A stretch of 64,000 nucleotides of DNA from Candidatus Limnocylindrales bacterium. Lineage in GTDB: Bacteria > Chloroflexota > Limnocylindria > Limnocylindrales > CSP1-4. The notes below the pieces were generated by a model. It was not told the DNA's origin. It did not search any database and was given only the letters and a program-made list of their open reading frames with translations. The stretch's first letter is position 1. Each line of letters begins with the position of its first letter. The position numbers and the translations under genes were made by a program. This document shows, piece after piece, positions 1 to 64,000 of the stretch. Where the stretch lies: assembly GCA_035308445.1 (NCBI GenBank), contig DATGGQ010000011.1, positions 23,902-87,901 of the forward strand, written 5' to 3'.

Positions 1-633
1 TTGGCCGAGGTGCAGGGAATCCTTCGAATCGAGCTTGTTGGCCCACCAGATGGTCATCGCCGACACGCCGAACTTCGCGGCGATCCCGGTGAGCGTGTCG
101 CCGGCCTTCACGGAGTAATGCTGGAGGAGGTCGCTGCCGCTCTCGACAGTCGTATCGACCGCGACCGGCTTGTAGAACGTGCCGTCGTTGACGTACGCAG
201 CGACGTTGTCCACGCTCGGATCGGTCGCGACTTGGTCGACGCTGCGCGTGCCGTCCGAGCCACCGACCGCGAGGCGAACGCCGCCCTGCTGGCCCTGGGC
301 CGCCCCGACCGGCTTCGCGACGCTCGGCCCGAGGCTGACGACGCCGGCGACGATCACGGCGAGGGCGACGGTCATCGGCAGGGCCCGCTCCCCGCCGAGC
401 CGGACCCGGATCAGGCGGCGCTGGAGGCGGAGACGGGAGCCGTCACGGAACCAGGGATGGAAGCTCGCGACGCGCTCGACGAGGCTGGTGGAGTGGCGGG
501 AGGCCGGGGCGAGGTCGCGGTGCGAGGCCAGGTGGCGCGGGGCGACGGGAGCCTGGCGCTGGAGGCGGCGGGTCGGGACCGGAACCAGCCGATCGATGAT
601 CTGTCGAGCGAAGCCGACGGCCCGGCGGTGCAT
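1..633 (-). CDS. LysM domain membrane protein (partial, C-terminus runs off window start)
   Basis: Reverse-strand translation of 1-240 gives a canonical LysM motif (YSVKAGDTLTGIAAKFGVSAMTIWWANKLDS...), preceded by a hydrophobic TM/signal segment (MTVALAVIVAGVVSL) and an Arg-rich N-terminus. GC3 is near 90% in this frame. Not in ORF track because it lacks a stop inside the window; alternative start at ~375. Confidence 0.55.
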   Translation of the reverse strand, partial: MHRRAVGFARQIIDRLVPVPTRRLQRQAPVAPRHLASHRDLAPASRHSTSLVERVASFHPWFRDGSRLRLQRRLIRVRLGGERALPMTVALAVIVAGVVSLGPSVAKPVGAAQGQQGGVRLAVGGSDGTRSVDQVATDPSVDNVAAYVNDGTFYKPVAVDTTVESGSDLLQHYSVKAGDTLTGIAAKFGVSAMTIWWANKLDSKDSLHLGQ

Positions 634-926
634 GCGCCGAACGGTGAGCGATCGGTTCCGGTGTGTTGGACGCAGTCGCGCGATGGCGCGCTGGACGCCG
701 CCCGTGGCGTTCGGCAATACGATCTCCTGGCGGGACGGTCCGGGCGCGGCGGTCGCGCGGGATGGACGCGGGGTTCGTGGACCGTCAGCGGGTCGCGATC
801 TTGAGCTGGGGTCTCGCTTCGCGGCCGAGTCCGCTCCTCCGCGGACTGCGACGTTGAACCGACCTTATCACGGCCCGCTGCGGCCCTGCAAACGTGCAAC
901 AGGCCCGGCCCGGCGGGCCATTCGGC

Positions 927-2312
927 CTAGGCGTCGAGGCTCTTGGTGAGCCCGGCCAGGAACTGCGTGTTCGTGTCGGTCTTCGCGAGGCGATTGAGGA
1001 GCAGCTCGATGCCCTCGTTCGTGCCGACGGCCGAGAGCATCCGGCGCATCGTCCAGACCATCTTCAGGGTCGGCTCCTCGAGGAGGAGCTCCTCGCGGCG
1101 GGTGCCGGACCGCATGACGTCGATGGCCGGGAAGATCCGCTTCTCGGCGAGCTTCCGGTCGAGGATGAGCTCAGAGTTGCCGGTGCCCTTGAACTCCTCG
1201 TAGATCACGTCGTCCATCCGCGAGCCGGTGTCGACGAGGCACGTCCCGATGATCGTGAGGGAGCCGCCCTCCTCGATCTTGCGGGCCGCCCCGAAGAACC
1301 GCTTCGGCGGATAGAGGGCGATCGGGTCGAGGCCGCCCGACAGGGTCCGTCCGGACGGCGGCAGGGCCAGGTTGTAGGCGCGGGCGAGCCGGGTGATCGA
1401 GTCGAGCAGGATCACGACGTCGCGGCCGGTCTCGACCTGGCGCTTGGCGATCTCGAGGGCCATCTCGGCGACGTGGGTGTGATTCTCGGTCGGCTCGTCA
1501 AACGTCGAGCTGATGACCTCGCCCATGACGCTCCGGCGCATGTCCGTGACCTCCTCGGGACGCTCGCCGATGAGGGCGACCATCAGGAGGATGTCGGGGT
1601 AGTTGGCCGTGATGCCGTTGGCGATGTTCTTGAGCAGCATCGTCTTGCCGGCCTTCGGCGGGCTGACGATGAGGGCTCGCTGGCCCTTGCCGATCGGGTT
1701 GACGAGGTTGACGAGCCGCTGGCTGAGGTTCTTGACGTCGCTCTCGAGGTTGATGAGCTCGTTGGGGTGGACCGGCGTCAGGTCGTTGAAGACCGGCCGG
1801 CGCCGGGCCGACTCGGTGTCGACGCCGTTGACCGCATCGACCCGGAGGAGGCCCCAGTACTTCTCCTGATCGCGAGGGGCGCGGACGGCGCCCGAGACCC
1901 GGTCGCCGATCCGCAGGCCGAAGCGGCGGACCTGGCTCGAGCTGACGTAGACGTCCTCATGGCTCGGCAGCAGGCCGTGGCGGCGCATGAAGCCGTAACC
2001 CTCGTCGACGACATCGAGGATGCCGGTGGCATAGGCCAGCCCGGCATTCTCGGTCTGGCGGCGGAGGATCTGGTCGACGAGGTCGTCCTTGCGCTCCTCG
2101 GCCTGAGTCTCGAGGTCGAGCTCGCGTCCGACCTGGCGGAGCTCGGCGACGCTCATCTCCCGAAGGTCGCCGACCTCGAGGTCGTTTCGCTCTCGGGCGG
2201 CCTCGAGCTCCTGCATCTCGTCGTACTCGGAGACCGGGGCCCGACCGGGTCCGGCGCCTCCGCGGCGGGGACGACGTCGGTTGCGCATGGTGCGTTGATC
2301 TGGAACGGGCAT
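927..2312 (-). CDS. rho: transcription termination factor Rho
   Basis: Rho_N motif ([16 protein letters not shown]), RNA-binding cold-shock-like region, Walker A (PPKAGKT), full-length conservation to the C-terminus. Start ambiguous (2288/2312/2420). Confidence 0.9.
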
Positions 2313-2516
2313 GTGGGTAGGGCTCACCTGTGGTTGGTGTGCGGGAAACAGGGACTGTCGCCGCACACGAGGTTGTCCGCAACGGCGGACGTGTGGGGAA
2401 CGACTTGAGCATACGGCCACGCTGGGCCGGCGTCAATGAGATCGAGCCGAGCTCGACGGGTTCGAGGTCCTCGTCGAGTCGGGTCCAGTCGGGCCGTCAG
2501 CCGCGCCGGCCCGCGG

Positions 2517-3224
2517 CTACTTCTTCTTGGACTTCGCCGCCGGCTTCGCGGGAGCCGCCGCCGCCGATTCGGCCATCGCCTGGCGCGCGGCTTCCCAGTC
2601 CTTGCGGAACGTCACGATGCCCTTGTCGGTCAGCGGGTGGGCGACCATCTGCTGGAAGACCTTGAACGGCAGCGTCGCGATGTGCGAGCCGGCGAGCGCG
2701 GCCTCGGTGACGTGGCGCGGGTGGCGCACGGAGGCGGTCAGGACCTCGCTGTCGAGCTCGTAGAACCGGACAATCTCGGAGAGCTCGCGGATGACGGTCA
2801 TCCCCTCCTCGTTGATGTCGTCAAGGCGGCCGACGAACGGCGAGAGCAGGGAGGCGCCGGCCTTCGCCGCGAGGAGGCCCTGGTTGGCCGAGAAGATCAG
2901 CGTGCAGTTCGTCCTGATGCCCTCGGCCCGGAAGCGGCTGATCGCCTCGAGGCCGGTCTCGGACATCGGGACCTTCACGTAGATGTTGTCGGCGAGCTTC
3001 GCGAAGTGGCGCCCCTCGCGGAGCATCCCGTCGACGTCCTCGGCGACGACCTCGGCGGAGACCGGCCCGCTCGTGATCCCGCAGATCTGCTTGAGGACCT
3101 GGTCGTAGGTCATGCCCTTCGTCTTGGCGAAGAGCGTCGGGTTGGTGGTGACGCCGTCGAGGACGCCCCAGCGGTTGACGGTCCGGATCTCCTCGATCTC
3201 GGCGGTGTCGAGGAACAGCTTCAT
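2517..3224 (-). CDS. tal: transaldolase (short Tal/FSA subfamily)
   Basis: MKLFLDTAEIEEI... N-terminus and TNPTL / FVGRLDD motifs typical of 215-235 aa transaldolase/fructose-6-P aldolase family. Confidence 0.9.
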   Translation of the reverse strand: MKLFLDTAEIEEIRTVNRWGVLDGVTTNPTLFAKTKGMTYDQVLKQICGITSGPVSAEVVAEDVDGMLREGRHFAKLADNIYVKVPMSETGLEAISRFRAEGIRTNCTLIFSANQGLLAAKAGASLLSPFVGRLDDINEEGMTVIRELSEIVRFYELDSEVLTASVRHPRHVTEAALAGSHIATLPFKVFQQMVAHPLTDKGIVTFRKDWEAARQAMAESAAAAPAKPAAKSKKK

Positions 3225-3287
3225 CGGGCAGGCTCCGAAGCGGTCGGGAAGGCGCCTGATTCTAGCCCCGAACCGCGAGGTGGGAGA

Positions 3288-4958
<1,671 letters not shown>

Positions 4959-5035
4959 TCAGGTCCTCCGGGGGTTTTTCTGATGCTACCGGATGAGGCC
5001 TGTCTCGTCGAATCGAATCGGCCGAATCGGAGGCG

Positions 5036-5746
5036 ATGATGGAGTTTGGCGAGCTGGTCATGAAGCGCCGGACGGTTCGCCGGTTCGAGGACGCGCCGGT
5101 CGATCGCGAGGTCCTCGAGGGGATCGCCCGACTCGCCCAGCACGTGCCGTCGGGTGGGTTCAGCCAGGGCCAGCGGCTGATCATCGTCACGGATCCGGAG
5201 CAGCGACGTCGGGCGGCCGAGACCTGCGGTGAATCCTTCTACGAGGCCGACGGCTACGGCCGCTGGATCAGCACCTGTGCCGCCCAGTTCATCCCGTGTG
5301 TGAGCCGAGAGATCTACCTCGCCCGGTATCGCGAGCCAGACAAGCTCGCGGAAGGCGAGGCACAGGACGAGGACTGGCCGACGCCGTACTGATGGGTCGA
5401 CGTCGGGATGACGGCGATGATCGTCATGCTCGCCGCCCACGACGCGGGCCTGGCCGCGGGGTTCGCCGGTCCACAGGACATCCCGGCGCTGCGCCAGGTC
5501 CTCGGGCTGCCGGGCGACTTCCACCCGATCGGGGTGATCCCGGTCGGCAGGCCGCTCGCCGACAAGCGCTCGCCATCGCTGGGGCGCGGCTGGGTCCCGT
5601 TCGAGGACTACGCCCACTGGGACCGGTGGTCGTTCGCCGGCGACCGGTCCGGTCCTCGTTGCCGCGCTAGTCGGGGATCAGCTCGCGGAGCCACCCGGCG
5701 ACGTCCAGCGAGCCCACGCGGGTCAGGGCCACTCCCCCGACGATGA
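5036..5746 (+). pseudogene. nitroreductase family protein interrupted by in-frame TGA (5390-5392)
   Basis: ORFs 5036..5392 and 5408..5746 are in the same frame and together form one nitroreductase (RRTVRRF...SGGFSQGQRLIIV ... AHDAGLAAGFAG...PIGVIPVG). The TGA sits where the family has a conserved Trp (WPxPYWxVD). Either a TGG>TGA nonsense mutation or recoding. Confidence 0.6.
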
Positions 5747-6743
5747 CCGCGCCGCCGGCGATCTGGGCCGTCCGGATCGGCTCGGCCAGGAACAGCGCGC
5801 CGAGCACGACCGCGATGAACGGGACGAGGAACTGGTACGCGGTGACGCGGGTCGGCCCAACCAGCCGGATGGCGTTGAAGACGAGGACGTTGGCGAGCCC
5901 GGCCGGCAGGATCGCCGAGTAGAGCAGTCCGCCCCAGGCGCCCGGCGACACCGCGCTCCAGTTCGCGGAGGTCGCCTCCCACAGGCCCGGCAGCAGCAGG
6001 ACGGCGCAACCGCCGACCATCGCCCAGGCCGTGGTCCGGAGCGGCGAGTGCCGCCGGAGGTGCGGCGCACCGAACGCCGTGTAGACGGACCAGCACAGCG
6101 CTGCGGCGAGGGTGAGGGCGTCACCCAGCAGGACCGTGGAGGAGAGCGAACCGCCACTGAACCCGAGGCCGAGGCCCGAGCCGGCGGTCACGACGATCCC
6201 CACCCCGAGGAACGAGACCAGGCCACCGAGGAGCTTCCGGCGGGTCAGGACGTCCGAGCCGGCGACGACGGCCAGGAGCGCGGTCCCGACCGGGGTCGCG
6301 GCGATGAGCAGGGCCGAATCGCCGGCGGGGATCCACTGGAGGGCGGTCGACCAGATGACCTGGTAGACGCCGAAGCCGAGCGCCCCGAGGCCGGCGATGA
6401 CGAGCCCGTCGCCGCGTGGCGGGTGAGCGCCGCCCTCGACGAGGCGCAGGGCGAGGAGCAGGACGATCGCCGCGAGCCCGAACCGGAGCAGCGCGAAGGT
6501 GATCGGCGGGATCTGCTGGTTCGCGGCCTTCACGACGATGAAGTTGGCCGCCCAGAACAGCGTGACGAGCACGACGCCGGCTTCCGCCGTCCGGACCTCC
6601 CGGGCGGTGGCGGGTACCGAAACGCCCGCCGGTGCTCCGGCGGGCGTCGTCGTCGCGGTCGGCCGCGGGTCGGCGTCGATCAGACGGCGTCCTGGTCGAG
6701 CTCGAGGGCCTCCTCGTCGTCCTCCTCGGTGACCTTCAGCCAC
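5667..6743 (-). CDS. EamA/DMT family transporter
   Basis: Ten predicted TM helices, two EamA-like repeats, Arg/Pro-rich N-terminal tail. Overlaps the 3' tail of the nitroreductase frame. Confidence 0.8.
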   Translation of the reverse strand: MAEGHRGGRRGGPRARPGRRLIDADPRPTATTTPAGAPAGVSVPATAREVRTAEAGVVLVTLFWAANFIVVKAANQQIPPITFALLRFGLAAIVLLLALRLVEGGAHPPRGDGLVIAGLGALGFGVYQVIWSTALQWIPAGDSALLIAATPVGTALLAVVAGSDVLTRRKLLGGLVSFLGVGIVVTAGSGLGLGFSGGSLSSTVLLGDALTLAAALCWSVYTAFGAPHLRRHSPLRTTAWAMVGGCAVLLLPGLWEATSANWSAVSPGAWGGLLYSAILPAGLANVLVFNAIRLVGPTRVTAYQFLVPFIAVVLGALFLAEPIRTAQIAGGAVIVGGVALTRVGSLDVAGWLRELIPD

Positions 6744-6855
6744 ACGAAGAGCACGGCGAGCACGATGAGCGGGATGACGAGCAGCGCGCTGAGGGTGATC
6801 CCCAGCGCGATGGCGATGGTCTTGAGGACGCGCATCGGCTTCTCCTTCGCGAGGA

Positions 6856-7362
6856 TCAGCGCCGGCTGGCCGGCGCCTGGGACCCGCGTCGCAACGCGGG
6901 GGCTCGGGCGATCATCTCGGCGACGTCGTCCTTCGTGAACTCGACCAGCTCGTGGCGGATGCCGGTCTGGTCGAGCCGGAGCAGGCGGAGGACGTAGGCC
7001 CCTTCCTGTTCGAAGAAGAAGACGTCGCGAGGTTGCTGCTCGTCAACATAGCGCCCGATCACGCGGAGCGCAGATTCGTAGCGATCCGGGACCGAATCCT
7101 TCGGCGCGCCGCGGCCGGCGAGGGCCTCGTCCATGAACGTGCCGACGTCGTCGTCCGCGAGCTGGAGGGTCTCCTTGCGGGCCTGGCCCAGCGAGTCGCC
7201 CCAGCCGACCGACGTGCCCTCGATGACGAGGCCCTGGATGATGAACGAGACGTCCGTCTCGAGGAACACGATCTCGCGCATGCCCTTGTCGTCGAGGTAC
7301 GCCCCGACCGAGCGGAGGACCTCTTCGTAGTCCTTCCGGGGACTCCCCTCGTAGATGCGCAC
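6856..7362 (-). CDS. hypothetical protein with internal tandem duplication, last gene of ABC-2 operon
   Basis: Two ~60-aa repeats (YEGSPRKDYEEVLRSVGAYLDDKGMREIVFLE / RYESALRVIGRYVDEQQPRDVFFFEQEGAYVLRLL). Begins 10 nt after the upstream permease stop, same strand. Confidence 0.55.
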   Translation of the reverse strand: MRIYEGSPRKDYEEVLRSVGAYLDDKGMREIVFLETDVSFIIQGLVIEGTSVGWGDSLGQARKETLQLADDDVGTFMDEALAGRGAPKDSVPDRYESALRVIGRYVDEQQPRDVFFFEQEGAYVLRLLRLDQTGIRHELVEFTKDDVAEMIARAPALRRGSQAPASRR

Positions 7363-7371
7363 CCGCGCCTC

Positions 7372-8307
7372 CTAGGAGCCGGTCGTCCGATCGAGCAGGC
7401 CTCGCTCCTTCGCCCGTCGCGAGCTGTACCGGAAGATGGCGGCGGCGGCGAGTGTAACGACGGCTCCTGTCACGATCAACGACAGCAGGACCAGCCCGTT
7501 GTCAGGCGTCACCTGCCCGGTCAGCGTCGTGAACAGCGATCCCTGGCCGCCGATCGACGAGGGCGCGGCCGCATCGAAGGCGCGGCGGGCGCCGTCGATC
7601 CACCAGGCCAGCGGGTTGGCCAGGCCCACCGCCTGGATCGGCGCGGGCAGGATGCTGAGCGGGAACACGGCGCCGGAGACGAGGAAGAGGGCGCCGGCGA
7701 ACGCCTCCGGGTAGGACCACGACTCCTGCCGGGTCTGGAGGCAGATCGAGCCCATCAGGAGCCCGAGGGCGAGCGTCACGACGAGGCCGCCGACGGCCGT
7801 CACGGCGAGCATGAGCCAGTCGATGCGGCCGGGGTCGAACGGGACGCCAAGGGCCACGATCCCGATCGCCATCGTGATCACGGCGCCGGTCACGCCGATG
7901 AGCAGCCGGGCCGTGCCGCGGCCGAGGAGCACGACGAGGAAGTCGCTCGGGCTGACGTAGACGTACTTCAGCATCCGGTACCGCTCCCGGTCATCCAGGA
8001 TCGCGAACGCCAGGCCCGTGATCCCGATCTGGACGAGCGCCCAGAACGCCGTCCCGATGACGACGAACGAGCGATACGTCGCGGTCGCGCTGCCACCGAC
8101 CACCTGGAGCATCACGACGAGGATCAGGGCCGCCGCGACCGGCTTGGCGACCGAGTAGATGAAGAACAGCAGCGGATCGGTCCAGTTCGCCTCCATGAGG
8201 TAGCCCAGCCGGGCGGCGGTGACGAAGGACCGGGCCAGCTCCCCGTCGGGTGCCTCGGGCTCGCGCCGGCTGGGCGCGGCGGGATGGACGGCGCCGGACG
8301 CGGTCAC
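7372..8307 (-). CDS. ABC-2 family transporter permease
   Basis: Six TM helices, ABC-2 signature region. GTG start overlapping the upstream permease stop (GTGA). The long N-terminal extension in the track is an R-rich artefact. Confidence 0.8.
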   Translation of the reverse strand: MTASGAVHPAAPSRREPEAPDGELARSFVTAARLGYLMEANWTDPLLFFIYSVAKPVAAALILVVMLQVVGGSATATYRSFVVIGTAFWALVQIGITGLAFAILDDRERYRMLKYVYVSPSDFLVVLLGRGTARLLIGVTGAVITMAIGIVALGVPFDPGRIDWLMLAVTAVGGLVVTLALGLLMGSICLQTRQESWSYPEAFAGALFLVSGAVFPLSILPAPIQAVGLANPLAWWIDGARRAFDAAAPSSIGGQGSLFTTLTGQVTPDNGLVLLSLIVTGAVVTLAAAAIFRYSSRRAKERGLLDRTTGS

Positions 8308-9191
8308 TGCCAGCGGACCGTCAGTCGGCCCTCGACGCGGGCCCGGCGCTCCATCGCCGCCAGCATCCAGCGGGCGATGGCCGTCGCGACGACGGCCAGG
8401 ATCACGAGGATCCCGAGCTCGACGAGCGGTGGCGGGGTCCCGATCGGGAACGGCGCCCCGCTGAACACGAGCTGGCGCATCGCGTCGAGGCCGGTCGCGA
8501 GCGGGATGAAGCCGACCGACAGCGCCCCGAGCAGCCCGAGCCGGGCGACCGGGAAGTTCAGCCCCGAGACGAAGTAGACGGGCTCCACGAGGAGCTGGCC
8601 GAGGTGCCAGGCCTCGCGGCCCCAGACGAGGAAGAGGCTCGCGAGGACCATCCCGACGCCGTAGAGCGCGGCGAGGGTCATGACGAACACCAGGAAGACG
8701 AGCAGCCACTGCTCGACCGCGAAGCTCACGCCGAAGACGGCGGTCGAGATGACGAGGATCGCGAGCGCGCGCGTCGAGCTCATGACCATCCCGCCGAGGG
8801 CCATCCCGAACAGGATCGACATGAAGTGCATCGGCGCGGCGAAGTAGAGCTCGAGGTTGCCCTGGCTCTTCTCCCAGTAGAGCTGGTTGGCCATCATCCA
8901 GATCACGTTGATCCAGAACGCCGTCATCGCCCCGCCGACGACGACGAAGCCGACATAGGCCTCGGGGGCACGCAGGGCCCGGTAGACGAACACGAACGCC
9001 GAGGTCGACAGGAACGGCAGGAGGATCTCGAAGAACACCCACGACTTCTCGCGGAACAGGCCGATGTAGCGCGGATAGGCCCGGCCGCGCACCGCGCGGA
9101 GGTTCGTCAGGAGCGCCTGCCGGCGCGTCCAGCTGGCGGCCTGCCGAGGCGAGTTCCCGGACCGGCCGACGAGGTCAAGCCGCGTGGCCAT
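8304..9191 (-). CDS. ABC-2 family transporter permease
   Basis: TM-rich, ABC-2 type. Start (MATRLDLVGR) overlaps the ATPase stop by ~17 nt. Confidence 0.8.
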   Translation of the reverse strand: MATRLDLVGRSGNSPRQAASWTRRQALLTNLRAVRGRAYPRYIGLFREKSWVFFEILLPFLSTSAFVFVYRALRAPEAYVGFVVVGGAMTAFWINVIWMMANQLYWEKSQGNLELYFAAPMHFMSILFGMALGGMVMSSTRALAILVISTAVFGVSFAVEQWLLVFLVFVMTLAALYGVGMVLASLFLVWGREAWHLGQLLVEPVYFVSGLNFPVARLGLLGALSVGFIPLATGLDAMRQLVFSGAPFPIGTPPPLVELGILVILAVVATAIARWMLAAMERRARVEGRLTVRWQ

Positions 9192-10272
9192 CGCGTGCCT
9201 CCTCGCACTCGCCGAAGCCCCGCCCGACGAGCTCCACGAATACGTCCTCGAGGGTCGGCTCGGACTTCCGCAGCCCGAGGATGGTGGCCCCCTTCCGGCC
9301 CAGGGCGCCGACCACGGCACCGAGTGCCGAGTCGTCGGCGAGGACCAGGTTCATCGCGACGGTCTGCCGATCGCTGCCGTCGGCGTCGACCGCGGCGCTG
9401 GCCTTGACGACGCCGGGCAGGTCGGCGAGCGACGCGGCGCCGCCGTCCAGGCGGTCGAGCTCGACCCGGAAGATCGATTCGCGCTGGACCCGGCGCTTCA
9501 GCTCCGCGGGCGTGCCGATCGCGAGGATCCGGCCCTTGTCGACGATCGCGATGCGATCGCACAGCTCGTCCGCCTCGGCCATGTAGTGGGTCGTCAGGAG
9601 GATCGTCCGGCCCGGGACCGCGGCCCTCCACTCGACGATGAGCTCGCGCAGCGACCGCGCCGCGGCGACGTCCAGGCCGAGGGTCGGCTCATCGAGGAAC
9701 AGGACCCACGGATCGTTCATCAGGCCCCTGGCCAGGTTCATCTTCTGGCGCTCGCCGGTCGAGAGCGTGCTGACCCGGGCGAGGCGCTTCTCGCCGAGAC
9801 CGACCCGATCCAGCAGCGCATCGGACCGCGTCCAGCCCTCGCCGCTCGGCAGGCCGTAGAACTGGCTGAACATCCACAGCTGCTCGCGGACGGTGAGGAT
9901 CCCGTAGCCGGACTGCTCCCCGCCGGCGACCATGTTCATGATCCGGCGGATCTTCTTCGTCGCCTGGGCCACGTCGAACCCGAAGATCCGGGCCTCGCCG
10001 GAGGTCGGCGTCAGGAGGGTGGTGAGGATCTTGATGAGCGTCGTCTTGCCGGCGCCGTTCGGGCCGAGCAGGCCGAACAGCTCGCCCGCCTCGACGTCGA
10101 GGTCGACCCCGTCGAGAGCGACGACCGGGCCGCCCTTCGCGCCATAGACGCGCCGAACCGCGCGCGCCTCGATCGCCCGCGGCTCTATCGCCCGCGGCTC
10201 GGCGGGCGTGACGGCGGCGTCGGTGGTCGCGTCGGCGGCATGGCTCGCGCCGGAAACAGCGGACATGGGCAC
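9175..10272 (-). CDS. ABC transporter ATP-binding protein (DrrA-like exporter ATPase)
   Basis: Walker A GPNGAGKTT, signature LSTGERQK, Walker B LFLDEPT, H-loop. C-terminal extra domain. Confidence 0.85.
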   Translation of the reverse strand: MPMSAVSGASHAADATTDAAVTPAEPRAIEPRAIEARAVRRVYGAKGGPVVALDGVDLDVEAGELFGLLGPNGAGKTTLIKILTTLLTPTSGEARIFGFDVAQATKKIRRIMNMVAGGEQSGYGILTVREQLWMFSQFYGLPSGEGWTRSDALLDRVGLGEKRLARVSTLSTGERQKMNLARGLMNDPWVLFLDEPTLGLDVAAARSLRELIVEWRAAVPGRTILLTTHYMAEADELCDRIAIVDKGRILAIGTPAELKRRVQRESIFRVELDRLDGGAASLADLPGVVKASAAVDADGSDRQTVAMNLVLADDSALGAVVGALGRKGATILGLRKSEPTLEDVFVELVGRGFGECEEARDGHAA

Positions 10273-10373
10273 CCCGTCGGCCGGTGTGGGGACGGCGCCG
10301 AGTCTACGCGCTCGCGCGCGAGGGGTAAAGCGGCGATCTAACGCTCGAAACGTTCCCGTCTAACGGTCGACGT

Positions 10374-10778
10374 TCAGCCGGCTGGCGGCCTGAGCTTCGA
10401 ACCCTCCATCAGCCCGTAGATGTGTCCGTCGGGCGCCCGGAAGTGGAACCAGCCATAGCCCTCTCGGCGCGTCGACCAGTGGATGTCGTCGAGGATCTCG
10501 ATGCCGGCGGCCTCGAGCTCCCGGCGCGCCTCGACGACATCGTCGACGACGAAGCCCGCGACCGGGCCGGTGAAGTGCTGCCTCTCGAAGTCGGACTCGG
10601 GATCATCGGTCGAAAGGACCTCAACGTAGTCGTGCTCGGCATCGGCCATCGGCCCGAGCTGCGCGAAGGTCCCCTCGTCGACCTCGACCGGCAGCCCGAG
10701 GACGTCGACGAACAGTCGCCGCATCGCCTCGTACTGATCGGTGTACGTCGTGAGCCAGCCGAGCCGGTGGATCCGCAT
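10374..10778 (-). CDS. VOC (glyoxalase/bleomycin resistance/dioxygenase) family protein
   Basis: 134 aa, two beta-alpha-beta-beta-beta modules, typical VOC length and hydrophobicity pattern. Confidence 0.7.
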   Translation of the reverse strand: MRIHRLGWLTTYTDQYEAMRRLFVDVLGLPVEVDEGTFAQLGPMADAEHDYVEVLSTDDPESDFERQHFTGPVAGFVVDDVVEARRELEAAGIEILDDIHWSTRREGYGWFHFRAPDGHIYGLMEGSKLRPPAG

Positions 10779-10895
10779 CCGAGCCTCCTCTGTGACGTCG
10801 GCCCATCGCCTCGGCCCGCGCGTCGACTACCCACAGCCCGGTGAGCCCGCGGTTGCCGTCGATCACGTCTCTCCTCGGATCCCTGCACGGCTCAC

Positions 10896-11858
10896 TCAGC
10901 GGGACGAGGCGAGGGCCGCGGCGATCTGGCCGGCGACACGGGCGTTGTTCACGATCAGGGCCGTGTTGGCCCTGATCGAAGCACCGCCGGTGAGCTCGCC
11001 AACGCGGGCGAGGAGCCACGGCGTGAGGTCGGGTCCCCGGATCCCGGCCGTCTCGGCGCCGGCGACCGCCTCGTCTGTGGCCGCGCTCGCGACGGCCTCG
11101 GGGAGAGCGTCGGCCTCCGGCACCGGGACGCAGACGAGGATGCCGCCCCGAAGGCCGAGCCCGAGGTGGGTCCGGACCCGTTGCGCGGCGGCGGCGACAT
11201 CCGGCACGGACGACGGCGACCGCAGCCCGGAGCTGCGCGCGTAGAAGCCGGGCAGGTCGTCCTGGCCGATCGTGACGACGGGCACGCCCCGGGTCTCGAG
11301 GTACTCGAGGGTCAGGGCCGCGTCGAGGATCGACTTCGGGCCGGCGCACACGACCGCCATCCCGGTGCGGGCGAGCTCCTCGAGGTCCGACGAGATGTCG
11401 AACGTCCGGCTCGCTCCGCGATGGACGCCACCGATCCCGCCCGTGGCGAAGACGTCAATGCCGGCCGCTCGTGCCGCGATCATCGTCGCGGAGACCGTGG
11501 TGGCGGACCAGCCGGCCCGGTCGAGCGCCTCGGCCAGGCTCGCCCGAGCGGCCTTCATGACGCTCCCCGCGGGAGCCGTCGCGAGCTCGAGCAGCTGGCG
11601 GTCGTCGAGCCCGATGTGGACCTTGCCGTCGTGGATGGCGATCGTCGCCGGCTCGCCGCCGGACTCCCGAATCGCGTCACCGCAGGCGAGGGCCACGTCG
11701 AGGTTCTGGGGATGCGGCAGGCCGTGGGCGATGAGCGTCGACTCGAGGGCGACGGTCGGCCGTCCGGCCGCCATGGCCACCTCGACGTCGCGGAAGACCT
11801 CGAGCCGGCTCGCCATGGCGCCGGGTTTCGGAGCGGGAGCGGCCCGGCCAGGACTCAT
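10896..11858 (-). CDS. psuG: pseudouridine-5'-phosphate glycosidase
   Basis: Collinear with E. coli PsuG/YeiN (PTVALESTLIAHGLP, VFATGGIGGVHRGA, LLARVGELTGG). ATGA overlap with psuK stop; alternative start at 11816. Confidence 0.85.
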   Translation of the reverse strand: MSPGRAAPAPKPGAMASRLEVFRDVEVAMAAGRPTVALESTLIAHGLPHPQNLDVALACGDAIRESGGEPATIAIHDGKVHIGLDDRQLLELATAPAGSVMKAARASLAEALDRAGWSATTVSATMIAARAAGIDVFATGGIGGVHRGASRTFDISSDLEELARTGMAVVCAGPKSILDAALTLEYLETRGVPVVTIGQDDLPGFYARSSGLRSPSSVPDVAAAAQRVRTHLGLGLRGGILVCVPVPEADALPEAVASAATDEAVAGAETAGIRGPDLTPWLLARVGELTGGASIRANTALIVNNARVAGQIAAALASSR

Positions 11859-12808
11859 CCTGCGGGCAGCTCGATCCGCGGTGCCGTGAGGTGCCGGGCC
11901 GCGGCCCGATGACCGGCGAGGGTCGCCCGATGGAGCGCCTCCGGCTGGGGGCGTCCGCCCGCTCGGGCGGCGAGCCAGGCCACGATGAACCCGGCATCGA
12001 ACGCATCGCCGCCACCGGTGGTGTCGGTCACGGCGACCGTCGGGGTCGCGATCTCGAAGCGCAGCGCCTCCTCCACGCCGGCCTCGCGAGCGACGACCCG
12101 GGCGCCGCGGCTGCCGCGCTTGATCACCGCGATCGACGCGTACTCGAGAAGCCCGTCGCCGGCCGGACGGCCGAGGAAGGCTTCGGCCTCGACCTCCGTC
12201 GCGAAGAGCAGGTCCGGATTGGCGGCGGCGATCAGCTCGCGGGCCGCGCGCCGACCGCTGGCGAGGAGCGGCGCGATGGACGCCAGGTCCACCGACACGA
12301 GGGCGCCCTTCGATCGTCCGAGCTCGATCGCCCGCGCGCCGGCCCTGCCGAGCGGGTCGCCGAGGAGCGAGTAGGCCGGCAGGTGGACGAGCTCGAGGCG
12401 GTCGAACCAGTCGGGCTGGAGGTCGTCCGGGTGCAGGTGATCCGCCGCCCGCCGGTCGGCCACGAACGAGCGCTCGCCGCCTGGCGCGACGAGGACGCCG
12501 ATCCGGCCGGTCCGCGCTCCGGCGACCCGCGTCGCTCGCACGGTCACGCCGTCACGTTCGAGCTGGTTCACGAGCGAGCGACCGGCGCCGTCGCGCCCGA
12601 CCGCGCAGACGAGCTGGACCTTCGCGCCGAGCCGGGCCAGCCAGCGGGCCGTGTTGGCCGCCGAGCCGCCCTGGCGGATCTCGACGCGGCCCGGGACATC
12701 GGTTCCGGTCTCGACCGGACGCGAGGCGGCCAGCACCACGTCCAGCATGAGGTCGCCGAGGACGAGGATGCGCGCGGCGCTCACGAACACGGATGGTAGC
12801 GATGGCAA
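11855..12808 (-). CDS. psuK: pseudouridine kinase (PfkB-family carbohydrate kinase)
   Basis: PfkB motifs ([19 protein letters not shown]), immediately upstream of and coupled to psuG. Confidence 0.8.
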
Positions 12809-12843
12809 CCATCCGTCAATGCCGCATCGAGGGTCCCCTCGGT

Positions 12844-14958
12844 ATGCTTCCCTCGATGCGCTCCGTCTCCGCCGATCGAGGACCCGCGATCGCGCCAGAG
12901 CTGGACCAGCTCGTGATCAACACGATCCGGACGCTGTCGATGGACGCCGTCCAGAAGGCCAACTCCGGGCATCCCGGCGCGCCGATGGGGGCCGCGCCCA
13001 TGGCCTACGTGCTCTGGACGCGGTTCCTCCACCACGCCCCGAGCGACCCGCACTGGATCGACCGCGACCGGTTCGTGCTCTCGGCAGGCCATGCCTCGAT
13101 GCTCCTGTACTCCCTCCTGTTCCTCACGGGCTACGGTCTCGAGGTCGAGGACCTCGAGCAGTTCCGGCAGTGGGGCTCCCGGACACCGGGCCATCCCGAG
13201 CACGGCGTCGCCCCGGGCGTCGAGGCGACGACCGGGCCGCTCGGCCAGGGCTTCGCCAACGGCGTGGGCATGGCCATCGCCGAGCGGCGCCTCGCCGCCG
13301 AGTTCAACCGCGAGGGCCACGACGTCATCGACCATCGGACGTATGTGCTCGCGTCGGACGGCGACCTCCAGGAAGGCATCGCATCGGAGGCGGCGAGCCT
13401 CGCCGGGCATCTCCGGCTCGACAAGCTGACGGTCCTGTACGACGACAACCGGATCCAGCTCGACGGCCCGACCTCCTTTGCCTTCTCCGAGGACGTCCTG
13501 GGCCGGTTCGAGGCCTACGGCTGGGGCGTCGGCCGGGTCACCGACGGCAACGACCTCGGCGCGATCGAGGCCGCGATCCACGCCGCCGACGACGACGGCA
13601 GGCCGTCGCTCATCGCGGTCCGGACGCACATCGGCTACGGCTCGCCGCACAAGCAGGACACCTCGAAGGCCCATGGCTCGCCGCTGGGCGAGGACGAGGT
13701 CCGGCTCACCAAGGCGTTCTACGGGTGGGATCCGGACGCCCATTTCCTGGTCCCGCCGGACGCGCTCGAGGCGATGCGCCGGGCAGTGCCGGCCGGCCGG
13801 GCCCTCGTCGACCAGTGGGACGCCGGGATGGAGGCCTATGCCGCGGCGTACCCGGCCGAAGCCGCCGAGCTGCGCCGCCGGTTCGCCGGCACGCTCCGGG
13901 ACGGCGCGCTCGACGGGCTGCCGACGTACCAGCCGGGCGACGAGCTGGCGACGCGCCAGGCGTCGCAGCAGTCGATCCAGGCGCTCGCGGGGCGCGTGCC
14001 CGAGCTCTTCGGCGGCTCGGCCGACCTCTCGGAATCGAACCTCACGCTGATCAAGGACGCGGCTGACTTCGAGGCCGACGAGCCGGGCCGGAACCTCTGG
14101 TTCGGGGTCCGCGAGCACGCGATGGGCGGCATCGCGAACGGCATCGCCTACCACGGCGGGTTCATCCCGTACGCGGCCACGTTCCTGAACTTCAGCGACT
14201 ACATGCGCGGCGCGGTCCGCCTCTCGGCGCTGGCCGGCCTCCACGTGATCTACGTCTGGACGCACGACTCCGTGGGGCTCGGCGAGGATGGCCCGACCCA
14301 CGAGCCGATCGAGCACTACGCCGCGCTGCGGGCGATGCCGAACCTGTGGTTCGTCCGGCCGGGCGATGCCAACGAGGCCGCCGCGGCCTGGGGCCTCGCG
14401 GTCGAGCGGCGTGGCGGGCCGGTCGCCCTGTCGCTCACGCGCCAGAAGCTGCCGACGCTCGCTGGCACCCCCGAGCTGGCCGGCGAGGGCGTGCGGCGCG
14501 GCGGCTACATCCTCCGGAAGGGCTCCGGCGAGGCGGGCGGCGACGCGCCCGGCATCATCCTCATGGCCACGGGCTCCGAGCTCCAGCTGGCGATGGCCGC
14601 GGCGGACGCGCTCGAGACGGGCGGCATCACGGCCCGGGTCGTCTCACTGCCCTGCTGGGCCGTCTTCGACGGGCAGGACCAGACGTACCGAGAAACGGTC
14701 ATCCCGCCGGGCGTCGCGAAGCGCCTCTCGATCGAGGCCGGCGCCTCCCTCGGCTGGGAGCGCTACGTGGGCGACTCGGGGGCGATCATCGGGATCGACC
14801 ACTTCGGCGCCTCGGCGCCGGCCGCCACCATCTTCGAGCGCTACGGCTTCACCGCCGATCGCGTGACCGACGTCGCCCGGCGCGTCGTCCGTGAGGGCCT
14901 GCACGGCCGCATCCCGACCCTCGATCCGGGCCACCAGCCGGCAGGCCTGCGCAGCTGA
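12844..14958 (+). CDS. tkt: transketolase
   Basis: TPP-binding N-domain ([21 protein letters not shown]), full ~700 aa transketolase. Start 12793-12856 ambiguous. Confidence 0.95.
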
Positions 14959-14975
14959 GCCGCCAGGATCGATCG

Positions 14976-15449
14976 ATGCGCATCGCGTTCGCGGCCGACC
15001 ACGCCGGCGCGGCCCTGAAGGCCGAGCTGATCGGGCGCCTGCAGGCGGCGGACCTCGGCCACGAGTACGTCGACCTCGGCGGCGATGGGACCGACCCGAA
15101 CGACGACTACCCGGACTTCGCGGCCCGGCTCGGTCACACCGTTCGTGACGGGGCCGCCGACCGCGGCATCCTGATCTGCGGGTCCGGCGTGGGCGCCTCA
15201 GTCGCCGCAAACAAGATCCGCGGCGTCCGCGCGGCGGTCTGCCACGACACGTACTCCGCCCACCAGGGGGTCGAGCACGACGACATGAACGTCCTGACCC
15301 TCGGCTCGCGGGTCATCGGCATCGAGCCGGCGGTGGAGTGCTCGCGAGCCTTCCTCGGGGCGGTGTTCAGCGGCGAGCCGAGGCATCGCCGGCGGCTCGA
15401 CAAGGTCCTCGCCATCGAGCGGGACGATCTCCTCGGAGGAACCGGCTGA
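14976..15449 (+). CDS. rpiB: ribose-5-phosphate isomerase B
   Basis: [11 protein letters not shown]...ILICGSGVG...[11 protein letters not shown]. RpiB/LacAB family, 157 aa. Confidence 0.9.
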
Positions 15450-17161
15450 TGGGCTCGACCCTCTCGATCCGACTTGCGCCGGAGGACCAGGCCCGGCTCG
15501 ACGCGGTGATCCAGCACGCCCGCACGAACCGCTGGGCGGAGCGGCTCTTCGAGCGCGACACGAGCCTCTGGTCCGACGACGCGAAGGTCCAGGCGACGAT
15601 CGCCGACCGGCTCGGCTGGCTCGACGCGCCGGAGCACTTCACCGGCCAGCTCGCGGCGCTCGAGGGCTTCGGCGAGGCCATCCGGGTCGATGGCTTCACG
15701 ACTGCGGTGGTCATGGGCATGGGCGGGTCGAGCCTCGCGCCCGACGTCTTCCACCGGGTCTTCGGCACCGCCGACGGCTACCTCGACCTGCGGATCCTCG
15801 ACTCCACGGATCCCGCGGCGGTCGCGGCGACCGTCGACGACCTCGACCCGCTCCAGACCCTCTGGATCGTGGCCAGCAAGTCCGGCACGACGACCGAGCC
15901 GCTCGCCTTCATGGCCGACGCCTGGGCGCGCGTGTACGCCGCTCTCGAGCGTGCCGGCTCGGACCAGCGCCCGGGCGACTTCTTCGCCGCCATCACCGAT
16001 CCGGGCCGGAGCCGCGAATCGATCCCCCACCACGATGAGCTCCGCGAGGTCTTCCTGAACCCGCCGGAGATCGGCGGCCGCTACTCGGCGCTGACCTACG
16101 TCGGGCTCGTCCCGGCGTCGCTCATCGGCGTCGACCTCGACGCCCTGCTCGCCTCCGCGTCGGCGATGCTCGGCGAGTGCCGGGAGCCCGCCCCGACCGA
16201 CAACCCCGGGCTCCATCTGGGTCTCGCGATCGGGTCGCTCGCGCGGGCGGGACGCGACAAGCTCACGCTCCTCGCCGACGAGTCGATCGAGAGCTTCGGT
16301 TCGTGGCTGGAGCAGCTCCTCGCCGAGTCGACCGGCAAGCACGGCGCGGGCATCGTGCCGATCGATCTCGAGCCCGGTCGCTCGGCGAGCGAGTACGGCC
16401 CGGATCGGGCCTTCGTCTGGATCGGCCTGACGGGCAGCCGGGTTCCGAAGCTCCTCGACGAGCTCGCCGCCGCGGGCCAGCCGGTGATCCGCATCGAGAT
16501 CGACGACCCGATCGACCTCGCCGGCGAGTGCGTCCGCTGGGAGGTCGCGACGGCGTTCGCCGGTGCGGTCCTCGGCATCGACGCGTTCGACCAGCCGAAC
16601 GTCGAAGAAGCGAAGGAGCTCACTCGGCAGGTCCTCGCCGCGGCCGGCCATCCCGACGAGCCCGATCCCGCGGCCGCGGCACGCTCGGCCGCGAGCGCCC
16701 CGACGCTCAGTCCGGCGACGCTCGGGCGGGATGGCCTGGCCGACGCGCTCGCGATCACGTTCCGGGACCTGGAGCCGCCGGCCTATGTCGCGATCCAGGC
16801 GTTCATCGCGCCGAGCCAGGCTCGTGACGAGGCCTTCGCCCGGATCCGGCGGACGATCGCCGACACCCGCTGCGCGACGACCGCCGGCTACGGGCCCCGG
16901 TTCCTCCACTCCACCGGCCAGCTCCACAAGGGCGGGCCACCGACCGGCGTGTTCCTCCAGCTGACGAGCGACCACCCGACGGACCGGCCGATCCCCGGCT
17001 GGCCCTACACGTTCGGCCAGCTCATCGACGCCCAGGCGCGCGGCGATCGCGAGGCCATCGCCGCGCATGATCGGCCGGTCGCCCACGTCCATCTCGGCGT
17101 CGACGCGGACGCCGACCTCGCGACGCTCGAGTGGTCGCTGGCGCGAGCCCTGAGGAGGTAG
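15449..17161 (+). CDS. pgi: glucose-6-phosphate isomerase
   Basis: SIS domain (SKSGTTTEP) and PGI signature (EIGGRYSALTYVGL). ATGA overlap with rpiB stop. Confidence 0.85.
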   Translation: MGSTLSIRLAPEDQARLDAVIQHARTNRWAERLFERDTSLWSDDAKVQATIADRLGWLDAPEHFTGQLAALEGFGEAIRVDGFTTAVVMGMGGSSLAPDVFHRVFGTADGYLDLRILDSTDPAAVAATVDDLDPLQTLWIVASKSGTTTEPLAFMADAWARVYAALERAGSDQRPGDFFAAITDPGRSRESIPHHDELREVFLNPPEIGGRYSALTYVGLVPASLIGVDLDALLASASAMLGECREPAPTDNPGLHLGLAIGSLARAGRDKLTLLADESIESFGSWLEQLLAESTGKHGAGIVPIDLEPGRSASEYGPDRAFVWIGLTGSRVPKLLDELAAAGQPVIRIEIDDPIDLAGECVRWEVATAFAGAVLGIDAFDQPNVEEAKELTRQVLAAAGHPDEPDPAAAARSAASAPTLSPATLGRDGLADALAITFRDLEPPAYVAIQAFIAPSQARDEAFARIRRTIADTRCATTAGYGPRFLHSTGQLHKGGPPTGVFLQLTSDHPTDRPIPGWPYTFGQLIDAQARGDREAIAAHDRPVAHVHLGVDADADLATLEWSLARALRR

Positions 17162-17163
17162 CC

Positions 17164-18081
17164 ATGCATCTCGGCTTCATCGGGCTCGGGCGGATGGGCG
17201 CGAACATGTGCCGCCGGCTGATGGCGGACGGCCACTCGCTCGTCGTCTACAACCGGACCGTCGAGCGGGCGACGGAGCTCGCCGACGAGGGGACGAAGGC
17301 CGGCCACGCGATCACGGCGGCGACGTCGGTCGCGGAGCTCGTCTCGAAGCTCGAGCGGCCGCGGATCGTCTGGATCATGGTCCCGGCCGGCCAGGCCACC
17401 GAGGACCAGATCACCGAGCTGACCGGCCACCTCGAGCCCGGCGACACGATCGTCGACGGCGGCAACACCAACTTCAACGACGACGTCCGCCGCCATGGCG
17501 AGCTCGCCGCGAAGGGCCTCCGCTATGTCGACGCCGGCGTCTCGGGCGGCATCTGGGGGCTGAAGGTCGGGTACTGCCTGATGGTCGGCGGCGAGGCCGA
17601 CGCCGTGACCCCCCTCGAGCCGATCTTCCGCTCGCTCGCGCCCACGGACGGCTATCTCCACACCGGCGCCCCGGGCTCAGGGCACTACGTGAAGATGGTC
17701 CACAACGGCATCGAGTACGGCCTCATGCAGGCCTATGCCGAGGGCTTCGAGATCCTCCACGCGAGCGACTACGAGCTCGACCTCACGAAGATCTCGGACC
17801 TCTGGAACCACGGCTCGGTCGTCCGCTCGTGGCTCCTCGAGCTGGCCACGCTGGCGTTCCAGTCGAACGGCCAGGACCTCGACCACCTGAAGGGCTGGGT
17901 GGCCGACTCGGGCGAGGGCCGCTGGACGGTCCAGGAGGCGATCGACCACGACGTGCCGGCGCCGGTCATCACCCTCTCGCTGCTGACCCGCCTCCGGTCG
18001 CGCCAGGACGATTCCTACGGCGCGAAGGTCCTGGCCGCGCTCCGGAACGAGTTCGGCGGCCACGCGGTGCAGACCGAGTAG
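17164..18081 (+). CDS. gnd: 6-phosphogluconate dehydrogenase (decarboxylating), short ~300-aa form
   Basis: Rossmann GFIGLGRMG, 6PGDH C-domain (HNGIEYGLMQAYAEGF). Confidence 0.85.
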   Translation: MHLGFIGLGRMGANMCRRLMADGHSLVVYNRTVERATELADEGTKAGHAITAATSVAELVSKLERPRIVWIMVPAGQATEDQITELTGHLEPGDTIVDGGNTNFNDDVRRHGELAAKGLRYVDAGVSGGIWGLKVGYCLMVGGEADAVTPLEPIFRSLAPTDGYLHTGAPGSGHYVKMVHNGIEYGLMQAYAEGFEILHASDYELDLTKISDLWNHGSVVRSWLLELATLAFQSNGQDLDHLKGWVADSGEGRWTVQEAIDHDVPAPVITLSLLTRLRSRQDDSYGAKVLAALRNEFGGHAVQTE

Positions 18082-18272
18082 CGGCGCCTGTTCGAGGTGG
18101 AGGACCAGCATCCGATGAAGCATCCGACCGCCGGGAGCTCGGGCCCGGGCCGGTTCGCCCCGTCCGGCGGTCGATGGCTGCATCTGACGCCGCGTCTCGC
18201 CGCCGGACGGCGCCCTGGGACACCCGGCGGCGTGCCCGCCGATGGGATGCCACATCTGCTGAAGGTCGGGGC

Positions 18273-19997
18273 ATGACGTCCCGGTCCAAGGCGCCACCGA
18301 GGCCCGCTTCGACGGCGGCGAAGGCGCCGGCGAAGCCGCACCCCGGGCATCACCCCGGCGTGGGCAGCGCCTCGTCCGAGGACGCGATGGTCCCGGCGGT
18401 CGCGGCGGGTGCCCAGTCGATCCGCGACATGCGCCTCGCGCGCGACGGCCATCGGAAACGCCGTCCCGCCGGCGAGCGGAACCCGCTCCGCGAAGGCCTC
18501 CGGCTCGAGCGCGTGCCCGACCCGCACACGATGGTCATCTTCGGGGCGACCGGCGACCTGTCCCACCGGAAGGTCTTCCCGGCCCTCGCCCAGCTCTGGC
18601 GAACGAACCTCCTGCCGCAGGACTGGATGCTCGTCGCGGTCGGGCGGAGGCCCTACACCGACAACTCCTTCCGCGAGGAGATCGGCAAATCGCTCGACCA
18701 ATGGTCGCGCGTGGAGCTCGAGCCGGCCGCCGAGCGCCAGTTCCTCGAGCGGATCACCTATCACCGCGGCGACTTCGGCGACGACGCCGCGTTCGACGCG
18801 CTGACGCATAAGCTCGACGACATCGACCGGGAGCACGCGACCGCCGGCAACCGGCTCTTCTACCTCGCCACGCAGCCGTCGGCCTTCGCGACGATCGTCG
18901 CCCAGCTCGGCCGCTGCGGCCTCGATCACGAGCGCCACGGCGAGGGCTGGCGGCGGATCGTCATCGAGAAGCCGTTCGGTCGCGACCTCGACTCGGCGAA
19001 GCGCCTGAACCGCGAGGTCGGCAAGGTCTTCCGCGAGTCGCAGGTCTACCGGATCGACCATTACCTCGGGAAGGAGACCGTCCGGAACCTGCTGGTCTTC
19101 CGGTTCTCGAACGGGATCTTCGAGCCGCTCTGGAACCGGCGCTACGTGGACCACGTGCAGATCACGGTGGCCGAGTCGATCGGCGTCGAGGAGCGCGGCG
19201 CGTTCTACGAGGAGACCGGCGCAACCCGCGACGTCCTCCAGAACCACCTGCTGCAGCTGCTCAGCCTCGTGGCGATGGAGCCACCGGCGACGTTCGAGGC
19301 CGACGCGCTCCGCGACGAGAAGGTCAAGGTCCTCCGGGCGATCGACCCGTTCAGCCGGACATCGGTCAACACGGAGGTCGTGCGCGGCCAGTACGGCGCG
19401 GGCTGGGTCGCCGCCCAGCCGGTGAAGGGCTACCGCCAGGAGGACGACGTCGACCCGGACTCGGAGACCGAGACGTATGTCGCGGCCCGCCTGCTCGTCG
19501 ACGACTGGCGCTGGTCGGGCGTGCCGTTCTACCTGCGGACGGGCAAGCGGCTGCCGAAGCGGGCCTCGGAGATCGCGATCCAGTTCAGCGCGGTCCCCCA
19601 CCGCCTCTTCAAGGACACCGCCGGCGATCCGCAGCCGAACCTCCTCGCGATCCGGATCCAGCCGGACGAGGGCATCCTGCTCCGCTTCGGCTCGAAGGTC
19701 CCGGGCCTCGGGCTCGACATCCGGACCGTGAACATGGACTTCACGTACGGCTCGGCCTTCTCCGTCGACGCCCCGGATGCCTACGAGACGCTGATCCTCG
19801 ACTCGATGCTCGGCGACGCCTCGCTGTTCACCCGGGCGGACGAGGTCGAGGCGGCCTGGGGCATCGCCAACCCGATCCTCGAGTCGTGGCTCGACGCCGC
19901 GCCGCCCGAGTTCCCGAACTACGCGGCCGGCACGTGGGGCCCCGACGCCGCCGATGCGCTGATCGAGCGCGATGGCCGCCGCTGGCGGCGGATCTGA
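18273..19997 (+). CDS. zwf: glucose-6-phosphate 1-dehydrogenase
   Basis: VIFGATGDLSHRKV, RIDHYLGKE, full G6PD C-domain. This is the C-terminal part of track ORF 17208..19997. Alternative starts 18387/18429. Confidence 0.85.
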   Translation: MTSRSKAPPRPASTAAKAPAKPHPGHHPGVGSASSEDAMVPAVAAGAQSIRDMRLARDGHRKRRPAGERNPLREGLRLERVPDPHTMVIFGATGDLSHRKVFPALAQLWRTNLLPQDWMLVAVGRRPYTDNSFREEIGKSLDQWSRVELEPAAERQFLERITYHRGDFGDDAAFDALTHKLDDIDREHATAGNRLFYLATQPSAFATIVAQLGRCGLDHERHGEGWRRIVIEKPFGRDLDSAKRLNREVGKVFRESQVYRIDHYLGKETVRNLLVFRFSNGIFEPLWNRRYVDHVQITVAESIGVEERGAFYEETGATRDVLQNHLLQLLSLVAMEPPATFEADALRDEKVKVLRAIDPFSRTSVNTEVVRGQYGAGWVAAQPVKGYRQEDDVDPDSETETYVAARLLVDDWRWSGVPFYLRTGKRLPKRASEIAIQFSAVPHRLFKDTAGDPQPNLLAIRIQPDEGILLRFGSKVPGLGLDIRTVNMDFTYGSAFSVDAPDAYETLILDSMLGDASLFTRADEVEAAWGIANPILESWLDAAPPEFPNYAAGTWGPDAADALIERDGRRWRRI

Positions 19998-21193
19998 TGC
20001 TCACCGACGCGAACCAGCCGATCGCGAAGCCGGGCCAGCCGGTCCTGCGCTGGAACACCCGGACGCACTCGATCGCCGGGATCGAGGCCGAGCTCGCCCG
20101 GATCTGGTCGTCGGTCTCGCTCACGACCCCGTCGGAGGACGGCGACGCTGAGCGGCGCGTCGCGCCGCGGAGCTCGGTCATGAACCTGGTGGTGATCGCC
20201 GGACGGGCCGAGATCGGGGAGCGGATCGCCGCGGTCGTCGAGGGCCTCACCGGCCGCCATCCGTCGCGGACCATCGTCGTCTCGCAGGCCGATCCGGACG
20301 GGCCGCCGTGGCTCGACGCCCAGGTCCAGGCCCACTGCATGCTGCCGCGGGACGGTGCCGCGGAGACGTGCGCCGAGCTGGTCTACCTCACGGCCGGCGG
20401 CCAGACCGGCCAGCACCTCGCCGGCTGCGTCTCGCCGCTGCTCATCCACGACCTGCCGGTCACGATCTGGTGGCCCGGCGAGCCGAAGCTCGATTCGCAG
20501 CAGGCCGGCGACCTGCTGGACCTTGCCGATCGGGTGATCGTCGACGGCTCGGCCTGGTCGGGCGACGGCCTCGCCCGACTCGTGGCGATGTCGCGACTCC
20601 CACGGCGGTTCCAGATCCGCGTCTGCGACTTCGCGATGCTCCGGCAGTCGCGCTGGCGGGAGGCCATCGCCTCGACGTTCGATCGACCATCGCTCCTGCC
20701 GTTCCTCGGCGGGATCCGGAAGGTCAGCGTCTCGTACGGCGCCCACGACGGGACGCCAGGCCTGACGAATGTCGTGAAGCCGATCTATCACGTCGCCTGG
20801 CTGGCCTCGCGCCTGCGAATGACCGTGGCCGACGGCCTCGTCCCGAGCCGGGAGGCCTGGGGCGCCTACACCGCCACCCTGCGGCAGGGCCGGCGCCGGA
20901 TCGACGTCGCCCTGCAGGCGGTCCAGTCGACGTCGCCCAAGGGCACGACCCTCGCCGTCCGGATCGAGGCCGAGCGGCGACGGCAGCGCCTCGTGGTCGA
21001 CGTCACCGCCCATGCCGACGGGGTCATCGTCCGGGCGAACGCGGACGGCCGCGAGCTTGCCGAGCGGCAGTTCTTCGCCCCGCGGCGGAAGGAATCCGAC
21101 CTGCTCGCCGAGACGATCGAGGGCGTCGGTGACGATCACATCTCCGCGACCGCGCTGGAGACCGCGGCCGCGCTGGTCGAGGGTCGGGGTTGA
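19997..21193 (+). CDS. opcA: glucose-6-phosphate dehydrogenase assembly protein OpcA
   Basis: Directly follows zwf with ATGA overlap; OpcA-like length and conserved blocks (VMNLVVI, IHDLPVTIWWPGEP). Confidence 0.85.
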   Translation: MLTDANQPIAKPGQPVLRWNTRTHSIAGIEAELARIWSSVSLTTPSEDGDAERRVAPRSSVMNLVVIAGRAEIGERIAAVVEGLTGRHPSRTIVVSQADPDGPPWLDAQVQAHCMLPRDGAAETCAELVYLTAGGQTGQHLAGCVSPLLIHDLPVTIWWPGEPKLDSQQAGDLLDLADRVIVDGSAWSGDGLARLVAMSRLPRRFQIRVCDFAMLRQSRWREAIASTFDRPSLLPFLGGIRKVSVSYGAHDGTPGLTNVVKPIYHVAWLASRLRMTVADGLVPSREAWGAYTATLRQGRRRIDVALQAVQSTSPKGTTLAVRIEAERRRQRLVVDVTAHADGVIVRANADGRELAERQFFAPRRKESDLLAETIEGVGDDHISATALETAAALVEGRG

Positions 21194-21221
21194 GGGGGCG
21201 GCAGGCGCGAGCGGCACGATC

Positions 21222-22052
21222 GTGAGCGAGCCGGCCCTCGAGATCCACGCCAGCGCCGACGCTGGTGCCGCCGCAGCGGCGGACCGGATCGCGGCCGCGC
21301 TGACCGCGGCGGTCGAGCGCCGCGGCTGGGCCCACTGGGCCACGACCGGTGGCTCGACGCCCGTGGCGATCTACCGCGCGCTGGCCGACGATCCCTACCG
21401 GCGCTCCGTGCCATGGGATCGCGTCCACGTCTGGTGGGGCGACGACCGGTTCGTGCCCCGCGACCACCCGCTCTCCAACGTCCTGCCGCTCGACCAGGTC
21501 CTCGTCCGCGCGTCGGCCTTCGCCGGGATCTCGGGGGCGGGCGACGTCGGACCCGACGTCGAGCAGGGCCTCGAGGCCGGCGTGTACATCCCGTCCGACC
21601 AGATCCATGCGATGCCGATGGGCCCGGCCCTCGGCGCCGGGCACGACACGGCGTGGGTCGCGTCCCGGTATGGCGAGGCCCTGCGCGCGGCAGGCCTGCC
21701 ACCGGCGGCGAACGGGTACCCGACCCTGGACGTGATCGTGCTCGGCGCCGGCCCGGACGGCCACATCCTGTCGTGCTTCCCGGGCTCGACCGCGTTCGAC
21801 GGCGCCTGGGTCGCCGCGGTGCCCGCCCCGACCCATCTCGAGCCGAAGGTCCCGCGGGTCAGCCTTCACCCGGCGTTCGTCGAAGCCGCGCGGGAGGCGA
21901 TCGTCATGGCCTACGGCGCGGGCAAGGCCGACATGCTCGCCACCGCTCTCGCGTCGACGATCGATCCGGCTCGCTGGCCGATCCAGCACGCCCGGCGGTC
22001 GAACGCCACCTGGATCCTCGACGAGGCCGCGGCCGCGAAGCTGGACCGGTGA
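21222..22052 (+). CDS. pgl: 6-phosphogluconolactonase
   Basis: GGSTP motif (WATTGGSTPVAIY), VWWGDDRFVP, ILGAGPDGH. GTG start after opcA stop. Confidence 0.8.
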   Translation: MSEPALEIHASADAGAAAAADRIAAALTAAVERRGWAHWATTGGSTPVAIYRALADDPYRRSVPWDRVHVWWGDDRFVPRDHPLSNVLPLDQVLVRASAFAGISGAGDVGPDVEQGLEAGVYIPSDQIHAMPMGPALGAGHDTAWVASRYGEALRAAGLPPAANGYPTLDVIVLGAGPDGHILSCFPGSTAFDGAWVAAVPAPTHLEPKVPRVSLHPAFVEAAREAIVMAYGAGKADMLATALASTIDPARWPIQHARRSNATWILDEAAAAKLDR

Positions 22053-22921
22053 CGCGCCCGACGCCCGGCGCGGCACTGCCGGCTCGGGTGCGGGGACCGT
22101 TCGCGGCCGAGCCGACGAGGCGGGTGAGGTCGCGCGACGGCGTCGAGATCGCCGTCTTCGAGGCGGGCCTCCGGTCGTCGGCCGAGCCGCCGCTGGTCCT
22201 CGTCCACGGCGCCACGGCCGACCACACGACCTTCCGGGCCCTCGCCCCCGTCCTCGGTGCCCGCCGGCGCCTGCTCGCCGTCGATCGCCGCGGCCGAGGC
22301 GCGTCGGGCGATCGGGCCGACTACTCGATCGGGCAGGAGTACGACGACCTGGCAGCCGTCGCCGACGCCGCGGGCAGCGGACCGGGAACGGTCGACGTCC
22401 TCGGCCACTCGTACGGCGGGCGATGCGCCCTTGGAGCGAGCCTCCGGACGTCCACCATCCGCCGGGTCGTGGCCTACGAGAGCGCTCCGTTGCCCGCCGG
22501 GTCGTCGTATCGGCCGCCGGGCCTGCTCGAGGAGGTCCGAGGCGCGCTCGAACGAGGCGACGGGGAAGCCGCCCTCGCCACGTTCCTGGCCGGCATCGTC
22601 GGCATGTCGGCCGCGGAGCTCGACGCCTACCGGGCCGAGCCGGTCTGGCCGATGCGCGTTGCCGCGGCGTACACGATTCTCCGGGAGATCCAAGCCGAGA
22701 CCAGCGACGCGGCCGGCCTCGAGGCGCTCTCGCGGGTGACCGTGCCGGTGTTGCTCATCGTCGGCGGCCGCAGCCGGTCGCCGTTCGGGATTGGGACGCA
22801 GGCCCTCGCCGATCGGCTCGCTGATTCGGAGGTGGTGACCATCGAGGGCGCGGCCCACGCCGCCCATCACACCCACGTTGCCGAGTTCGCGGCCGCCGTC
22901 GAGGGCTTCCTCGACCGCTGA
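22049..22921 (+). CDS. alpha/beta hydrolase
   Basis: PLVLVHGATAD, nucleophile elbow GHSYGG, C-terminal His. GTGA overlap with pgl stop. The long upstream part of the track ORF is a frame artefact. Confidence 0.7.
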   Translation: MTRPTPGAALPARVRGPFAAEPTRRVRSRDGVEIAVFEAGLRSSAEPPLVLVHGATADHTTFRALAPVLGARRRLLAVDRRGRGASGDRADYSIGQEYDDLAAVADAAGSGPGTVDVLGHSYGGRCALGASLRTSTIRRVVAYESAPLPAGSSYRPPGLLEEVRGALERGDGEAALATFLAGIVGMSAAELDAYRAEPVWPMRVAAAYTILREIQAETSDAAGLEALSRVTVPVLLIVGGRSRSPFGIGTQALADRLADSEVVTIEGAAHAAHHTHVAEFAAAVEGFLDR

Positions 22922-22945
22922 TCCGGCCGTATGCTCGGCAGCGCC

Positions 22946-23443
22946 ATGGCCGAGCCACGCGATCCGGGGGCGCCCACCGCGGGCGGACGCGTCTGCCCCT
23001 GGTGCTCGGGAGCCGCGAGCGAGACGGACACGAGCTGTCCGTCTTGTGGCGCGGCACTGGCCCAGCGCGAGGACCTCGGCGGCGTGCTGATCCCGGGCGT
23101 GACCGGGGTCGACCCCGGGCTCAAGGCCCTCGCCGACCAGCCGATGCGCCTCAAGGGCCCGAGCCCGACGCAGGGCCTGGCGAGCGGGATCGTGCCGGCG
23201 GTCGCCCTCGGCGGTCCGGCGGGTCTGGCGATCCTCGGCGGGATCGCGGCGGTGGCGGCGACGGAGTACCTCGGCTCGCGGGGTCCGGGCGGCGCCGGCG
23301 TGGATCCAGCCAGCGTCGGGGAGCTGGGCGGCGTCGCCCAGCTGGCCCTCGAGCAGGCGAAGCGGGCCGAGTCCACGTCGACGGGCCAGGACCACACATG
23401 GGACGTGCCCGCGCCACGCGAAAGCGGGCCGGAGCACCCATGA
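22946..23443 (+). CDS. zinc-ribbon protein with C-terminal hydrophobic segment (paralog 1)
   Basis: CPWCS...CPSCGAAL zinc ribbon followed by IPGVTGVDPG and a Gly/Ala-rich TM-like segment. Paralogous to the next gene. Confidence 0.55.
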   Translation: MAEPRDPGAPTAGGRVCPWCSGAASETDTSCPSCGAALAQREDLGGVLIPGVTGVDPGLKALADQPMRLKGPSPTQGLASGIVPAVALGGPAGLAILGGIAAVAATEYLGSRGPGGAGVDPASVGELGGVAQLALEQAKRAESTSTGQDHTWDVPAPRESGPEHP

Positions 23444-23718
23444 CGGAGCCCGCGTCCCCGACACCGCCAGCGGGTGCCACCGACCGGATCTGCCCGTGGT
23501 GCTCGGCCGCCAACCCGTCCGACGCCACGACCTGCCACGCCTGCGGCGCGGCGCTCGTCGAGCAGCAGCCGGGCGAGGACATCCCGGGCGTGACCGTCGT
23601 CGACCCCGGCGCCGTGGCGGCCGCGGCCCAGGCGGACGCGAAGATGCTCATCCGTCCGACGTCGCGGGACGTCGCGGTCGAGACGTTCCTCGACGAGATC
23701 AGCGACGGGAAGCTCTGA
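23440..23718 (+). CDS. zinc-ribbon protein (paralog 2)
   Basis: MTEPASP...CPWCS...CHACGAAL...IPGVTVVDPG. Same architecture as the upstream gene, ATGA-coupled, 92 aa. Confidence 0.55.
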   Translation: MTEPASPTPPAGATDRICPWCSAANPSDATTCHACGAALVEQQPGEDIPGVTVVDPGAVAAAAQADAKMLIRPTSRDVAVETFLDEISDGKL

Positions 23719-23797
23719 CCGGGCGGGGCCGCAAGGCTCCCCCTGATCGGGCCGTCCGGCACGTCGCGAATCGAGGGTCGCGGCTAGGATTCCACGC

Positions 23798-24892
23798 GTG
23801 ACTGACGAGCGACCCTATTCGCCCGGTCTCGAGGGCGTCGTCGCCGCCGAGACCGCCCTGAGCCTTGTCGATGGCGAGCGCGGCCGACTCCTCTACCGCG
23901 GCTACCGGATCGGCGATCTCGTCGACCACGGCACGTATCCCGCCGTGGCCAACCTCCTTTGGACCGGCGAGTGGGCACCCGGCCACCACCTCGCGACCGC
24001 ACCACTGCCGCCGGCCGTCCTCACGACGCTGCGGGCCCTGCCGAAGGACGCGAAGCCGATGGACGCCCTCCGGACGGCCGTGTCCGTCTGGGGCACGACC
24101 CAGGCCTTCGACTGGCCGCCGACCCCGGAGCAGGCCCGCGCGCTCACCTCGTTCTCGCCCTCGGCCCTGGCCGCGTTCGCCCGCCTGCGCAAGGGCCTCG
24201 AACCCGTCGAGCCCGACCCGTCGCTCGACCTCGTGCCGGGCTTCCTCTACCAGCTGAACGGCGAGCAGCCGGACGAAGGCACCGCCCGCGCCCTCGACGC
24301 CTACTTCATGGTCGGCGCCGAGCACAGCCTGAATGCTTCGACCTTCACGGCTCGCGTCATCATCTCGACCCGGAGCGACATGGCGTCCGCGGTCGCCGGC
24401 GCAATCGGCGCCCTGAAGGGCCCGCTCCACGGCGGCGCCCCGTCCGAGGTCGTCGAGCAGATCCACCAGGTCGGCTCGCCCGAGCACGCCGAGGAGTGGA
24501 TCCGCGGCGCCATCGCCCGCGGCGACCGGCTGATGGGCTTCGGCCATCGCGTCTATCGGGCCTATGACCCGCGGGCCGCCGCGCTCCGCAAGGTCGCCGA
24601 GTCGATGGCCCACAAGCCCGACTGGCTCGAGCTGGCGATCGCGGTCGAGGACACCTCCCTCCGCGTCCTCGCCGAGCTCCATCCAGAGCGGGCCCTGAAG
24701 ACGAACGTCGAGTACTACGCGGCCCCCGTGCTGATGGGCGTCGGCCTGACGCCCGACCTGTTCCCGGCCGCCTTCGCCCTCGCCCGCCATGCCGGCTGGA
24801 CCGCTCACATCATCGAGCAGGCCGCGGCCAACAAGCTGATCCGGCCGGACGCCCGCTATACGGGACCAGCGGAGCGCGACCTCCCGAGCTGA
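23798..24892 (+). CDS. gltA: citrate synthase (small ~365 aa, CitA/type II-like)
   Basis: GFGHRVY active-site region, citrate synthase fold length. GTG start. Confidence 0.9.
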   Translation: MTDERPYSPGLEGVVAAETALSLVDGERGRLLYRGYRIGDLVDHGTYPAVANLLWTGEWAPGHHLATAPLPPAVLTTLRALPKDAKPMDALRTAVSVWGTTQAFDWPPTPEQARALTSFSPSALAAFARLRKGLEPVEPDPSLDLVPGFLYQLNGEQPDEGTARALDAYFMVGAEHSLNASTFTARVIISTRSDMASAVAGAIGALKGPLHGGAPSEVVEQIHQVGSPEHAEEWIRGAIARGDRLMGFGHRVYRAYDPRAAALRKVAESMAHKPDWLELAIAVEDTSLRVLAELHPERALKTNVEYYAAPVLMGVGLTPDLFPAAFALARHAGWTAHIIEQAAANKLIRPDARYTGPAERDLPS

Positions 24893-25132
24893 ACCGGCCG
24901 GCTCGCTCGGGGCGCGGCTGCGCCTTAGGGCCTGACCGCGAGCCGCGTCACGGGGCGGTGGGGAAACGCGGCTCGCCGCGAGCGGCGTTCGTGCCATCGG
25001 AAACCCACGCAATCACGGGGCGGCATCTGGCGCCCGGCGAGTCGGTGGTTTCAGCCGGGCGGAGCGTGCTGCGTGATGAACGAGCGAGCGCTGACACCGC
25101 GCGGGCCGCTCCGTTCCGACCTCGTGACCGCC

Positions 25133-26374
25133 TCAGATTCGGCTGGCAATCTCCGGCGCTGGGCGCGGGTGGAGCCGCGTCACACCGACGGCCCCGGCAA
25201 GGAACGCCAGGCCGCCGACCAGGAACGGCGCCGCCAGCCCGGCGGTGCTCGAGACGAGCGCCCCGATCGCCGGCCCGACGATTCCCGCGCCGTACAGCGG
25301 CAGGTAGACGAGGTTCAGCGTCTGCGATCGGCGCTCGGGCGGGACCTCGGTGGCCAGCAGGCCGAAGACCATCGAGCTCGTCGTGGCCGCGGCCGTCGCC
25401 ACGACGACAGCCGTGACCGCGAGCGCCGCGACGCCACCGGTCGGCGCGACGATCGGCATGAGCCCCAGGGCGATTCCACCGCCGACGAGCGCGCCGACGA
25501 GGATCGGCCGAAAGCCGATCCGGTCGCCGAGGGCCCCGGCGGCCGGCGCCAGCAGCGCGCCGAGGAGTGCCGCCGTCCCGGCGACGAACCCGATCGCGCT
25601 CGTCAGGCCGGGGCCGGGCGGATGGATGGCCTCCACGAGGACGGGCACGTACGGCCGGCTCATCTGGTTCGCGAGGAACGCGGTCCCGAACACGAGGAAG
25701 ATGCGCCGGACTGCCCGGTCCGAGATCACCCCACGCATGGCCCCGAACGCGAGGTCGAGGACCCGGCCCTCGGGGATGACCACCGGCCGGACCTCGCGAG
25801 AGCCGAACGTGATGAGCGCCGCGGTCCCGAGCGAGAGCAGCGCCGAGAGCCCGAAGACGCCACCGATCGACCAGCCCGCCCCATCGACGAGGACCCCGGC
25901 GAGGATCGGCCCGACGGCGAACCCGATCGGCCCGGCGGCCCCGAAGATCGCAATGATCGTGCCGATCCGGGCCCGCGGCGCGACGTCCCGGATGCCGGCG
26001 AGCATGACCCCGGTGTTGCCGAGCTGGAAGCCGATGCACAGCATCACGACGGCGACCTGCCATGGCGCGTGCGCCAGCGCCATCCCGCCGAACACGAACG
26101 CCTCGACGACCGCGCTCCGGGCGATGACCGCCTTGCGGCTGTAGCGATCCGCCCAGACACCCCACAGCGGGACGAGCGGCATCCCGAGCACGAAGAGCAG
26201 CGATCCGAAGAGCCCGACGAACGCCAGCCGGTCCGACCCGCCGACGCCCATCGTGGTGAGGAGCTGGGGCAGCAGGGCGAACACCTGACTCACGCCGATG
26301 CCCTCGACGAGCGAGGTCAGCCAGAAGATCGCAACGATCCGGCGCCAATCATCACGGGCGTCCGGCTCGGGCAC
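25133..26374 (-). CDS. MFS transporter
   Basis: 12 TM helices, MFS motif A-like (GVWADRYSRK). Confidence 0.8.
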   Translation of the reverse strand: MPEPDARDDWRRIVAIFWLTSLVEGIGVSQVFALLPQLLTTMGVGGSDRLAFVGLFGSLLFVLGMPLVPLWGVWADRYSRKAVIARSAVVEAFVFGGMALAHAPWQVAVVMLCIGFQLGNTGVMLAGIRDVAPRARIGTIIAIFGAAGPIGFAVGPILAGVLVDGAGWSIGGVFGLSALLSLGTAALITFGSREVRPVVIPEGRVLDLAFGAMRGVISDRAVRRIFLVFGTAFLANQMSRPYVPVLVEAIHPPGPGLTSAIGFVAGTAALLGALLAPAAGALGDRIGFRPILVGALVGGGIALGLMPIVAPTGGVAALAVTAVVVATAAATTSSMVFGLLATEVPPERRSQTLNLVYLPLYGAGIVGPAIGALVSSTAGLAAPFLVGGLAFLAGAVGVTRLHPRPAPEIASRI

Positions 26375-26432
26375 CGGGGCAGCCTATCGGAACGCGGCCT
26401 AGACTCGGGCCGCTCGGAGGTGCCCAACGGCC

Positions 26433-27299
26433 ATGGCTCGCTGGCTGGCTCGGCTCATGGATGCCCAGGACGGCTGGGTCCAGCCGCTCGGCACGTGGGC
26501 CCACGGCCTGCTCCACCGGTTCTTTCACTGGGTTCCGGGGCTCCGTGACCTGCTGAACGGTCGGTGGCTTGGCCATCCCGTGCATGCCCTCCTCACCGAC
26601 GCCCCGATCGGGATGCTGTTCCTGACGATCGTCCTCGATGTCGTCGGCCAGCCGGTCGCGGCCGAGATCGCCCTCGGGCTCGGGGTCCTCGGCATGGTCG
26701 CGGCGGCGGCTGCGGGGCTCGCCGACTACTCGGACACCGACGGCCGGGCGCGCGACCGCGCCACCCTCCACGCGAGCGTCATGCTCGTGGCCCTCGTGAT
26801 CTACCTCGCCTCGCTGGTCCTCCGCCTGACGGGCGACCCGAGCGGGGCCGGCGTGATCTGGCTGTCGATCCTCGCGTTCCTCGTCCTCGCCGCTGGCGCC
26901 TTCGTCGGCGGCGACGTCGTGTACGTCAACGGCAACATGGTCGACCGGCATGCGTTCCGGGGTACCGGGACGAAGTGGATCTCGCTGGAGCCGTCGGAGA
27001 CGAACGCCGACGGCTCGATCCCCGAGGGGAAGCTCGTGAGGGCCAGGCTCGGGGTCAACACGCTCGTCCTCGTCCGCGACGGCGATCGGATCCTGGCCCT
27101 CCACGACACGTGCGCCCATGCGGGCGGGCCGCTGTCGGGCGCGACGTACGCGGACGGGATCGTCGAGTGCCCGTGGCACGGGTCGCGCTACCGAATGTCC
27201 AACGGGCACGTGATCCAGGGGCCGTCCGTCTACGACCAGCCGGCGTACGAGGTTCGTGCCCGGGACGGCGGCGGCTGGGAGGCACGTCGCCAGGCATAG
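26433..27299 (+). CDS. DUF2231-like membrane domain fused to Rieske [2Fe-2S] domain
   Basis: N-terminal 3-4 TM helices; C-terminal Rieske motifs CAHAGGPLS ... CPWHGSRY. Confidence 0.8.
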   Translation: MARWLARLMDAQDGWVQPLGTWAHGLLHRFFHWVPGLRDLLNGRWLGHPVHALLTDAPIGMLFLTIVLDVVGQPVAAEIALGLGVLGMVAAAAAGLADYSDTDGRARDRATLHASVMLVALVIYLASLVLRLTGDPSGAGVIWLSILAFLVLAAGAFVGGDVVYVNGNMVDRHAFRGTGTKWISLEPSETNADGSIPEGKLVRARLGVNTLVLVRDGDRILALHDTCAHAGGPLSGATYADGIVECPWHGSRYRMSNGHVIQGPSVYDQPAYEVRARDGGGWEARRQA

Positions 27300-27374
27300 C
27301 CCATAGCCCATGGCCCGGGGCCCGGAAGAAGGGCCGAGCGCCAGGCCCTTGCCCACCCGCCGATACTGCCGGCC

Positions 27375-27902
27375 GTGGGCCTGGTCATCGAGATTCCGGA
27401 CCCGTGCCTCGTCGTCCTCGTCGGCGCGGCCGGCGCCGGGAAGAGCACGCTCGCGGGGCGCCACTTCGGCCCGGAGGAGATCCTGTCGTCCGACGCGTAC
27501 CGCGGGATCCTGACCGGCGACGAGGCCGACCAGCGACTGAACCGGGTGGCGTTCTCGATCCTGCATCGCGAGCTCGAGCGGCGTCTCGCCGCCGGCCGGA
27601 TGACGGTGGTCGATGCGACGAGCGTCACAAGCGGCGCCCGCCGGCAGTTCCTGCGCCGGGCGAGCCGCCACCGCGTCCCGGCGGTCGCCATCGTGCTCGA
27701 CCTCGACCCGGCGATCGTCCTCGCCCGCAACGCGAGCCGCGCCGACCGTGTCGTGCCGACGTTCGCGGTCCGGCGCCAGCTGGGCGACGTGGCCCGCAGC
27801 CTCGGCCGCGGCGAGCTGGACGCGGAGGGGTTCTCGGCGATCCACCATGTCCGGACGCCGGAGGACCTCGACCGCCTCGAGATCCGGCGCGTCCGGGCTT
27901 GA
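27375..27902 (+). CDS. AAA_33 / polynucleotide-kinase-like P-loop kinase
   Basis: Walker A VVLVGAAGAGKST, Walker B-like VVDAT, ~175 aa like the kinase domain of Pnkp/zeta-type kinases. Confidence 0.7.
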   Translation: MGLVIEIPDPCLVVLVGAAGAGKSTLAGRHFGPEEILSSDAYRGILTGDEADQRLNRVAFSILHRELERRLAAGRMTVVDATSVTSGARRQFLRRASRHRVPAVAIVLDLDPAIVLARNASRADRVVPTFAVRRQLGDVARSLGRGELDAEGFSAIHHVRTPEDLDRLEIRRVRA

Positions 27903-27966
27903 CGCCGCACCGCCGGGGGACGACAGTCGGCGCCGCACCCACGACGGAGACGAGGAGGCCACAGCG

Positions 27967-28221
27967 ATGATGTCGGGCAGCCAGCCGATGCCGCCGGAGC
28001 CGGTGGCCGAGGAGCTCGAGGAGGCCGAGGAGGTCGACCGGGACGCCGAGCGGGCCAGGGTCGCGCTCGAGGAACAGGCGATGGCGGCGACCGACCGCAA
28101 CGCGGCCGAGGCGGACGGAGTCGAGGCCGACGAGCCGGAGAAGCCGGGCCTAATCGAGCGCCTGCTCGATCTCGTCGAGGGCGGCGACGACGCGCCCGAG
28201 ACGCAGACCGCCGAAGGCTGA
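27967..28221 (+). CDS. hypothetical highly acidic small protein (85 aa)
   Basis: ATG preceded by GAGGAGG at -9, GC3 near 100%, ~30% Asp/Glu. No recognisable domain. Confidence 0.4.
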   Translation: MMSGSQPMPPEPVAEELEEAEEVDRDAERARVALEEQAMAATDRNAAEADGVEADEPEKPGLIERLLDLVEGGDDAPETQTAEG

Positions 28222-28290
28222 GGCGAGGGCCTGATCGGCGGGCTCCCGGCTCGCGCGCCGTCGGCTGATCAGCCCCTGAGCCTCCTCCTC

Positions 28291-29940
28291 ATGAAGCGCT
28301 TCGCCGCGGCCCTCGGCGCGCTCGCGTTCGTCCTCGGCGCGACGGCGCCGGCGATCGCGATCACCCTCCCGCCGACCCAGCCCGGCGTGTACGTCTACGA
28401 CCTCGCGCGCATCTGGACGCCGGAGACGATCTCGTCGGCGAACGCGACGATCGCGGCGATCCGGCAGCGGACCCAGGCCGAGATCGCGGTCGTGTCCTGG
28501 CCGAGCGGCCTGTCGGACGTCTCGACCGACCTCGCCCAGAGCGACGCGCTGACGATCATGAACGCGTGGGGCGTGGGCCGGGCCGGTGTCGATGACGGGC
28601 TCGTCGTCCTTTTCGACCTCGACACGACGCTCCAGCACGGTCAGATCTACCTGTACACGGGCTCCGGGTTCAGGGCCATGTACCTCGCCGACGACGAGGC
28701 CGCGGCGATCGTCAACGACACGATGCTGCCGAAGGCGAAGGACGGCGACCTGGATGCGGCCCTCCTCGACGGCCTGGCGCGGATCGACCACGTCGTGCAG
28801 CCCGGAGGCAACCCCGATCGGGCCGGGCAGGCGCTCATCCACACGCTCGTCGCAGCGGCCATGGAAGGCGGGGCGCTGATCGTCCTCGTCCTGTTCGCCC
28901 GGACGTGGTGGCTCCGGGGCCGCGACGCCCGGGTCCCGACGATCGACGATTCCGTGCTGCTGCCGGCGCCACCGCCCGAGCTGACGCCGGCGCTCGCGGC
29001 CGTCCTCCGGAAGGACGAGGTCGACAACGAGGCGTTCACGGCGGCCCTCGTGGACCTCGGCCACCGGAACCTCGTCACGTTCTCGGAGCACAGCCAGCTC
29101 CTCGGCGGCCACAAGGTCGATCTCGTGATCCCATCCTCGGACACGTCGGACGCCGCCGTGGCCGACGCGCGGAAGCGGCCGCTCGGGACCGCGGAGCAGA
29201 GCCTGGCCGACGACATCCAGGCGCAGTCGATCGGCGGCGTGATCTCGGCGAGCCAGCTCCGGGCCGGAACCGGCCGGAAGCTCTTCGACGCGTTCAAGAC
29301 CTCGCTCGGCAAGGCCGCCCTGGCCTCGGGCTGGTTCCGCGACGACCCGACGAAGCTGACGAGCGTCTGGCTCGGCGTCGGAATCGTGGTCGTGGTCGTC
29401 GCCGCGGGGGTCTTCTTCCTGTTCGGCATCGACCAGTCCAGCGATTCCTCGCGGCTGCTCCGCCCGGGCGCGGAGTACCTCGGCGCACCGATCCTGATCG
29501 GCGTCCTCATCGGCGCGGCGATCATCATGGCCCAGCGCTGGCTCGTCGCCCGGACGGAGTCCGGCGCCCAGACCCTGGCGATGGCCCTCGCCTACCGGAA
29601 CACGCTCCGCTACGAGATCGGGCAGTCGGCGACGATCGACCAGGCCGTCGTGCGGACGACGAGCCGCCTGCCCTGGATCACGACGCCGGACGAGCTGACC
29701 GTGTGGGCCGTCGCCCTCGGCCTGAAGTCCGAGATCGACCAGCTGATCAAGCAGACCTTCCAGGCGAACCCGCAGGGCGGCTGGGCGCCGATCTGGTTCG
29801 TCGGGTCGGGCGGGTTCGCTTCCGTCGGCGACATGGGCAGCATGCTGTCATCGATCTCGACGACGAGCGCCTCGTCGTCGGGCGGCGGCTACGGCGGTGG
29901 GGGCGGTGGTGGTGGGGGCGGAGCCGGCGGCGGCTTCTAG
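28291..29940 (+). CDS. TPM-domain / DUF2207 family membrane protein
   Basis: Signal peptide, TPM (TLP18.3/MOLO-1) phosphatase-like domain, TM helices, DUF2207-like C-domain ending in a poly-Gly tail. Confidence 0.8.
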   Translation: MKRFAAALGALAFVLGATAPAIAITLPPTQPGVYVYDLARIWTPETISSANATIAAIRQRTQAEIAVVSWPSGLSDVSTDLAQSDALTIMNAWGVGRAGVDDGLVVLFDLDTTLQHGQIYLYTGSGFRAMYLADDEAAAIVNDTMLPKAKDGDLDAALLDGLARIDHVVQPGGNPDRAGQALIHTLVAAAMEGGALIVLVLFARTWWLRGRDARVPTIDDSVLLPAPPPELTPALAAVLRKDEVDNEAFTAALVDLGHRNLVTFSEHSQLLGGHKVDLVIPSSDTSDAAVADARKRPLGTAEQSLADDIQAQSIGGVISASQLRAGTGRKLFDAFKTSLGKAALASGWFRDDPTKLTSVWLGVGIVVVVVAAGVFFLFGIDQSSDSSRLLRPGAEYLGAPILIGVLIGAAIIMAQRWLVARTESGAQTLAMALAYRNTLRYEIGQSATIDQAVVRTTSRLPWITTPDELTVWAVALGLKSEIDQLIKQTFQANPQGGWAPIWFVGSGGFASVGDMGSMLSSISTTSASSSGGGYGGGGGGGGGGAGGGF

Positions 29941-29958
29941 GCCCGGAGCGGCCGGCGG

Positions 29959-30834
29959 TCAGCCGGCGAACGCCTGCCCGCCCGCGATGAGCACCACGCC
30001 GACGCCCGCGGCGAGCAGGCCGAGGACGTGCGACGGGCTGAGCCGCTCGCGGAGCACGCCGGCGGCGAGGAGGACCGTGGTCGCCGGATAGAGGGCCGAG
30101 AGCACGGCCGCGATCGCGAGCGGCCCAGTCTGGATCGCGACGAGGTAGGTCGCGGTGCCGCTCATGTCGAGCACGCCGACCGCCAGCGTCGCCGGCCACA
30201 GCTCGCGCGGGATTCGCCACGCCCGCCGTGTCGCGACGATGACGACGAGGCAGATGATCGTCTCGGTGGTCCGCAGGACGGCGAGAGGCGTGAAGACGAA
30301 GCCCGGATCGAGCCGCGAGATCGCCACGGCGAGGAGGCCGAGGGTGATCCCCGCGGCGAGGCCCCACCCGAGCCCGCTCGATGGCGCGCCCTCGCCTGCC
30401 GGGGCGCGGGCGATGGTCGCGACGCTCGCGATCGCGATGCCGATCCCGGCCATGACGATCGGCGGCGGAGCGCCCTGGATCGCGAACCCGAACGCCACGG
30501 GGATCCCGGCGACGAGGATGCCCGCGACCGGAGCGACGACGCCCATCCGCCCGGACGACAGGCCGTGGTACAGGAACCCGAGGCCGGTCACGCCGAGGAC
30601 GCCGCTGACGATCGACCAGGTCACGTCGCTGGTGGGCATCAACGGCTCGCCGTGGATCGTGATGAGCGGCAGCGCGATGAGCACGCCGATCAGCTGGCTC
30701 ACGGCCATCACGCCGAAGAGCGGCGCACGCTTCGTCGCCACGCCGGCGACGAAGTCCGAGAGGCCCCAGATGCCCGACGAGGCGAGGCCGAGGACGACGA
30801 CCGCGAGGGTCGGCGGGAGCGAGTCGCCGGGCAA
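29959..30834 (-). CDS. EamA/DMT family transporter
   Basis: 10 TM helices, duplicated EamA halves. Confidence 0.8.
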   Translation of the reverse strand: MPGDSLPPTLAVVVLGLASSGIWGLSDFVAGVATKRAPLFGVMAVSQLIGVLIALPLITIHGEPLMPTSDVTWSIVSGVLGVTGLGFLYHGLSSGRMGVVAPVAGILVAGIPVAFGFAIQGAPPPIVMAGIGIAIASVATIARAPAGEGAPSSGLGWGLAAGITLGLLAVAISRLDPGFVFTPLAVLRTTETIICLVVIVATRRAWRIPRELWPATLAVGVLDMSGTATYLVAIQTGPLAIAAVLSALYPATTVLLAAGVLRERLSPSHVLGLLAAGVGVVLIAGGQAFAG

Positions 30835-30866
30835 GCGCGGGAACCGCCGTCCGATCGCCGCGGCGA

Positions 30867-33236
30867 TCAGGCCGGGGCGACCTCCGGGTCGGGAGCGTTG
30901 CGATCGATGGGCGGCGGGGGCACGGGCTCGCCGATCGGCGGGGGCTCGCCGACCGCCGACGCGGATCCAGCGGGCGCGGCTCCCGGCGGCCCTGCGGCGT
31001 CCGGCTCCGCGGCACCGTTCGTGGCCGGCTCGGCGTCGGGTGTCAGCGCCGTGGGACCGGGCAGGATCGAGACCTTGTCGGCCGTCCTGTCGTAGCGCGA
31101 CGACGTCGTCAGGTAGATGACCTGGAAGTCGGCGCTGATCTCCTTGAGGAGCTGCAGGGCGCGCTTGGCCCGATCGTCGTCGAGGGTCACGAACGGATCG
31201 TCGAGGACGAGCGGCGGACGCCGGTCCCCGGTGACGAGCCGGACGAGGCCGATCCGGGCGGCGAGGTACACGAGGTCGAGGGTGCCCTGGCTGAGGACCG
31301 AGACGTCGACCCAGTCGCCGAGCTCCGGCGCGAACACCCGGATCCCGAGATCCTGGTCGTCGACCTTGACGCGGCGGTAGCGGCCGGCGGTCACGCGATC
31401 GAGATCGCCGACCATCCGCCGCTCGAGGTAGCGGGTCGCGGTCCGGATCGTCGCCCGCTCGGCGGCTTCGAGTGCCCGGAGGGTCGTGTCGTAGACGCGG
31501 GCTCGGCGCTGGAGGTGGGCGAGCTGCTCGCTCCAGGTCGCGACGTGCTCGGCGTGGGTCGCGACCTCCTCGGCGTCGATCGCGTTCTGGTCGACGCGGG
31601 CGCGGGCGCCCGCCTCCTCATCGCGGACGATCCCGAGCGTCCGGTCCGCGTCGGCGACCTCGACCTCGAGGCGCTCGCGAGCGCGCGCCTCGCGGGCGAT
31701 CGGCCCGAGCTCCTCGAGCGCGCCGGACTTCTGCTCGATCTCCGCCGCGGCGGCATCGCGCGCCTGCGGCAGCGTGCCGATCGGCTCGCGCCCGACGAGG
31801 CCCTCCAGCTGGGCCCGCAGCCGGAGGATGCTGTTCTCGTGGGCCTCGGATCGGTCCATGAGGTCCTGGACGGCGGCGAGATCCGGCAGGCTGATCGACG
31901 AGAGCTGGTTCTGGAGGAGGACCTCGGCCATCTGGAGCTCGTTCTCGAGCTGGGAGCGACCGCGGAGGCGGCGCTCGATCTCCGCCTCGCGCAGGTCCTT
32001 CGTCTTGCGGAAGTCCATGGCCCGGATCCGCTGGCGCCGGCCGATCATCGCCAGGATGACCCCGACGAACAGGAGGATGACCGCGATCGCCGGCGTCCCC
32101 GGGATGTCGATCGGCGCGCCGGGGATCTGGATCTGGACGGACGGCAGCCGGACCGGCAGCTTCGTGAGGGTGTCGGCAAGCACGAGGGCCACCGAGACGA
32201 GGATGAACACGACGGCGATCGCGGCCGTCGGGCGCCACGCCCGCGGCGTCGGCTCCTGGACCTCGAACTTGACCTCGACCTCGCCCTCGAGGCGGGCTTT
32301 CAGCTCGCGGATCCGGGCGTCGGCGTCCCGGACCTTGCCGAGGATCTCGCGGAGGAGCGGCAGCTCCATCTGCGACGGGCGCGCGGCCTCGAGCTTCGCG
32401 ATCTCGTCGGCGACGTCGACGGCGGCCCGGTAGCGCTCGAACCGCTGCTTCGCGACGTCGCGCTCGGTCGACAGCCGCTCCGCGAGCCGCGCCTTGTCCA
32501 GCAGGGAGCGCTTCTGGACGAGCGCGGCCTCGGCGGTGACCCGGCGATCGCGGGCTGTCGCCAGCGCATCGCGATCCTTCTCCAGCTGGCCAAGGGCCGC
32601 CTCGCCGTTCCTGAGGGCCGCCGCCGACTGGGCGAGGGCGGCCTCGGCGACCTTGATCTGGCCCGGGTTCTTGTCGCCCTTCGTGTTGAGGAGGAACAGC
32701 GCGCGTTCCAGCTTGCGGCGGGCCCGGCTCGTACCCCGGTCGCCGCCCGAGATCGAGGCCTGGAGGCGATCGCGGAGGGCGGCCTCGTCGCGATCGAGCC
32801 CGTCGAGCTCGTGGTGACGGACGGACGCGGTCGAGCGGAAGAAGGCCTCGGACGGGATCCCGGTCAGCTCGGCCATGACCTGATCGGCGAGGGCCGGATC
32901 GGTGATGGTCTGCCCGTCGGTCCGCAGGTCGACGGTGCCCTTCGAGCCGCGGAAGGCCTTCTCGAGCGAGCCGGCCTCGACCCCGTCCTCGACCTCCTGT
33001 TCGAACTCGAGGCGGACCCACGGCCGGTCGTCCTCGCCGGCCTTCCACGACCGCAGGCTGTCGAGATCGCCGGAGCTCGACGTGACCCGGCGGGTGAGCG
33101 CCAGCTCGAGGGCGCGCTGGATCGTCGTCTTGCCCGACTCGTTGGGGCCTCGAACGACGTTGAGGCCGGGCGCCAGCTGCAGGTCGAGATCGGCGTGGCG
33201 TCGCACGTTGCGGACCTGGAGCCGGGAGATCCTCAC
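30867..33236 (-). CDS. SbcC/Rad50-like ATPase with two internal TM helices (YhaN-like)
   Basis: N-terminal Walker A GPNESGKTT, long coiled coil interrupted by two hydrophobic helices (AIAVVFILVSVALVL / AIAVILLFVGVILAMIG), C-terminal signature and D-loop (VLDDPFVTLD). Confidence 0.8.
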   Translation of the reverse strand: MRISRLQVRNVRRHADLDLQLAPGLNVVRGPNESGKTTIQRALELALTRRVTSSSGDLDSLRSWKAGEDDRPWVRLEFEQEVEDGVEAGSLEKAFRGSKGTVDLRTDGQTITDPALADQVMAELTGIPSEAFFRSTASVRHHELDGLDRDEAALRDRLQASISGGDRGTSRARRKLERALFLLNTKGDKNPGQIKVAEAALAQSAAALRNGEAALGQLEKDRDALATARDRRVTAEAALVQKRSLLDKARLAERLSTERDVAKQRFERYRAAVDVADEIAKLEAARPSQMELPLLREILGKVRDADARIRELKARLEGEVEVKFEVQEPTPRAWRPTAAIAVVFILVSVALVLADTLTKLPVRLPSVQIQIPGAPIDIPGTPAIAVILLFVGVILAMIGRRQRIRAMDFRKTKDLREAEIERRLRGRSQLENELQMAEVLLQNQLSSISLPDLAAVQDLMDRSEAHENSILRLRAQLEGLVGREPIGTLPQARDAAAAEIEQKSGALEELGPIAREARARERLEVEVADADRTLGIVRDEEAGARARVDQNAIDAEEVATHAEHVATWSEQLAHLQRRARVYDTTLRALEAAERATIRTATRYLERRMVGDLDRVTAGRYRRVKVDDQDLGIRVFAPELGDWVDVSVLSQGTLDLVYLAARIGLVRLVTGDRRPPLVLDDPFVTLDDDRAKRALQLLKEISADFQVIYLTTSSRYDRTADKVSILPGPTALTPDAEPATNGAAEPDAAGPPGAAPAGSASAVGEPPPIGEPVPPPPIDRNAPDPEVAPA

Positions 33237-34450
33237 AGGGTGACCTCCTCGCCGGCGAGGAGGAGCCGTCCGAGGCGAAGGGCGTCCCGCAGCTCGGCCG
33301 CCGCGTCGCGCGCTGGGTCGGCGCCGTCGCCGGCCGCCCCGACGCCGTCGTCGGGACCCGACTCCAGGGCGCCGGCCTCGGCCTCGGCGATCTGGGCCTC
33401 CATGTCGCGGATGAACGCACCGAGCACGGTGTCGGGCAGGGGCACCGTCCCATCCGTCAGCGGCGCGATCGAGCGATCGCGGATCCGGAGCTTCAGGAAC
33501 CGCTCGCCGAGCTCGTTCTCGACCTCGTCGGTCGAGAGGTCCAGGACGTCGGGGCGGACGCCGATGAGCTGGACGTCGAGGACGAGGTCCGGGTCGGCCT
33601 TCGCGGCCAGCGTCTCGACGAGGGCCGGCTGGGAGCCCAACGTCGCCGCGTCGAGCTCGAGGCGCTCGAAGCGGGTCCTGCCGACCTTCCGCTCCTGGAC
33701 GTCGACCTGCTTCGTCTCGCCGGGCTTGTCGAGTGAGACCAGCAGGACGTTCCCCGCCCGGTCCTGGTCCATCGCCACGGCTTCGGGGGCGCCCGAGTAC
33801 GCGTAGATCGTGTCGCCGGCCCTGTCCTTCAGGGTCGAGTGCCAGTGGCCAAGGGCGAGGTAGTCGAGATGGCTGGCGGCGATCTGCTCGACCGTGATCA
33901 CGACATCATCGCCATCGGTCCGATCGGGGATCGCGACCGCCGCGTGCAGGAGCCCGACGTGCCAGGTGGCCCGATGGTCCGTCGCTGCGTCGAGGTTGAG
34001 GAGCGGTGATTCGGGGGCCCGTTTCGTGGCGAAGCAGCGGCCGTGGACGACGACGTCCAGCGCCGGCAGGTGGATCTCGGTGTGGTCCGGGTCGAGGACC
34101 GTCACGAGGTCCGTGCCGAGGGCGCCCGACATCGCCGGGATGTCGTAAGTCCGGTAGATCGAGGCGCGGTCGTAGACGTCGTGCGTGCCCGGGATCAGCA
34201 CGGTCCGGATCCGGGCCTCGACGAGGCGCCGGAGCTGGGACGCGGCCCGCTCAACGGAGCGCCGCGGCTGGACGTTCGAATCGAAGAGGTCGCCGGCGAT
34301 CAGGAAGAGGTCGACGCGCTCGGCGAGGGCCAGGTCGACGGAGGCCACGAACGCGGCGAACTGCCGTTCCCGCTGGGCCACGGCCTGGTCGCCGAGGTCC
34401 GCATGCCGGGCGCCCAGATGGACGTCGGCGGTGTGGACCAGACGCAGCAT
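33233..34450 (-). CDS. SbcD/Mre11-like metallophosphoesterase (YhaO-like)
   Basis: Calcineurin-like motifs (DVHLG, GDLFD, GTHD, GHWH), overlaps start of the SbcC-like gene by 4 nt. Confidence 0.8.
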   Translation of the reverse strand: MLRLVHTADVHLGARHADLGDQAVAQRERQFAAFVASVDLALAERVDLFLIAGDLFDSNVQPRRSVERAASQLRRLVEARIRTVLIPGTHDVYDRASIYRTYDIPAMSGALGTDLVTVLDPDHTEIHLPALDVVVHGRCFATKRAPESPLLNLDAATDHRATWHVGLLHAAVAIPDRTDGDDVVITVEQIAASHLDYLALGHWHSTLKDRAGDTIYAYSGAPEAVAMDQDRAGNVLLVSLDKPGETKQVDVQERKVGRTRFERLELDAATLGSQPALVETLAAKADPDLVLDVQLIGVRPDVLDLSTDEVENELGERFLKLRIRDRSIAPLTDGTVPLPDTVLGAFIRDMEAQIAEAEAGALESGPDDGVGAAGDGADPARDAAAELRDALRLGRLLLAGEEVTL

Positions 34451-34810
34451 CGGCGGAGCGGTCCCTCCTGCGATCCCCTACTCCGGAGGGCCTGGCGAGC
34501 GGGGCGCCCCCATTGCTCCCCGCCCGCCTGACCGTACCGTCGCAGGCCATTGTGACAGGTCGGCTGGCACGGTCAGTCAGGCCGGAGACGCTCGTCCGCG
34601 AGGTCGATTCGGCTCCGTCAACGGACCGACGGCGCGAACCGCCGAGGCGTTGTACCGTGGGGACACATTCACCGGCTCGCCCCGCGCTTGGGACTCCGGT
34701 TCGGCACCAAGGGTCGCGCGGCGCCGGCTGAACGGCCGATCTCCGCGATGCCGACGGAGCCCACCGAGGCAGCCAGCTCACTCGCGATCCACGCGCTCCG
34801 GAGGCATCTC

Positions 34811-35149
34811 GTGACGTACACCGACCGATCGATCACCTGCGTCGACTGCGGCCAGGAGTTCATCCATTCCGCCGACGATCAGGCCTACTACGCCGAGAAG
34901 GGCTTCGCCTCCGACCCGAAGCGCTGCGTGAGCTGCCGGGCCAGCCGCCGCGCCGCCCGCGAAGCCGGCTCCTCGTACGGCGCCCAGGACCTCGGCGGCC
35001 CGCGCGGCTACGAGCGCAGCGCCCCGACCCGCGAGTACTTCGCGGTCCTGTGCTCCGAGTGCGGCAACCAGGCGCAGGTCCCGTTCAAGCCCCGGATGGA
35101 CCGCCCGGTCTACTGCTCCGACTGCTTCCGCAAGGTCCACCCCGACTGA
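34811..35149 (+). CDS. tandem zf-trcl zinc-ribbon protein
   Basis: Two copies of CxxCGxxF...YYAEKGF...PKRCxxCR-type ribbon (ITCVDCGQEF...RCVSCR; LCSECGNQAQVPF...VYCSDCFRK). GTG start with GGAGG 6 nt upstream; longer TTG/ATG starts (34688/34748) possible. Confidence 0.6.
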   Translation: MTYTDRSITCVDCGQEFIHSADDQAYYAEKGFASDPKRCVSCRASRRAAREAGSSYGAQDLGGPRGYERSAPTREYFAVLCSECGNQAQVPFKPRMDRPVYCSDCFRKVHPD

Positions 35150-35385
35150 CCTCGTCCCGGGCCGACGGGCGTGGTGCCCATGACCTCAGGCCCACAGCCG
35201 GCCGCCGCGTACGCGATGGCGGGCCGCTTCGCGGCGGACCGCTCGATGGCCGCTCGGGAACAGGCTGCGACGCCGGCCGCTCGATGGCCGGCCTGTTCGA
35301 GGCGGGCGCCCAGCCGCCGCCACCCGGCACTTCATGTCATACGAACGCAACCAGGGCAATGGGCCGGGAATCCGGGTTCCAGCAC

Positions 35386-35405
35386 GTCGTGTGGCGCGCC
35401 ACGAC
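35386..35405. promoter_or_regulatory. near-perfect 20-bp palindrome in long leader upstream of the DHA2 MFS gene
   Basis: GTCGTGTGGCGCGCCACGAC (core TGGCGCGCCA is a perfect palindrome) within a 520-bp intergenic region that is locally less GC-rich. Confidence 0.25.
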
Positions 35406-35669
35406 CGGCTGATTCATCTCGCCGCGAGCGTGGCTCGGGACGAATCCGGGGTGACCAGCGGCGAGGCGGAGCCTGCAGCGACGCTAACGCTCGGGTGGCG
35501 TGCGTCTGGCACACATCGCGGGAGCCGCGGCGAGGCTCGGTCGGGCGCGACATCGTGGCGGCCGGGGCGGCCACGGCCCCCGGGGCGGCCGCGTCGACGG
35601 GTAGCGACCAGGCGAGTGACACGGGACCCGTCGATCCAACCCGAAGGATCGAACCCATAGACTGACGGC

Positions 35670-37259
35670 GTGACCCGCACCGAGCGCGCGACCCTGGCGG
35701 CGGCCGTGCTCGGCTCGGCGATCGTCTTCCTCGACGGCTCGATCGTGAACCTGGCGCTCAACCAGATCGGGAACGACCTTCCGTCCACGATCCTCGGCCG
35801 GCTCGAGGGCCAGGCGTACGTCTCGACGGGATACCTGGCGACGCTGGCCGCCCTGCTGATCTTGGCCGGCGCGCTCGGCGACTACTACGGCCGGCGCCGC
35901 GTCTTCCTGATGGGCCTCGTCGGTTTCGGGATCACGTCGGCGATCTGCGGCCTCGCCCCCAACCTCGAGCTGCTCGTGGTCGCCCGGATCTTCCAGGGCA
36001 TCGCCGGAGCCCTGCTCGTGCCCGGGGCCCTGGCGATCATCACGGCGACGTTCGACGGACCCGCCCGCGGCCGGGCGTTCGGGATCTGGGCGGCCGCGAC
36101 GACCGGCGTCACGACCTTCGGGCCGCCGCTCGGCGGCATCCTCGTCCAGCTCGTCTCGTGGCGCAGCGCCTTCCTGATCAATATCCCGCTCGTCATCGTC
36201 GCGGTGTGGCTCACCACCCGGTTCATGCGCGAGACCAGGGACGAGACGGCAAGCGGACACTTCGACTGGCTCGGAGCATTTGTCGCCGCGGTGGCGATCG
36301 GCGGCCTCTCGTTCGGGATCATCCGCGGCCAGCAGAAGGAGTGGCAGGACCCGGTCGCCTGGACGGCGATCGTCGTCGGGGCCGTCGGCTTCGTGATCTT
36401 CCCGTTCCTCATGGCGAAGCGCGCCCACCCCCTCGTGCCGCTCAGCCTCTTCCGGAGCCGAGCCTTCACGGCGATCAACATCTCGACCCTGCTGATCTAC
36501 GGGGCGCTGTACGCGAACTTCACGTTCCAGGCCCTCTTCATGCAGGGGACGCTCGGCTACTCGCCACTCGGCGCCGCGCTCATCGGCCTGCCGAGCGGGC
36601 TGATCCTCACGTTCCTCTCGACCCGCGTCGGCACGATCGCCGGCCGGGTCGGGGCACGCCGGTTCCTCGTCGCCGGGCCGCTGATCATGGCCGCCGGCCT
36701 GCTGTGGTGGCTGCGCGTCCCGGCCACCTCGACGCCGTGGACGGCCAACCCGGCGATCCCCGCGACGCTGGCGCCACCGCTCTCGGTGTTCACCGATCCA
36801 CTGCCGTCAGTGCTCCTGTTCGGCTTCGGGATCGCCCTCGTCGTCGCGCCCTTGACGTCGACGCTGATGAGCTCGATCCCGGTCCGGAATGCCGGCCTCG
36901 GCTCGGCGATCAACAACGCCCTCTCGCGGATCGGCTCGCCGATCGTGAGCCCGCTCCTGTTTGTCGTGGTCAGCAACACCTTCTACTCGGCCCTCGCGAC
37001 GGCGTCGCCGGGCACGGACCCGGGCTCGGCCAGCCTCCGAGCGACGTTCTCGCCCCTCGCGCCACCGCCGGCCGGCGCGGATCCGGGGGTGGCCGCCGCC
37101 GCGCATCTCGCCTCGACCGATGCCTACCACCTCGCGGTGATCGTGTGCGCCGTCCTGTTCATCGCGGGCGCGATCGTCAACTTCGTGGGGCTGCGTGGCA
37201 CGGGCGCCACCTCCGCCGAGCCAGCGTCGGCCGAACCGGTCGCGGCAGCGCCCGGCTGA
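35670..37259 (+). CDS. MFS transporter, DHA2 (14-TM, EmrB/QacA-like) family
   Basis: 14 TM helices, DHA2 motifs. GTG start. Confidence 0.85.
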   Translation: MTRTERATLAAAVLGSAIVFLDGSIVNLALNQIGNDLPSTILGRLEGQAYVSTGYLATLAALLILAGALGDYYGRRRVFLMGLVGFGITSAICGLAPNLELLVVARIFQGIAGALLVPGALAIITATFDGPARGRAFGIWAAATTGVTTFGPPLGGILVQLVSWRSAFLINIPLVIVAVWLTTRFMRETRDETASGHFDWLGAFVAAVAIGGLSFGIIRGQQKEWQDPVAWTAIVVGAVGFVIFPFLMAKRAHPLVPLSLFRSRAFTAINISTLLIYGALYANFTFQALFMQGTLGYSPLGAALIGLPSGLILTFLSTRVGTIAGRVGARRFLVAGPLIMAAGLLWWLRVPATSTPWTANPAIPATLAPPLSVFTDPLPSVLLFGFGIALVVAPLTSTLMSSIPVRNAGLGSAINNALSRIGSPIVSPLLFVVVSNTFYSALATASPGTDPGSASLRATFSPLAPPPAGADPGVAAAAHLASTDAYHLAVIVCAVLFIAGAIVNFVGLRGTGATSAEPASAEPVAAAPG

Positions 37260-37421
37260 GGCCCTCCTCCAGACAGGCGAAGAGGCGGACCGGCCAACGG
37301 CCCGCCTCGACGGTTGACGCCCCCCGGCTCGTCGGCCGGGATGGTTTCGGGATGTTCCCGGCTCGTCCGCCGGGACGGGTTTCGGCCCTTCCCGGCTGGT
37401 CGCCGGGGCGGCCGCTCGGGT

Positions 37422-37817
37422 TCAGGCCTTCTTGGGCTGGGCCTGGTATTCCTTCCAGGCGCCCCAGACCATCACGAGCGACCCGACGAGCGAGCCGAGC
37501 AGCGCGATGACGTAGGCACCGCCGTAGAAGATCGCGAGGAAGCCGAAGATGCTCAGCAGGCCGAGGAGGCCGAAGAGCGCCGCGATCGCGGTGACCACCA
37601 GGACGATCGTGGCCACGGGCGCCGGCCAGGTCATGTTCGGCGAGCTGTACTTCAGCCAGTAGACGACGAGGACGATGATCGCCGTGATGAACCCGTAGCT
37701 GATCCCCCCGGTCACCAGCCCGACCAGCCACGAGATGATCGAGATGATCGCGCCGTAGCCGACGATCTTCTCGTTCGCGTTGAGCTTGGCCCACCACTCC
37801 TGGATCTGCACTGCCAT
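37422..37817 (-). CDS. small hypothetical membrane protein (4 TM)
   Basis: Hydrophobic 130-aa ORF downstream of mobA. No recognisable family. Confidence 0.5.
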   Translation of the reverse strand: MAVQIQEWWAKLNANEKIVGYGAIISIISWLVGLVTGGISYGFITAIIVLVVYWLKYSSPNMTWPAPVATIVLVVTAIAALFGLLGLLSIFGFLAIFYGGAYVIALLGSLVGSLVMVWGAWKEYQAQPKKA

Positions 37818-37867
37818 CCTCCGCATGTGTCAGCCCACATCCGCGCATTCGCGCCGGCGTGCGGCCG

Positions 37868-38506
37868 CTAGCGTAGTCCCCGATCCCGCTGATCGGAAGC
37901 CCCGAGCCGATCCACGATCGATTGCAGGTCCTCGGGCCGGTCGACGTCGACGAGGCTGCCGCCGTCCGGATCCACGGCTCGCCACTCGGCCTCGGGCACC
38001 CCGCTGGTCCGGAGGCGGTCGAGGAGCGATCGCAGCGACCGGTCTCCCCGGCCGAGCGCGGTCATGGAGGCGGCGCGAGCGGGCGCGACGCGAAGGGCCG
38101 CCGGCAGCGGCCGGCGATCGCCCGCGACGTCGAGGACGGCGGCTTCCGGCGGGCCAGGCGGATCGCCGCGTCCGAGCTCCGCGAGCAGTCGCCGGAGCAG
38201 CGCCGGCCGGACCAGCGGCATGTCGCCACCGATCACGATCGCGAGGTTCTCGTCGGTCGCGGCGAGCCCCGCGGCGAGGCCGACGAGCGGGCCGCCGAAT
38301 GGCTCTGGGTCGATCACGAACCGCGCGCCTGGACGGAGGGCAACGTTCGCCGACCCGGGAGCCAGCACGACGATGACCTCCTCGGCGACCGCCGTCGCCG
38401 CCGCGACGGCGTGGTCGAGCAGGGGCCGGCCGTCGAGGATCGCCTCGAGCTTCGATCCACCGAACCGCGACGACTGCCCGCCGGCGAGGACGATCGCGGC
38501 GGTCAT
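37868..38506 (-). CDS. mobA: molybdenum cofactor guanylyltransferase
   Basis: LAGGQSSRFG motif, MobA length. 4-nt overlap with selB stop. Confidence 0.8.
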   Translation of the reverse strand: MTAAIVLAGGQSSRFGGSKLEAILDGRPLLDHAVAAATAVAEEVIVVLAPGSANVALRPGARFVIDPEPFGGPLVGLAAGLAATDENLAIVIGGDMPLVRPALLRRLLAELGRGDPPGPPEAAVLDVAGDRRPLPAALRVAPARAASMTALGRGDRSLRSLLDRLRTSGVPEAEWRAVDPDGGSLVDVDRPEDLQSIVDRLGASDQRDRGLR

Positions 38507-40440
38507 GCCGGAACGGGCGGCTTCGGCGCCCGCGGGCCCGGGACGTGGCCCTCGGGCGTGCGCTTGAGGATCTCGCGGCGATCGAGGTCCTCAAGGATCG
38601 CAAGCACGTACCGTCGGCTCGTGCCGGTCGCGTCCCGGAACGCCGCGGGCGTCAGGGCGCCGATCGTCGCGAGGTCGAGGGCCTGCCGAGCCAGATCCCG
38701 ATAGGTCGAGGTCGCCCAGGCGAGGTCGGCTTCGAGCCGGATCAGCCGGCCGGCGGCGAACAACGCCCGGACGCCCTCGGGGGAGCAGCCGGCCGACCGG
38801 GCGGCCTCGGAGAGCGGCAGCGGAGCCGGGACCGCGAGGAGCCGCTCGAGGCGGTCCATCGCGGCCGAGGTCTCCGGTGGGATCGCCGGCCCGGCCGATG
38901 GATCCCGAAGCTGGTCGCCGCCGCGAGCGACGCGGCCCCGGCCGACGAGGTCGCCGATCACCGCGTCGACGGCCTGGATCGCCGCGGGCCCCGCGTCGCG
39001 GTCGAGGGCCGAACGGCGGCGAAGGCTGCGGAGCGCGATCGATCGAACATCGGCCACCGATCGGCCCGCGCTGCCGCTGACGGTGCCGAGGATGTCGGCC
39101 TCGAGCGCCGCGATGACGTCCGGCGCGAGCACGAGCCCGGTTGCCGGACCGCTCGCCGCTGCCTCGCGCTCGCCCGCGGAGGCGAGCGCGTTCCGGACGG
39201 CCATGACGCGAGCTGCCGGAAGCGCGCCATGCAGGGCGACGAGGGCATCGGCCGCGGCCGCGGCGTCGGCCGATTCGACCGCCTCGGCGAGGGCTCGTGC
39301 CCGCTCCACGTTGATTCGGCGACGAGCCACGCCGCGCGGGGCGATCGGATCGAGCACCCGGAGGGACGCGATCGGGAGGCCCGGCGAGGGCCGGCGGAGC
39401 ACGCCCCGGTCGCCGACGAAGGTCGCCACCGGCTCGGTGAGTCGGATCCGGACCCCGATCGAGCCATCGTCGAGATCGATCGCCTCGCGGCCCCGGGTCC
39501 GCACCTCCGCGTCGACCTGGCCGGTCCCGAGGTGGAGCCGCAGGACGGTGCCGTGGGCGGGCGGCCAGCGCTCGCCCGAGCGGCCTGCGAGATCCACGAT
39601 CGCCCGAAGGCGAACGAAGGGCCGATCGGACGGCTCGATCCCCGGATCGCCCGTGAGCACGTGGCCGCGCCGGAGCTGCCCTGCTGCGATACCGGCGACG
39701 TTCAACGCGGTCCGGCCGCCGTCATGCGCGTCCGCCGACCTGTTGTGGACCTCGAGACCGCGGACGCGCACGGGCTGCCCGCCCGGCTCGAGACGCAGGA
39801 TGTCGCCAGCAGCGATCGTGCCGCCGCGCAGCGATCCCGTGACCACCACGCCTCGACCCTTCACCGTGAACACCCGGTCGATGGCGAGCCGGCGGGGGCC
39901 GGCGGGAGCGGCCTGCCTCCGGACCGCGACCCGGTCACGAAGCGCGTGAAGCGCGGCGACGACGCCGGGCACGCCCGCCCCGCTCACGCCGGATGCCACG
40001 AGGATCGGCGAGCCCTCGAGGGTCGTCCGATCGAGAAGCGCCTGGACGTCGGCGGCCACCTCGTCGATCCGAGCGGCAGCGACCGCGTCGGCCTTCGTCA
40101 CGACCGCGACCCCGTCGCGGATCCCGAGCCCGTCGAGCAGCTCGAGGTGCTCCAGCGTCTGCGGCCGCGGTCCGTCGTCGGCGGCGACCACGAGCAGCGC
40201 CGCGTCGATCTCGCCCGCCCCGACCAGCATGTTGCCGACGTATCGGTCGTGCCCGGGCACGTCCACGAAGTCGAGGCTCGTGCCGTCGTCGAGGTCGAGG
40301 TGGGCATAGCCGACGTCGATCGTCAGGCCGCGAGCTCGCTCCTCGGGCAGGCGGTCGGCATCGATGCCGGTGATCGCCCGGAGCAGGGTCGTCTTGCCAT
40401 GGTCGATGTGGCCGGCGGTGCCGATGACGACCGTCGCCAT
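38503..40440 (-). CDS. selB: selenocysteine-specific translation elongation factor
   Basis: GTPase G1 [22 protein letters not shown]-like TKAD, ~640 aa with winged-helix C-terminal extension. Adjacent to selA and tRNA-Sec. Confidence 0.9.
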
Positions 40441-40443
40441 CGG

Positions 40444-41799
40444 TCAGGCGGCCAGGGCCCGGGCGATTGCCTCCGCCAGGTCGTCGTCCCGGTCGGGCTC
40501 GACGGTCCGGAGATCGAGGATGACGCGCCGGTCCTCGATCCGGCCGACGACGGCCGGTCGTCCGGTCCGCAGCGCCTTCGCGAGCGCGTCAGCGCGCCGG
40601 GTCCCGAGCGCGAGCCCGCGCGACGGCAGGCCGACCCCCGGCAGCGCCCCGCCCCCGAACGTCGCCTCGGTCTCGATCGCCAGCGTCCCGGTCCGGGTCG
40701 CGAGGGCAGCCGCGCGCGTCGCCAGGGCCGAGACCGGCGCCGAGACGGCACGCCAGAGCGGGACCTCCTCGACCGCTCGGCCGGACCGATAGAGGCCCAG
40801 CGTCGCCGCCACCGCCGAGAGCGTGACCTTGTCCGGTCGCATCGCCCGGGCCAGCGGGTCGCGCCGGATCCGGTCGACGAGGTCGTGTCGACCGACGACG
40901 AGCCCGGCCTGCGGCCCGCCCACGAGCTTGTCGCCGCTGAACGTCACGATGTCGGCCCCGGCGGCGAGCCGCTCCCGCGGCTCGGGCTCGTGCGGCAGGC
41001 CGAATCGAGCGGTGTCGAGGAGCGCCCCGGACCCGAGATCGTCGACAACGATCGCCCCGTGGGCGTGGGCGAGGCCAGCGACCGCCTCGAGATCGGGGTC
41101 CTCGACGAAGCCTTCCTGGCGGAAGTTGGAGCGATGGACGCGGAGGACCACGCCCGCCCGCCGCTCCTCCAGCGCCGCCTCGAAGTCGGCGGCCCGCGTG
41201 CGATTGGTGGTCCCGACCTCGACGAGGCGAGCCCCGGCGCGGCGGATGATCTCGGGGATGCGCACGCCGCCGCCGATCTCGACGAGCTCGCCCCGCGACA
41301 CGACGACCGGGCCGCCACGGCCCGCGAGGCCGACCGCGAGGGCAACGGCGGCGGCGTTGTTGTTCGTGACGAGGGCGTCCTGCGCGCCGGTCAGGTCGAC
41401 GAGCAGGTCCTCGGCGGCCCGATAGCGACGCCCGCGCCGGCCGGTGTCCGCGTCCAGCTCGAGCAGCAGCGCCGACGCGGCGGCCGCTCCCGCCGCCTCG
41501 ATCGCGACGGCGGGCCACGCCGCGCGCCCGAGGTTCGTGTGGATGAGCACGCCGGTCGCGTTGATCACGAGCGGCGGCTCGGCGGCCCGATCCCGCGCAT
41601 CGAGCCACGCGGCGGCTTCCTCGGCCAGGAGCTCGGGCGATCGGGCGCCAGCGCCGGTCTCCGCCGCGAGCCGATCCCGCTCGGCCGCCACCGCCGATCG
41701 AGCCGCGTCGAGCAGCGCCGCCGGGTCGCGACCGTCGGCGCTCCTCCGGAGGACGGCGAGGACGCGCTCGACGCTCGGCGGTCGGCTCGCGGTCGTCAC
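40444..41799 (-). CDS. selA: L-seryl-tRNA(Sec) selenium transferase
   Basis: PSVERVL N-terminus, PLP-lysine region ([13 protein letters not shown]), ~450 aa. GTG start with AGGAGG 10 nt upstream. Confidence 0.9.
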
Positions 41800-41814
41800 G
41801 TCGGAGACACCTCC

Positions 41815-41911
41815 TGGCGGGAGCGCGTGGGAGTCGAACCCACCGCGCGACGCCAAGCGCCGCGCCACTCGTTTTGAAGACGAGGGAGCCCACCGGGACC
41901 CCTCCGCTCCC
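41815..41911 (-). tRNA. selC: tRNA-Sec (anticodon UCA)
   Basis: Reverse strand reads GGGAGCGGAGGGGTCCCGGTGGGCTCCCTCGTCTTCAAAACGAG...GGTGGGTTCGACTCCCACGCGCTCCCGCCA. T-arm GTGGG/TTCGACT/CCCAC, anticodon loop CU-UCA-AA, long variable arm, encoded CCA, ~97 nt. Exact 5' end and acceptor pairing need tRNAscan-SE. Confidence 0.8.
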
Positions 41912-41929
41912 GGTTCGAATGGTGCACCT

Positions 41930-43024
41930 ATGATCCGGCTCGTGGTGCAGACGCGAGAGCGGATTCGCCTCACCGAGCTGACCGAATGCGGCGGTTGCGC
42001 CGCGAAGCTCGGGGCCGACGTGCTCGAGGAGGCGCTCGCCGGGCTCGCCGTGGCCGGCGGCGGGCAACGTCCGGCCGAGCTGATCGCCGGTCTCGATCCG
42101 CCCGATGACGCCGCAGTCCACCTCGTCGCGCCGGACGTCGCGGTGATCGGGACCCTCGACTTCTTCCCGCCGATCGTCGACGACCCGTTCACCTACGGCG
42201 AGATCGCCGCGGCCAACGCCCTCTCCGATGTCTTCGCGATGGGCGGTCGGGTGCTGTTCGCGCTATCCGTCGCGGCCATGCCCGAGGATCTGCCGGTGGC
42301 GTCGTTCCGGGCCATCCTCGACGGAGCCGCCTCGGTCGTCCGCGAGGCGGGCGGGATCCTGGCCGGCGGCCACACGATCCGCGACCCCGAGCCGAAGTAC
42401 GGGCTCGCGGTCGTCGGTGTGGCTCACCCGGATCGGCTGCTCCGCAAGGGCGGCGCCCAGCCGGGCGATCGCCTCGTGCTGACCAAGGCGCTCGGAACCG
42501 GGCTCCTGGTCAGCGGCCATCGCCAGGGAAAGGCCTCCGACGCGGACCTCGATGGCGCCATCGTTGCGATGCGGGCCCTGAATCGCGAGGCCGCCGACGT
42601 CCTCGTCTCGCACGACGTCCGGGGCGCCACCGACGTGACCGGCTTCGGCCTCCTCGGCCACGGGCTCGAGATGGCCCGGGCGTCCGGCACGGCATTCGTC
42701 TTCGAGGCCACGGCGTTGCCCGCCCTGCCCGGCGCGCTCGACGCTGCTCGAGCGGGCGTCGAGACCGGCGGGGCCGCCCACAACCGCCGGTTCGTCGCCG
42801 GGTCCCTGACGGTCGGGCTCGACCTTCCGCCGGAGCTCGTCACGCTGGCCCACGATCCCCAGACCTCGGGCGGGCTGCTCGCGTCGATCCCGCCGAGCCA
42901 GGTCGAATTCGTCGATGCGGCGCTCTCCGCCGCCGGCGTCGACCACTGGTGGATCGGCCACGTGGAAGCCGCCGCCGAGCCCTCGCTCCGGCTCGCATCG
43001 CCCCGCCGAAGGCCCGCGGCGTAG
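41930..43024 (+). CDS. selD: selenide, water dikinase (selenophosphate synthetase), Cys-type
   Basis: LTELTECGGCAAKLG N-terminal motif (Cys, not Sec), AIR-synthase-like fold, 365 aa. C-terminal part of track ORF 41444..43024. Confidence 0.9.
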   Translation: MIRLVVQTRERIRLTELTECGGCAAKLGADVLEEALAGLAVAGGGQRPAELIAGLDPPDDAAVHLVAPDVAVIGTLDFFPPIVDDPFTYGEIAAANALSDVFAMGGRVLFALSVAAMPEDLPVASFRAILDGAASVVREAGGILAGGHTIRDPEPKYGLAVVGVAHPDRLLRKGGAQPGDRLVLTKALGTGLLVSGHRQGKASDADLDGAIVAMRALNREAADVLVSHDVRGATDVTGFGLLGHGLEMARASGTAFVFEATALPALPGALDAARAGVETGGAAHNRRFVAGSLTVGLDLPPELVTLAHDPQTSGGLLASIPPSQVEFVDAALSAAGVDHWWIGHVEAAAEPSLRLASPRRRPAA

Positions 43025-43085
43025 ACTCGGGCGACCGGCCCAGATCGGGTCGGCGATGAGCCACTGCTGACGCGCGGAGGATCCG

Positions 43086-45026
43086 TTGCCGAAGTCGTAC
43101 GTTTGTCTGACCCAGCCCCTCGTGCGAGACACGAAGGGCGGCGAGCTCCGTCCCGCGACGTGGGACGAGGCGCTCGACCGGACCGTCGCGGGACTCCGGG
43201 CCGCGCTCGCGAAGCGTCGCGAGGGCGAGCCGGTCCCGATCGGGATTTTCAGCTGCTCGAAGGCGACGAACGAGGTCAACTTCGCGGCGCAGAAGCTTTC
43301 CCGGCAGGTCCTGGGCAGCAACAACATCGACAGCTGCAACCGCACCTGACACGCCCCTTCTGTCGCCGGTCTGGCGACCGTGTTCGGGGCCGGTGGCGGC
43401 ACCAGCTCATATCGCGAGGCTGAAGAGACCGATCTGATCGTGCTCTGGGGCTCGAACGCCCGGGAGACCCATCCGATCTTCTTCCACCACCTCCTGCGCG
43501 GCGTCCGCAACGGCGCCCGGCTGTTCGCGGTCGACCCGCGCCGGACGTCCTCGGCCGAGTGGGCCGATTCGTGGCTCGGGCTCGATGTCGGCAGCGACAT
43601 CTCGCTGGCCAACGGGATCGCCCGGGAGATCATCCACGCCGGCCTCGCGAACCGCGAGTTCATCGGGCGGGCCACCGACCACTACGAGGACTACGCAGCG
43701 ACGGTCGAGGCCTACCCGCTCGACCGCGTCGAGCAGGATACCGGCGTGCCGGCAGCCGCCATCCGCGAGCTCGCGCACGCCTACGCCTCGGCCGACCGGG
43801 CGATGATCTGCTGGACGCTGGGCATCACCGAGCACCACAACGCGGTCGACAACGTCCTCGCGCTCATCGACCTCGCGCTGCTGACAGGCCATGTGGGGAA
43901 GTACGGATCGGGCCTGAACCCGCTCCGCGGCCAGAACAACGTCCAGGGCGGCGGCGACATGGGCGCCCTGCCCGACCGCCTGCCGGGCTTCCAGCACGTC
44001 GAGAACGACGCGCTCCGGCAGCGCTGCGAGATTGTCTGGGGCTGCGACCTGCCGGCGAAGCGCGGCTGGCACCTGTCCGGCATGTTCGAGGCGATGGATC
44101 GCGGCGACCTGACCGCGCTCTACGTCATCGGCGAGAACCCGCTCCAGTCCGAGGCCGACCGGCACATCACCGAGCGGCGCCTCCGGGGCCTCGACTTCAT
44201 GGTGGTCCAGGACATCGTCATGACGGCCACCGCCGAGATCGCCGACGTCGTCCTGCCGGCCGCCGCGGGCTGGGCCGAGTCGGAGGGCACCGTTACGAAC
44301 TCCGAGCGACGCGTCCAGCGGGTGCGCAAGGCCCTCGAGCCGCCGGGCGACGCCCGCGACGACCTCTGGATCATCTACGAGCTCGCCCGGCGGATGGGCA
44401 AGGACTGGGGCGAGGCCTCGGCCGAGCACACCTGGAACGAGGTCCGGGTCATCTCGCCAGTCCACCGCGGGATGACGTACAGGCGCCTCGAGGAGCTCGG
44501 CGGCATCCAGTGGCCGTGCTACGACGAGGACCACCCCGGTGAGCTGTTCCTCCATTCCCGGCTGCAGGAGAACCCCGTGCCCGGGCTGCGGGCGCCGTTC
44601 GTGCCGGTCGAGCACGATCCGCCGGTCGACACGCTCACCGACGAGTTCCCGATGCGGCTGACGACGGGTCGCCGGCTCGACTCCTACAACACCGGCGTCC
44701 AGACCGGCTCGTTCCGCTCGCCGATGCGCCGCGGCGAGACGCTCGACCTCTCGCCCGAGGACATCGAGCGGCTGGGCCTGACCGAAGGCGAGCGGGTCCG
44801 GATCAGCTCACGTCGCGGCCAGGTCGAGGCGCCGGTGCGCGCCGACTCGGGGCTGCGGCCCGGCCTCGCGTTCATGACGCTGCACTTCCAAGACGACGTC
44901 GCCACCAACCTCCTGACGATCGACGCCACGGACCCGAAGTCCGGCACGGCCGAGTTCAAGGCAACGGCGATCCGCGTCGAGAGGCTCGAGACCGCCGAGC
45001 AGCCCGAGGCGCCCGTCCCGGCCTAG
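43086..45026 (+). CDS. fdhA: formate dehydrogenase alpha subunit, molybdopterin (MopB) portion, selenocysteine-containing (UGA at 43347-43349)
   Basis: ORFs 43086..43349 and 43380..45026 are in the same frame. The TGA lies in NIDSCNRT-U-HAPSVAGL, matching the Sec position of E. coli FdhF (CARVUHGPSVA). Protein starts at LTQPLVR (just after the Mo-site 4Fe-4S region) and lacks the N-terminal Fe-S domains. TTG start with GGAGGA upstream. Confidence 0.85.
43363..43379 (+). promoter_or_regulatory. SECIS-like hairpin downstream of the fdhA UGA
   Basis: GTCGCC-GGTCT-GGCGAC: perfect 6-bp stem, apical loop containing GGUC, starting 13 nt after the UGA. Confidence 0.5.
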
Positions 45027-45046
45027 GGGCGAGGCGCCTCGGGCTG

Positions 45047-45469
45047 TCAGCCCAGCGCGCCGACCTGGGCGAGGAACGCCGGCGTCTCGAAGTAGACCCG
45101 GCCCCGCACGACCTTCCCGTCCTCGAGGTCGTAGGCGACCGCGAGCGGGACCCTGACCTCCTTGCCCGTCGCGGGCACACCGGCGAACTCGCCCGTGTGG
45201 CGGCCCACGAAGTCCCACTCCCCGACGGCCCGCCCCTCGCCGACGAGGAGCCGCTCGTTGATCGCCTCGGCGTGGAAGGCCTGCTGGTGGAAGTAGGTGA
45301 GCATCGCCGCGATCGCGGCCGGGCCGCGGAACTCCTGGCCCGTCGCCATGACCGTGAAGCACACGTCCGGGGCCATGATCTCGAGGTCGCTGTGGCCGGA
45401 CTCGAGGTAGCGGCTGATCGTCGCTCGCGTCTCGTCGACGCTCATCGTCCGCATCGTCGTCGCCGTCAT
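45047..45469 (-). CDS. SnoaL-like / NTF2-fold protein
   Basis: ~140 aa, MSVDETRATISRYLE pattern typical of SnoaL/ketosteroid-isomerase-like proteins. AGGGAGG RBS 7 nt upstream of chosen ATG. Confidence 0.6.
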   Translation of the reverse strand: MTATTMRTMSVDETRATISRYLESGHSDLEIMAPDVCFTVMATGQEFRGPAAIAAMLTYFHQQAFHAEAINERLLVGEGRAVGEWDFVGRHTGEFAGVPATGKEVRVPLAVAYDLEDGKVVRGRVYFETPAFLAQVGALG

Positions 45470-45573
45470 CGGGGTTCCTCCCTTCACGTCGTGGGGGCCG
45501 GTGGCGGCCCGCTGGGTGCAATGTCGCCACCGCGCGTTCCCGCGCCGTTCCCGCTGCGGTACGGTGTCGGCCG

Positions 45574-48500
45574 TTGGGAAGAGAGATGGCCGCGGGGAAG
45601 CTTCGGGCGCGCCTGCTCGGTGGCTTCGAGCTCGGCGTCGGCGACGGGGTGGTCGCGGCGTCGGCGTTCGAGCGCCCGTCGGGCCTCCGACTGCTCAAGC
45701 TCCTCCTCGTCACGCCCGGCCATCGTCTCCGGCGCGAGGAGGCGGCCGAGCTGCTCTGGCCCGACGCCGACCCGGAGCGGAGCGGCGCGAACCTGCGGAA
45801 GGCGATCCACTTCGCCCGCCGCGGCCTCGCGTCGGCACACCCGGGAGCGGAGGCGATCGTCGATGCCGACGGCCGGGAGGTGTGGCTCGATCGTGATCGG
45901 CTCGAGGTGATCGACGCCGACGAGCTTGCCGGCGCGATCGGCAGGGTCGAGGCTCGCCAGCGCGCCGGCGACGACCGCCTCGGCTCCGCCCTCGCGATCC
46001 TCGCCCGGTCCGGCGGCGAGACGCTGCTGCCCGCCGACCCGTACGAGCCCTGGCTCGAGCCCGCCCGGGAGGGCCTCCGCCAGCGCGCCCTCGAGGCGCT
46101 CGTCGTCGGAGCGGAGGCCGCCCGCGCTTCCGCGGATCGGGCCTCGGCGCTCGCCCTGGCCGGTCGAGCCCTGGCCCTGGAGCCGGCCGAGGAGCGGGCC
46201 CATCGGCTGCTCATCGAGCTCCACCTCGACGCCGGCGAGCTCCACGCCGCCCGGCGGCAGCTGCAGTCCTGCCGGCAGGCCGTCGCCGAGGCGTATGGCG
46301 TCGAGCCGGACCCGGCGCTGGCGACGCTCATCGCCGAGGCCACGGCAAGCCGGCCGAAGGCCGAGCGCGGCCCGATCGAGGCGCCGATCGTCGGACGCCG
46401 CGCGGAGCTCGAGCGAGCCCGGGCCGCGATCGACGGGGTGGCCGCCGGCGCACGCGCCGGCGCGATCCTGATCCGGGGCCAGGCCGGGATCGGCAAGTCG
46501 CGGGTGCTCCGCGAGGTCGTCGCCGAGGTGCGAGCCGCGGGCTGGTCCGTGCTCGAGCTGCGGGGCCTGGAGGACGCCGTGAGCGCACCGTTCGCTCCGG
46601 TGGCCCAGGCGATCGTCGCCGGGCTGGATGGCGATCTCGGGCTCGTTCCCGAGCCGGCCCGGAGCGCGATTCGCTTCGCCGATCCCACAGCCTCGGCGGC
46701 CGCGCCGGCCGTCGCGTTCGGCTCGGACGCTCCGGTCCAGCGGGGCCTGCTCGATGCGCTCGCCGAGGTCGGCCCCCGTGAGGTGCCCATCGCGCTGGCC
46801 GTCGACGATGCGCAATGGCTCGACCGGGCCAGCCTCGAGCTGCTCGAGGCCGCGATCGGCGGTTCCGCCGCGCGATCCGGCCTCGTCGTCGTGACGGTTC
46901 GGGACGAGCCGTCGCTCGTCAGCGGTCCCGTGAGCGTCGTCCTGGCAGCCGTCGAGCGAACGGGCGGCACCGATGTCAGGCTCGGTCCACTGGCCGAGGC
47001 CGAGATCCGCGACGTCATCGAACGGGATGTCGCGGGCGGACCGATCGCCGACGACCTCGCCGCCGCGATCGGCCAGCTCTCGGCGGGCGCGCCGCTGTTC
47101 GCCGCGGACCTGTTCCGTTCGGCGCGGGAGACCGCCCTCGTCGAAGAGCGGGACGGTCGCTGGTCGTTCCGGCGGGGCGTCACGTCCCTCCAGGTCCCCG
47201 AGAGCATCGTTCGCCTCGTCGACCGCCGCATCTCCCGGATGGGCCCGGTCCAACGGCTCATCCTGGCCACGGCCGCCGAGCTCGGCGACGTCGTGGCCTT
47301 CGATGATCTCGTCGAGACGGGCTCTGGCCCGGACGAGGTCCTCGACGCCGTCGACGCCGCGCTAGCCGCAGGGCTCGTCGTCGAGCGCGAGGGTCGTTAC
47401 GCCTTCGCCCACCCGCTGTACCGGGCGGCGCTGCGCCGCGGCCTCCCGCCGCGTGACCGGGCGTCGGTTCACCGGCGGATCGCGATCATGCTGTCGGCCG
47501 GGATCGACCCGCACGATCCCGACGCCGTTGCGCGCGCAGCGGCACGTGGGGTCGACGTGGCGGCCGTCGCCGGCCATGCGGCCAGCGCCGTCGAGCTGGG
47601 CACCCGCGCGGCCGCGCCGCTGGCGGTCGGCTTCGGAATCGGCGCGGGGATTCGGCAGGCCTACCTGTTCGATTTCCCGGCCGCCGTCACGACCCTCCAG
47701 CGCGCGCTCCGCCTGTGGGCTCGCCAACCGGAGGCCGACCGAGCGGCCATCTCGATCTCCCCGGCCTACGTCGAACTGGGCCAGGCGCTTCGACGGACGG
47801 GCGACGACACCGGCGCCGCGGCGGCGTTCCAGGCGGCGATGGACGCGGCCCGGGACGACGACGAGCTCGCGACGGCCGCGTCGGCCGCGGCCTGGCTGCC
47901 CTACGAGCACGGGCGGTTCCGGTCCGCTCTCGCGATCCTCGACGCGGTCGGATCCCGGCTGGCCAACCCCTTGGCCCGTGCCCAGGTCGACTCGGCGCGG
48001 GGCTGGATCATCGGCCGCGACGGCCACTGGACGGAGGCCGCGGCGATCCTGCAATCAGCCGTCCGTACCCTCGACGGCCGTGGGCCCAGCGTCGACCTGA
48101 TGCGCGCCCTCGATCGGCTCGCGATCGCCTATCGCGACAGCGGCGCGTCGCATCCCGCCGCGTCCATCCCGATCCTCGAGCGGGCGATCCACATGGCCGT
48201 CGAGCTCGGCCGGACGGGCGAGCGCGCCGCCTACGAGATGCACCTCGGCGGTGCGTTCCGCGACATCGGCCGGACGGACGATGCCGTCGCCGCGCTGGAT
48301 CGAGCGCGTGGCCTCGCCCGCCTCACCGGCGAGCTGTACATCGAAAGCGTCGTCGAGTGGATGTCCGCCGAGGCTGAGGAGACCCGCGGCGATCCCCGCG
48401 CCGCGATCGCCCACCGGCGGCGCGAGCTGGAGATCTTCACGGGGATTGGCGGCAACCCGCGGCACGAGGCGCTCGCCCACGCCCACATCGCCCACCTCGC

Positions 48501-48651
48501 TCGACGATTGGGCGACGATCAGCTGGCGAGGACGGAGGCCGAGCTGGCCCGTGTCGGGGCGCGACATTCCGGGATCGACGGGCTCGAGGCCCGGATCGAA
48601 TGGGCCCTCTCGACCGAGGATTGGTTCGCGTCGCCCGAAGACGTCGCCTGA
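45574..48651 (+). CDS. AfsR/SARP-family transcriptional regulator (OmpR-type winged helix + BTAD + NB-ARC ATPase + TPR)
   Basis: LRARLLGGFEL...LLKLLLV...AELLWPD (SARP DNA-binding), BTAD block, Walker A GQAGIGKSR, Walker B LAVDDAQWLD, long TPR-like C-terminus. 1025 aa. Confidence 0.8.
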   Translation: MGREMAAGKLRARLLGGFELGVGDGVVAASAFERPSGLRLLKLLLVTPGHRLRREEAAELLWPDADPERSGANLRKAIHFARRGLASAHPGAEAIVDADGREVWLDRDRLEVIDADELAGAIGRVEARQRAGDDRLGSALAILARSGGETLLPADPYEPWLEPAREGLRQRALEALVVGAEAARASADRASALALAGRALALEPAEERAHRLLIELHLDAGELHAARRQLQSCRQAVAEAYGVEPDPALATLIAEATASRPKAERGPIEAPIVGRRAELERARAAIDGVAAGARAGAILIRGQAGIGKSRVLREVVAEVRAAGWSVLELRGLEDAVSAPFAPVAQAIVAGLDGDLGLVPEPARSAIRFADPTASAAAPAVAFGSDAPVQRGLLDALAEVGPREVPIALAVDDAQWLDRASLELLEAAIGGSAARSGLVVVTVRDEPSLVSGPVSVVLAAVERTGGTDVRLGPLAEAEIRDVIERDVAGGPIADDLAAAIGQLSAGAPLFAADLFRSARETALVEERDGRWSFRRGVTSLQVPESIVRLVDRRISRMGPVQRLILATAAELGDVVAFDDLVETGSGPDEVLDAVDAALAAGLVVEREGRYAFAHPLYRAALRRGLPPRDRASVHRRIAIMLSAGIDPHDPDAVARAAARGVDVAAVAGHAASAVELGTRAAAPLAVGFGIGAGIRQAYLFDFPAAVTTLQRALRLWARQPEADRAAISISPAYVELGQALRRTGDDTGAAAAFQAAMDAARDDDELATAASAAAWLPYEHGRFRSALAILDAVGSRLANPLARAQVDSARGWIIGRDGHWTEAAAILQSAVRTLDGRGPSVDLMRALDRLAIAYRDSGASHPAASIPILERAIHMAVELGRTGERAAYEMHLGGAFRDIGRTDDAVAALDRARGLARLTGELYIESVVEWMSAEAEETRGDPRAAIAHRRRELEIFTGIGGNPRHEALAHAHIAHLARRLGDDQLARTEAELARVGARHSGIDGLEARIEWALSTEDWFASPEDVA

Positions 48652-48739
48652 CCCCGGGCTGACGGTCACGCCGGTCGGCACCGTCCGGCCCTGTTCCGAC
48701 GGGATGGCCGGCACGACCATCCCTGGCGGAGGTAGTGCC

Positions 48740-49540
48740 ATGTTCAAGCGACTCTTCGTGACCGGCGCCGCGATCGGCGCCGCATCGGCCTGGGCCGGCT
48801 TCGTCGCGGCTCGAACGATCTGGCGGCAATGGGGCATCGAGCCCGCCGAGCAGACCATCGCCCTGCCGGGAGACGACCTCGTCCCGGCGGCCGGCGCCGT
48901 CGAGACACGCGGGATCGACATCGCCGCACCGCCATCGGCCGTGTGGCCGTGGCTCGTGCAGATGGGCTATGGGCGGGCCGGCTGGTACAGCTATGACGGG
49001 CTCGACATCGACAAGCCGAGCCTCGATCGGATCGTGCCCGAGCTCCAGTCCATCGAGGTCGGGAACGTCATGCCCACGCATCCCGGTGGCGGGTTCGTCG
49101 TGAAGGTCGTCGAGCCCGAGCACGCGCTGGTCGTCTACAACGACCGGGCGACGGTCGAGGCCCAGGCCGCCACGTCCCGCGGCGCCTCGGGAGGCGGGAT
49201 CGAGGCCGCGTCGCCGAACGTCCGGGTCACGGGCGCCTACCTCGACAGGGCCGTCCCGGGCGAGTTCGAGGCGAGCTGGGCGTTCGTCATCGAGCCGACC
49301 GCGACCGGAACCCGTCTGGTCGAGCGCTTCCGGGCCCGGATGGAGCCGCCGAAGCGTCCGTCCGGCCAGCCGTTCAGCATCCCGGGATTCGCGTTCTCGC
49401 TCCTGGGCTTCGGCGTGTTCGTGATGGTCCGGCGCCAGATGCTCGGCATCCGCGATCGCGCCGAAGGCCGGCCGATCCGGCCGTCCATCCTGTTCCGGAC
49501 CGCTCGGCCGATGGGTCGGGCGGCCATTCGCCCGGCCTGA
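48740..49540 (+). CDS. SRPBCC-family (polyketide cyclase/dehydrase-like) protein with N-terminal TM/signal
   Basis: GGAGG RBS. N-terminal hydrophobic segment followed by a ~150-aa START/Bet v1-like region (WPWLVQMGYGRAGWYSYD). C-terminal part of track ORF 48251..49540. Confidence 0.6.
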   Translation: MFKRLFVTGAAIGAASAWAGFVAARTIWRQWGIEPAEQTIALPGDDLVPAAGAVETRGIDIAAPPSAVWPWLVQMGYGRAGWYSYDGLDIDKPSLDRIVPELQSIEVGNVMPTHPGGGFVVKVVEPEHALVVYNDRATVEAQAATSRGASGGGIEAASPNVRVTGAYLDRAVPGEFEASWAFVIEPTATGTRLVERFRARMEPPKRPSGQPFSIPGFAFSLLGFGVFVMVRRQMLGIRDRAEGRPIRPSILFRTARPMGRAAIRPA

Positions 49541-49603
49541 CCCCGTCCGCTTCCGCTCGGCGGCCGGCTGGCGTGGCCGGCCGCCGATCTACACTCGGCG
49601 CCA

Positions 49604-51520
49604 ATGGACCTGCACGTCGTGGGGCCGCTGGCCTCCCCGGCCGAGCGTGCCGCCGTCGATGCGATCGTCGGGCCGGCGACATCGGGCTGGCAGGGTGGCG
49701 CCCGGGACCCCATGACCGAGGGCCACGCCGTCCACGGCGGGCACGAGGCCCGCGCTCGACGCGACCTCCTCCTCCCCGCCCTCCACGCCCTCCAGGACCG
49801 GATCGGGTTCATCAGCCAGCCGGGGCTCAACTACGTTTGCCGGCGCCTGACCGTGCCGCCCGCCGAGGCCTACGGCGTGGCGACGTTCTACGCCCTGCTC
49901 TCGACGACGCCGCGGCCACCGACCGTCGCCCACGTCTGCGACGACATCGCGTGCCGGCTCGCGGGGGCCGAGGACGTGATCTCGGACGTCGAGCGGGCCC
50001 TCGGCCCAACGGGCTCCCCAGGTCGCGATGGTCGAACGACCTGGCTCCGGAGCCCGTGCCTCGGCCTGTGCGAGCGGGCGCCCGCGGCGATGGTCACGCG
50101 CTCGGGCGAGCGGCCGCGACGCGAGGCGTTCGGCCCCGTGGACGTGGCGGCCATCCTGGGCCACCTTGAGGTCGGCGATGTCGAGGCCGGCAGCGCGGTC
50201 GGCGGCGGCTGGCGGACGGCGGCTCGCGAATCCGTCCCGCAGGTCGGGCAGTCGGAGCTCCGGCTGCTGGCCAGGGTCGGCAGCGTCGACCCGACCTCGC
50301 TCGACGCCTATGTCGCGGCCGGCGGGTATCGGGCGCTTCGCAACGCCCTGGCGATGGGCCGCGACGCGACGATCCACGAGGTGACCGACTCGAAGCTCGT
50401 CGGGCGCGGCGGGGCCGCGTTTCCCACCGGGCGCAAGTGGTCGGCGGTCGCGGCACAGCCGGCCGAGCCGCACTACGCGGTCTGCAACGCCGACGAGTCG
50501 GAGCCGGGCACGTTCAAGGACCGGATCCTCATGGAGCTCGACCCGTTCGCGGTGGTCGAGTCGATGACGATCGAGGGCTACGCCACGGGGGCCGCGAAGG
50601 GCTACCTCTACATCCGCGGGGAGTACCCGCTCGCCGAGGGCCGGATGCTCGCCGCGATCGCGGCGGCCCGGGCGGCCGGCTACCTCGGGCCGGCGCTTGG
50701 CGCCCGCCTCGGCGCAGCCGGGGGCGAACCCTTCGACTTCGACATCGAGGTTCGGCGCGGCGCCGGCGCCTACATCTGCGGCGAGGAGACGGCGCTGTTC
50801 GAATCGATCGAGGGCCGGCGCGGCGAACCGCGCAACAAGCCACCGTTCCCGGTCGAGTTCGGGCTGTTCGGCAAGCCGACCGTCATCAACAACGTCGAGA
50901 CGCTGGCCAACGTCCTGCTCATCCTCGGTGATGGCGACGGGGTCGGCGGCGGGGCACGCTTCGCCGGGTCCGGCACCGACGGCTCGACCGGGCCGAAGCT
51001 CTTCTGCCTCTCCGGCAACGTGGCCCGGCCGGGGCTCTACGAGGTCCAGTTCGGCACGACCCTCCGTCAGCTGCTCGAGCTGGGTGGCGGCGTCCCCGGC
51101 CGGCAGTCGATCCGGGCGATCCTGCTCGGCGGCGCCGCCGGCGTGTTCGTCGGACCCGAGACGCTCGACACGCCCCTGACCTTCGAGGGCACCCGGGCGA
51201 TCGGGGCGACGCTCGGCTCGGGCGTCGTGATGGTCTTCGACGAGACCGCGGACATGGTCGGCACACTGCGGCGGATCGCCGCGTTCTTCCGCGACGAGTC
51301 ATGCGGCCAGTGCGTTCCCTGTCGGGTGGGCACGGTTCGCCAGGAGGAGCTCCTGGCGCGTCTCGCGGACGGCACCGCGGTCCGATCTCGCGAGGCGGAG
51401 CTCCAGCTCCTCGCCGACATCGGCCGGGCGATGCGCGACGCGAGCATCTGCGGCCTCGGCCAGACCGCGTCGTCGGCCATCGAGTCCGCCCTCCGGCAGC
51501 CGGAGCTGGTCGCGACATGA
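49604..51520 (+). CDS. fdsB: NAD-dependent formate dehydrogenase diaphorase subunit, NuoE-like/NuoF-like fusion (FdsG-FdsB)
   Basis: N-terminal thioredoxin-like 2Fe-2S domain (VCDDIACRL...LGLCERAP). C-terminal NuoF-like domain with FMN/NADH motifs (GRGGAAFPTGRKW, CNADESEPGTFKDR) and 4Fe-4S (ESCGQCVPCRVG). Confidence 0.85.
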   Translation: MDLHVVGPLASPAERAAVDAIVGPATSGWQGGARDPMTEGHAVHGGHEARARRDLLLPALHALQDRIGFISQPGLNYVCRRLTVPPAEAYGVATFYALLSTTPRPPTVAHVCDDIACRLAGAEDVISDVERALGPTGSPGRDGRTTWLRSPCLGLCERAPAAMVTRSGERPRREAFGPVDVAAILGHLEVGDVEAGSAVGGGWRTAARESVPQVGQSELRLLARVGSVDPTSLDAYVAAGGYRALRNALAMGRDATIHEVTDSKLVGRGGAAFPTGRKWSAVAAQPAEPHYAVCNADESEPGTFKDRILMELDPFAVVESMTIEGYATGAAKGYLYIRGEYPLAEGRMLAAIAAARAAGYLGPALGARLGAAGGEPFDFDIEVRRGAGAYICGEETALFESIEGRRGEPRNKPPFPVEFGLFGKPTVINNVETLANVLLILGDGDGVGGGARFAGSGTDGSTGPKLFCLSGNVARPGLYEVQFGTTLRQLLELGGGVPGRQSIRAILLGGAAGVFVGPETLDTPLTFEGTRAIGATLGSGVVMVFDETADMVGTLRRIAAFFRDESCGQCVPCRVGTVRQEELLARLADGTAVRSREAELQLLADIGRAMRDASICGLGQTASSAIESALRQPELVAT

Positions 51521-52602
51521 CGACCGAGTCCCGGGCCCGCGAGCCGCACGAGTACAGGCCGGCCCCGTACGACCCGCCGCCGGACCTGGCCCTCGTCATC
51601 ACGACGCCGATGGCTAGGGCCACCCACGTCCCGGCCGCGCCGCCGGTCGCGGCGCCAGCGCCGGTCGCCGTCACGATCGATGGCACCGCGGTCAGCGTCC
51701 CCGAGGGCTCGACGATCCTCGACGCCTGCCGGGCCGTGGGCAAGGACATCCCGACGCTCTGCTACCTCGAGAACCTGACCCCCGTGAACGTCTGCCGCGT
51801 CTGCGTCGTCGAGGTCAAGGGCGCCCGCGTCCTCGCTCCGGCGTGCTCCCGCCGGGTCGAGGCCGGCATGGAGGTCGAGACGGAATCCGAGCGGGTCCGG
51901 CACTCGCGCAAGACGGTGATCGAGTTCCTCGGCTCGTCGGTCGACACCTCGCTGGCCGGTCCGCAGCGGCCCGATGGCACGCTCGCCGCGTACGTCGAGC
52001 GCTACGGTGCCGACCCCTCGCGATTCGGGCCGGCCGCGTCACCGTCGCCGGCCGGTGCCCGCGACGCCCGCCAGCCCGGCCACCACCACGAGCCATCGGG
52101 CGCGGAGGCGGCGCAGGTGGCGACCGTTGGGCAGCCGGTGAAGGTCGACAACGACCTCTACGTCCGGGACTACTCGAAGTGCATCCTCTGCTACAAGTGC
52201 GTCGAGGCCTGCGGCGACGACGCCCAGAACACCTTCGCGATCGCGGTCGCGGGGCGCGGCTTCGATGCCCGGATCTCGACCGAGTGGAACGTGGGCCTGC
52301 CCGACTCGGCCTGCGTCTACTGCGGCAACTGCATCGGCGTCTGCCCGACCGGCGCGCTCATGTTCAAGTCGGAGCACGACATGCGGGCCGCCGGGACCTG
52401 GGACGAGGACGCTCAGTCCGTGACCTCGACGATCTGCCCGTACTGCGGTGTCGGCTGCGCCGTCGACGTCCACGTCCAGGACAACCGGATCGTGAAGGTG
52501 ACCTCGCCGATCGATTCGTCCGTCACCGACGGCCACCTCTGCATCAAGGGCCGCTTCGGCTTCGAGTTCACCAACGCCGGACCCCGCGCCGGCGAGGGCT
52601 GA
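51517..52602 (+). CDS. fdsA: formate dehydrogenase alpha subunit, N-terminal Fe-S portion (2Fe-2S ferredoxin + 2x[4Fe-4S] + Mo-site Fe4S4), stand-alone
   Basis: VTIDGTAVSVPEGSTILDACR...LCY...CRVCVVEV (2Fe-2S), CILCYKCVEAC / CVYCGNCIGVCP (ferredoxin 4Fe-4S), ends in TICPYCGVGC...HLCIKGRFGFEF (Molybdop_Fe4S4) and a stop. ATGA overlap with fdsGB. Confidence 0.85.
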   Translation: MTTESRAREPHEYRPAPYDPPPDLALVITTPMARATHVPAAPPVAAPAPVAVTIDGTAVSVPEGSTILDACRAVGKDIPTLCYLENLTPVNVCRVCVVEVKGARVLAPACSRRVEAGMEVETESERVRHSRKTVIEFLGSSVDTSLAGPQRPDGTLAAYVERYGADPSRFGPAASPSPAGARDARQPGHHHEPSGAEAAQVATVGQPVKVDNDLYVRDYSKCILCYKCVEACGDDAQNTFAIAVAGRGFDARISTEWNVGLPDSACVYCGNCIGVCPTGALMFKSEHDMRAAGTWDEDAQSVTSTICPYCGVGCAVDVHVQDNRIVKVTSPIDSSVTDGHLCIKGRFGFEFTNAGPRAGEG

Positions 52603-52611
52603 GGCCCCGTC

Positions 52612-53553
52612 CTAGCGGGCGGCCAGGAGGTCGCGCAGGTCGATGCGGCCGTCGTGGCTGTAAACGTTGAAGCCGTCGCCCCGCAGGAACCCGACGAGCG
52701 TCACCCCGAGCCGCTCGGCGAGGCGGATCGCCAGGTCGGACGGGGCCGAGACCGCACAGATGATCGGGATCCCGGCCATCGCCGCCTTCTGGACGATCTC
52801 GAAGCTGACCCGACCGGACACGAGCAAGAGGCGGTCCCAGAGCGGCAGCTCGTGCACCCGGACCCGTGAGCCGATCAGCTTGTCCAGGGCGTTGTGCCGG
52901 CCGACATCCTCTCGGATCGCGACGAGACGCCCGTCCGTCTCGAACAGGCCGGCGGCGTGGAGTCCGCCGGTCCGCTCGAACGCAGCCTGCGCGGCCCGGA
53001 GCCGGTCCGGCAGGGAGAGGACGACCGCGCGACTGACGACCGGGAGGCCGACGGGCAGCGGCTCGCACCGGACGGCGACATCGTCGATCGAGGCCTTGCC
53101 GCAGATCCCGCAGGAGGCGGTCGCGACGAAGTTGCGGGCCGCGAGGCGCGACGGGTCGAACGGCCGGGCGAGGCGGACGAGGACGCTGTCGTCGGGCTGC
53201 GACTGCGTCGCCGGGTCGCCGTAGCGGACGCCCGCGATCTCGTTGCCGGCGAGCAGGCCCTCCGTGGTCAGGAACCCGATCGCGAGCTCGTCCTCGTAGC
53301 CCGGCGTCCGCATCGTGACCGCGACCTGGACGGGTTCCTGGCGCGGGCCGGCCGCGCGAATCTCGAGCGGCTCCTCGCCGACGACGAGGTCGTCGCGCAC
53401 CTCGAGCACCTCGCCCCGGACCGCCACGACCTTCGTGCCGGTGACGTGGCGGATCGGCAGGGAGGGGTCGAGGGGCTCGGAGCGCTTGACCGGCGCCGGG
53501 CTCGGCTCGACGGGGGCCCGCCGAGCCGGTCCAGGCCCGGTCGGTGTCCTCAT
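52612..53553 (-). CDS. fdhD: formate dehydrogenase accessory sulfurtransferase
   Basis: FdhD motifs (ASCGICG, GRHNALDK), ~310 aa. Confidence 0.85.
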   Translation of the reverse strand: MRTPTGPGPARRAPVEPSPAPVKRSEPLDPSLPIRHVTGTKVVAVRGEVLEVRDDLVVGEEPLEIRAAGPRQEPVQVAVTMRTPGYEDELAIGFLTTEGLLAGNEIAGVRYGDPATQSQPDDSVLVRLARPFDPSRLAARNFVATASCGICGKASIDDVAVRCEPLPVGLPVVSRAVVLSLPDRLRAAQAAFERTGGLHAAGLFETDGRLVAIREDVGRHNALDKLIGSRVRVHELPLWDRLLLVSGRVSFEIVQKAAMAGIPIICAVSAPSDLAIRLAERLGVTLVGFLRGDGFNVYSHDGRIDLRDLLAAR

Positions 53554-53819
53554 GCGGCGGGCTGGCCCGCTCCGTGGGAATGGAGATGAAGGTGGGGCTT
53601 CCGGTCCGGGCCGGGCTCCACGGTCCCACCGACGGCGAGCAGCAGACGCTCGGAGGCCTCCGCGATCTCCTGGATCGCGGCCTCGAACGCGGCCGCATTG
53701 CGAGCCGACGGGACGCGGTAGCCGCTCACCTTCCGGACGAACTGGCGAGCGGCGGCTTCGACCTCGCCGGTGGTCGCCGGGACCTCGGAATCACGCAGGG
53801 TGCGGATGCTTCGACACAT
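53550..53819 (-). CDS. DUF2277 domain-containing protein
   Basis: MCRSIRTLRD...FVRKVSGYR N-terminus characteristic of the DUF2277 small-protein family. ATGA-coupled to fdhD. Confidence 0.6.
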   Translation of the reverse strand: MCRSIRTLRDSEVPATTGEVEAAARQFVRKVSGYRVPSARNAAAFEAAIQEIAEASERLLLAVGGTVEPGPDRKPHLHLHSHGAGQPAA

Positions 53820-53988
53820 GGGCGGAGCGTACCAGCGGGCCCGTCGAAGCCTCCCCGGCAGCCCGGTGCCGGGTGGCTGGGCGCACCGCGTTGTAATGCG
53901 GACGTTATTCGCTTCGGACCCGGAAGGACGATGATGTCGGTCCGGGCCCGCGTGCCCGTGTCGACCGCATGGGAGGCGCCTCGAACCG

Positions 53989-56280
53989 GTGGACCCGACG
54001 GTTCTCCTCTTCACGCTGACCTTCTTCTTCCTGTTCGGCGTGTCGGCCTGGCGCTTCCTCCGCCGGCCCGGCCCGCTGGAGCTGTCGGTCCTGGCCGTCT
54101 TCGGGGCGTTCGCCGCCCTCCTCGTCCTGAACGTGATCAACGCCTCGGTCCCGTCCCTGACGCCGATCTTCCGCCCCGCGCTCGTCGCGATCCTGTTCCT
54201 CCAGCCGTACCTCGTGCTCCGCCTCGTCGACCAGATCCAGCGGGTCCCGCTCGGGATCTCCCGGGCGGTGCTCCTCGGGGCCGTCGCCGCAACGGCGGCC
54301 GTGGTCGCCGCACCGGGCCACACGGTCGCGACGATCCCGGCCGTCGCCTACTTCTTCCTCGCCCAGACCGTGGCGGCCGCCCGGTTCGCCGTGGCGAGCC
54401 GGCGTCGGTTCGGCATGGCCCGGATCCGGCTCGCGCTCGCGTCCGTCGCGACCGGGCTCTTCGGCGGCGCCCTCCTCATCGCGGGCATCGGCGCGGCCGC
54501 GGCCAACGGCGGAGCGACATCGCCGGCGGTCGTCCAGGGCTCGCGTCTCGCGGGGATCCTCGCCGGGTTCGGCTACCTCGCAGCCTTCGTCGCACCAGCC
54601 TGGCTGCGCCGGTTCGCCTACCGGGCGCTGGCCTTCGACCTCGTCCGGTCCCTGGTCGCCCCGCCGGTCGGCACCGACGCCGGCCGGCTCTGGGAGCAGC
54701 TGGCGTCGACGGCCCGGGAGATCCTCGGGGCGCGTCGCGTCGAGATCCTGGCGGAGCCGGGGGGCCAGGCCCTCGCGAGCGTCGGAGGACAGCCGGAATC
54801 CGCCGGCGCGGAAGGCGTCGACGGATCGGCGACCGCCGCGTCGGGTCGCGTGCCGATGTCGATCATCCAGGTCCGCGTTCGCGCAGCCGGCGGGCCGAGC
54901 GAGCAGCTCGGGGCGGAGATCGAGGGCCGCCCGCTGTTCGTGGAGGACGACGTCGCCCTGCTCCAGCTGCTCGGCTCGCTGACGGCCCGGGCGGTCGACC
55001 GCGAGGGTGCCCTGATCGGTCTCGGGGAGGCGAAGCGGGCGATCGAGGAATCGGCCGTCCTGCGCGCCAGCGAGGCTCGCTTCCGGGCCCTCCTCGAGGC
55101 CGATCCGAACGCCGTCCTCGCCCTCGACGAGAACGGCAAGGTCACGTGGGCCACCCGCCAGGCGGGCGAGGTGTTCGGCTCGCGGGCCGAGGACCTCATC
55201 GGGGTCCGCCTCGCCGACCTCGTCGTCCTGCCCTCGGACCACGCCGCTCCCGGACCGGCGCTCTCGGCCGACGGGGGCGTCTTCCGAGCCGAGACCACCG
55301 GCCGCCGCTCGGATGGCACGCGCTTCCCGGCCGAGATCGCCCGATCCGAGTTCGAGCTCGACGGCCGACCGTTCCAGCTCGCGGTCATCTCGGATGTCAG
55401 CTGGCGTCACGAGGCCGACCAGATCCGGGAGCGCTTCCTGGGGGTGCTGTCGCACGAGCTGCGGACCCCCGTCACGTCGATCTACGGCGGCACGCAGCTC
55501 CTGCTCGGCCGGGGGGCCCGCCTCGATCCGGCGACGCGCGCCGACCTGCTCGTCGGCATCGCCGCCGAATCCGAGCGGCTCCAGCGGATGATCGAGAACC
55601 TCGTGGCGATGGCGCGCATCGAGCGCGGCGCCGAGTACTCCGGCCCACGTCCGGTCCTCGTCGAGCGGATCATCCGGGGGCTCGTCGAGCGCGAACGGGC
55701 GCTCTGGCCCGAGGTCACGATCCGGATGTCGAACCGCGGGCCGATCTCGATGGTCGCGGCCGACGAGGAATACCTCGCCCAGATCATGCGGAACCTGCTG
55801 TCGAACGCGGCGAAGTACGGCGGGCCGGGCTCGACGGTCGACGTCGAGCTGGTCGACGGGCCGGAGGAGGTCCACATCCTCGTCCGCGACGACGGTCCGG
55901 GCATCAGCCCCGAGGACGCCGACAAGCTGTTCAACCTGTACTACCGTGCCGCGCCGGCGGCCGCGTCCGCCCCCGGCGCCGGGATCGGCCTGTTCGTCTG
56001 CCATGAGCTCGTCGCGTCGATGGGCGGGCGCATCTGGGCCACGGCGCTCCCGGAGCGCGGCGCCGAGTTCGGGTTCAGCCTGCCGGTCTACCCGGACGAG
56101 CCGGAGCCGGTGGACGTGCCCGCGCCTGGTATCGTCGCGAAGGACTCGACCAACGGCTCGACACCGGCTCCGGAGCCGACCCATGGCGACGGCTCCACGC
56201 CGACGCCGTCGCCGGCACCATCGCCGTCACCCGAGCCGGTCCCGGCGGCCCGCCGCAGCCGGACGCCGACGGCGGCATAG
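53989..56280 (+). CDS. membrane sensor histidine kinase (multi-TM sensor, PAS, HisKA, HATPase_c), no adjacent response regulator
   Basis: Six or more N-terminal TM helices, PAS region (NAVLALDENGKVTWATRQ), H-box LSHELRTPVTSI, N/G boxes (NLLSNAAKYG, GAGIGLF), Pro/Ser-rich tail. GTG start. Confidence 0.85.
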   Translation: MDPTVLLFTLTFFFLFGVSAWRFLRRPGPLELSVLAVFGAFAALLVLNVINASVPSLTPIFRPALVAILFLQPYLVLRLVDQIQRVPLGISRAVLLGAVAATAAVVAAPGHTVATIPAVAYFFLAQTVAAARFAVASRRRFGMARIRLALASVATGLFGGALLIAGIGAAAANGGATSPAVVQGSRLAGILAGFGYLAAFVAPAWLRRFAYRALAFDLVRSLVAPPVGTDAGRLWEQLASTAREILGARRVEILAEPGGQALASVGGQPESAGAEGVDGSATAASGRVPMSIIQVRVRAAGGPSEQLGAEIEGRPLFVEDDVALLQLLGSLTARAVDREGALIGLGEAKRAIEESAVLRASEARFRALLEADPNAVLALDENGKVTWATRQAGEVFGSRAEDLIGVRLADLVVLPSDHAAPGPALSADGGVFRAETTGRRSDGTRFPAEIARSEFELDGRPFQLAVISDVSWRHEADQIRERFLGVLSHELRTPVTSIYGGTQLLLGRGARLDPATRADLLVGIAAESERLQRMIENLVAMARIERGAEYSGPRPVLVERIIRGLVERERALWPEVTIRMSNRGPISMVAADEEYLAQIMRNLLSNAAKYGGPGSTVDVELVDGPEEVHILVRDDGPGISPEDADKLFNLYYRAAPAAASAPGAGIGLFVCHELVASMGGRIWATALPERGAEFGFSLPVYPDEPEPVDVPAPGIVAKDSTNGSTPAPEPTHGDGSTPTPSPAPSPSPEPVPAARRSRTPTAA

Positions 56281-56349
56281 CGTCGGCCTCGGCCGGAAGC
56301 CTCGGTCCGCACCGGGAGCAGCCGTCCGCGCCGGGATCAACCGTCCGCG

Positions 56350-57726
56350 CTATGCGAGCGGGGCGAACCTCGCGCTGAAGTGGCGCAGCGCCGGCGGACT
56401 CTCCGTGATCCGCATCCCGCGGAGCGACCCGGCTCGCTCGGCCACCCAGGTGACCACCTCGATCGCATAGTCGACGTGGCTCTGCGTGTACGTCCGGCGC
56501 GGGATCGCCAGCCTGACCAGGTCCATCGCGGCGGGCGTCTCGGTCCCGTCCGGGTGCTGCCCGAATATCACGGTCCCGATCTCGCAGCCGCGGATCCCGC
56601 CTTCGCGATAGAGCGCCACGGCGAGGGACTGGCCCGGGTACTGCAGCGGCGGGATGTGCGGCAGCAGCCTGCGCGCGTCGAGGTAGATCGCGTGGCCGCC
56701 GAACGGCTTCACGAGCGGGACGCCGGCCTTGTCGAGCGCCTCGCCGAAGTACGCCGTCGACCGGATCCGGTAGCGGAGGTAGTCGTCGTCGACGACCTCG
56801 CGGAGGCCCTGGGCGATCGCCTCGAGGTCGCGGCCGGCCAGGCCGCCGTAGGTCACGAAGCCCTCCGTCAGGATCAGCAGGTTGCGGCATTGCTCGGCGA
56901 GCGCGTCGTCGTCCATCGCCAGCCAGCCACCGATGTTCGCGAGGCCGTCCTTCTTGGCCGACATCGTCATGCCGTTCGCCAGCGATGCCATCTCGCGGAC
57001 GATCTCGACGACCGGCCGATCCGCCATCCCGGGCTCGCGGAGCTTGATGAACCAGGCGTTCTCGGCGAAGCGGCAGGCGTCGAGGAAGAGGGGCACGCCG
57101 TGGCGGTCGCAGACCTCGCGAACCGCCCGCAGGTTCGCCAGCGAGACCGGCTGGCCGCCGCCCGAGTTGTTCGTCACCGTGACGAACACGACCGGCACGT
57201 CGCCGGCCCGGTCCCGGAGGAGCACCTCGAGCGCCTCGACGTCCATGTTCCCCTTGAACGGGTGGTCAGCGGCGGGATCGCGACCCTCGGGGATGACCAG
57301 GTCGACGGCCTCCGCGCCGGTGAACTCGACGTTCGCCCGGGTCGTGTCGAAGTGGGTGTTGTTCGGGATGACCTTGCCCGGGCCGCCGATGACGGAGAAC
57401 AGGATCTTCTCGGCGGCCCGGCCCTGGTGGGTCGGGATCACGTGCCGGAACGGGAACAGCGCCTGGACGCTCTCGAGGAACGCATACCAGGACGGCGACC
57501 CCGCGTAGCTCTCGTCACCGTGCTGGATGGCGGCCCACTGGTCCCGCGACATCGCCCCCGTGCCGGAGTCGGTCAGGAAGTCGACGAGGACATCGTCGGC
57601 GTGCAGGTTGAAGAGGTTCCAGCCGGCGGCTTCGAGGGCCCCCTCACGCTCCTCGACCGTCGTCAGCCGGATGGGCTCGACGGAGTGGATCCGGAACGGC
57701 TCGATGATCGTTCGCCAGTGGTCCAC
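56350..57726 (-). CDS. tnaA: tryptophanase / tyrosine phenol-lyase family beta-eliminating lyase
   Basis: Full-length match to TnaA/TPL architecture, PLP-lysine region SAKKDGLANIGG. Confidence 0.85.
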   Translation of the reverse strand: MDHWRTIIEPFRIHSVEPIRLTTVEEREGALEAAGWNLFNLHADDVLVDFLTDSGTGAMSRDQWAAIQHGDESYAGSPSWYAFLESVQALFPFRHVIPTHQGRAAEKILFSVIGGPGKVIPNNTHFDTTRANVEFTGAEAVDLVIPEGRDPAADHPFKGNMDVEALEVLLRDRAGDVPVVFVTVTNNSGGGQPVSLANLRAVREVCDRHGVPLFLDACRFAENAWFIKLREPGMADRPVVEIVREMASLANGMTMSAKKDGLANIGGWLAMDDDALAEQCRNLLILTEGFVTYGGLAGRDLEAIAQGLREVVDDDYLRYRIRSTAYFGEALDKAGVPLVKPFGGHAIYLDARRLLPHIPPLQYPGQSLAVALYREGGIRGCEIGTVIFGQHPDGTETPAAMDLVRLAIPRRTYTQSHVDYAIEVVTWVAERAGSLRGMRITESPPALRHFSARFAPLA

Positions 57727-57769
57727 CGCCCGAGTCTAGGCCCGGGGGCCGGCGGACCAGAGTGCCGAT

Positions 57770-58348
57770 TCATCCCAGGTGCCAGTAGATCGGACCCGTC
57801 CAGCAGTGGTCGAGGGCCAGGCACGCGCCCTTCGTGAGATCCCATTCCCGACCGCTCACGTACGGGCCGCGATCGACGACCGGAACCGTGATGGTCCGGC
57901 CGGCCCACCTGAACGTGACCAAGGTGCCGCACGGCAGCGTCCGGTTCGCGACGCCGAGGAGCGTCGCCGTCAGCGTCTCGCCGCAGGCCGTCCGATTGCC
58001 GTAGAAGCCAGGGCCGTACCAGCTCAGCTGGTGGTCGTAGTGCCAGGCGGCGACGACGATCGCGGGTGCCGGTGGGCCGACGACGGCGGGACGGATCGGC
58101 GGCGCCGAGGGCGGCAGCGGCTCGCTGAGCGGCGCGTCCGGAGCCAGGGCGCCGGCGGACCGGCCGGCCAGGTCGAGGAGGGTCGTCGTCGACGTAGCGA
58201 GATCGCGACCGAGCGTCACGGGCTGGAAGGCCCCCTCGGCGATCTGCTGCTGAGAGTCGGACGGACGGGATCCGGCCGCGGCGGGGACGACGACCAAGGC
58301 GAGCGCGGCGATGAGGACCACGCCCGCGACGACCCGTCGGGGTCGCAT
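57770..58348 (-). CDS. RlpA-like double-psi beta-barrel protein (secreted)
   Basis: Signal anchor, Pro-rich linker, DPBB motif (SWYGPGFYGNRTACGE...GRTITVPVVDRGPY). Confidence 0.7.
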   Translation of the reverse strand: MRPRRVVAGVVLIAALALVVVPAAAGSRPSDSQQQIAEGAFQPVTLGRDLATSTTTLLDLAGRSAGALAPDAPLSEPLPPSAPPIRPAVVGPPAPAIVVAAWHYDHQLSWYGPGFYGNRTACGETLTATLLGVANRTLPCGTLVTFRWAGRTITVPVVDRGPYVSGREWDLTKGACLALDHCWTGPIYWHLG

Positions 58349-58440
58349 GTCGCGGCGAACCGTAGCCGGGCAGGGGTTGCGCGCCGTCGGCCTCGAGCGA
58401 CGCGACCGTCACGGGCCTGTGACATCGTCGTGACAACCGC

Positions 58441-59424
58441 ATGACAGTCACCGATCGCACGACGCCGGGCTCCCCTGCCGCCGATGCCGAGGATCGCCTC
58501 GAGCTCGTCCGGCCGATCGACCTCGTCGGGACGCTCCGACCCCTGTGGCGCGGACCGGGCGACCCGACGATGCGGCTCGCCGCGAGCAGCGTGGCTCGGG
58601 CGTGCCAGACGCCCGACGGGCCCGGCGCGATGGTGGTCGATCTCGTGGCCGGGACCGCCCGAGTTCGCGCCTGGGGCCCGGGCGCGGCCTGGCTTGCCGC
58701 GCATGCGCCGGCCTTCCTCGGCTTCGACGATGACGACGCCGGGTTCGAGCCAACCCTCCACCCGGTCGTCGCACGCCTGGCCCGCGGGCGACCCGGGCTC
58801 CATCTCGGCCGCACGGGGCTGGTGTTCGATGCGCTGCTGCCGGCGGTCCTCGAGCAGAAGATCACGGGGCAGGAGGCGTTCCGCTCGTATCGGCGGCTCA
58901 TCCATCGGCACGGCTCGGCGGCTCCCGGCCCGACCGGGCTCCACGTCCCGCCGTCGGCGGCGGTGATCGCCCGCCTGCCGTCATGGTCGTGGCCGCCGCT
59001 CGGCATCGAGCCGCGCCGGGGCGCCCTCCTGCGTCGGATCGCCGCGGAGACGCCGCGGCTCGAGGCACTGGCCGTCGCTGCTCGCGAGCCCGGTGGCGGC
59101 GGCGCCGGAGCCTCGGTTCTGGCGACCCGGCTCCGCGCATTCGCCGGAGTCGGGCCGTGGACCGCGGCCGAGGTGACGCTCCGGGCCCTCGGCGATCCCG
59201 ATGCCGTCTCGATCGGAGACGCCCATCTGCCGGACCTCGTCGCGTGGACGCTGGCGGGCGAGATCCGCGGGACCGACGCGCGGATGCTCGAACTCCTCGC
59301 GCCGTGGGCGGGTCACCGCGCCCGGGTGATGCGCCTGCTCGAGAGCGGCGGATCGGCGCCGCCGCGGTTCGGGCCGCGGGTGGCGCCGCGCGACATCAGC
59401 CGGATCGACGCGGTCGATCGCTGA
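58441..59424 (+). CDS. HhH-GPD family DNA glycosylase (AlkA-like 3-methyladenine glycosylase II)
   Basis: HhH-GPD signature region (GVGPWTAAEVTLRALGDPDAVSIGD), ~320 aa. Confidence 0.7.
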   Translation: MTVTDRTTPGSPAADAEDRLELVRPIDLVGTLRPLWRGPGDPTMRLAASSVARACQTPDGPGAMVVDLVAGTARVRAWGPGAAWLAAHAPAFLGFDDDDAGFEPTLHPVVARLARGRPGLHLGRTGLVFDALLPAVLEQKITGQEAFRSYRRLIHRHGSAAPGPTGLHVPPSAAVIARLPSWSWPPLGIEPRRGALLRRIAAETPRLEALAVAAREPGGGGAGASVLATRLRAFAGVGPWTAAEVTLRALGDPDAVSIGDAHLPDLVAWTLAGEIRGTDARMLELLAPWAGHRARVMRLLESGGSAPPRFGPRVAPRDISRIDAVDR

Positions 59425-59429
59425 CCGTT

Positions 59430-59975
59430 CTACGGGGTCGCGGAAGCGCCGGGTCCGCCGAGGAAGCCGCGACCGCCGCCGAGTGCGGCGATGTCGCCGA
59501 TGATCACGCGGGTCGCGGTGACGCTCCCATCCGGGTTGGCGGTGCCAACGACCGTCACCGTTTCGCCACTCGCGATGTCGGTGAGGGCCTTTGTCGCTGC
59601 GGACACCTCGGTGACCGTGGTCTGCGGCGTCAGGAGCACGATCCGCGAGCCGGTGGCCGTTGTGATCGTCATCTGGTTGGTCGAGACGGAGCCGACGGTC
59701 CCCGAGGCACCGCCGGCGAAGCCGCCGCCGTTCCGTGGCCGGCCGGATGCCCCGGGTCCGAAGAAGCCGCCGTTTCCATTGACGCCGGTGTCGCCCCGCG
59801 TGGGCGTTGCGGTCAGGTTCGCCGCCGCGTAGCCGACGCCGAACGACGCGATCGCCAGCACCAGTCCGCCGACGGCCGGCAAGAGGAAGCGCCTGGCGCC
59901 TGGCTTCGATTTGGCGGGCCGGATCGGCACACTGCCTGGATCGAACGGTGCCGGCTGGTCGACCGGACCTGACAT
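59430..59975 (-). CDS. DUF5666-like secreted/membrane-anchored Gly-rich protein
   Basis: N-terminal TM anchor, Gly-rich spacer, repeated beta-rich TVTxV motifs. Last gene of the ABC efflux operon. Confidence 0.5.
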   Translation of the reverse strand: MSGPVDQPAPFDPGSVPIRPAKSKPGARRFLLPAVGGLVLAIASFGVGYAAANLTATPTRGDTGVNGNGGFFGPGASGRPRNGGGFAGGASGTVGSVSTNQMTITTATGSRIVLLTPQTTVTEVSAATKALTDIASGETVTVVGTANPDGSVTATRVIIGDIAALGGGRGFLGGPGASATP

Positions 59976-60035
59976 GGGATCTGCCTCCTGGAGGGATTCG
60001 TGACCCGGACGCCGGGTCGAGCGGCCATGGCCGAG

Positions 60036-61292
60036 CTATTCGGTCCGCAGCGCGACGATTGGCTGGAGCCCGGCGGCGCGACGCGCCGGATAGAACCCAA
60101 AGATGAGCCCGACGGCCGCGCTGACGCCGATGGCAACGAGCAAGGAGATCGGGGTGACCGTCGCCGGGACGCTCGTGAGGTTGGCGATGGCCACGGAAAC
60201 GAGGATCCCGATCGCGGCTCCGACGAGCCCTCCGATCGAAGTCAGGGCGACCGCCTCGATGAGGAACTGGCCGAGGATGTCCCGACGTCGCGCCCCGAGT
60301 GCCTTGCGCAGCCCGATCTCGCGAGTTCGCTCGGTCACCGAGACCAGCATGATGTTCATGATTCCGATCCCGCCGACGATCAGGCTGATGCTCCCGATCG
60401 CCGCGAGCAGCACCGTGAACGTCGAGGACGCCGACGTCGCCGCTGACAAGAGGTCCTGCTGTGTCTGGACGGCGAAGTCGGCCTGGGTCGGATCGGTGAT
60501 GTGGTGGGTCCCCAGCAGGACCTGTGTGGCCTCGGTTTCGGCGTTGGTCATCGCGTCCTGGCTCACGGCGCTGATCGCGATCGTGCTGACGTTGGTGCGA
60601 CCGAAGATCCGCTGGGCGGCGGTCGTGACCGGCACCACGACCTGGTCGTCCTGATTGAAGAACCCGCCGGCAGTGCCTTTGGCAGCGAGCACGCCGACGA
60701 CCTGGAGGCGAACCGTGCGGATCGGAGCGTTCCGGCCACCTGACGAGAAGCTGAGGCTGAGATACTGGCCAACCGGCTCACCGCCATTGAACAGGTTGCT
60801 CGCTGTCGTCGCGCCGATGACCGCAACTGGAGCATTGGAGTTGACATCGTTCTGGGTGAAGAACGCGCCGTCGGCGATTGACCAGTTGCGAACCGTCAGG
60901 TAATCCGGCGTCGTTCCGGTAACCGTCGTGTTCGTGTTCTGGCCGCCGACAACGACCTGGGCGCGACCCGTGAGCTCCGGCTCGATCGCGGCCGCGTCCG
61001 GCACGGCGCCGGCTGCCTGCAGGGCCGTGACGTCGTCGAGCGTCAGGGTGGTGGCCGCTCCGCCCGCGCCGCGGGCCAGTCCGGTGGAAACGCCGCCAGG
61101 AGAGACGAGGACGAGGTTCGTGCCGAGGCCGTTCAACGTGTTGGAGATGGACGCGGAAGCGCCCTCGCCGACGGACACCATCCCGATCACCGCAGCGACG
61201 CCGACGAGGATCCCGAGGATCGTCAGGGCAGCTCGAAGCTTGTTCGCGGCAGTGGCGACGAGCGCGGTGCGAATCGTCTCGCTGATCGGCAT
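60036..61292 (-). CDS. ABC transporter permease, MacB/FtsX family
   Basis: N-terminal TM, large periplasmic domain, C-terminal FtsX 3-TM bundle (GGIGIMNIMLVSVTERTREIG). Confidence 0.85.
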   Translation of the reverse strand: MPISETIRTALVATAANKLRAALTILGILVGVAAVIGMVSVGEGASASISNTLNGLGTNLVLVSPGGVSTGLARGAGGAATTLTLDDVTALQAAGAVPDAAAIEPELTGRAQVVVGGQNTNTTVTGTTPDYLTVRNWSIADGAFFTQNDVNSNAPVAVIGATTASNLFNGGEPVGQYLSLSFSSGGRNAPIRTVRLQVVGVLAAKGTAGGFFNQDDQVVVPVTTAAQRIFGRTNVSTIAISAVSQDAMTNAETEATQVLLGTHHITDPTQADFAVQTQQDLLSAATSASSTFTVLLAAIGSISLIVGGIGIMNIMLVSVTERTREIGLRKALGARRRDILGQFLIEAVALTSIGGLVGAAIGILVSVAIANLTSVPATVTPISLLVAIGVSAAVGLIFGFYPARRAAGLQPIVALRTE

Positions 61293-61293
61293 G

Positions 61294-62079
61294 TCAGTTC
61301 GCGCCGCCGGTCGTCGGGTCGGGCCGAGCCCAGGCCACATGCGCGGCCGTGGTCAACGGTACGGTTGGTGCGGCTGCCGCGGCCGCGGGCACGGAATCGG
61401 TCGGCGTGTCGATGACGATCCGGCCGTCGAGCAGGTGGATCTGACGCCGGGCGAGGGCGGCAACCCGAGGATCATGGGTGACCACGATCACGGTCCGACC
61501 GAGCGCATTGAGCTGGCCGAACAACCGCAGGATCGCAGCCCCTGTCGCCGAATCGAGGCTGCCGGTCGGCTCGTCGGCGAGCAGGATCGCCGGGTCGGTG
61601 ACCAGCGCGCGAGCGATCGCGACGCGCTGCTGTTCACCGCCCGAGAGCTGGTTCGGCCGGTGGCCGGCGCGATCGGCCAGGCCGACCGCCTTCAGGGCGG
61701 CCAGGGCCTTCCTCCGACGCTGCGTATCGCCCCGATACGCCAGCGGCAGCGCGACGTTGTCGACCGCCGAGGTCCGGGCCAGCAGGTTCCACTGCTGGAA
61801 CACGAAGCCGACATAGCGATTGCGGACGCGGGCGAGCGCGTCGTCGCGGAGCTCCGACACATCGACGCCGGCGAGCACGTAGCGGCCATAGTCGGCAACG
61901 TCGAGGCAGCCGACGAGGTTCATCAGCGTGCTCTTGCCCGAGCCAGACGGGCCGACGATCGCGACGTACTCGCCTCTCTCGATCCTGACGTTGACCCCAC
62001 GAAGGGCGTACACGGCCGTGGCTCCACCGGCCCCCAGCGAGCCGTCCGCGCTTCCGTACCGCTTGACGATGTTCTCCAT
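61294..62079 (-). CDS. ABC transporter ATP-binding protein (MacB-type ATPase)
   Basis: Walker A GPSGSGKST, signature LSGGEQQRVAIARAL, Walker B LLADEPT. Start MENIVKRYG. Confidence 0.85.
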   Translation of the reverse strand: MENIVKRYGSADGSLGAGGATAVYALRGVNVRIERGEYVAIVGPSGSGKSTLMNLVGCLDVADYGRYVLAGVDVSELRDDALARVRNRYVGFVFQQWNLLARTSAVDNVALPLAYRGDTQRRRKALAALKAVGLADRAGHRPNQLSGGEQQRVAIARALVTDPAILLADEPTGSLDSATGAAILRLFGQLNALGRTVIVVTHDPRVAALARRQIHLLDGRIVIDTPTDSVPAAAAAAPTVPLTTAAHVAWARPDPTTGGAN

Positions 62080-62110
62080 CGAGACGAGTGGCGCCTGCGG
62101 CGCCGGAGGT

Positions 62111-63640
62111 TCAGCCACCACCGCCGAGCACCACGCCACCACCACCCGGGAAGAACCGGCCGTTGCCGCCGGTGCGATTCGTCGTGGAGTTCGATTGGAC
62201 CGATTCGACGACGGTCTCGCCGCCACTCAGGCCGGTGAGAATCTGCGTCTCCGATCCGTTGCTGATTCCGGTCGTCACCGGCACGTTCGTCTCGGTCTTG
62301 CCATCCGCGCTCAGGATCGTGACGACCTGCTGGCCTCCAACGGTCTTCACCGCGAGACTCGGCACCAGAACCGCGGAGTCTGCCCGGTCCGTGACGACGG
62401 CCGCTGTCGCGCTCATCCCCACGAGCAGGGCCGGATTCGACCCGGTGACGCACACGATGACCGCGAAGCTCGCGACGCCGGAGATCTGCGTGCCGACCTT
62501 GCTCAGCGAGCAGATCGACCCAACGACCGTATCGCTGCCGAGACCGGTGGCTGTGATCGTGGCCGCCTGGCCCATCTTCAGGGTCGAGATATCGGTCTCG
62601 GACGCTTCGCCGGCGATCTGAAGCTTCGTGAGGTCCATGACCTCGATCTGTCCGGTCGTGCTCGACGAGCTGGAGCTCGAGCTCGCACTGCTCGACGCAC
62701 TCACTGACTGGCCGACGGTCAGGTTCACGGCGGTCACCGTCCCCGCGATCGGGGAGGTGATCGTCGGACCCGTGTCCTGGAGATTCGTCACGGTCTCCTG
62801 GGCCTGCGCGACGGCCGCCTTGTCGGCGGCGATCTGAGCCGCGGTCGCAGGCGCGACCTTCTGGTCGTAGCTGTCCTTGGCGGACGTCAGGTTCAGGCTC
62901 GCCGAGGCCACCTGGTTCTCGGCCTGGTGGAGCGAGATCGTCGCGTTGAGCTCGGTCGCGCTCAGCGCCGTTGTCGCACTCGCGACCGCGGCCTGGTCCT
63001 TGGCGATCTGGGGGTCCCCCGCGGGGAGGGTGCTCTCGTCGGAGGCCAGGGTCGCCTTTGCGGCCGCAAGGACCGCCTTTGCCTGATCGATCGACTCGGT
63101 GTTCTTGGCCTCCGTGTCCGACAGCGACTGCCGAGCGGTGGTGAGCTGGAGCCTGGCTTGGCTCACCGAGTCCCTCGCGGACGCAATCGCGCTGGCCGTC
63201 GGCCCGGCGGCATCCGTCGACTCCTTGGCCTGAGCCGCGGTGAGATTCGCCTGAGCGGTCTCGAGTTGGACGTCATAGGCGGAAGGATCGACTGCGGCGA
63301 GGATCTCACCCTGGGTCACAGCGTCCCCGACGGCGACGTTCACGGCGGTCACCGTCCCGGTCGTGCCGAACGACAGCTCCTTGACGGTCGACGAGGCTAC
63401 GGTTCCGGAGATGCTGACGCTGCTGACGATGGTCCCGGTGGTCGCGGTGCCGGTCACGAGTCGCACGGTCGGACTCGAGAACGGATTGACGAACCAGACG
63501 ATCGCTGCGGCGATGGCGAGGAGCACGAGGAGGACGAGAAGCCATCGGAATCGTCGGAGCCGGCTTCGCGGGACCGCGATCTCTGCCTCTTCGAACTGGA
63601 GGTCGCCTGTCCAGCTCGGCGGCTCAGCTGCCTCGACCAT
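62111..63640 (-). CDS. HlyD-family periplasmic adaptor (membrane fusion protein, MacA-like)
   Basis: N-terminal TM anchor, biotinyl/lipoyl half-motifs, long coiled coil, beta-barrel domain, poly-Ser linker and Gly-rich tail. Confidence 0.8.
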   Translation of the reverse strand: MVEAAEPPSWTGDLQFEEAEIAVPRSRLRRFRWLLVLLVLLAIAAAIVWFVNPFSSPTVRLVTGTATTGTIVSSVSISGTVASSTVKELSFGTTGTVTAVNVAVGDAVTQGEILAAVDPSAYDVQLETAQANLTAAQAKESTDAAGPTASAIASARDSVSQARLQLTTARQSLSDTEAKNTESIDQAKAVLAAAKATLASDESTLPAGDPQIAKDQAAVASATTALSATELNATISLHQAENQVASASLNLTSAKDSYDQKVAPATAAQIAADKAAVAQAQETVTNLQDTGPTITSPIAGTVTAVNLTVGQSVSASSSASSSSSSSSTTGQIEVMDLTKLQIAGEASETDISTLKMGQAATITATGLGSDTVVGSICSLSKVGTQISGVASFAVIVCVTGSNPALLVGMSATAAVVTDRADSAVLVPSLAVKTVGGQQVVTILSADGKTETNVPVTTGISNGSETQILTGLSGGETVVESVQSNSTTNRTGGNGRFFPGGGGVVLGGGG

Positions 63641-63780
63641 GCTTGCTGCCTCGTTCTTCCCCGGCACTGCATCGCGCGGCGCTCGCCGCGACGGAGAGGA
63701 GCATGCGCCGCTCACATGAGAGAACGCTGACAAGGACGCCTGAGATCGGGCGTATCGTTGGGGAAGTGTCAGAGCGAGCC

Positions 63781-64000
63781 ATGCCGAAGTTCGAGAAGTC
63801 CTCGCCGGAACTCGTCGCCCGATTCAACGCGACGCTCGACGACGCGGCCGGGCCCGACGTCGTGCGGCGCCAGATGTTCGGCTACCCGTGCGCCTGGATC
63901 AACGGCAACATGGCGACCGGGCTCTTCGCCCAGGACTGGTGGGTGAACGTCGCCGACCCCGATCGGGAGTCGCTCCTCGGGATGCCGGGCGGCCACCAGT
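63781..64000 (+). CDS. TfoX/Sxy N-terminal-domain family protein (partial, runs off window end)
   Basis: MPKFEKSSPELVARFNATLDD...RQMFGYPCAWINGNMATGLF resembles the TfoX_N domain. No stop within window, so absent from the ORF track. Confidence 0.45.
   Translation, partial: MPKFEKSSPELVARFNATLDDAAGPDVVRRQMFGYPCAWINGNMATGLFAQDWWVNVADPDRESLLGMPGGHQ

Follow-up and report, generated by a model that had tools for sequence, protein, structure and literature searches.

The catalytic alpha subunit of an FdsA-type formate dehydrogenase (FDH) is encoded as two separate genes in the genome of a Candidatus Limnocylindrales bacterium, as confirmed in the 64,000-nucleotide stretch of DNA analysed here (the window; Table 1). 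One gene specifies an iron-sulfur subunit (the Fe-S half, or alphaN) and the other a molybdopterin subunit (the MopB half, or alphaC). Together with the product of a fused fdsGB gene, the two polypeptides most probably form a three-chain, soluble, NAD(H)-linked and selenocysteine (Sec)-dependent FDH with a Mo- or W-bis-pyranopterin cofactor, of the FdsABG or Methylobacterium Fdh1AB kind.

Table 1. Features of the split FDH locus, in positions counted from the first nucleotide of the window.
Feature	Position	Strand	Basis
selB, selenocysteine-specific elongation factor	38503-40440	-	TIGR00475, 289 bits (cutoff 242)
selA, L-seryl-tRNA(Sec) selenium transferase	40444-41799	-	Pfam SelA, E = 3e-113
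selC, tRNA-Sec, anticodon UCA	41815-41913	-	ARAGORN; Rfam RF01852, 71.4 bits (gathering score 47)
selD, selenophosphate synthetase, immediately 5' of the MopB half	42002-43024	+	Pfam AIRS, AIRS_C
FDH alpha C-half, molybdopterin (MopB) subunit, 646 aa	43086-45026	+	Translation, PF00384, PF01568, 6tg9_A, FdhH, TIGR01591
UGA (Sec) codon and SECIS hairpin	43347-43385	+	Predicted fold; covariation
Variable island, not part of the enzyme	45047-49540	mixed	Pfam; gap lengths across loci
SnoaL-like gene (island)	45047-45487	-	Pfam
BTAD/AAA/TPR regulator, SARP-like (island)	45574-48651	+	Pfam
265-aa membrane-associated protein, function unassigned by Pfam (island)	48743-49540	+	Pfam
fdsGB fusion, diaphorase subunit	49604-51520	+	PF01257, PF01512, SLBB, PF10589
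FDH alpha N-half, Fe-S subunit, 361 aa	51517-52602	+	Pfam, 6tg9_A, TIGR01591
fdhD (fdsC-type), FDH cofactor maturation sulfurtransferase/chaperone	52612-53553	-	FdhD-NarQ PF02634, E = 3e-64

The gene for the MopB half begins with a TTG codon four bases after a GGAGGA ribosome-binding site, just as the initial annotation had it. Pfam recognises in the product only the Molybdopterin (PF00384, E = 1.5e-65) and Molydop_binding (PF01568, E = 5.7e-26) domains. Neither Pfam nor inspection of the ORF and of the in-frame region upstream found Fe4S4 cysteines or a CxxCxxxC...CxKG motif, in keeping with the initial annotation, where this half begins with the segment that follows KGRFG in intact proteins. 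Its single in-frame TGA (43347-43349) lies within CNRT-U-HAPS, which gives Sec88-His89, and together with NPLRGQNNVQG this motif makes up the class I formate dehydrogenase signature (U-H plus RGQ); in the published classification of FDH motifs, class I is U/C-H ... RGQ (PMC8808070). The cluster-free DMSO and TMAO reductases, as well as FwdB, are among the PDB matches of this polypeptide.

The Fe-S half carries a Fer2_4 domain, a ferredoxin-type 4Fe-4S dicluster domain and, at residues 301-353, a Molybdop_Fe4S4 domain, while no molybdopterin domain was found in it by Pfam. Its 16 cysteines fall into four cluster motifs and suffice for one [2Fe-2S] and three [4Fe-4S] clusters, namely the [2Fe-2S], two ferredoxin-type [4Fe-4S] and the Mo-proximal [4Fe-4S], whose motif (CPYCGVGC...CIKGRFG) spans residues 307-344; the His-ligated [4Fe-4S] cluster of FdsA and NuoG is missing. 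Translation stops 13 residues past CIKGRFG, and at the other end of the gene the ATG overlaps the stop codon of fdsGB (ATGA). The AlphaFold2 model of this half alone, built on a 50-sequence alignment, was poor (mean pLDDT 61.9, with the ferredoxin region below 50).

The Pfam content of both genes bears out the proposal that the alpha subunit is split at the Fe4S4/MopB boundary: the MopB half lacks the Molybdop_Fe4S4 domain and nothing else, and the Fe-S half supplies exactly that domain. That the halves are complementary, with neither overlap nor gap, was likewise upheld by two alignments. On Rhodobacter capsulatus FdsA (6tg9_A), which is the top sequence match of the Fe-S half (E = 2e-42), this half covers residues 18-303 and the MopB half residues 310-932, so that the two abut, and the MopB half corresponds to residues 62-689 of Escherichia coli FdhH (450 bits). 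On the NCBIfam model TIGR01591, the Fe-S half occupies positions 1-53 and the MopB half positions 54-672, with scores of 51.4 and 625.3 bits that are each below the 666.25 cutoff and that sum to 676.7 bits, above it. What TIGR01591 and the FdsABG-type enzymes have as a single alpha polypeptide is thus found here in two genes, with fdsGB between them.

The same division recurs well beyond this genome. It is present in 80 species-representative genomes, and our family sample included 67 loci holding all three genes, 86 Fe-S-half ORFs and 62 MopB halves. The order MopB half, fdsGB fusion, Fe-S half was found in 67/67 of these loci, which come from Chloroflexota, Acidobacteriota, Planctomycetota, Actinomycetota and Rokubacteria, the carriers identified being uncultured bacteria of soil and freshwater. 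The Fe-S-half ORFs end 5-38 aa past C[IV]KGRFG (85/86), and every MopB half starts a few codons (3-10 residues) ahead of RLTxP. The best 120 homologs in two separate searches with Fe-S halves were all 306-422 aa long with PF04879 at the end. Outside Chloroflexota the three genes are nearly always directly adjacent (the gap between the MopB half and fdsGB is at most 240 nt in 28/29 loci), and on a closed 10.2 Mb Acidobacteriota chromosome they form a self-contained operon with unrelated genes on both sides; independent long metagenome contigs of 0.45-1.9 Mb contain the same arrangement. Within Chloroflexota (Limnocylindria) the gap varies from 18 to 6713 nt, and it is 4581 nt in the window. In four Chloroflexota loci (L028, L030, L048 and L055) the upstream ~8 kb contain no MopB half; linkage is not obligatory. 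A HMMER search among all representatives gave mostly metagenomic fragments, and the unsplit relatives of 770-1405 aa that it retrieved are 37-48% identical to the Fe-S half. No intact fused gene was found at this locus in close relatives, and no cultured carrier emerged from a cluster look-up or from a homolog search started with the Fe-S half of an Isosphaeraceae member, which gave only MAG or metagenome entries.

As judged from these loci, the ancestral operon of the family is mopB-fdsGB-feS, with an ancient and conserved split, and the block formed by the SnoaL-like, SARP-like and 265-aa genes is a lineage-specific insertion between genes that were already separate, so that the 6.5 kb spacing in the window is incidental. 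To judge by dN/dS values of 0.13-0.39, purifying selection is acting on both halves. Their pairwise distances are correlated (Mantel r = 0.55, reached in 0/999 permutations, and r = 0.75 without one frameshifted locus). The constant split point, the multi-phylum spread, the dN/dS values and the correlated distances support one of the two options in the initial annotation, that of a natural two-polypeptide alpha subunit.

The other option considered there, an ancestral gene broken by insertion, would have an intact fdsA recently disrupted by the SnoaL/SARP-like island, leaving a pseudogene or a re-initiated C-terminal remnant. In the window, unrelated genes fill 4.6 kb from the MopB half to fdsGB, which could be read in this way, and so could the TTG start. 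Nevertheless, the MopB half precedes the Fe-S half and fdsGB separates the two, an order that no insertion can yield. At least 67 loci of at least five phyla share this order and split point, mostly without intervening genes, and each of the two ORFs is intact and evolves under purifying selection; with the order mopB-fdsGB-feS ancestral and compact in most phyla, we consider a gene disruption scarcely credible and already refuted by the comparative data. An artefact of assembly, binning or frameshifting has even less to commend it: the window does come from a MAG, and frameshifts affect some related MAG loci (the MopB half of L075 and the Fe-S half of L030), but the identical arrangement is present in many independent assemblies, including the long contigs and the closed chromosome, and the positions at which the Fe-S half stops past KGRFG and the MopB half starts ahead of RLTxP are conserved. 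The chance of a post-translational ligation of the halves, through a split intein or other trans-splicing, is similarly close to nil, since nothing beyond their exact complementarity speaks for it, whereas the tail after KGRFGFEF is variable (5-38 aa) and shows no conservation, no more than 3-10 residues of the MopB half precede RLTxP, and Pfam detects no Hint or intein domain.

Two further explanations concern what the genes would do rather than how they arose. In one of them, FdsGB and the Fe-S half would constitute a HoxEFU-like NADH diaphorase that works with another partner, and the MopB half a stand-alone cluster-free molybdoenzyme with an electron route of its own. Stand-alone Fe-S subunits of the HoxU type do exist (the Fe-S half scores 131 bits against the HoxU model NF005745, whose cutoff is 333, and 5xf9_B is among its PDB matches), as do cluster-free MopB enzymes such as the DMSO and TMAO reductases, and a few loci have no MopB half nearby. 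Such a division of labour is nonetheless improbable, given that the Fe-S half retains a Molybdop_Fe4S4 domain, that the MopB half is complete except for exactly this domain and bears the FDH active-site signature, and that the genes are adjacent as a three-gene operon in most phyla, with halves that co-vary. To our knowledge, the only role of the Molybdop_Fe4S4 domain is docking onto a MopB domain. An electron-bifurcating or confurcating FDH of the Bfu/HylABC type is suggested by the PDB matches of FdsGB (FdsB, NuoF and HydB), where the top scores belong to HydB of bifurcating hydrogenases (364 bits for 7q4v_B versus 353 for Cupriavidus necator FdsB). We regard it as very unlikely, because FdsGB ends at its NADH_4Fe-4S domain (PF10589, residue 632 of 638), without the 2x[4Fe-4S] ferredoxin domain that HydB has at its C-terminus, the matches to HydB chains stop before their C-terminal domains, the Fe-S half is without the His-ligated cluster, and the compact operons contain no extra ferredoxin-interacting subunit.

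Selenocysteine is a constant trait of the family. An active-site UGA was present in 62/62 of the MopB halves found, and that of the window falls on the Sec/Cys position in the alignments to FdhH and FdsA. Downstream of it, the predicted fold pairs 43362-43367 with 43373-43378 around a GGUCU loop; GGUCUG is kept in 49/51 distinct family sequences, and stem position 3 underwent a compensatory change from C:G to G:C in 6/6 cases. The SECIS element of E. coli fdhF has a GGUC loop in the same register after the UGA. The Rfam scan matched tRNA-Sec but no SECIS family. All the elements of Sec decoding are in place in the window, from the in-frame UGA and its hairpin to tRNA-Sec, SelA, SelB and SelD; selD lies 5' of the MopB half in many related loci too. 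Homology in selA extends over 40447-41799, and its true start must fall below the tRNA gene at 41815. A NAD-linked FDH family that always uses Sec, as within this sample, is unusual, as the characterised NAD-linked formate dehydrogenases that we know of use Cys. The idea that the split could limit the waste from inefficient UGA read-through was weakened by L038, where an unsplit FdsA paralog also has an active-site UGA.

Regarding the rest of the neighbourhood, in the fdsGB product a NuoE-like [2Fe-2S] domain precedes a NuoF-like FMN/NAD(H) domain and a [4Fe-4S] site, and fdhD is linked to the locus in most relatives. The two halves were described as lying on one strand and separated, among others, by a SnoaL-like gene; both are indeed on the plus strand, with the SnoaL-like gene between them but on the minus strand. 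Because this gene is convergent, the halves belong to different transcription units in the window, and their co-regulation is therefore not guaranteed; a scan across 44900-49700 found no promoters or terminators. The SRPBCC label given to the 265-aa island protein had to be dropped, as it has no significant Pfam match (Polyketide_cyc2, E = 0.2); it is 75% identical to the gene in the same position in locus L001. The initial annotation had overlooked that the gene order is permuted, that sel genes cluster next to the locus and that the His-ligated cluster has been lost.

A NuoF-/NuoE-like module between the alpha halves, a NuoG/HoxU-like Fe-S module and FdhD/FdsC are the components of FdsABG/Fdh1AB-type enzymes, and from them a working scheme for the three-chain FDH can be drawn. 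With the help of the SECIS hairpin just downstream, the adjacent selABCD machinery would decode the UGA as Sec, and FdhD would mature the cofactor. AlphaC would bind the metal-pterin cofactor and provide Sec88, His89 and the RGQ arginine but no Fe-S cluster. AlphaN would provide in trans the proximal [4Fe-4S], with the CxKG lysine, plus the two ferredoxin-type [4Fe-4S] and the [2Fe-2S], and FdsGB would add a [4Fe-4S], FMN, the NAD(H) site and an off-path NuoE-type [2Fe-2S]. Electrons from formate would pass to Mo/W-Sec, the pterin and, across the alphaC/alphaN interface, the proximal cluster, and from there through the two [4Fe-4S], the [2Fe-2S], the FdsB-type [4Fe-4S] and FMN to NAD+. In Limnocylindria, genes unrelated to the enzyme have accumulated between mopB and fdsGB. 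We infer from sequence the three-chain assembly and the formate:NAD+ activity, together with the metal and the physiological direction.

Methylobacterium extorquens FDH1 (Fdh1AB; PDB 7E5Z, 7VW6) is soluble and NAD-linked, with the same overall cofactor inventory: its alpha subunit has a metal-bis-MGD, three [4Fe-4S], one [2Fe-2S] and no His-ligated cluster, and its beta subunit, equivalent to FdsG plus FdsB, carries FMN, a [4Fe-4S] and a [2Fe-2S] (PMC10869683). In contrast, a single chain of 989 aa with Cys as the ligand makes up its alpha subunit, whereas here there are two chains, cut just after the proximal cluster, a Sec ligand and the distinct gene order mopB-beta-feS. FdsABG(D) of R. capsulatus and C. 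necator (PDB 6TG9/6TGA, 6VW7) follows the same electron-transfer logic and also has an FdhD/FdsC maturation factor, but its FdsA is a single chain with five clusters, including the His-ligated A4 at a dimer interface, and the complex has unfused FdsG and FdsB, an FdsD subunit and Cys as the ligand. The His-ligated cluster of the R. capsulatus enzyme is off the electron path (PMC7171172). E. coli FdhH (FdhF; PDB 1AA6/1FDO) shares the Sec-His active site and the RGQ motif with the MopB half, although its residues 1-61, with the proximal cluster and Lys44, belong to the same chain, and its electrons go to hydrogenase-3 instead of the NuoEF-type module proposed here.

HoxU of the NAD-reducing [NiFe] hydrogenases (PDB 5XF9_B) is a stand-alone Fe-S subunit of the NuoG N-terminal type that connects a catalytic subunit electrically with a NuoEF-type diaphorase, as alphaN would do; HoxU lacks the Molybdop_Fe4S4 domain, an extra in our Fe-S half that normally belongs to the molybdoenzyme. 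A precedent for an FDH-like MopB catalytic unit made of two polypeptides is formylmethanofuran dehydrogenase FwdB/FwdD (PDB 5T5I), whose C-terminal part forms a subunit of its own in Methanothermobacter wolfeii (RcFDH paper). That cut removes the C-terminal cap (domain IV) and leaves the proximal cluster on the catalytic chain, while the present one removes the N-terminal cluster domain.

The border between the HoxU-like and FdhF-like modules of FdsA has been placed before the proximal cluster, at about residue 250 (RcFDH paper), and the split described here falls after that cluster, at FdsA residues ~303-310. A cut ~55 residues inside the FdhF-like module, together with the permuted order, points to a probable secondary fission of a fused ancestor rather than to a primitive unfused state. 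A broader proposal, which we advance tentatively and with more doubt than conviction, is that these loci could represent an unrecognised multi-phylum class of NAD-linked, obligately Sec-dependent FDHs. Here a cluster-free metal-pterin subunit would receive the proximal [4Fe-4S] and the bridging CxKG lysine in trans from a HoxU-like subunit, as a separately matured and possibly dissociable or exchangeable cartridge that in Limnocylindria would be transcribed apart with selD; a tandem duplication of an fdsGB-fdsA operon, with later loss of both ends, could have given rise to the order mopB-fdsGB-feS.

If the three chains do assemble, an FDH tolerates a cut that parts its proximal cluster exactly from the pterin-binding body, so that electrons cross a subunit interface in their first transfer step, and this tolerance could be useful for the design of modular CO2-reduction catalysts. 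In current databases the halves are named '2Fe-2S iron-sulfur cluster-binding protein', 'YjgC' or 'HndD', or appear as post-UGA fragments. Misnamed, and below the TIGR01591 cutoff, they are likely to make annotation underestimate the capacity for formate oxidation or CO2 reduction in uncultured lineages that abound in soil and freshwater, among them Limnocylindria, Acidobacteriota, Planctomycetota and Actinomycetota. A full-text literature search found no published description of this split; a preprint on a mycobacterial Sec-containing FdhA deals with a 1064-aa FdoG-type enzyme, which belongs to a different family.

The alpha subunit of an FdsA-type formate dehydrogenase is encoded in the window by two separate genes, as the initial annotation had claimed, and their products are complementary, with neither gap nor overlap in alignments to FdsA and to the NCBIfam Fdh-alpha profile (TIGR01591). 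The Fe-S half aligns with residues 18-303 of the R. capsulatus FdsA chain (6tg9_A) and the MopB half with residues 310-932, and they cover positions 1-53 and 54-672 of TIGR01591, respectively. In Pfam searches of the translations, the Fe-S half ends after Fer2_4, a ferredoxin-type dicluster and Molybdop_Fe4S4, with four cluster motifs built from 16 Cys, and the MopB half contains only the Molybdopterin and Molydop_binding domains, with no Fe4S4 cysteines of its own, so that the split stands. In terms of E. coli FdhH we take the cut to be the border of domains I and II (residue 60/61), and the Lys of the CxKG motif (Lys44 in FdhH) presumably bridges the cluster and the pterin. The stop of the fdsGB fusion, a diaphorase gene with NuoE-like and NuoF-like domains, overlaps the start of the Fe-S half as ATGA, which suggests that both genes are translationally coupled. 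Altogether, this is most likely a naturally three-polypeptide, selenocysteine-dependent, NuoEF-linked formate dehydrogenase, where the proximal cluster would be provided in trans. The Fe-S-half protein matches at 100% identity an NCBI entry assigned to a Candidatus Limnocylindrales bacterium MAG, an order of the class Limnocylindria (Chloroflexota). The genes of this region, where GC content is ~70-77% (window 38-58 kb), were mapped with Pfam and NCBIfam searches and a screen of GC at third codon positions.

Genes at the split formate dehydrogenase locus, in window coordinates
Feature	Position	Strand
selB	38503-40440	-
selA	40444 to about 41799	-
tRNA-Sec	41815-41913	-
selD	about 42002-43024	+
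MopB half	43086-45026	+
SnoaL-like	45047-45487	-
BTAD/AAA/TPR regulator, 1025 aa	45574-48651	+
265-aa protein without assigned function	48743-49540	+
fdsGB fusion	49604-51520	+
Fe-S half	51517-52602	+
fdhD	52612-53553	-
DUF2277	53550-53816	-
PAS histidine kinase	53989-56280	+

The split is real and conserved. The same layout occurs on four long metagenomic contigs (0.45-1.36 Mb) with Fe-S halves 76-87% identical to that of the window, and all four carry an intact MopB ORF whose single TGA falls at the position seen in the window. When one genome per species was scanned, more than 600 stretches matched, and the 80 best loci, which were analysed, belong to Chloroflexota, Acidobacteriota, Planctomycetota, Actinomycetota, Rokubacteria and others. 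A stop codon follows C[IV]KGRFG after a variable tail of 5-38 residues in 85 of 86 Fe-S-half ORFs. The MopB halves, which have no in-frame cluster motif upstream, start 3-10 codons before RLTxP[LM][VI]R. Among the top 120 matches of two Fe-S-half queries, all are 306-422 aa long with PF04879 at the end, and the nearest unsplit relatives of this half are only 37-48% identical. Both halves are under constraint, with dN/dS values against the window genes of 0.13-0.32 (Fe-S half) and 0.24-0.39 (MopB half), and their pairwise distances correlate over 52 loci (r = 0.55, a value attained in 0 of 999 permutations), rising to r = 0.75 once the frameshifted L075 is removed. The MopB half of this locus (about 6650 onward) shows an apparent frameshift, with junk after ~150 residues, and the Fe-S-half ORF of another, L030 (10940 onward), reads on through 824 codons of low-complexity sequence after a similar one; both probably reflect misassembly or pseudogenes in the MAGs concerned.

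Regarding the origin of this arrangement, the idea that an ancestral gene was broken by insertion was not borne out. In all the loci with the three genes (67/67) the order on one strand is MopB half, fdsGB and Fe-S half, and a simple insertion cannot place the MopB half 5′ of the Fe-S half with fdsGB between them. Of the 29 loci from phyla other than Chloroflexota, 28 have 240 nt or less separating the MopB half from fdsGB, whereas this spacing varies between 18 and 6713 nt among 37 Chloroflexota loci (4581 nt in the window), which indicates that the SnoaL/regulator/265-aa block is a lineage-specific island between already separate genes. On a closed Acidobacteriota chromosome of 10.2 Mb (L078), this trio forms a unit of its own, with unrelated genes on either side. 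The halves may be much farther apart or unlinked in some genomes, as in four Chloroflexota loci (L028, L030, L048 and L055) with fdsGB and the Fe-S half, where no MopB half was found within ~8 kb upstream of fdsGB. FdsA is composed of a HoxU-like module (first ~250 residues) and an FdhF-like module that includes the proximal cluster (PMC7171172). Since the cut, at about FdsA residues 303-310, falls inside the FdhF-like module, and the gene order is permuted, the sequences point to a secondary fission of a fused ancestor, which could have followed a tandem duplication of fdsGB-fdsA with later loss of both ends to leave mopB-fdsGB-feS.

The use of selenocysteine alone does not explain the split, because a Limnocylindrales genome (L038) with the split operon also encodes an FdsA of the conventional unsplit type whose ligand codon is likewise TGA. 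This gene, with the His-cluster motif and the junction sequence KGRFAYDFPSSPERLTTPLMR, lies beside an FdsB-like gene (the two at L038 9517-14612, minus strand, 34-44% identical to the split genes), and offers a useful internal comparator. In the window the single in-frame TGA of the MopB half sits inside CNRT-U-HAPS, and TGA occupies the ligand position in 62 of 62 recovered MopB halves, with Cys in none. A hairpin (GUCGCC-GGUCU-GGCGAC) is predicted 15 nt after the UGA, its GGUCUG loop is unchanged in 49 of 51 distinct family sequences, and C:G is replaced by G:C at stem position 3 through two synonymous sites (GUC/GCG to GUG/GCC) in 6 of 6 cases, a compensatory change. A complete sel set (window 38503-43024) adjoins the MopB half, which could form one transcription unit with selD; the selA, selD and MopB arrangement is repeated in many Limnocylindria loci (e.g., L011, L012, L016, L021, L022, L026 and L036). 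The top 120 database homologs of the MopB half are all post-UGA fragments of 522-561 aa, and the split has practical consequences for the annotation of uncultured soil and freshwater bacteria. Homolog searches and a cluster look-up yielded no cultured carrier, and a full-text literature search no published description of the split.

The Fe-S half lacks the His-ligated [4Fe-4S] cluster of FdsA and NuoG (HxxxCxxCx5C), with no match to PF10588. In its place there is a Cys-free linker (window 51940-52130, residues ~142-205) with a GHHH motif (52078-52089) that does not vary across 14 close homologs and reaches at least 90% conservation in a set of 50, in a region of low AlphaFold2 confidence. The loss of this cluster would be tolerable, since its R. 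capsulatus counterpart (A4) is off pathway, at the dimer interface (PMC7171172). [quoted passage not shown] Bifurcating HydB subunits carry an extra ferredoxin domain, whereas the FdsGB of the window ends at NADH_4Fe-4S, and consequently there is no sign of bifurcation. From the gene content we infer the assembly, activity, metal and direction of the three-chain enzyme, where formate electrons would flow from Mo/W-Sec and the pterin across the subunit interface to the proximal cluster, and then through two [4Fe-4S], the [2Fe-2S], the FdsB-type [4Fe-4S] and FMN to NAD+.

In Limnocylindria the stretch that separates the MopB half from fdsGB is a hot spot for gene gain (intervals compared: window 45047-49540; L001 1546-8029; L002 7321-7578; L003 7780-7992; L004 5253-7976), usually with a cold-shock (CSD) gene, sometimes with others. 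The CSD gene is absent from the window interval, which holds the SnoaL-like gene, the regulator and the 265-aa protein instead. The latter, directly 5′ of fdsGB, has hydrophobic N- and C-terminal segments and shares 75% identity with its positional counterpart in L001 (7247-8026); its previous assignment as SRPBCC was not confirmed, with no significant Pfam or NCBIfam match (Polyketide_cyc2, E = 0.2). The fdhD gene of Limnocylindria is found 3′ of the Fe-S half in opposite orientation; in eight Actinomycetota loci it precedes the MopB half in the same orientation, at ~100-250 nt (L047, L052, L057, L062, L063) or ~1-2 kb (L054, L059, L077). The genes 3′ of fdhD in the window (53550-58408), which encode DUF2277, the PAS histidine kinase, a beta-eliminating lyase and a DPBB_1 protein, keep their synteny within Limnocylindria (L001-L005).

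Follow-up and report, generated by a model that had tools for sequence, protein, structure and literature searches.

The in-frame UGA at positions 43347–43349 of the window, the 64,000-nucleotide stretch of a Candidatus Limnocylindrales genome analysed here, is very likely decoded as selenocysteine (Sec) with a SECIS hairpin, in the gene for the catalytic half of a split FdsA-type formate dehydrogenase (FDH). Taken singly, the UGA is almost certainly a genuine Sec codon in a formate dehydrogenase gene, and the GUCGCC/GGUCU/GGCGAC hairpin (43362–43378) that follows it is almost certainly a real recoding hairpin. The Sec codon and SECIS of the catalytic half are ordinary and of a routine, known kind; the less ordinary point, of modest novelty, is the predicted splitting of the alpha subunit across a lineage of uncultured soil and freshwater Chloroflexota. 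Coordinates are given in Table 1.

Table 1. Features of the formate dehydrogenase and selenocysteine locus, in window coordinates
Feature	Position	Strand	Evidence and remarks
mobA-like guanylyltransferase (bis-MGD cofactor synthesis)	37868..38506	-	PF12804; downstream of selB
selB (Sec-specific elongation factor)	38503..40440	-	TIGR00475, 289 bits against a cut-off of 242
selA (Sec synthase)	40444..~41799 (start approximate)	-	PF03841, E=1.5e-113; TIGR00474, 437 bits against 268
selC (tRNA-Sec, anticodon UCA)	41815..41913	-	ARAGORN; Rfam RF01852, 71.4 bits against a gathering score of 47
selD (selenophosphate synthetase, Cys-type)	41930..43024	+	TIGR00476, 337 bits against a cut-off of 125; motif TECGGCAAK
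Shine-Dalgarno-like GGAGGA	43076..43081	+	4 nt 5' of the TTG start; read from the sequence
Catalytic-half gene	43086..45026	+	646 codons including predicted Sec88; TTG start at 43086
Predicted Sec codon UGA (codon 88; Mo/W-centre ligand)	43347..43349	+	Aligns to Sec140 of 1aa6; TGA in 80/80
Predicted minimal SECIS stem-loop	43362..43378	+	Stem 43362-43367/43373-43378; loop GGUCU 43368-43372
FdsG-FdsB (NuoE-NuoF-like) fusion, NAD(H)/FMN diaphorase module	49604..51520	+	Pfam 2Fe-2S_thioredx, Complex1_51K, NADH_4Fe-4S; NCBIfam NuoF, NuoE
Predicted Fe-S half of the alpha subunit, 361 aa	51517..52602	+	Pfam Fer2_4, Fer4_7, PF04879
fdhD (FDH sulfurtransferase/maturation factor)	52612..53553	-	PF02634, E=2.6e-64; NF001943, 273.7 bits against 269

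The UGA codon and its active-site context

The UGA, as originally predicted, joins two open reading frames of the same frame (frame 0; stop-to-stop ORFs 43086..43349 and 43350/43380..45026) and is flanked by the peptide NIDSCNRT-[TGA]-HAPSVAGL. Alignment with phmmer to Escherichia coli FdhH (1aa6) matched the TGA to Sec140 (the X in CARVxHGPSVAGL), bearing out the FdhF context proposed for it and locating the codon in the Sec/Cys active-site column, the column occupied by the UGA of E. coli fdhF. The codon also aligns with Cys386 of Rhodobacter capsulatus FdsA (6tg9_A), the metal ligand being Cys in that enzyme (CARVCHSP in the alignment) and Sec here. The catalytic half is collinear with FdhH residues 62–689 and keeps the aligned active-site residues, namely His89, which completes the U-H dipeptide common to both proteins, and Arg281, the equivalent of Arg333. 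Its Pfam domains are Molybdopterin (residues 8–435) and Molydop_binding (residues 523–627).

Conservation was assessed in 80 sequences, comprising the window gene and 79 species-level relatives. Codon 88 is TGA in every one of them, and all 79 relatives, at ~80–90% amino-acid identity, read on in frame past it, so that the check for homologues terminating at this position found none. No Cys orthologue was present among the 80 closest sequences. Elsewhere in the window TGA serves as an ordinary stop (51518–51520 and 52600–52602). A crude scan for further in-frame TGA junctions returned gene boundaries only and, being too insensitive, missed the true site.

An in-frame stop (TGA, 43068–43070) lies upstream of the TTG start, and motifs resembling a Shine-Dalgarno sequence, found with a loose regular expression, precede the homologous GTG or TTG in most relatives. 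The relatives are homologous from (L/V)PKSYVRLTQPL onwards, and nothing in frame before this point is conserved.

The probable SECIS hairpin and its selective constraint

The perfect hairpin described in the original prediction is present, but it starts 12 nt after the TGA and not 13. It spans 17 nt with a perfect 6-bp stem, and its GGUC lies at nt 22–25 counted from the U of the UGA, the whole GGUCU loop occupying nt 22–26. Folded alone, the hairpin has an energy of -9.5 kcal/mol; in a 60-nt context its pair probability is ~0.8, and across the 80 sequences it appears in the minimum free energy (MFE) structure of 64, with a mean pair probability of 0.66, which answers in its favour the question of whether a stable hairpin forms. 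The suggested fold of 43347–43400, in contrast, gave a different, longer hairpin with an energy no better than that of shuffled sequences (z = -0.32) against a background of 72% GC, and the peptide VAGLAT by itself fixes four of the six base pairs of the short one. The evidence that the hairpin exceeds chance accordingly comes from the 80 sequences and not from the single sequence. Two lower-stem extensions in the window's own MFE structure (43350-53/43379-82 and 43353-57/43386-90) are not conserved in the relatives.

Among the 80 sequences, the gene contains 168 conserved four-fold-degenerate codons, of which only four have an invariant third base, and all four lie inside the hairpin. One of the hairpin's invariant codons is the GGT that supplies the loop U (80/80), although GGT is otherwise rare, making up ~10% of Gly codons in the catalytic-half gene. 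Nowhere else in the gene do invariant wobble positions run on for as long as in the hairpin (five codons, the next longest run being two), which is also the gene's sole stretch in which every wobble base is invariant, while flanking wobble sites vary; a single G-U change is the only deviation in the 80 sequences. The RNA of the hairpin is thus constrained beyond the needs of the protein, and this synonymous constraint is the main evidence for a SECIS. Pair counting over the same sequences found no compensatory double changes, because the hairpin is practically invariant in this clade. The constraint may therefore reflect primary sequence rather than RNA structure, two causes that covariation does not separate here.

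A covariance-model scan, which had been proposed as a check, was successful in register but not in score. At the Rfam gathering thresholds no SECIS was returned, only the tRNA-Sec. An E-value scan of 43300–43450 gave SECIS_3 (RF01989) and SECIS_2 (RF01988) as its two best matches, both on the forward strand, spanning the UGA and placing the apical stem-loop on 43362–43378, but at 15.8 and 14.8 bits, far short of the respective gathering scores of 63 and 70, so that the hairpin is no member of either family by the Rfam criterion.

The hairpin resembles the E. coli fdhF SECIS, the sequence of which was verified in 5413 genomes, in that the stem-loop starts 12–13 nt past the UGA and GGUC occupies nt 22–25, encoded by the Gly-Leu codons GGU CUG. 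It differs in its GC-rich stem, which is perfect over 6 bp and more stable than the E. coli element (-4.2 kcal/mol), in its loop of 5 nt, and in U17 (43363), which is bulged in E. coli but here pairs with A31 (43377) without a bulge. Unlike fdhF, it also has no conserved lower stem. A blastn search of the region against E. coli genomes gave no match.

Selenocysteine machinery and upstream neighbours

The claim that selA, selB, selC and selD all lie within 5 kb was confirmed, the four being at most 4.85 kb upstream of the gene. SelA, SelB and SelD each score above the NCBIfam equivalog cut-offs, and SelB carries a C-terminal winged-helix SECIS-binding domain (PF09107, SelB-wing_3, residues 592–633), as does E. 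coli SelB. The selD gene lies immediately upstream of the catalytic-half gene on the same strand with a gap of 61 nt, and 46 of the 79 relatives likewise carry it upstream in the orientation of that gene; tRNA-Sec was detected in 39 of 60 related loci scanned. NCBIfam MobA models matched the product of the mobA-like gene below their cut-offs. A promoter and terminator scan found neither.

No selenoprotein is more common in bacteria than FdhA, whose gene often forms a cluster with sel genes (Zhang et al. 2006, PMC1794560). The use of Sec at this locus agrees with the model of FdhA-sel co-inheritance put forward in that study.

A predicted split of the alpha subunit

The original label of FdhA/FdhF holds for the Sec protein as the catalytic part of an FDH, but the protein appears to be only the molybdopterin half of a split FdsA-type alpha subunit, without an Fe4S4 domain of its own. 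A Pfam search found no PF04879 (Fe4S4 domain) in it, and TIGR01591 (Fdh-alpha) scored 625.3 bits, under the cut-off of 666.25, covering only profile positions 54–672. That the N-terminal [4Fe-4S] domain of FdhF and FdsA is absent from the Sec protein had at first been overlooked. Profile positions 1–53 match residues 305–357 of the Fe-S protein encoded further downstream, which comprises a 2Fe-2S domain, a 4Fe-4S dicluster and a C-terminal Molybdop_Fe4S4 domain (FS0), and ends in ...CPYCGVGC...LCIKGRFGFEFTNAGPRAGEG*. The two halves, when concatenated, align as one collinear stretch to residues 18–932 of R. capsulatus FdsA (6tg9_A), interrupted only where they meet, by an insertion of 11 aa. 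In the 32 relatives whose match extends undisrupted as far as the Fe4S4 motif, the Fe-S gene ends 0–22 aa beyond the match end, just past CIKGRFGF.F, and no further molybdopterin domain was found next to the Fe-S protein. A frameshift or a longer upstream ORF was considered as the source of the missing N-terminus and rejected, since what precedes the start in frame is unconserved junk in every relative, and selD ends only 61 nt before it.

By homology, then, the catalytic half and the product of 51517–52602 are an FdsA-type (NuoEFG-like) alpha subunit split between two genes, and domain content together with conserved synteny places the predicted cut precisely where the Fe4S4 (FS0) domain gives way to the molybdopterin domain. 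We infer that the two halves are co-expressed and physically assembled, and the enzyme presumably has the NAD+ link of the FdsABG type.

The Fe-S gene overlaps the stop of fdsGB with its start (ATGA), and fdhD is convergent with it, a position that fdhD also holds in 26 relatives. The fdsGB fusion lies downstream of the Sec gene on the same strand in 57 of the 79 relatives, at distances from the end of the Sec gene that range from ~30 nt to ~5 kb across loci, and directly follows it in relatives L072 and L009; in the window a stretch of 4.5 kb with unrelated genes, among them one on the opposite strand, lies between the Sec gene and the pair formed by fdsGB and the Fe-S gene. The resulting order, in which the catalytic half is followed by fdsGB and then by the Fe-S half, is permuted, and both the split and the permuted order are conserved across Limnocylindria relatives. 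When the Fe-S half was searched against a representative library, many of the matches were fragments, and fused forms appeared at 48% identity or less.

The locus has the domain set of FdsABG from R. capsulatus (6tg9), Cupriavidus necator and Methylobacterium extorquens (FDH1, 7vw6/7e5z), namely a NuoE-like 2Fe-2S protein, a NuoF-like FMN/4Fe-4S protein and a NuoG-like Fe-S N-terminus with FS0 and Mo-bisMGD, and likewise has an adjacent maturation gene of the FdhD/FdsC type. Where FdsABG would lead one to expect a single alpha polypeptide with the Fe-S arm, FS0 and Mo-bisMGD, there are two here (51517–52602 and 43086–45026), and, unlike in FdsABG, the gene order is permuted and the catalytic half stands beside sel genes. 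Compared with E. coli FdhH, the Sec protein is without the N-terminal Fe4S4 domain, and its partner is a NuoEF-like diaphorase instead of hydrogenase 3. A precedent within the superfamily for a molybdopterin-subunit domain on a separate polypeptide is formylmethanofuran dehydrogenase FwdB/FwdD, in which the C-terminal Molydop_binding cap domain is encoded apart, whereas in the present case the Fe4S4 domain of the N-terminus stands apart together with the entire Fe-S arm; 5t5i was among the phmmer matches of the catalytic half.

It is possible, though we hold it only tentatively and think it somewhat improbable, that this constitutes an undescribed architecture of metal-dependent FDH in Limnocylindria, perhaps found only there, in which FS0, otherwise always on the catalytic polypeptide, is supplied in trans and the selenoprotein half has moved beside selD and selCAB. 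A literature search on split FdsA or on FDH in Limnocylindria found nothing relevant, which is weak evidence of novelty.

Alternative readings

That the TGA is a real stop, leaving a pseudogene in decay or else two independent genes, one for an 87-aa peptide and one for a protein of 548 aa started from the GTG at 43380, is barely credible. The GTG does appear in the ORF list, and every public gene model found for the catalytic half starts after the TGA (~542 aa), but the TGA is held without exception at the active-site column, the ten codons from the TGA to 43380 are 100% conserved in amino acids despite synonymous changes, the 548-aa product would lack the residue that binds the metal as well as a portion of domain I, and Sec machinery adjoins the gene. 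With the UGA read as Sec, the structure bound by SelB could instead be a longer helix (43361–43370/43389–43398) with a structured apical region. This helix is the MFE structure of the 54-nt fragment (-24.2 kcal/mol) and the RNAalifold consensus (columns 15–24/43–52), with 88% of cells pairing and C/U changes in its 3' strand tolerated opposite G. The pair of columns 25 and 42 is, however, broken in 48 of 51 distinct sequences and that of columns 14 and 53 in 25 of 51, and its pairs reach a mean probability of 0.056, where those of the short hairpin reach 0.66. Its 3' strand is free at wobble sites while its 5' strand is invariant, so that its pairing is not the source of the constraint; the invariant U24 would moreover form a weaker U-G pair in it where the preferred codon GGC would give C-G, and nothing in the E. 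coli element corresponds to its loop. The longer helix is accordingly a very unlikely candidate, and the GGUCU hairpin is the preferred one.

The Sec protein could also be a stand-alone cluster-less molybdoenzyme, like DorA, TorA and BisC, with a soluble partner, the fdsGB and Fe-S genes belonging to another complex. In the window the Sec gene and selD look like a two-gene unit, and the 4.5-kb interruption and the variable spacing across loci described above are in keeping with such an arrangement. It is nevertheless very unlikely, as the Fe-S protein ends precisely in the FS0 that the Sec protein lacks and has no other molybdopterin domain adjoining it, the two halves are collinear with intact FdsA, same-strand linkage recurs in most loci with direct adjacency in some, and the Sec protein is nearest to FdhF and FdsA and not to the cluster-less DMSO reductases. 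The reading of the two genes as halves of one alpha subunit is therefore preferred.

Proposed mechanism

On the model of E. coli fdhF, the winged-helix domain of SelB would bind the stem-loop as the ribosome arrives at codon 88. The factor, encoded 3–5 kb upstream, would deliver Sec-tRNA(Sec) made by selC, selA and selD of the same cluster, and after Sec insertion translation would run on to 45026. The product is, by homology, the Mo/W-bisMGD catalytic half of an FdsABG-type FDH, with Sec88-His89 and Arg281 as the probable formate/CO2 active site. FS0 and the electron-relay Lys (CIKG) reside on the separate Fe-S protein, the gene of which is probably co-transcribed with the NuoE/NuoF-like fusion, giving a putative electron path from Mo/W to FS0 in trans, the Fe-S chain, FMN and finally NAD+. 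FdhD and the MobA-like protein would be involved in cofactor maturation.

Implications for annotation and enzyme architecture

The chief importance of the Sec codon and the SECIS is for annotation: as the public models start after the TGA, database entries lack both the active-site residue and 98 residues of the N-terminus. The predicted split of the alpha subunit suggests that the FS0 domain of an FDH can come from another polypeptide, which is relevant to the modular engineering of CO2-reducing FDHs, and it bears on the evolutionary joining of NuoG-like Fe-S arms and molybdopterin modules. Such an arrangement, if real, might tie production of the catalytic half to the availability of selenium, or it might reduce the cost of failed UGA decoding. 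The locus also documents probable Sec use in an abundant, uncultured soil and freshwater lineage. FdhA is the sole selenoprotein gene seen at this locus.

An in-frame TGA at the selenocysteine position of a formate dehydrogenase

The window (72% G+C) carries a TGA at 43347-43349 that shares its frame with an ORF at 43086..43349 and with the next ORF, which runs to 45026; the original prediction that it joins two same-frame ORFs, with the flanking peptide ...NIDSCNRT-*-HAPSVAGLATVFG..., was borne out by both coordinates and translation. Residues 8-635 of the joined protein align with residues 62-689 of Escherichia coli FdhH (1aa6) in a phmmer search against PDB sequences, and the TGA takes the position of the X in CARVxHGPSVAGL, that is, of Sec140, the active-site column that had been proposed. 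The His beside this column and the Arg of NP(V/L)RGQNNVQG, equivalent to Arg333, are likewise conserved. The TGA also aligns on the active-site Cys of Rhodobacter capsulatus FdsA (6tg9_A), and among NCBIfam models the Sec protein matches TIGR01591 (formate dehydrogenase subunit alpha) best.

Eighty loci came from a search of the GTDB species representatives, and almost all of them bear titles of Chloroflexota or Candidatus Limnocylindria/Limnocylindrales MAGs. All 79 loci that include the site have TGA as the codon, none of the homologues ends there, and the 19 residues 3' of it are almost invariant. This conservation of the codon and of the residues that follow rules out an error in sequencing, a nonsense mutation confined to one strain and a genuine terminus. 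Neighbouring genes in the window end with TGA as an ordinary stop, indicating that the genetic code is not reassigned. There is little doubt that TGA 43347-43349 is decoded as selenocysteine, and the overall interpretation first offered for this gene is supported.

At least 120 matches at 80-100% identity occur in the protein database, and all of those listed are models of about 542 aa starting after the TGA, indicating that gene callers halt at this codon everywhere. The matches listed (P0001-P0120) share a systematic mis-annotation, in which the selenoprotein is labelled a truncated 'YjgC / formate dehydrogenase major subunit'. The split Sec gene also turns up, with 77-83% identity, in loci L006, L014 and L050, titled Dormiibacterota, Deferrimicrobiaceae and Methylomirabilota MAGs, which could reflect mis-binned contigs or horizontal transfer.

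The selA, selB, selC and selD genes expected nearby were all identified (see table), with a MobA-like gene after selB, and selD, selC, selA, selB and mobA are often upstream of the Sec gene in relatives. Of 75 Sec-using genomes, 67 have FdhA, which is the selenoprotein most widely found in bacteria and often clusters with sel genes (PMC1794560), so the finding of Sec and a SECIS is in itself routine.

Features of the window around the Sec gene
Feature	Position	Strand	Remarks
SbcC-like SMC/AAA ATPase	30867-33236	-	unrelated to Sec finding
Metallophos nuclease-like gene	33233-34450	-	unrelated to Sec finding
Protein with two treble-clef zinc-finger domains	34556-35149	+	unrelated to Sec finding
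SelB	38503-40440	-	above NCBIfam equivalog cut-off; SelB-wing_3 domain
SelA	40444-~41799	-	above NCBIfam equivalog cut-off
tRNA-Sec	41815-41913	-	both ARAGORN and Rfam
SelD	41930-43024	+	above NCBIfam equivalog cut-off; Cys type
Sec gene	43086-45026	+	646 codons including TGA as Sec88
SnoaL-like gene	within 45047-49540	-	between Sec gene and fdsGB
Large BTAD/AAA_16/TPR regulator	45574-48651	+	between Sec gene and fdsGB
ORF without Pfam match	48251-49540		between Sec gene and fdsGB
fdsGB	49604-51520	+	fusion of NuoE-like 2Fe-2S, NuoF-like FMN and NADH_4Fe-4S
Fe-S half	51517-52602	+	361 aa; 2Fe-2S domain, 4Fe-4S dicluster, C-terminal Molybdop_Fe4S4
fdhD	52612-53553	-	convergent with Fe-S half

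Synonymous constraint in the downstream hairpin

The perfect inverted repeat GTCGCC/GGTCT/GGCGAC and its GGUC loop, predicted 13 nt downstream of the TGA, were found at 43362-43378, starting 12 nt past it. Four of the six base pairs are already set by the peptide V-A-G-L-A-T via first and second codon positions, which leaves just 43364-43376 and 43367-43373 to be decided by the codons chosen. Across the 80 aligned sequences the wobble bases within 43362-43376 are all invariant; the 5'-adjacent wobble sites 43355, 43358 and 43361 vary freely, as do most 3' sites (43382, 43388, 43391, 43394, 43397, 43400 and beyond), the exceptions being 43379, nearly fixed (C in 75/80), and the two-fold Phe site 43385, fixed. 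Over the 404 conserved degenerate codons of the gene, mean third-position entropy is 0.76 bit and 7.9% are invariant; V-A-G-L-A (43362-43376) is the longest invariant-wobble run in the gene, at five codons against two for the runner-up. An invariant third base occurs in 4 of the 168 conserved four-fold codons, all 4 within the hairpin. GGT makes up about 10% of glycine codons in the gene family, yet is used in 80/80 sequences at the hairpin Gly, where its T supplies the U of the GGUC loop. This GGUC lies at nt 22-25 from the U of UGA, as in the E. coli fdhF SECIS, the sequence of which was confirmed in 5413 genomes.

Folding of a 54-nt fragment did not return the predicted hairpin, giving instead a different, longer one with an energy typical of shuffled sequence (z=-0.32), so single-sequence thermodynamics is unhelpful here. 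This long alternative helix is also the RNAalifold consensus, but 48 of the 51 distinct sequences break one of its pairs, and its wobble sites are variable on the 3' strand and not on the 5' strand, so that it fails to explain the constraint. The short hairpin is in the window's MFE, with a pair probability of about 0.8 in 60 nt of context, and within the MFE of 64/80 sequences, with a mean pair probability of 0.66 versus 0.056 for the long helix. Covariation sought in the hairpin across the 80-sequence set was not found, the element never changing, and its structure is thus inferred from constraint and analogy rather than proven. The top two Rfam matches in the region, SECIS_3 and SECIS_2, are aligned on the UGA and score 15.8 and 14.8 bits, far under the gathering thresholds of 63 and 70. 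The short hairpin very likely forms the SECIS core.

The Ser codon at 43359-43361, which abuts the invariant hairpin, divides the clade 37 versus 43 between TCN and AGY, a switch that takes at least two nucleotide changes and alters possible lower-stem pairings. GC3 of the first 50 codons past the TGA (43350-43500) is about 0.80 versus 0.94 for the gene, and the rare GGT is dominant at 43386-88 (49/80) and 43392-94 (64/80), which may reflect a further RNA-level or translation-speed constraint 3' of the SECIS.

An alpha subunit split between two genes

The FdhA label first given to the gene is apt in part, the absence of the Fe4S4 domain having been missed: the Pfam domains of the Sec protein are limited to Molybdopterin, starting at residue 8, and Molydop_binding, and its TIGR01591 match starts at profile position 54 and scores under the cut-off. 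Between the end of selD (43024) and the TTG start (43086) are an in-frame stop (43068-43070) and GGAGGA (43076-43081). Homology starts at (L/V)PKSYVRLTQPL in all relatives and in-frame upstream sequence is unconserved, indicating that the truncation is native and conserved; in L057, L076 and L079 a stop lies immediately ahead of a GTG.

ORF clustering of the 80 loci recovered a conserved gene pair downstream of the Sec gene on the same strand, fdsGB and the Fe-S half; in the window an ATGA overlap joins the stop of one to the start of the other. The Fe-S half ends in ...CPYCGVGC...LCIKGRFGFEFTNAGPRAGEG*, and its residues 305-357 match TIGR01591 positions 1-53, exactly those missing from the Sec protein. 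Concatenated, the halves give one collinear alignment to R. capsulatus FdsA (6tg9_A residues 18-932; 563 bits), disrupted solely by an 11-residue insertion at their junction. The Sec protein is the Sec-containing catalytic half of a split FdsA-type formate dehydrogenase, and the two halves are likely to form a functional heteromeric enzyme.

Among relatives, 57 of 79 loci have fdsGB downstream on the strand of the Sec gene and 44 have the Fe-S gene there, most of the others being restricted by contig ends. Thirty-two loci have a match that runs without disruption as far as the Fe4S4 motif, and in these the stop of the Fe-S gene comes 0-22 residues past the match end, just beyond CIKGRFGF.F. 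Fused forms of 770-1400 aa appeared only at ≤48% identity when the Fe-S half was compared with 50%-identity representatives, a figure that is only indicative as this list is full of fragments. In L072 and L009 fdsGB directly follows the Sec gene, and the variable 45047-49540 insert that separates them in the window is absent. Gene order across relatives points to an ancestral arrangement in the clade of catalytic half (Sec), fdsGB, Fe-S half and, on the opposite strand, fdhD.

In the FdhF and FdsA families the presence of FS0, the Molybdop_Fe4S4 [4Fe-4S] domain, and the Mo domain on one polypeptide is defining, whereas here the alpha subunit is split at the FS0/molybdopterin boundary and the gene order is permuted. 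No description of such a split alpha subunit was found in the literature searched, a silence that hints weakly at novelty; the split is of moderate interest to formate dehydrogenase researchers and of low general surprise.

The position of the codon, its conservation as TGA, the synonymous constraint in the hairpin, the presence of the Sec machinery, the way in which the domains of the two halves complement each other and the conserved synteny are all shown directly. Following the E. coli paradigm, SelB would bind the 17-nt stem-loop and deliver Sec-tRNA(Sec) at UGA88, and Sec88 would be a ligand of Mo or W, as FdsABG structures also suggest. On the model of those structures, electrons would reach FS0, which lies on the separate Fe-S subunit, by way of the conserved CIKG Lys, and the Fe-S chain would then carry them to FMN and NAD+.
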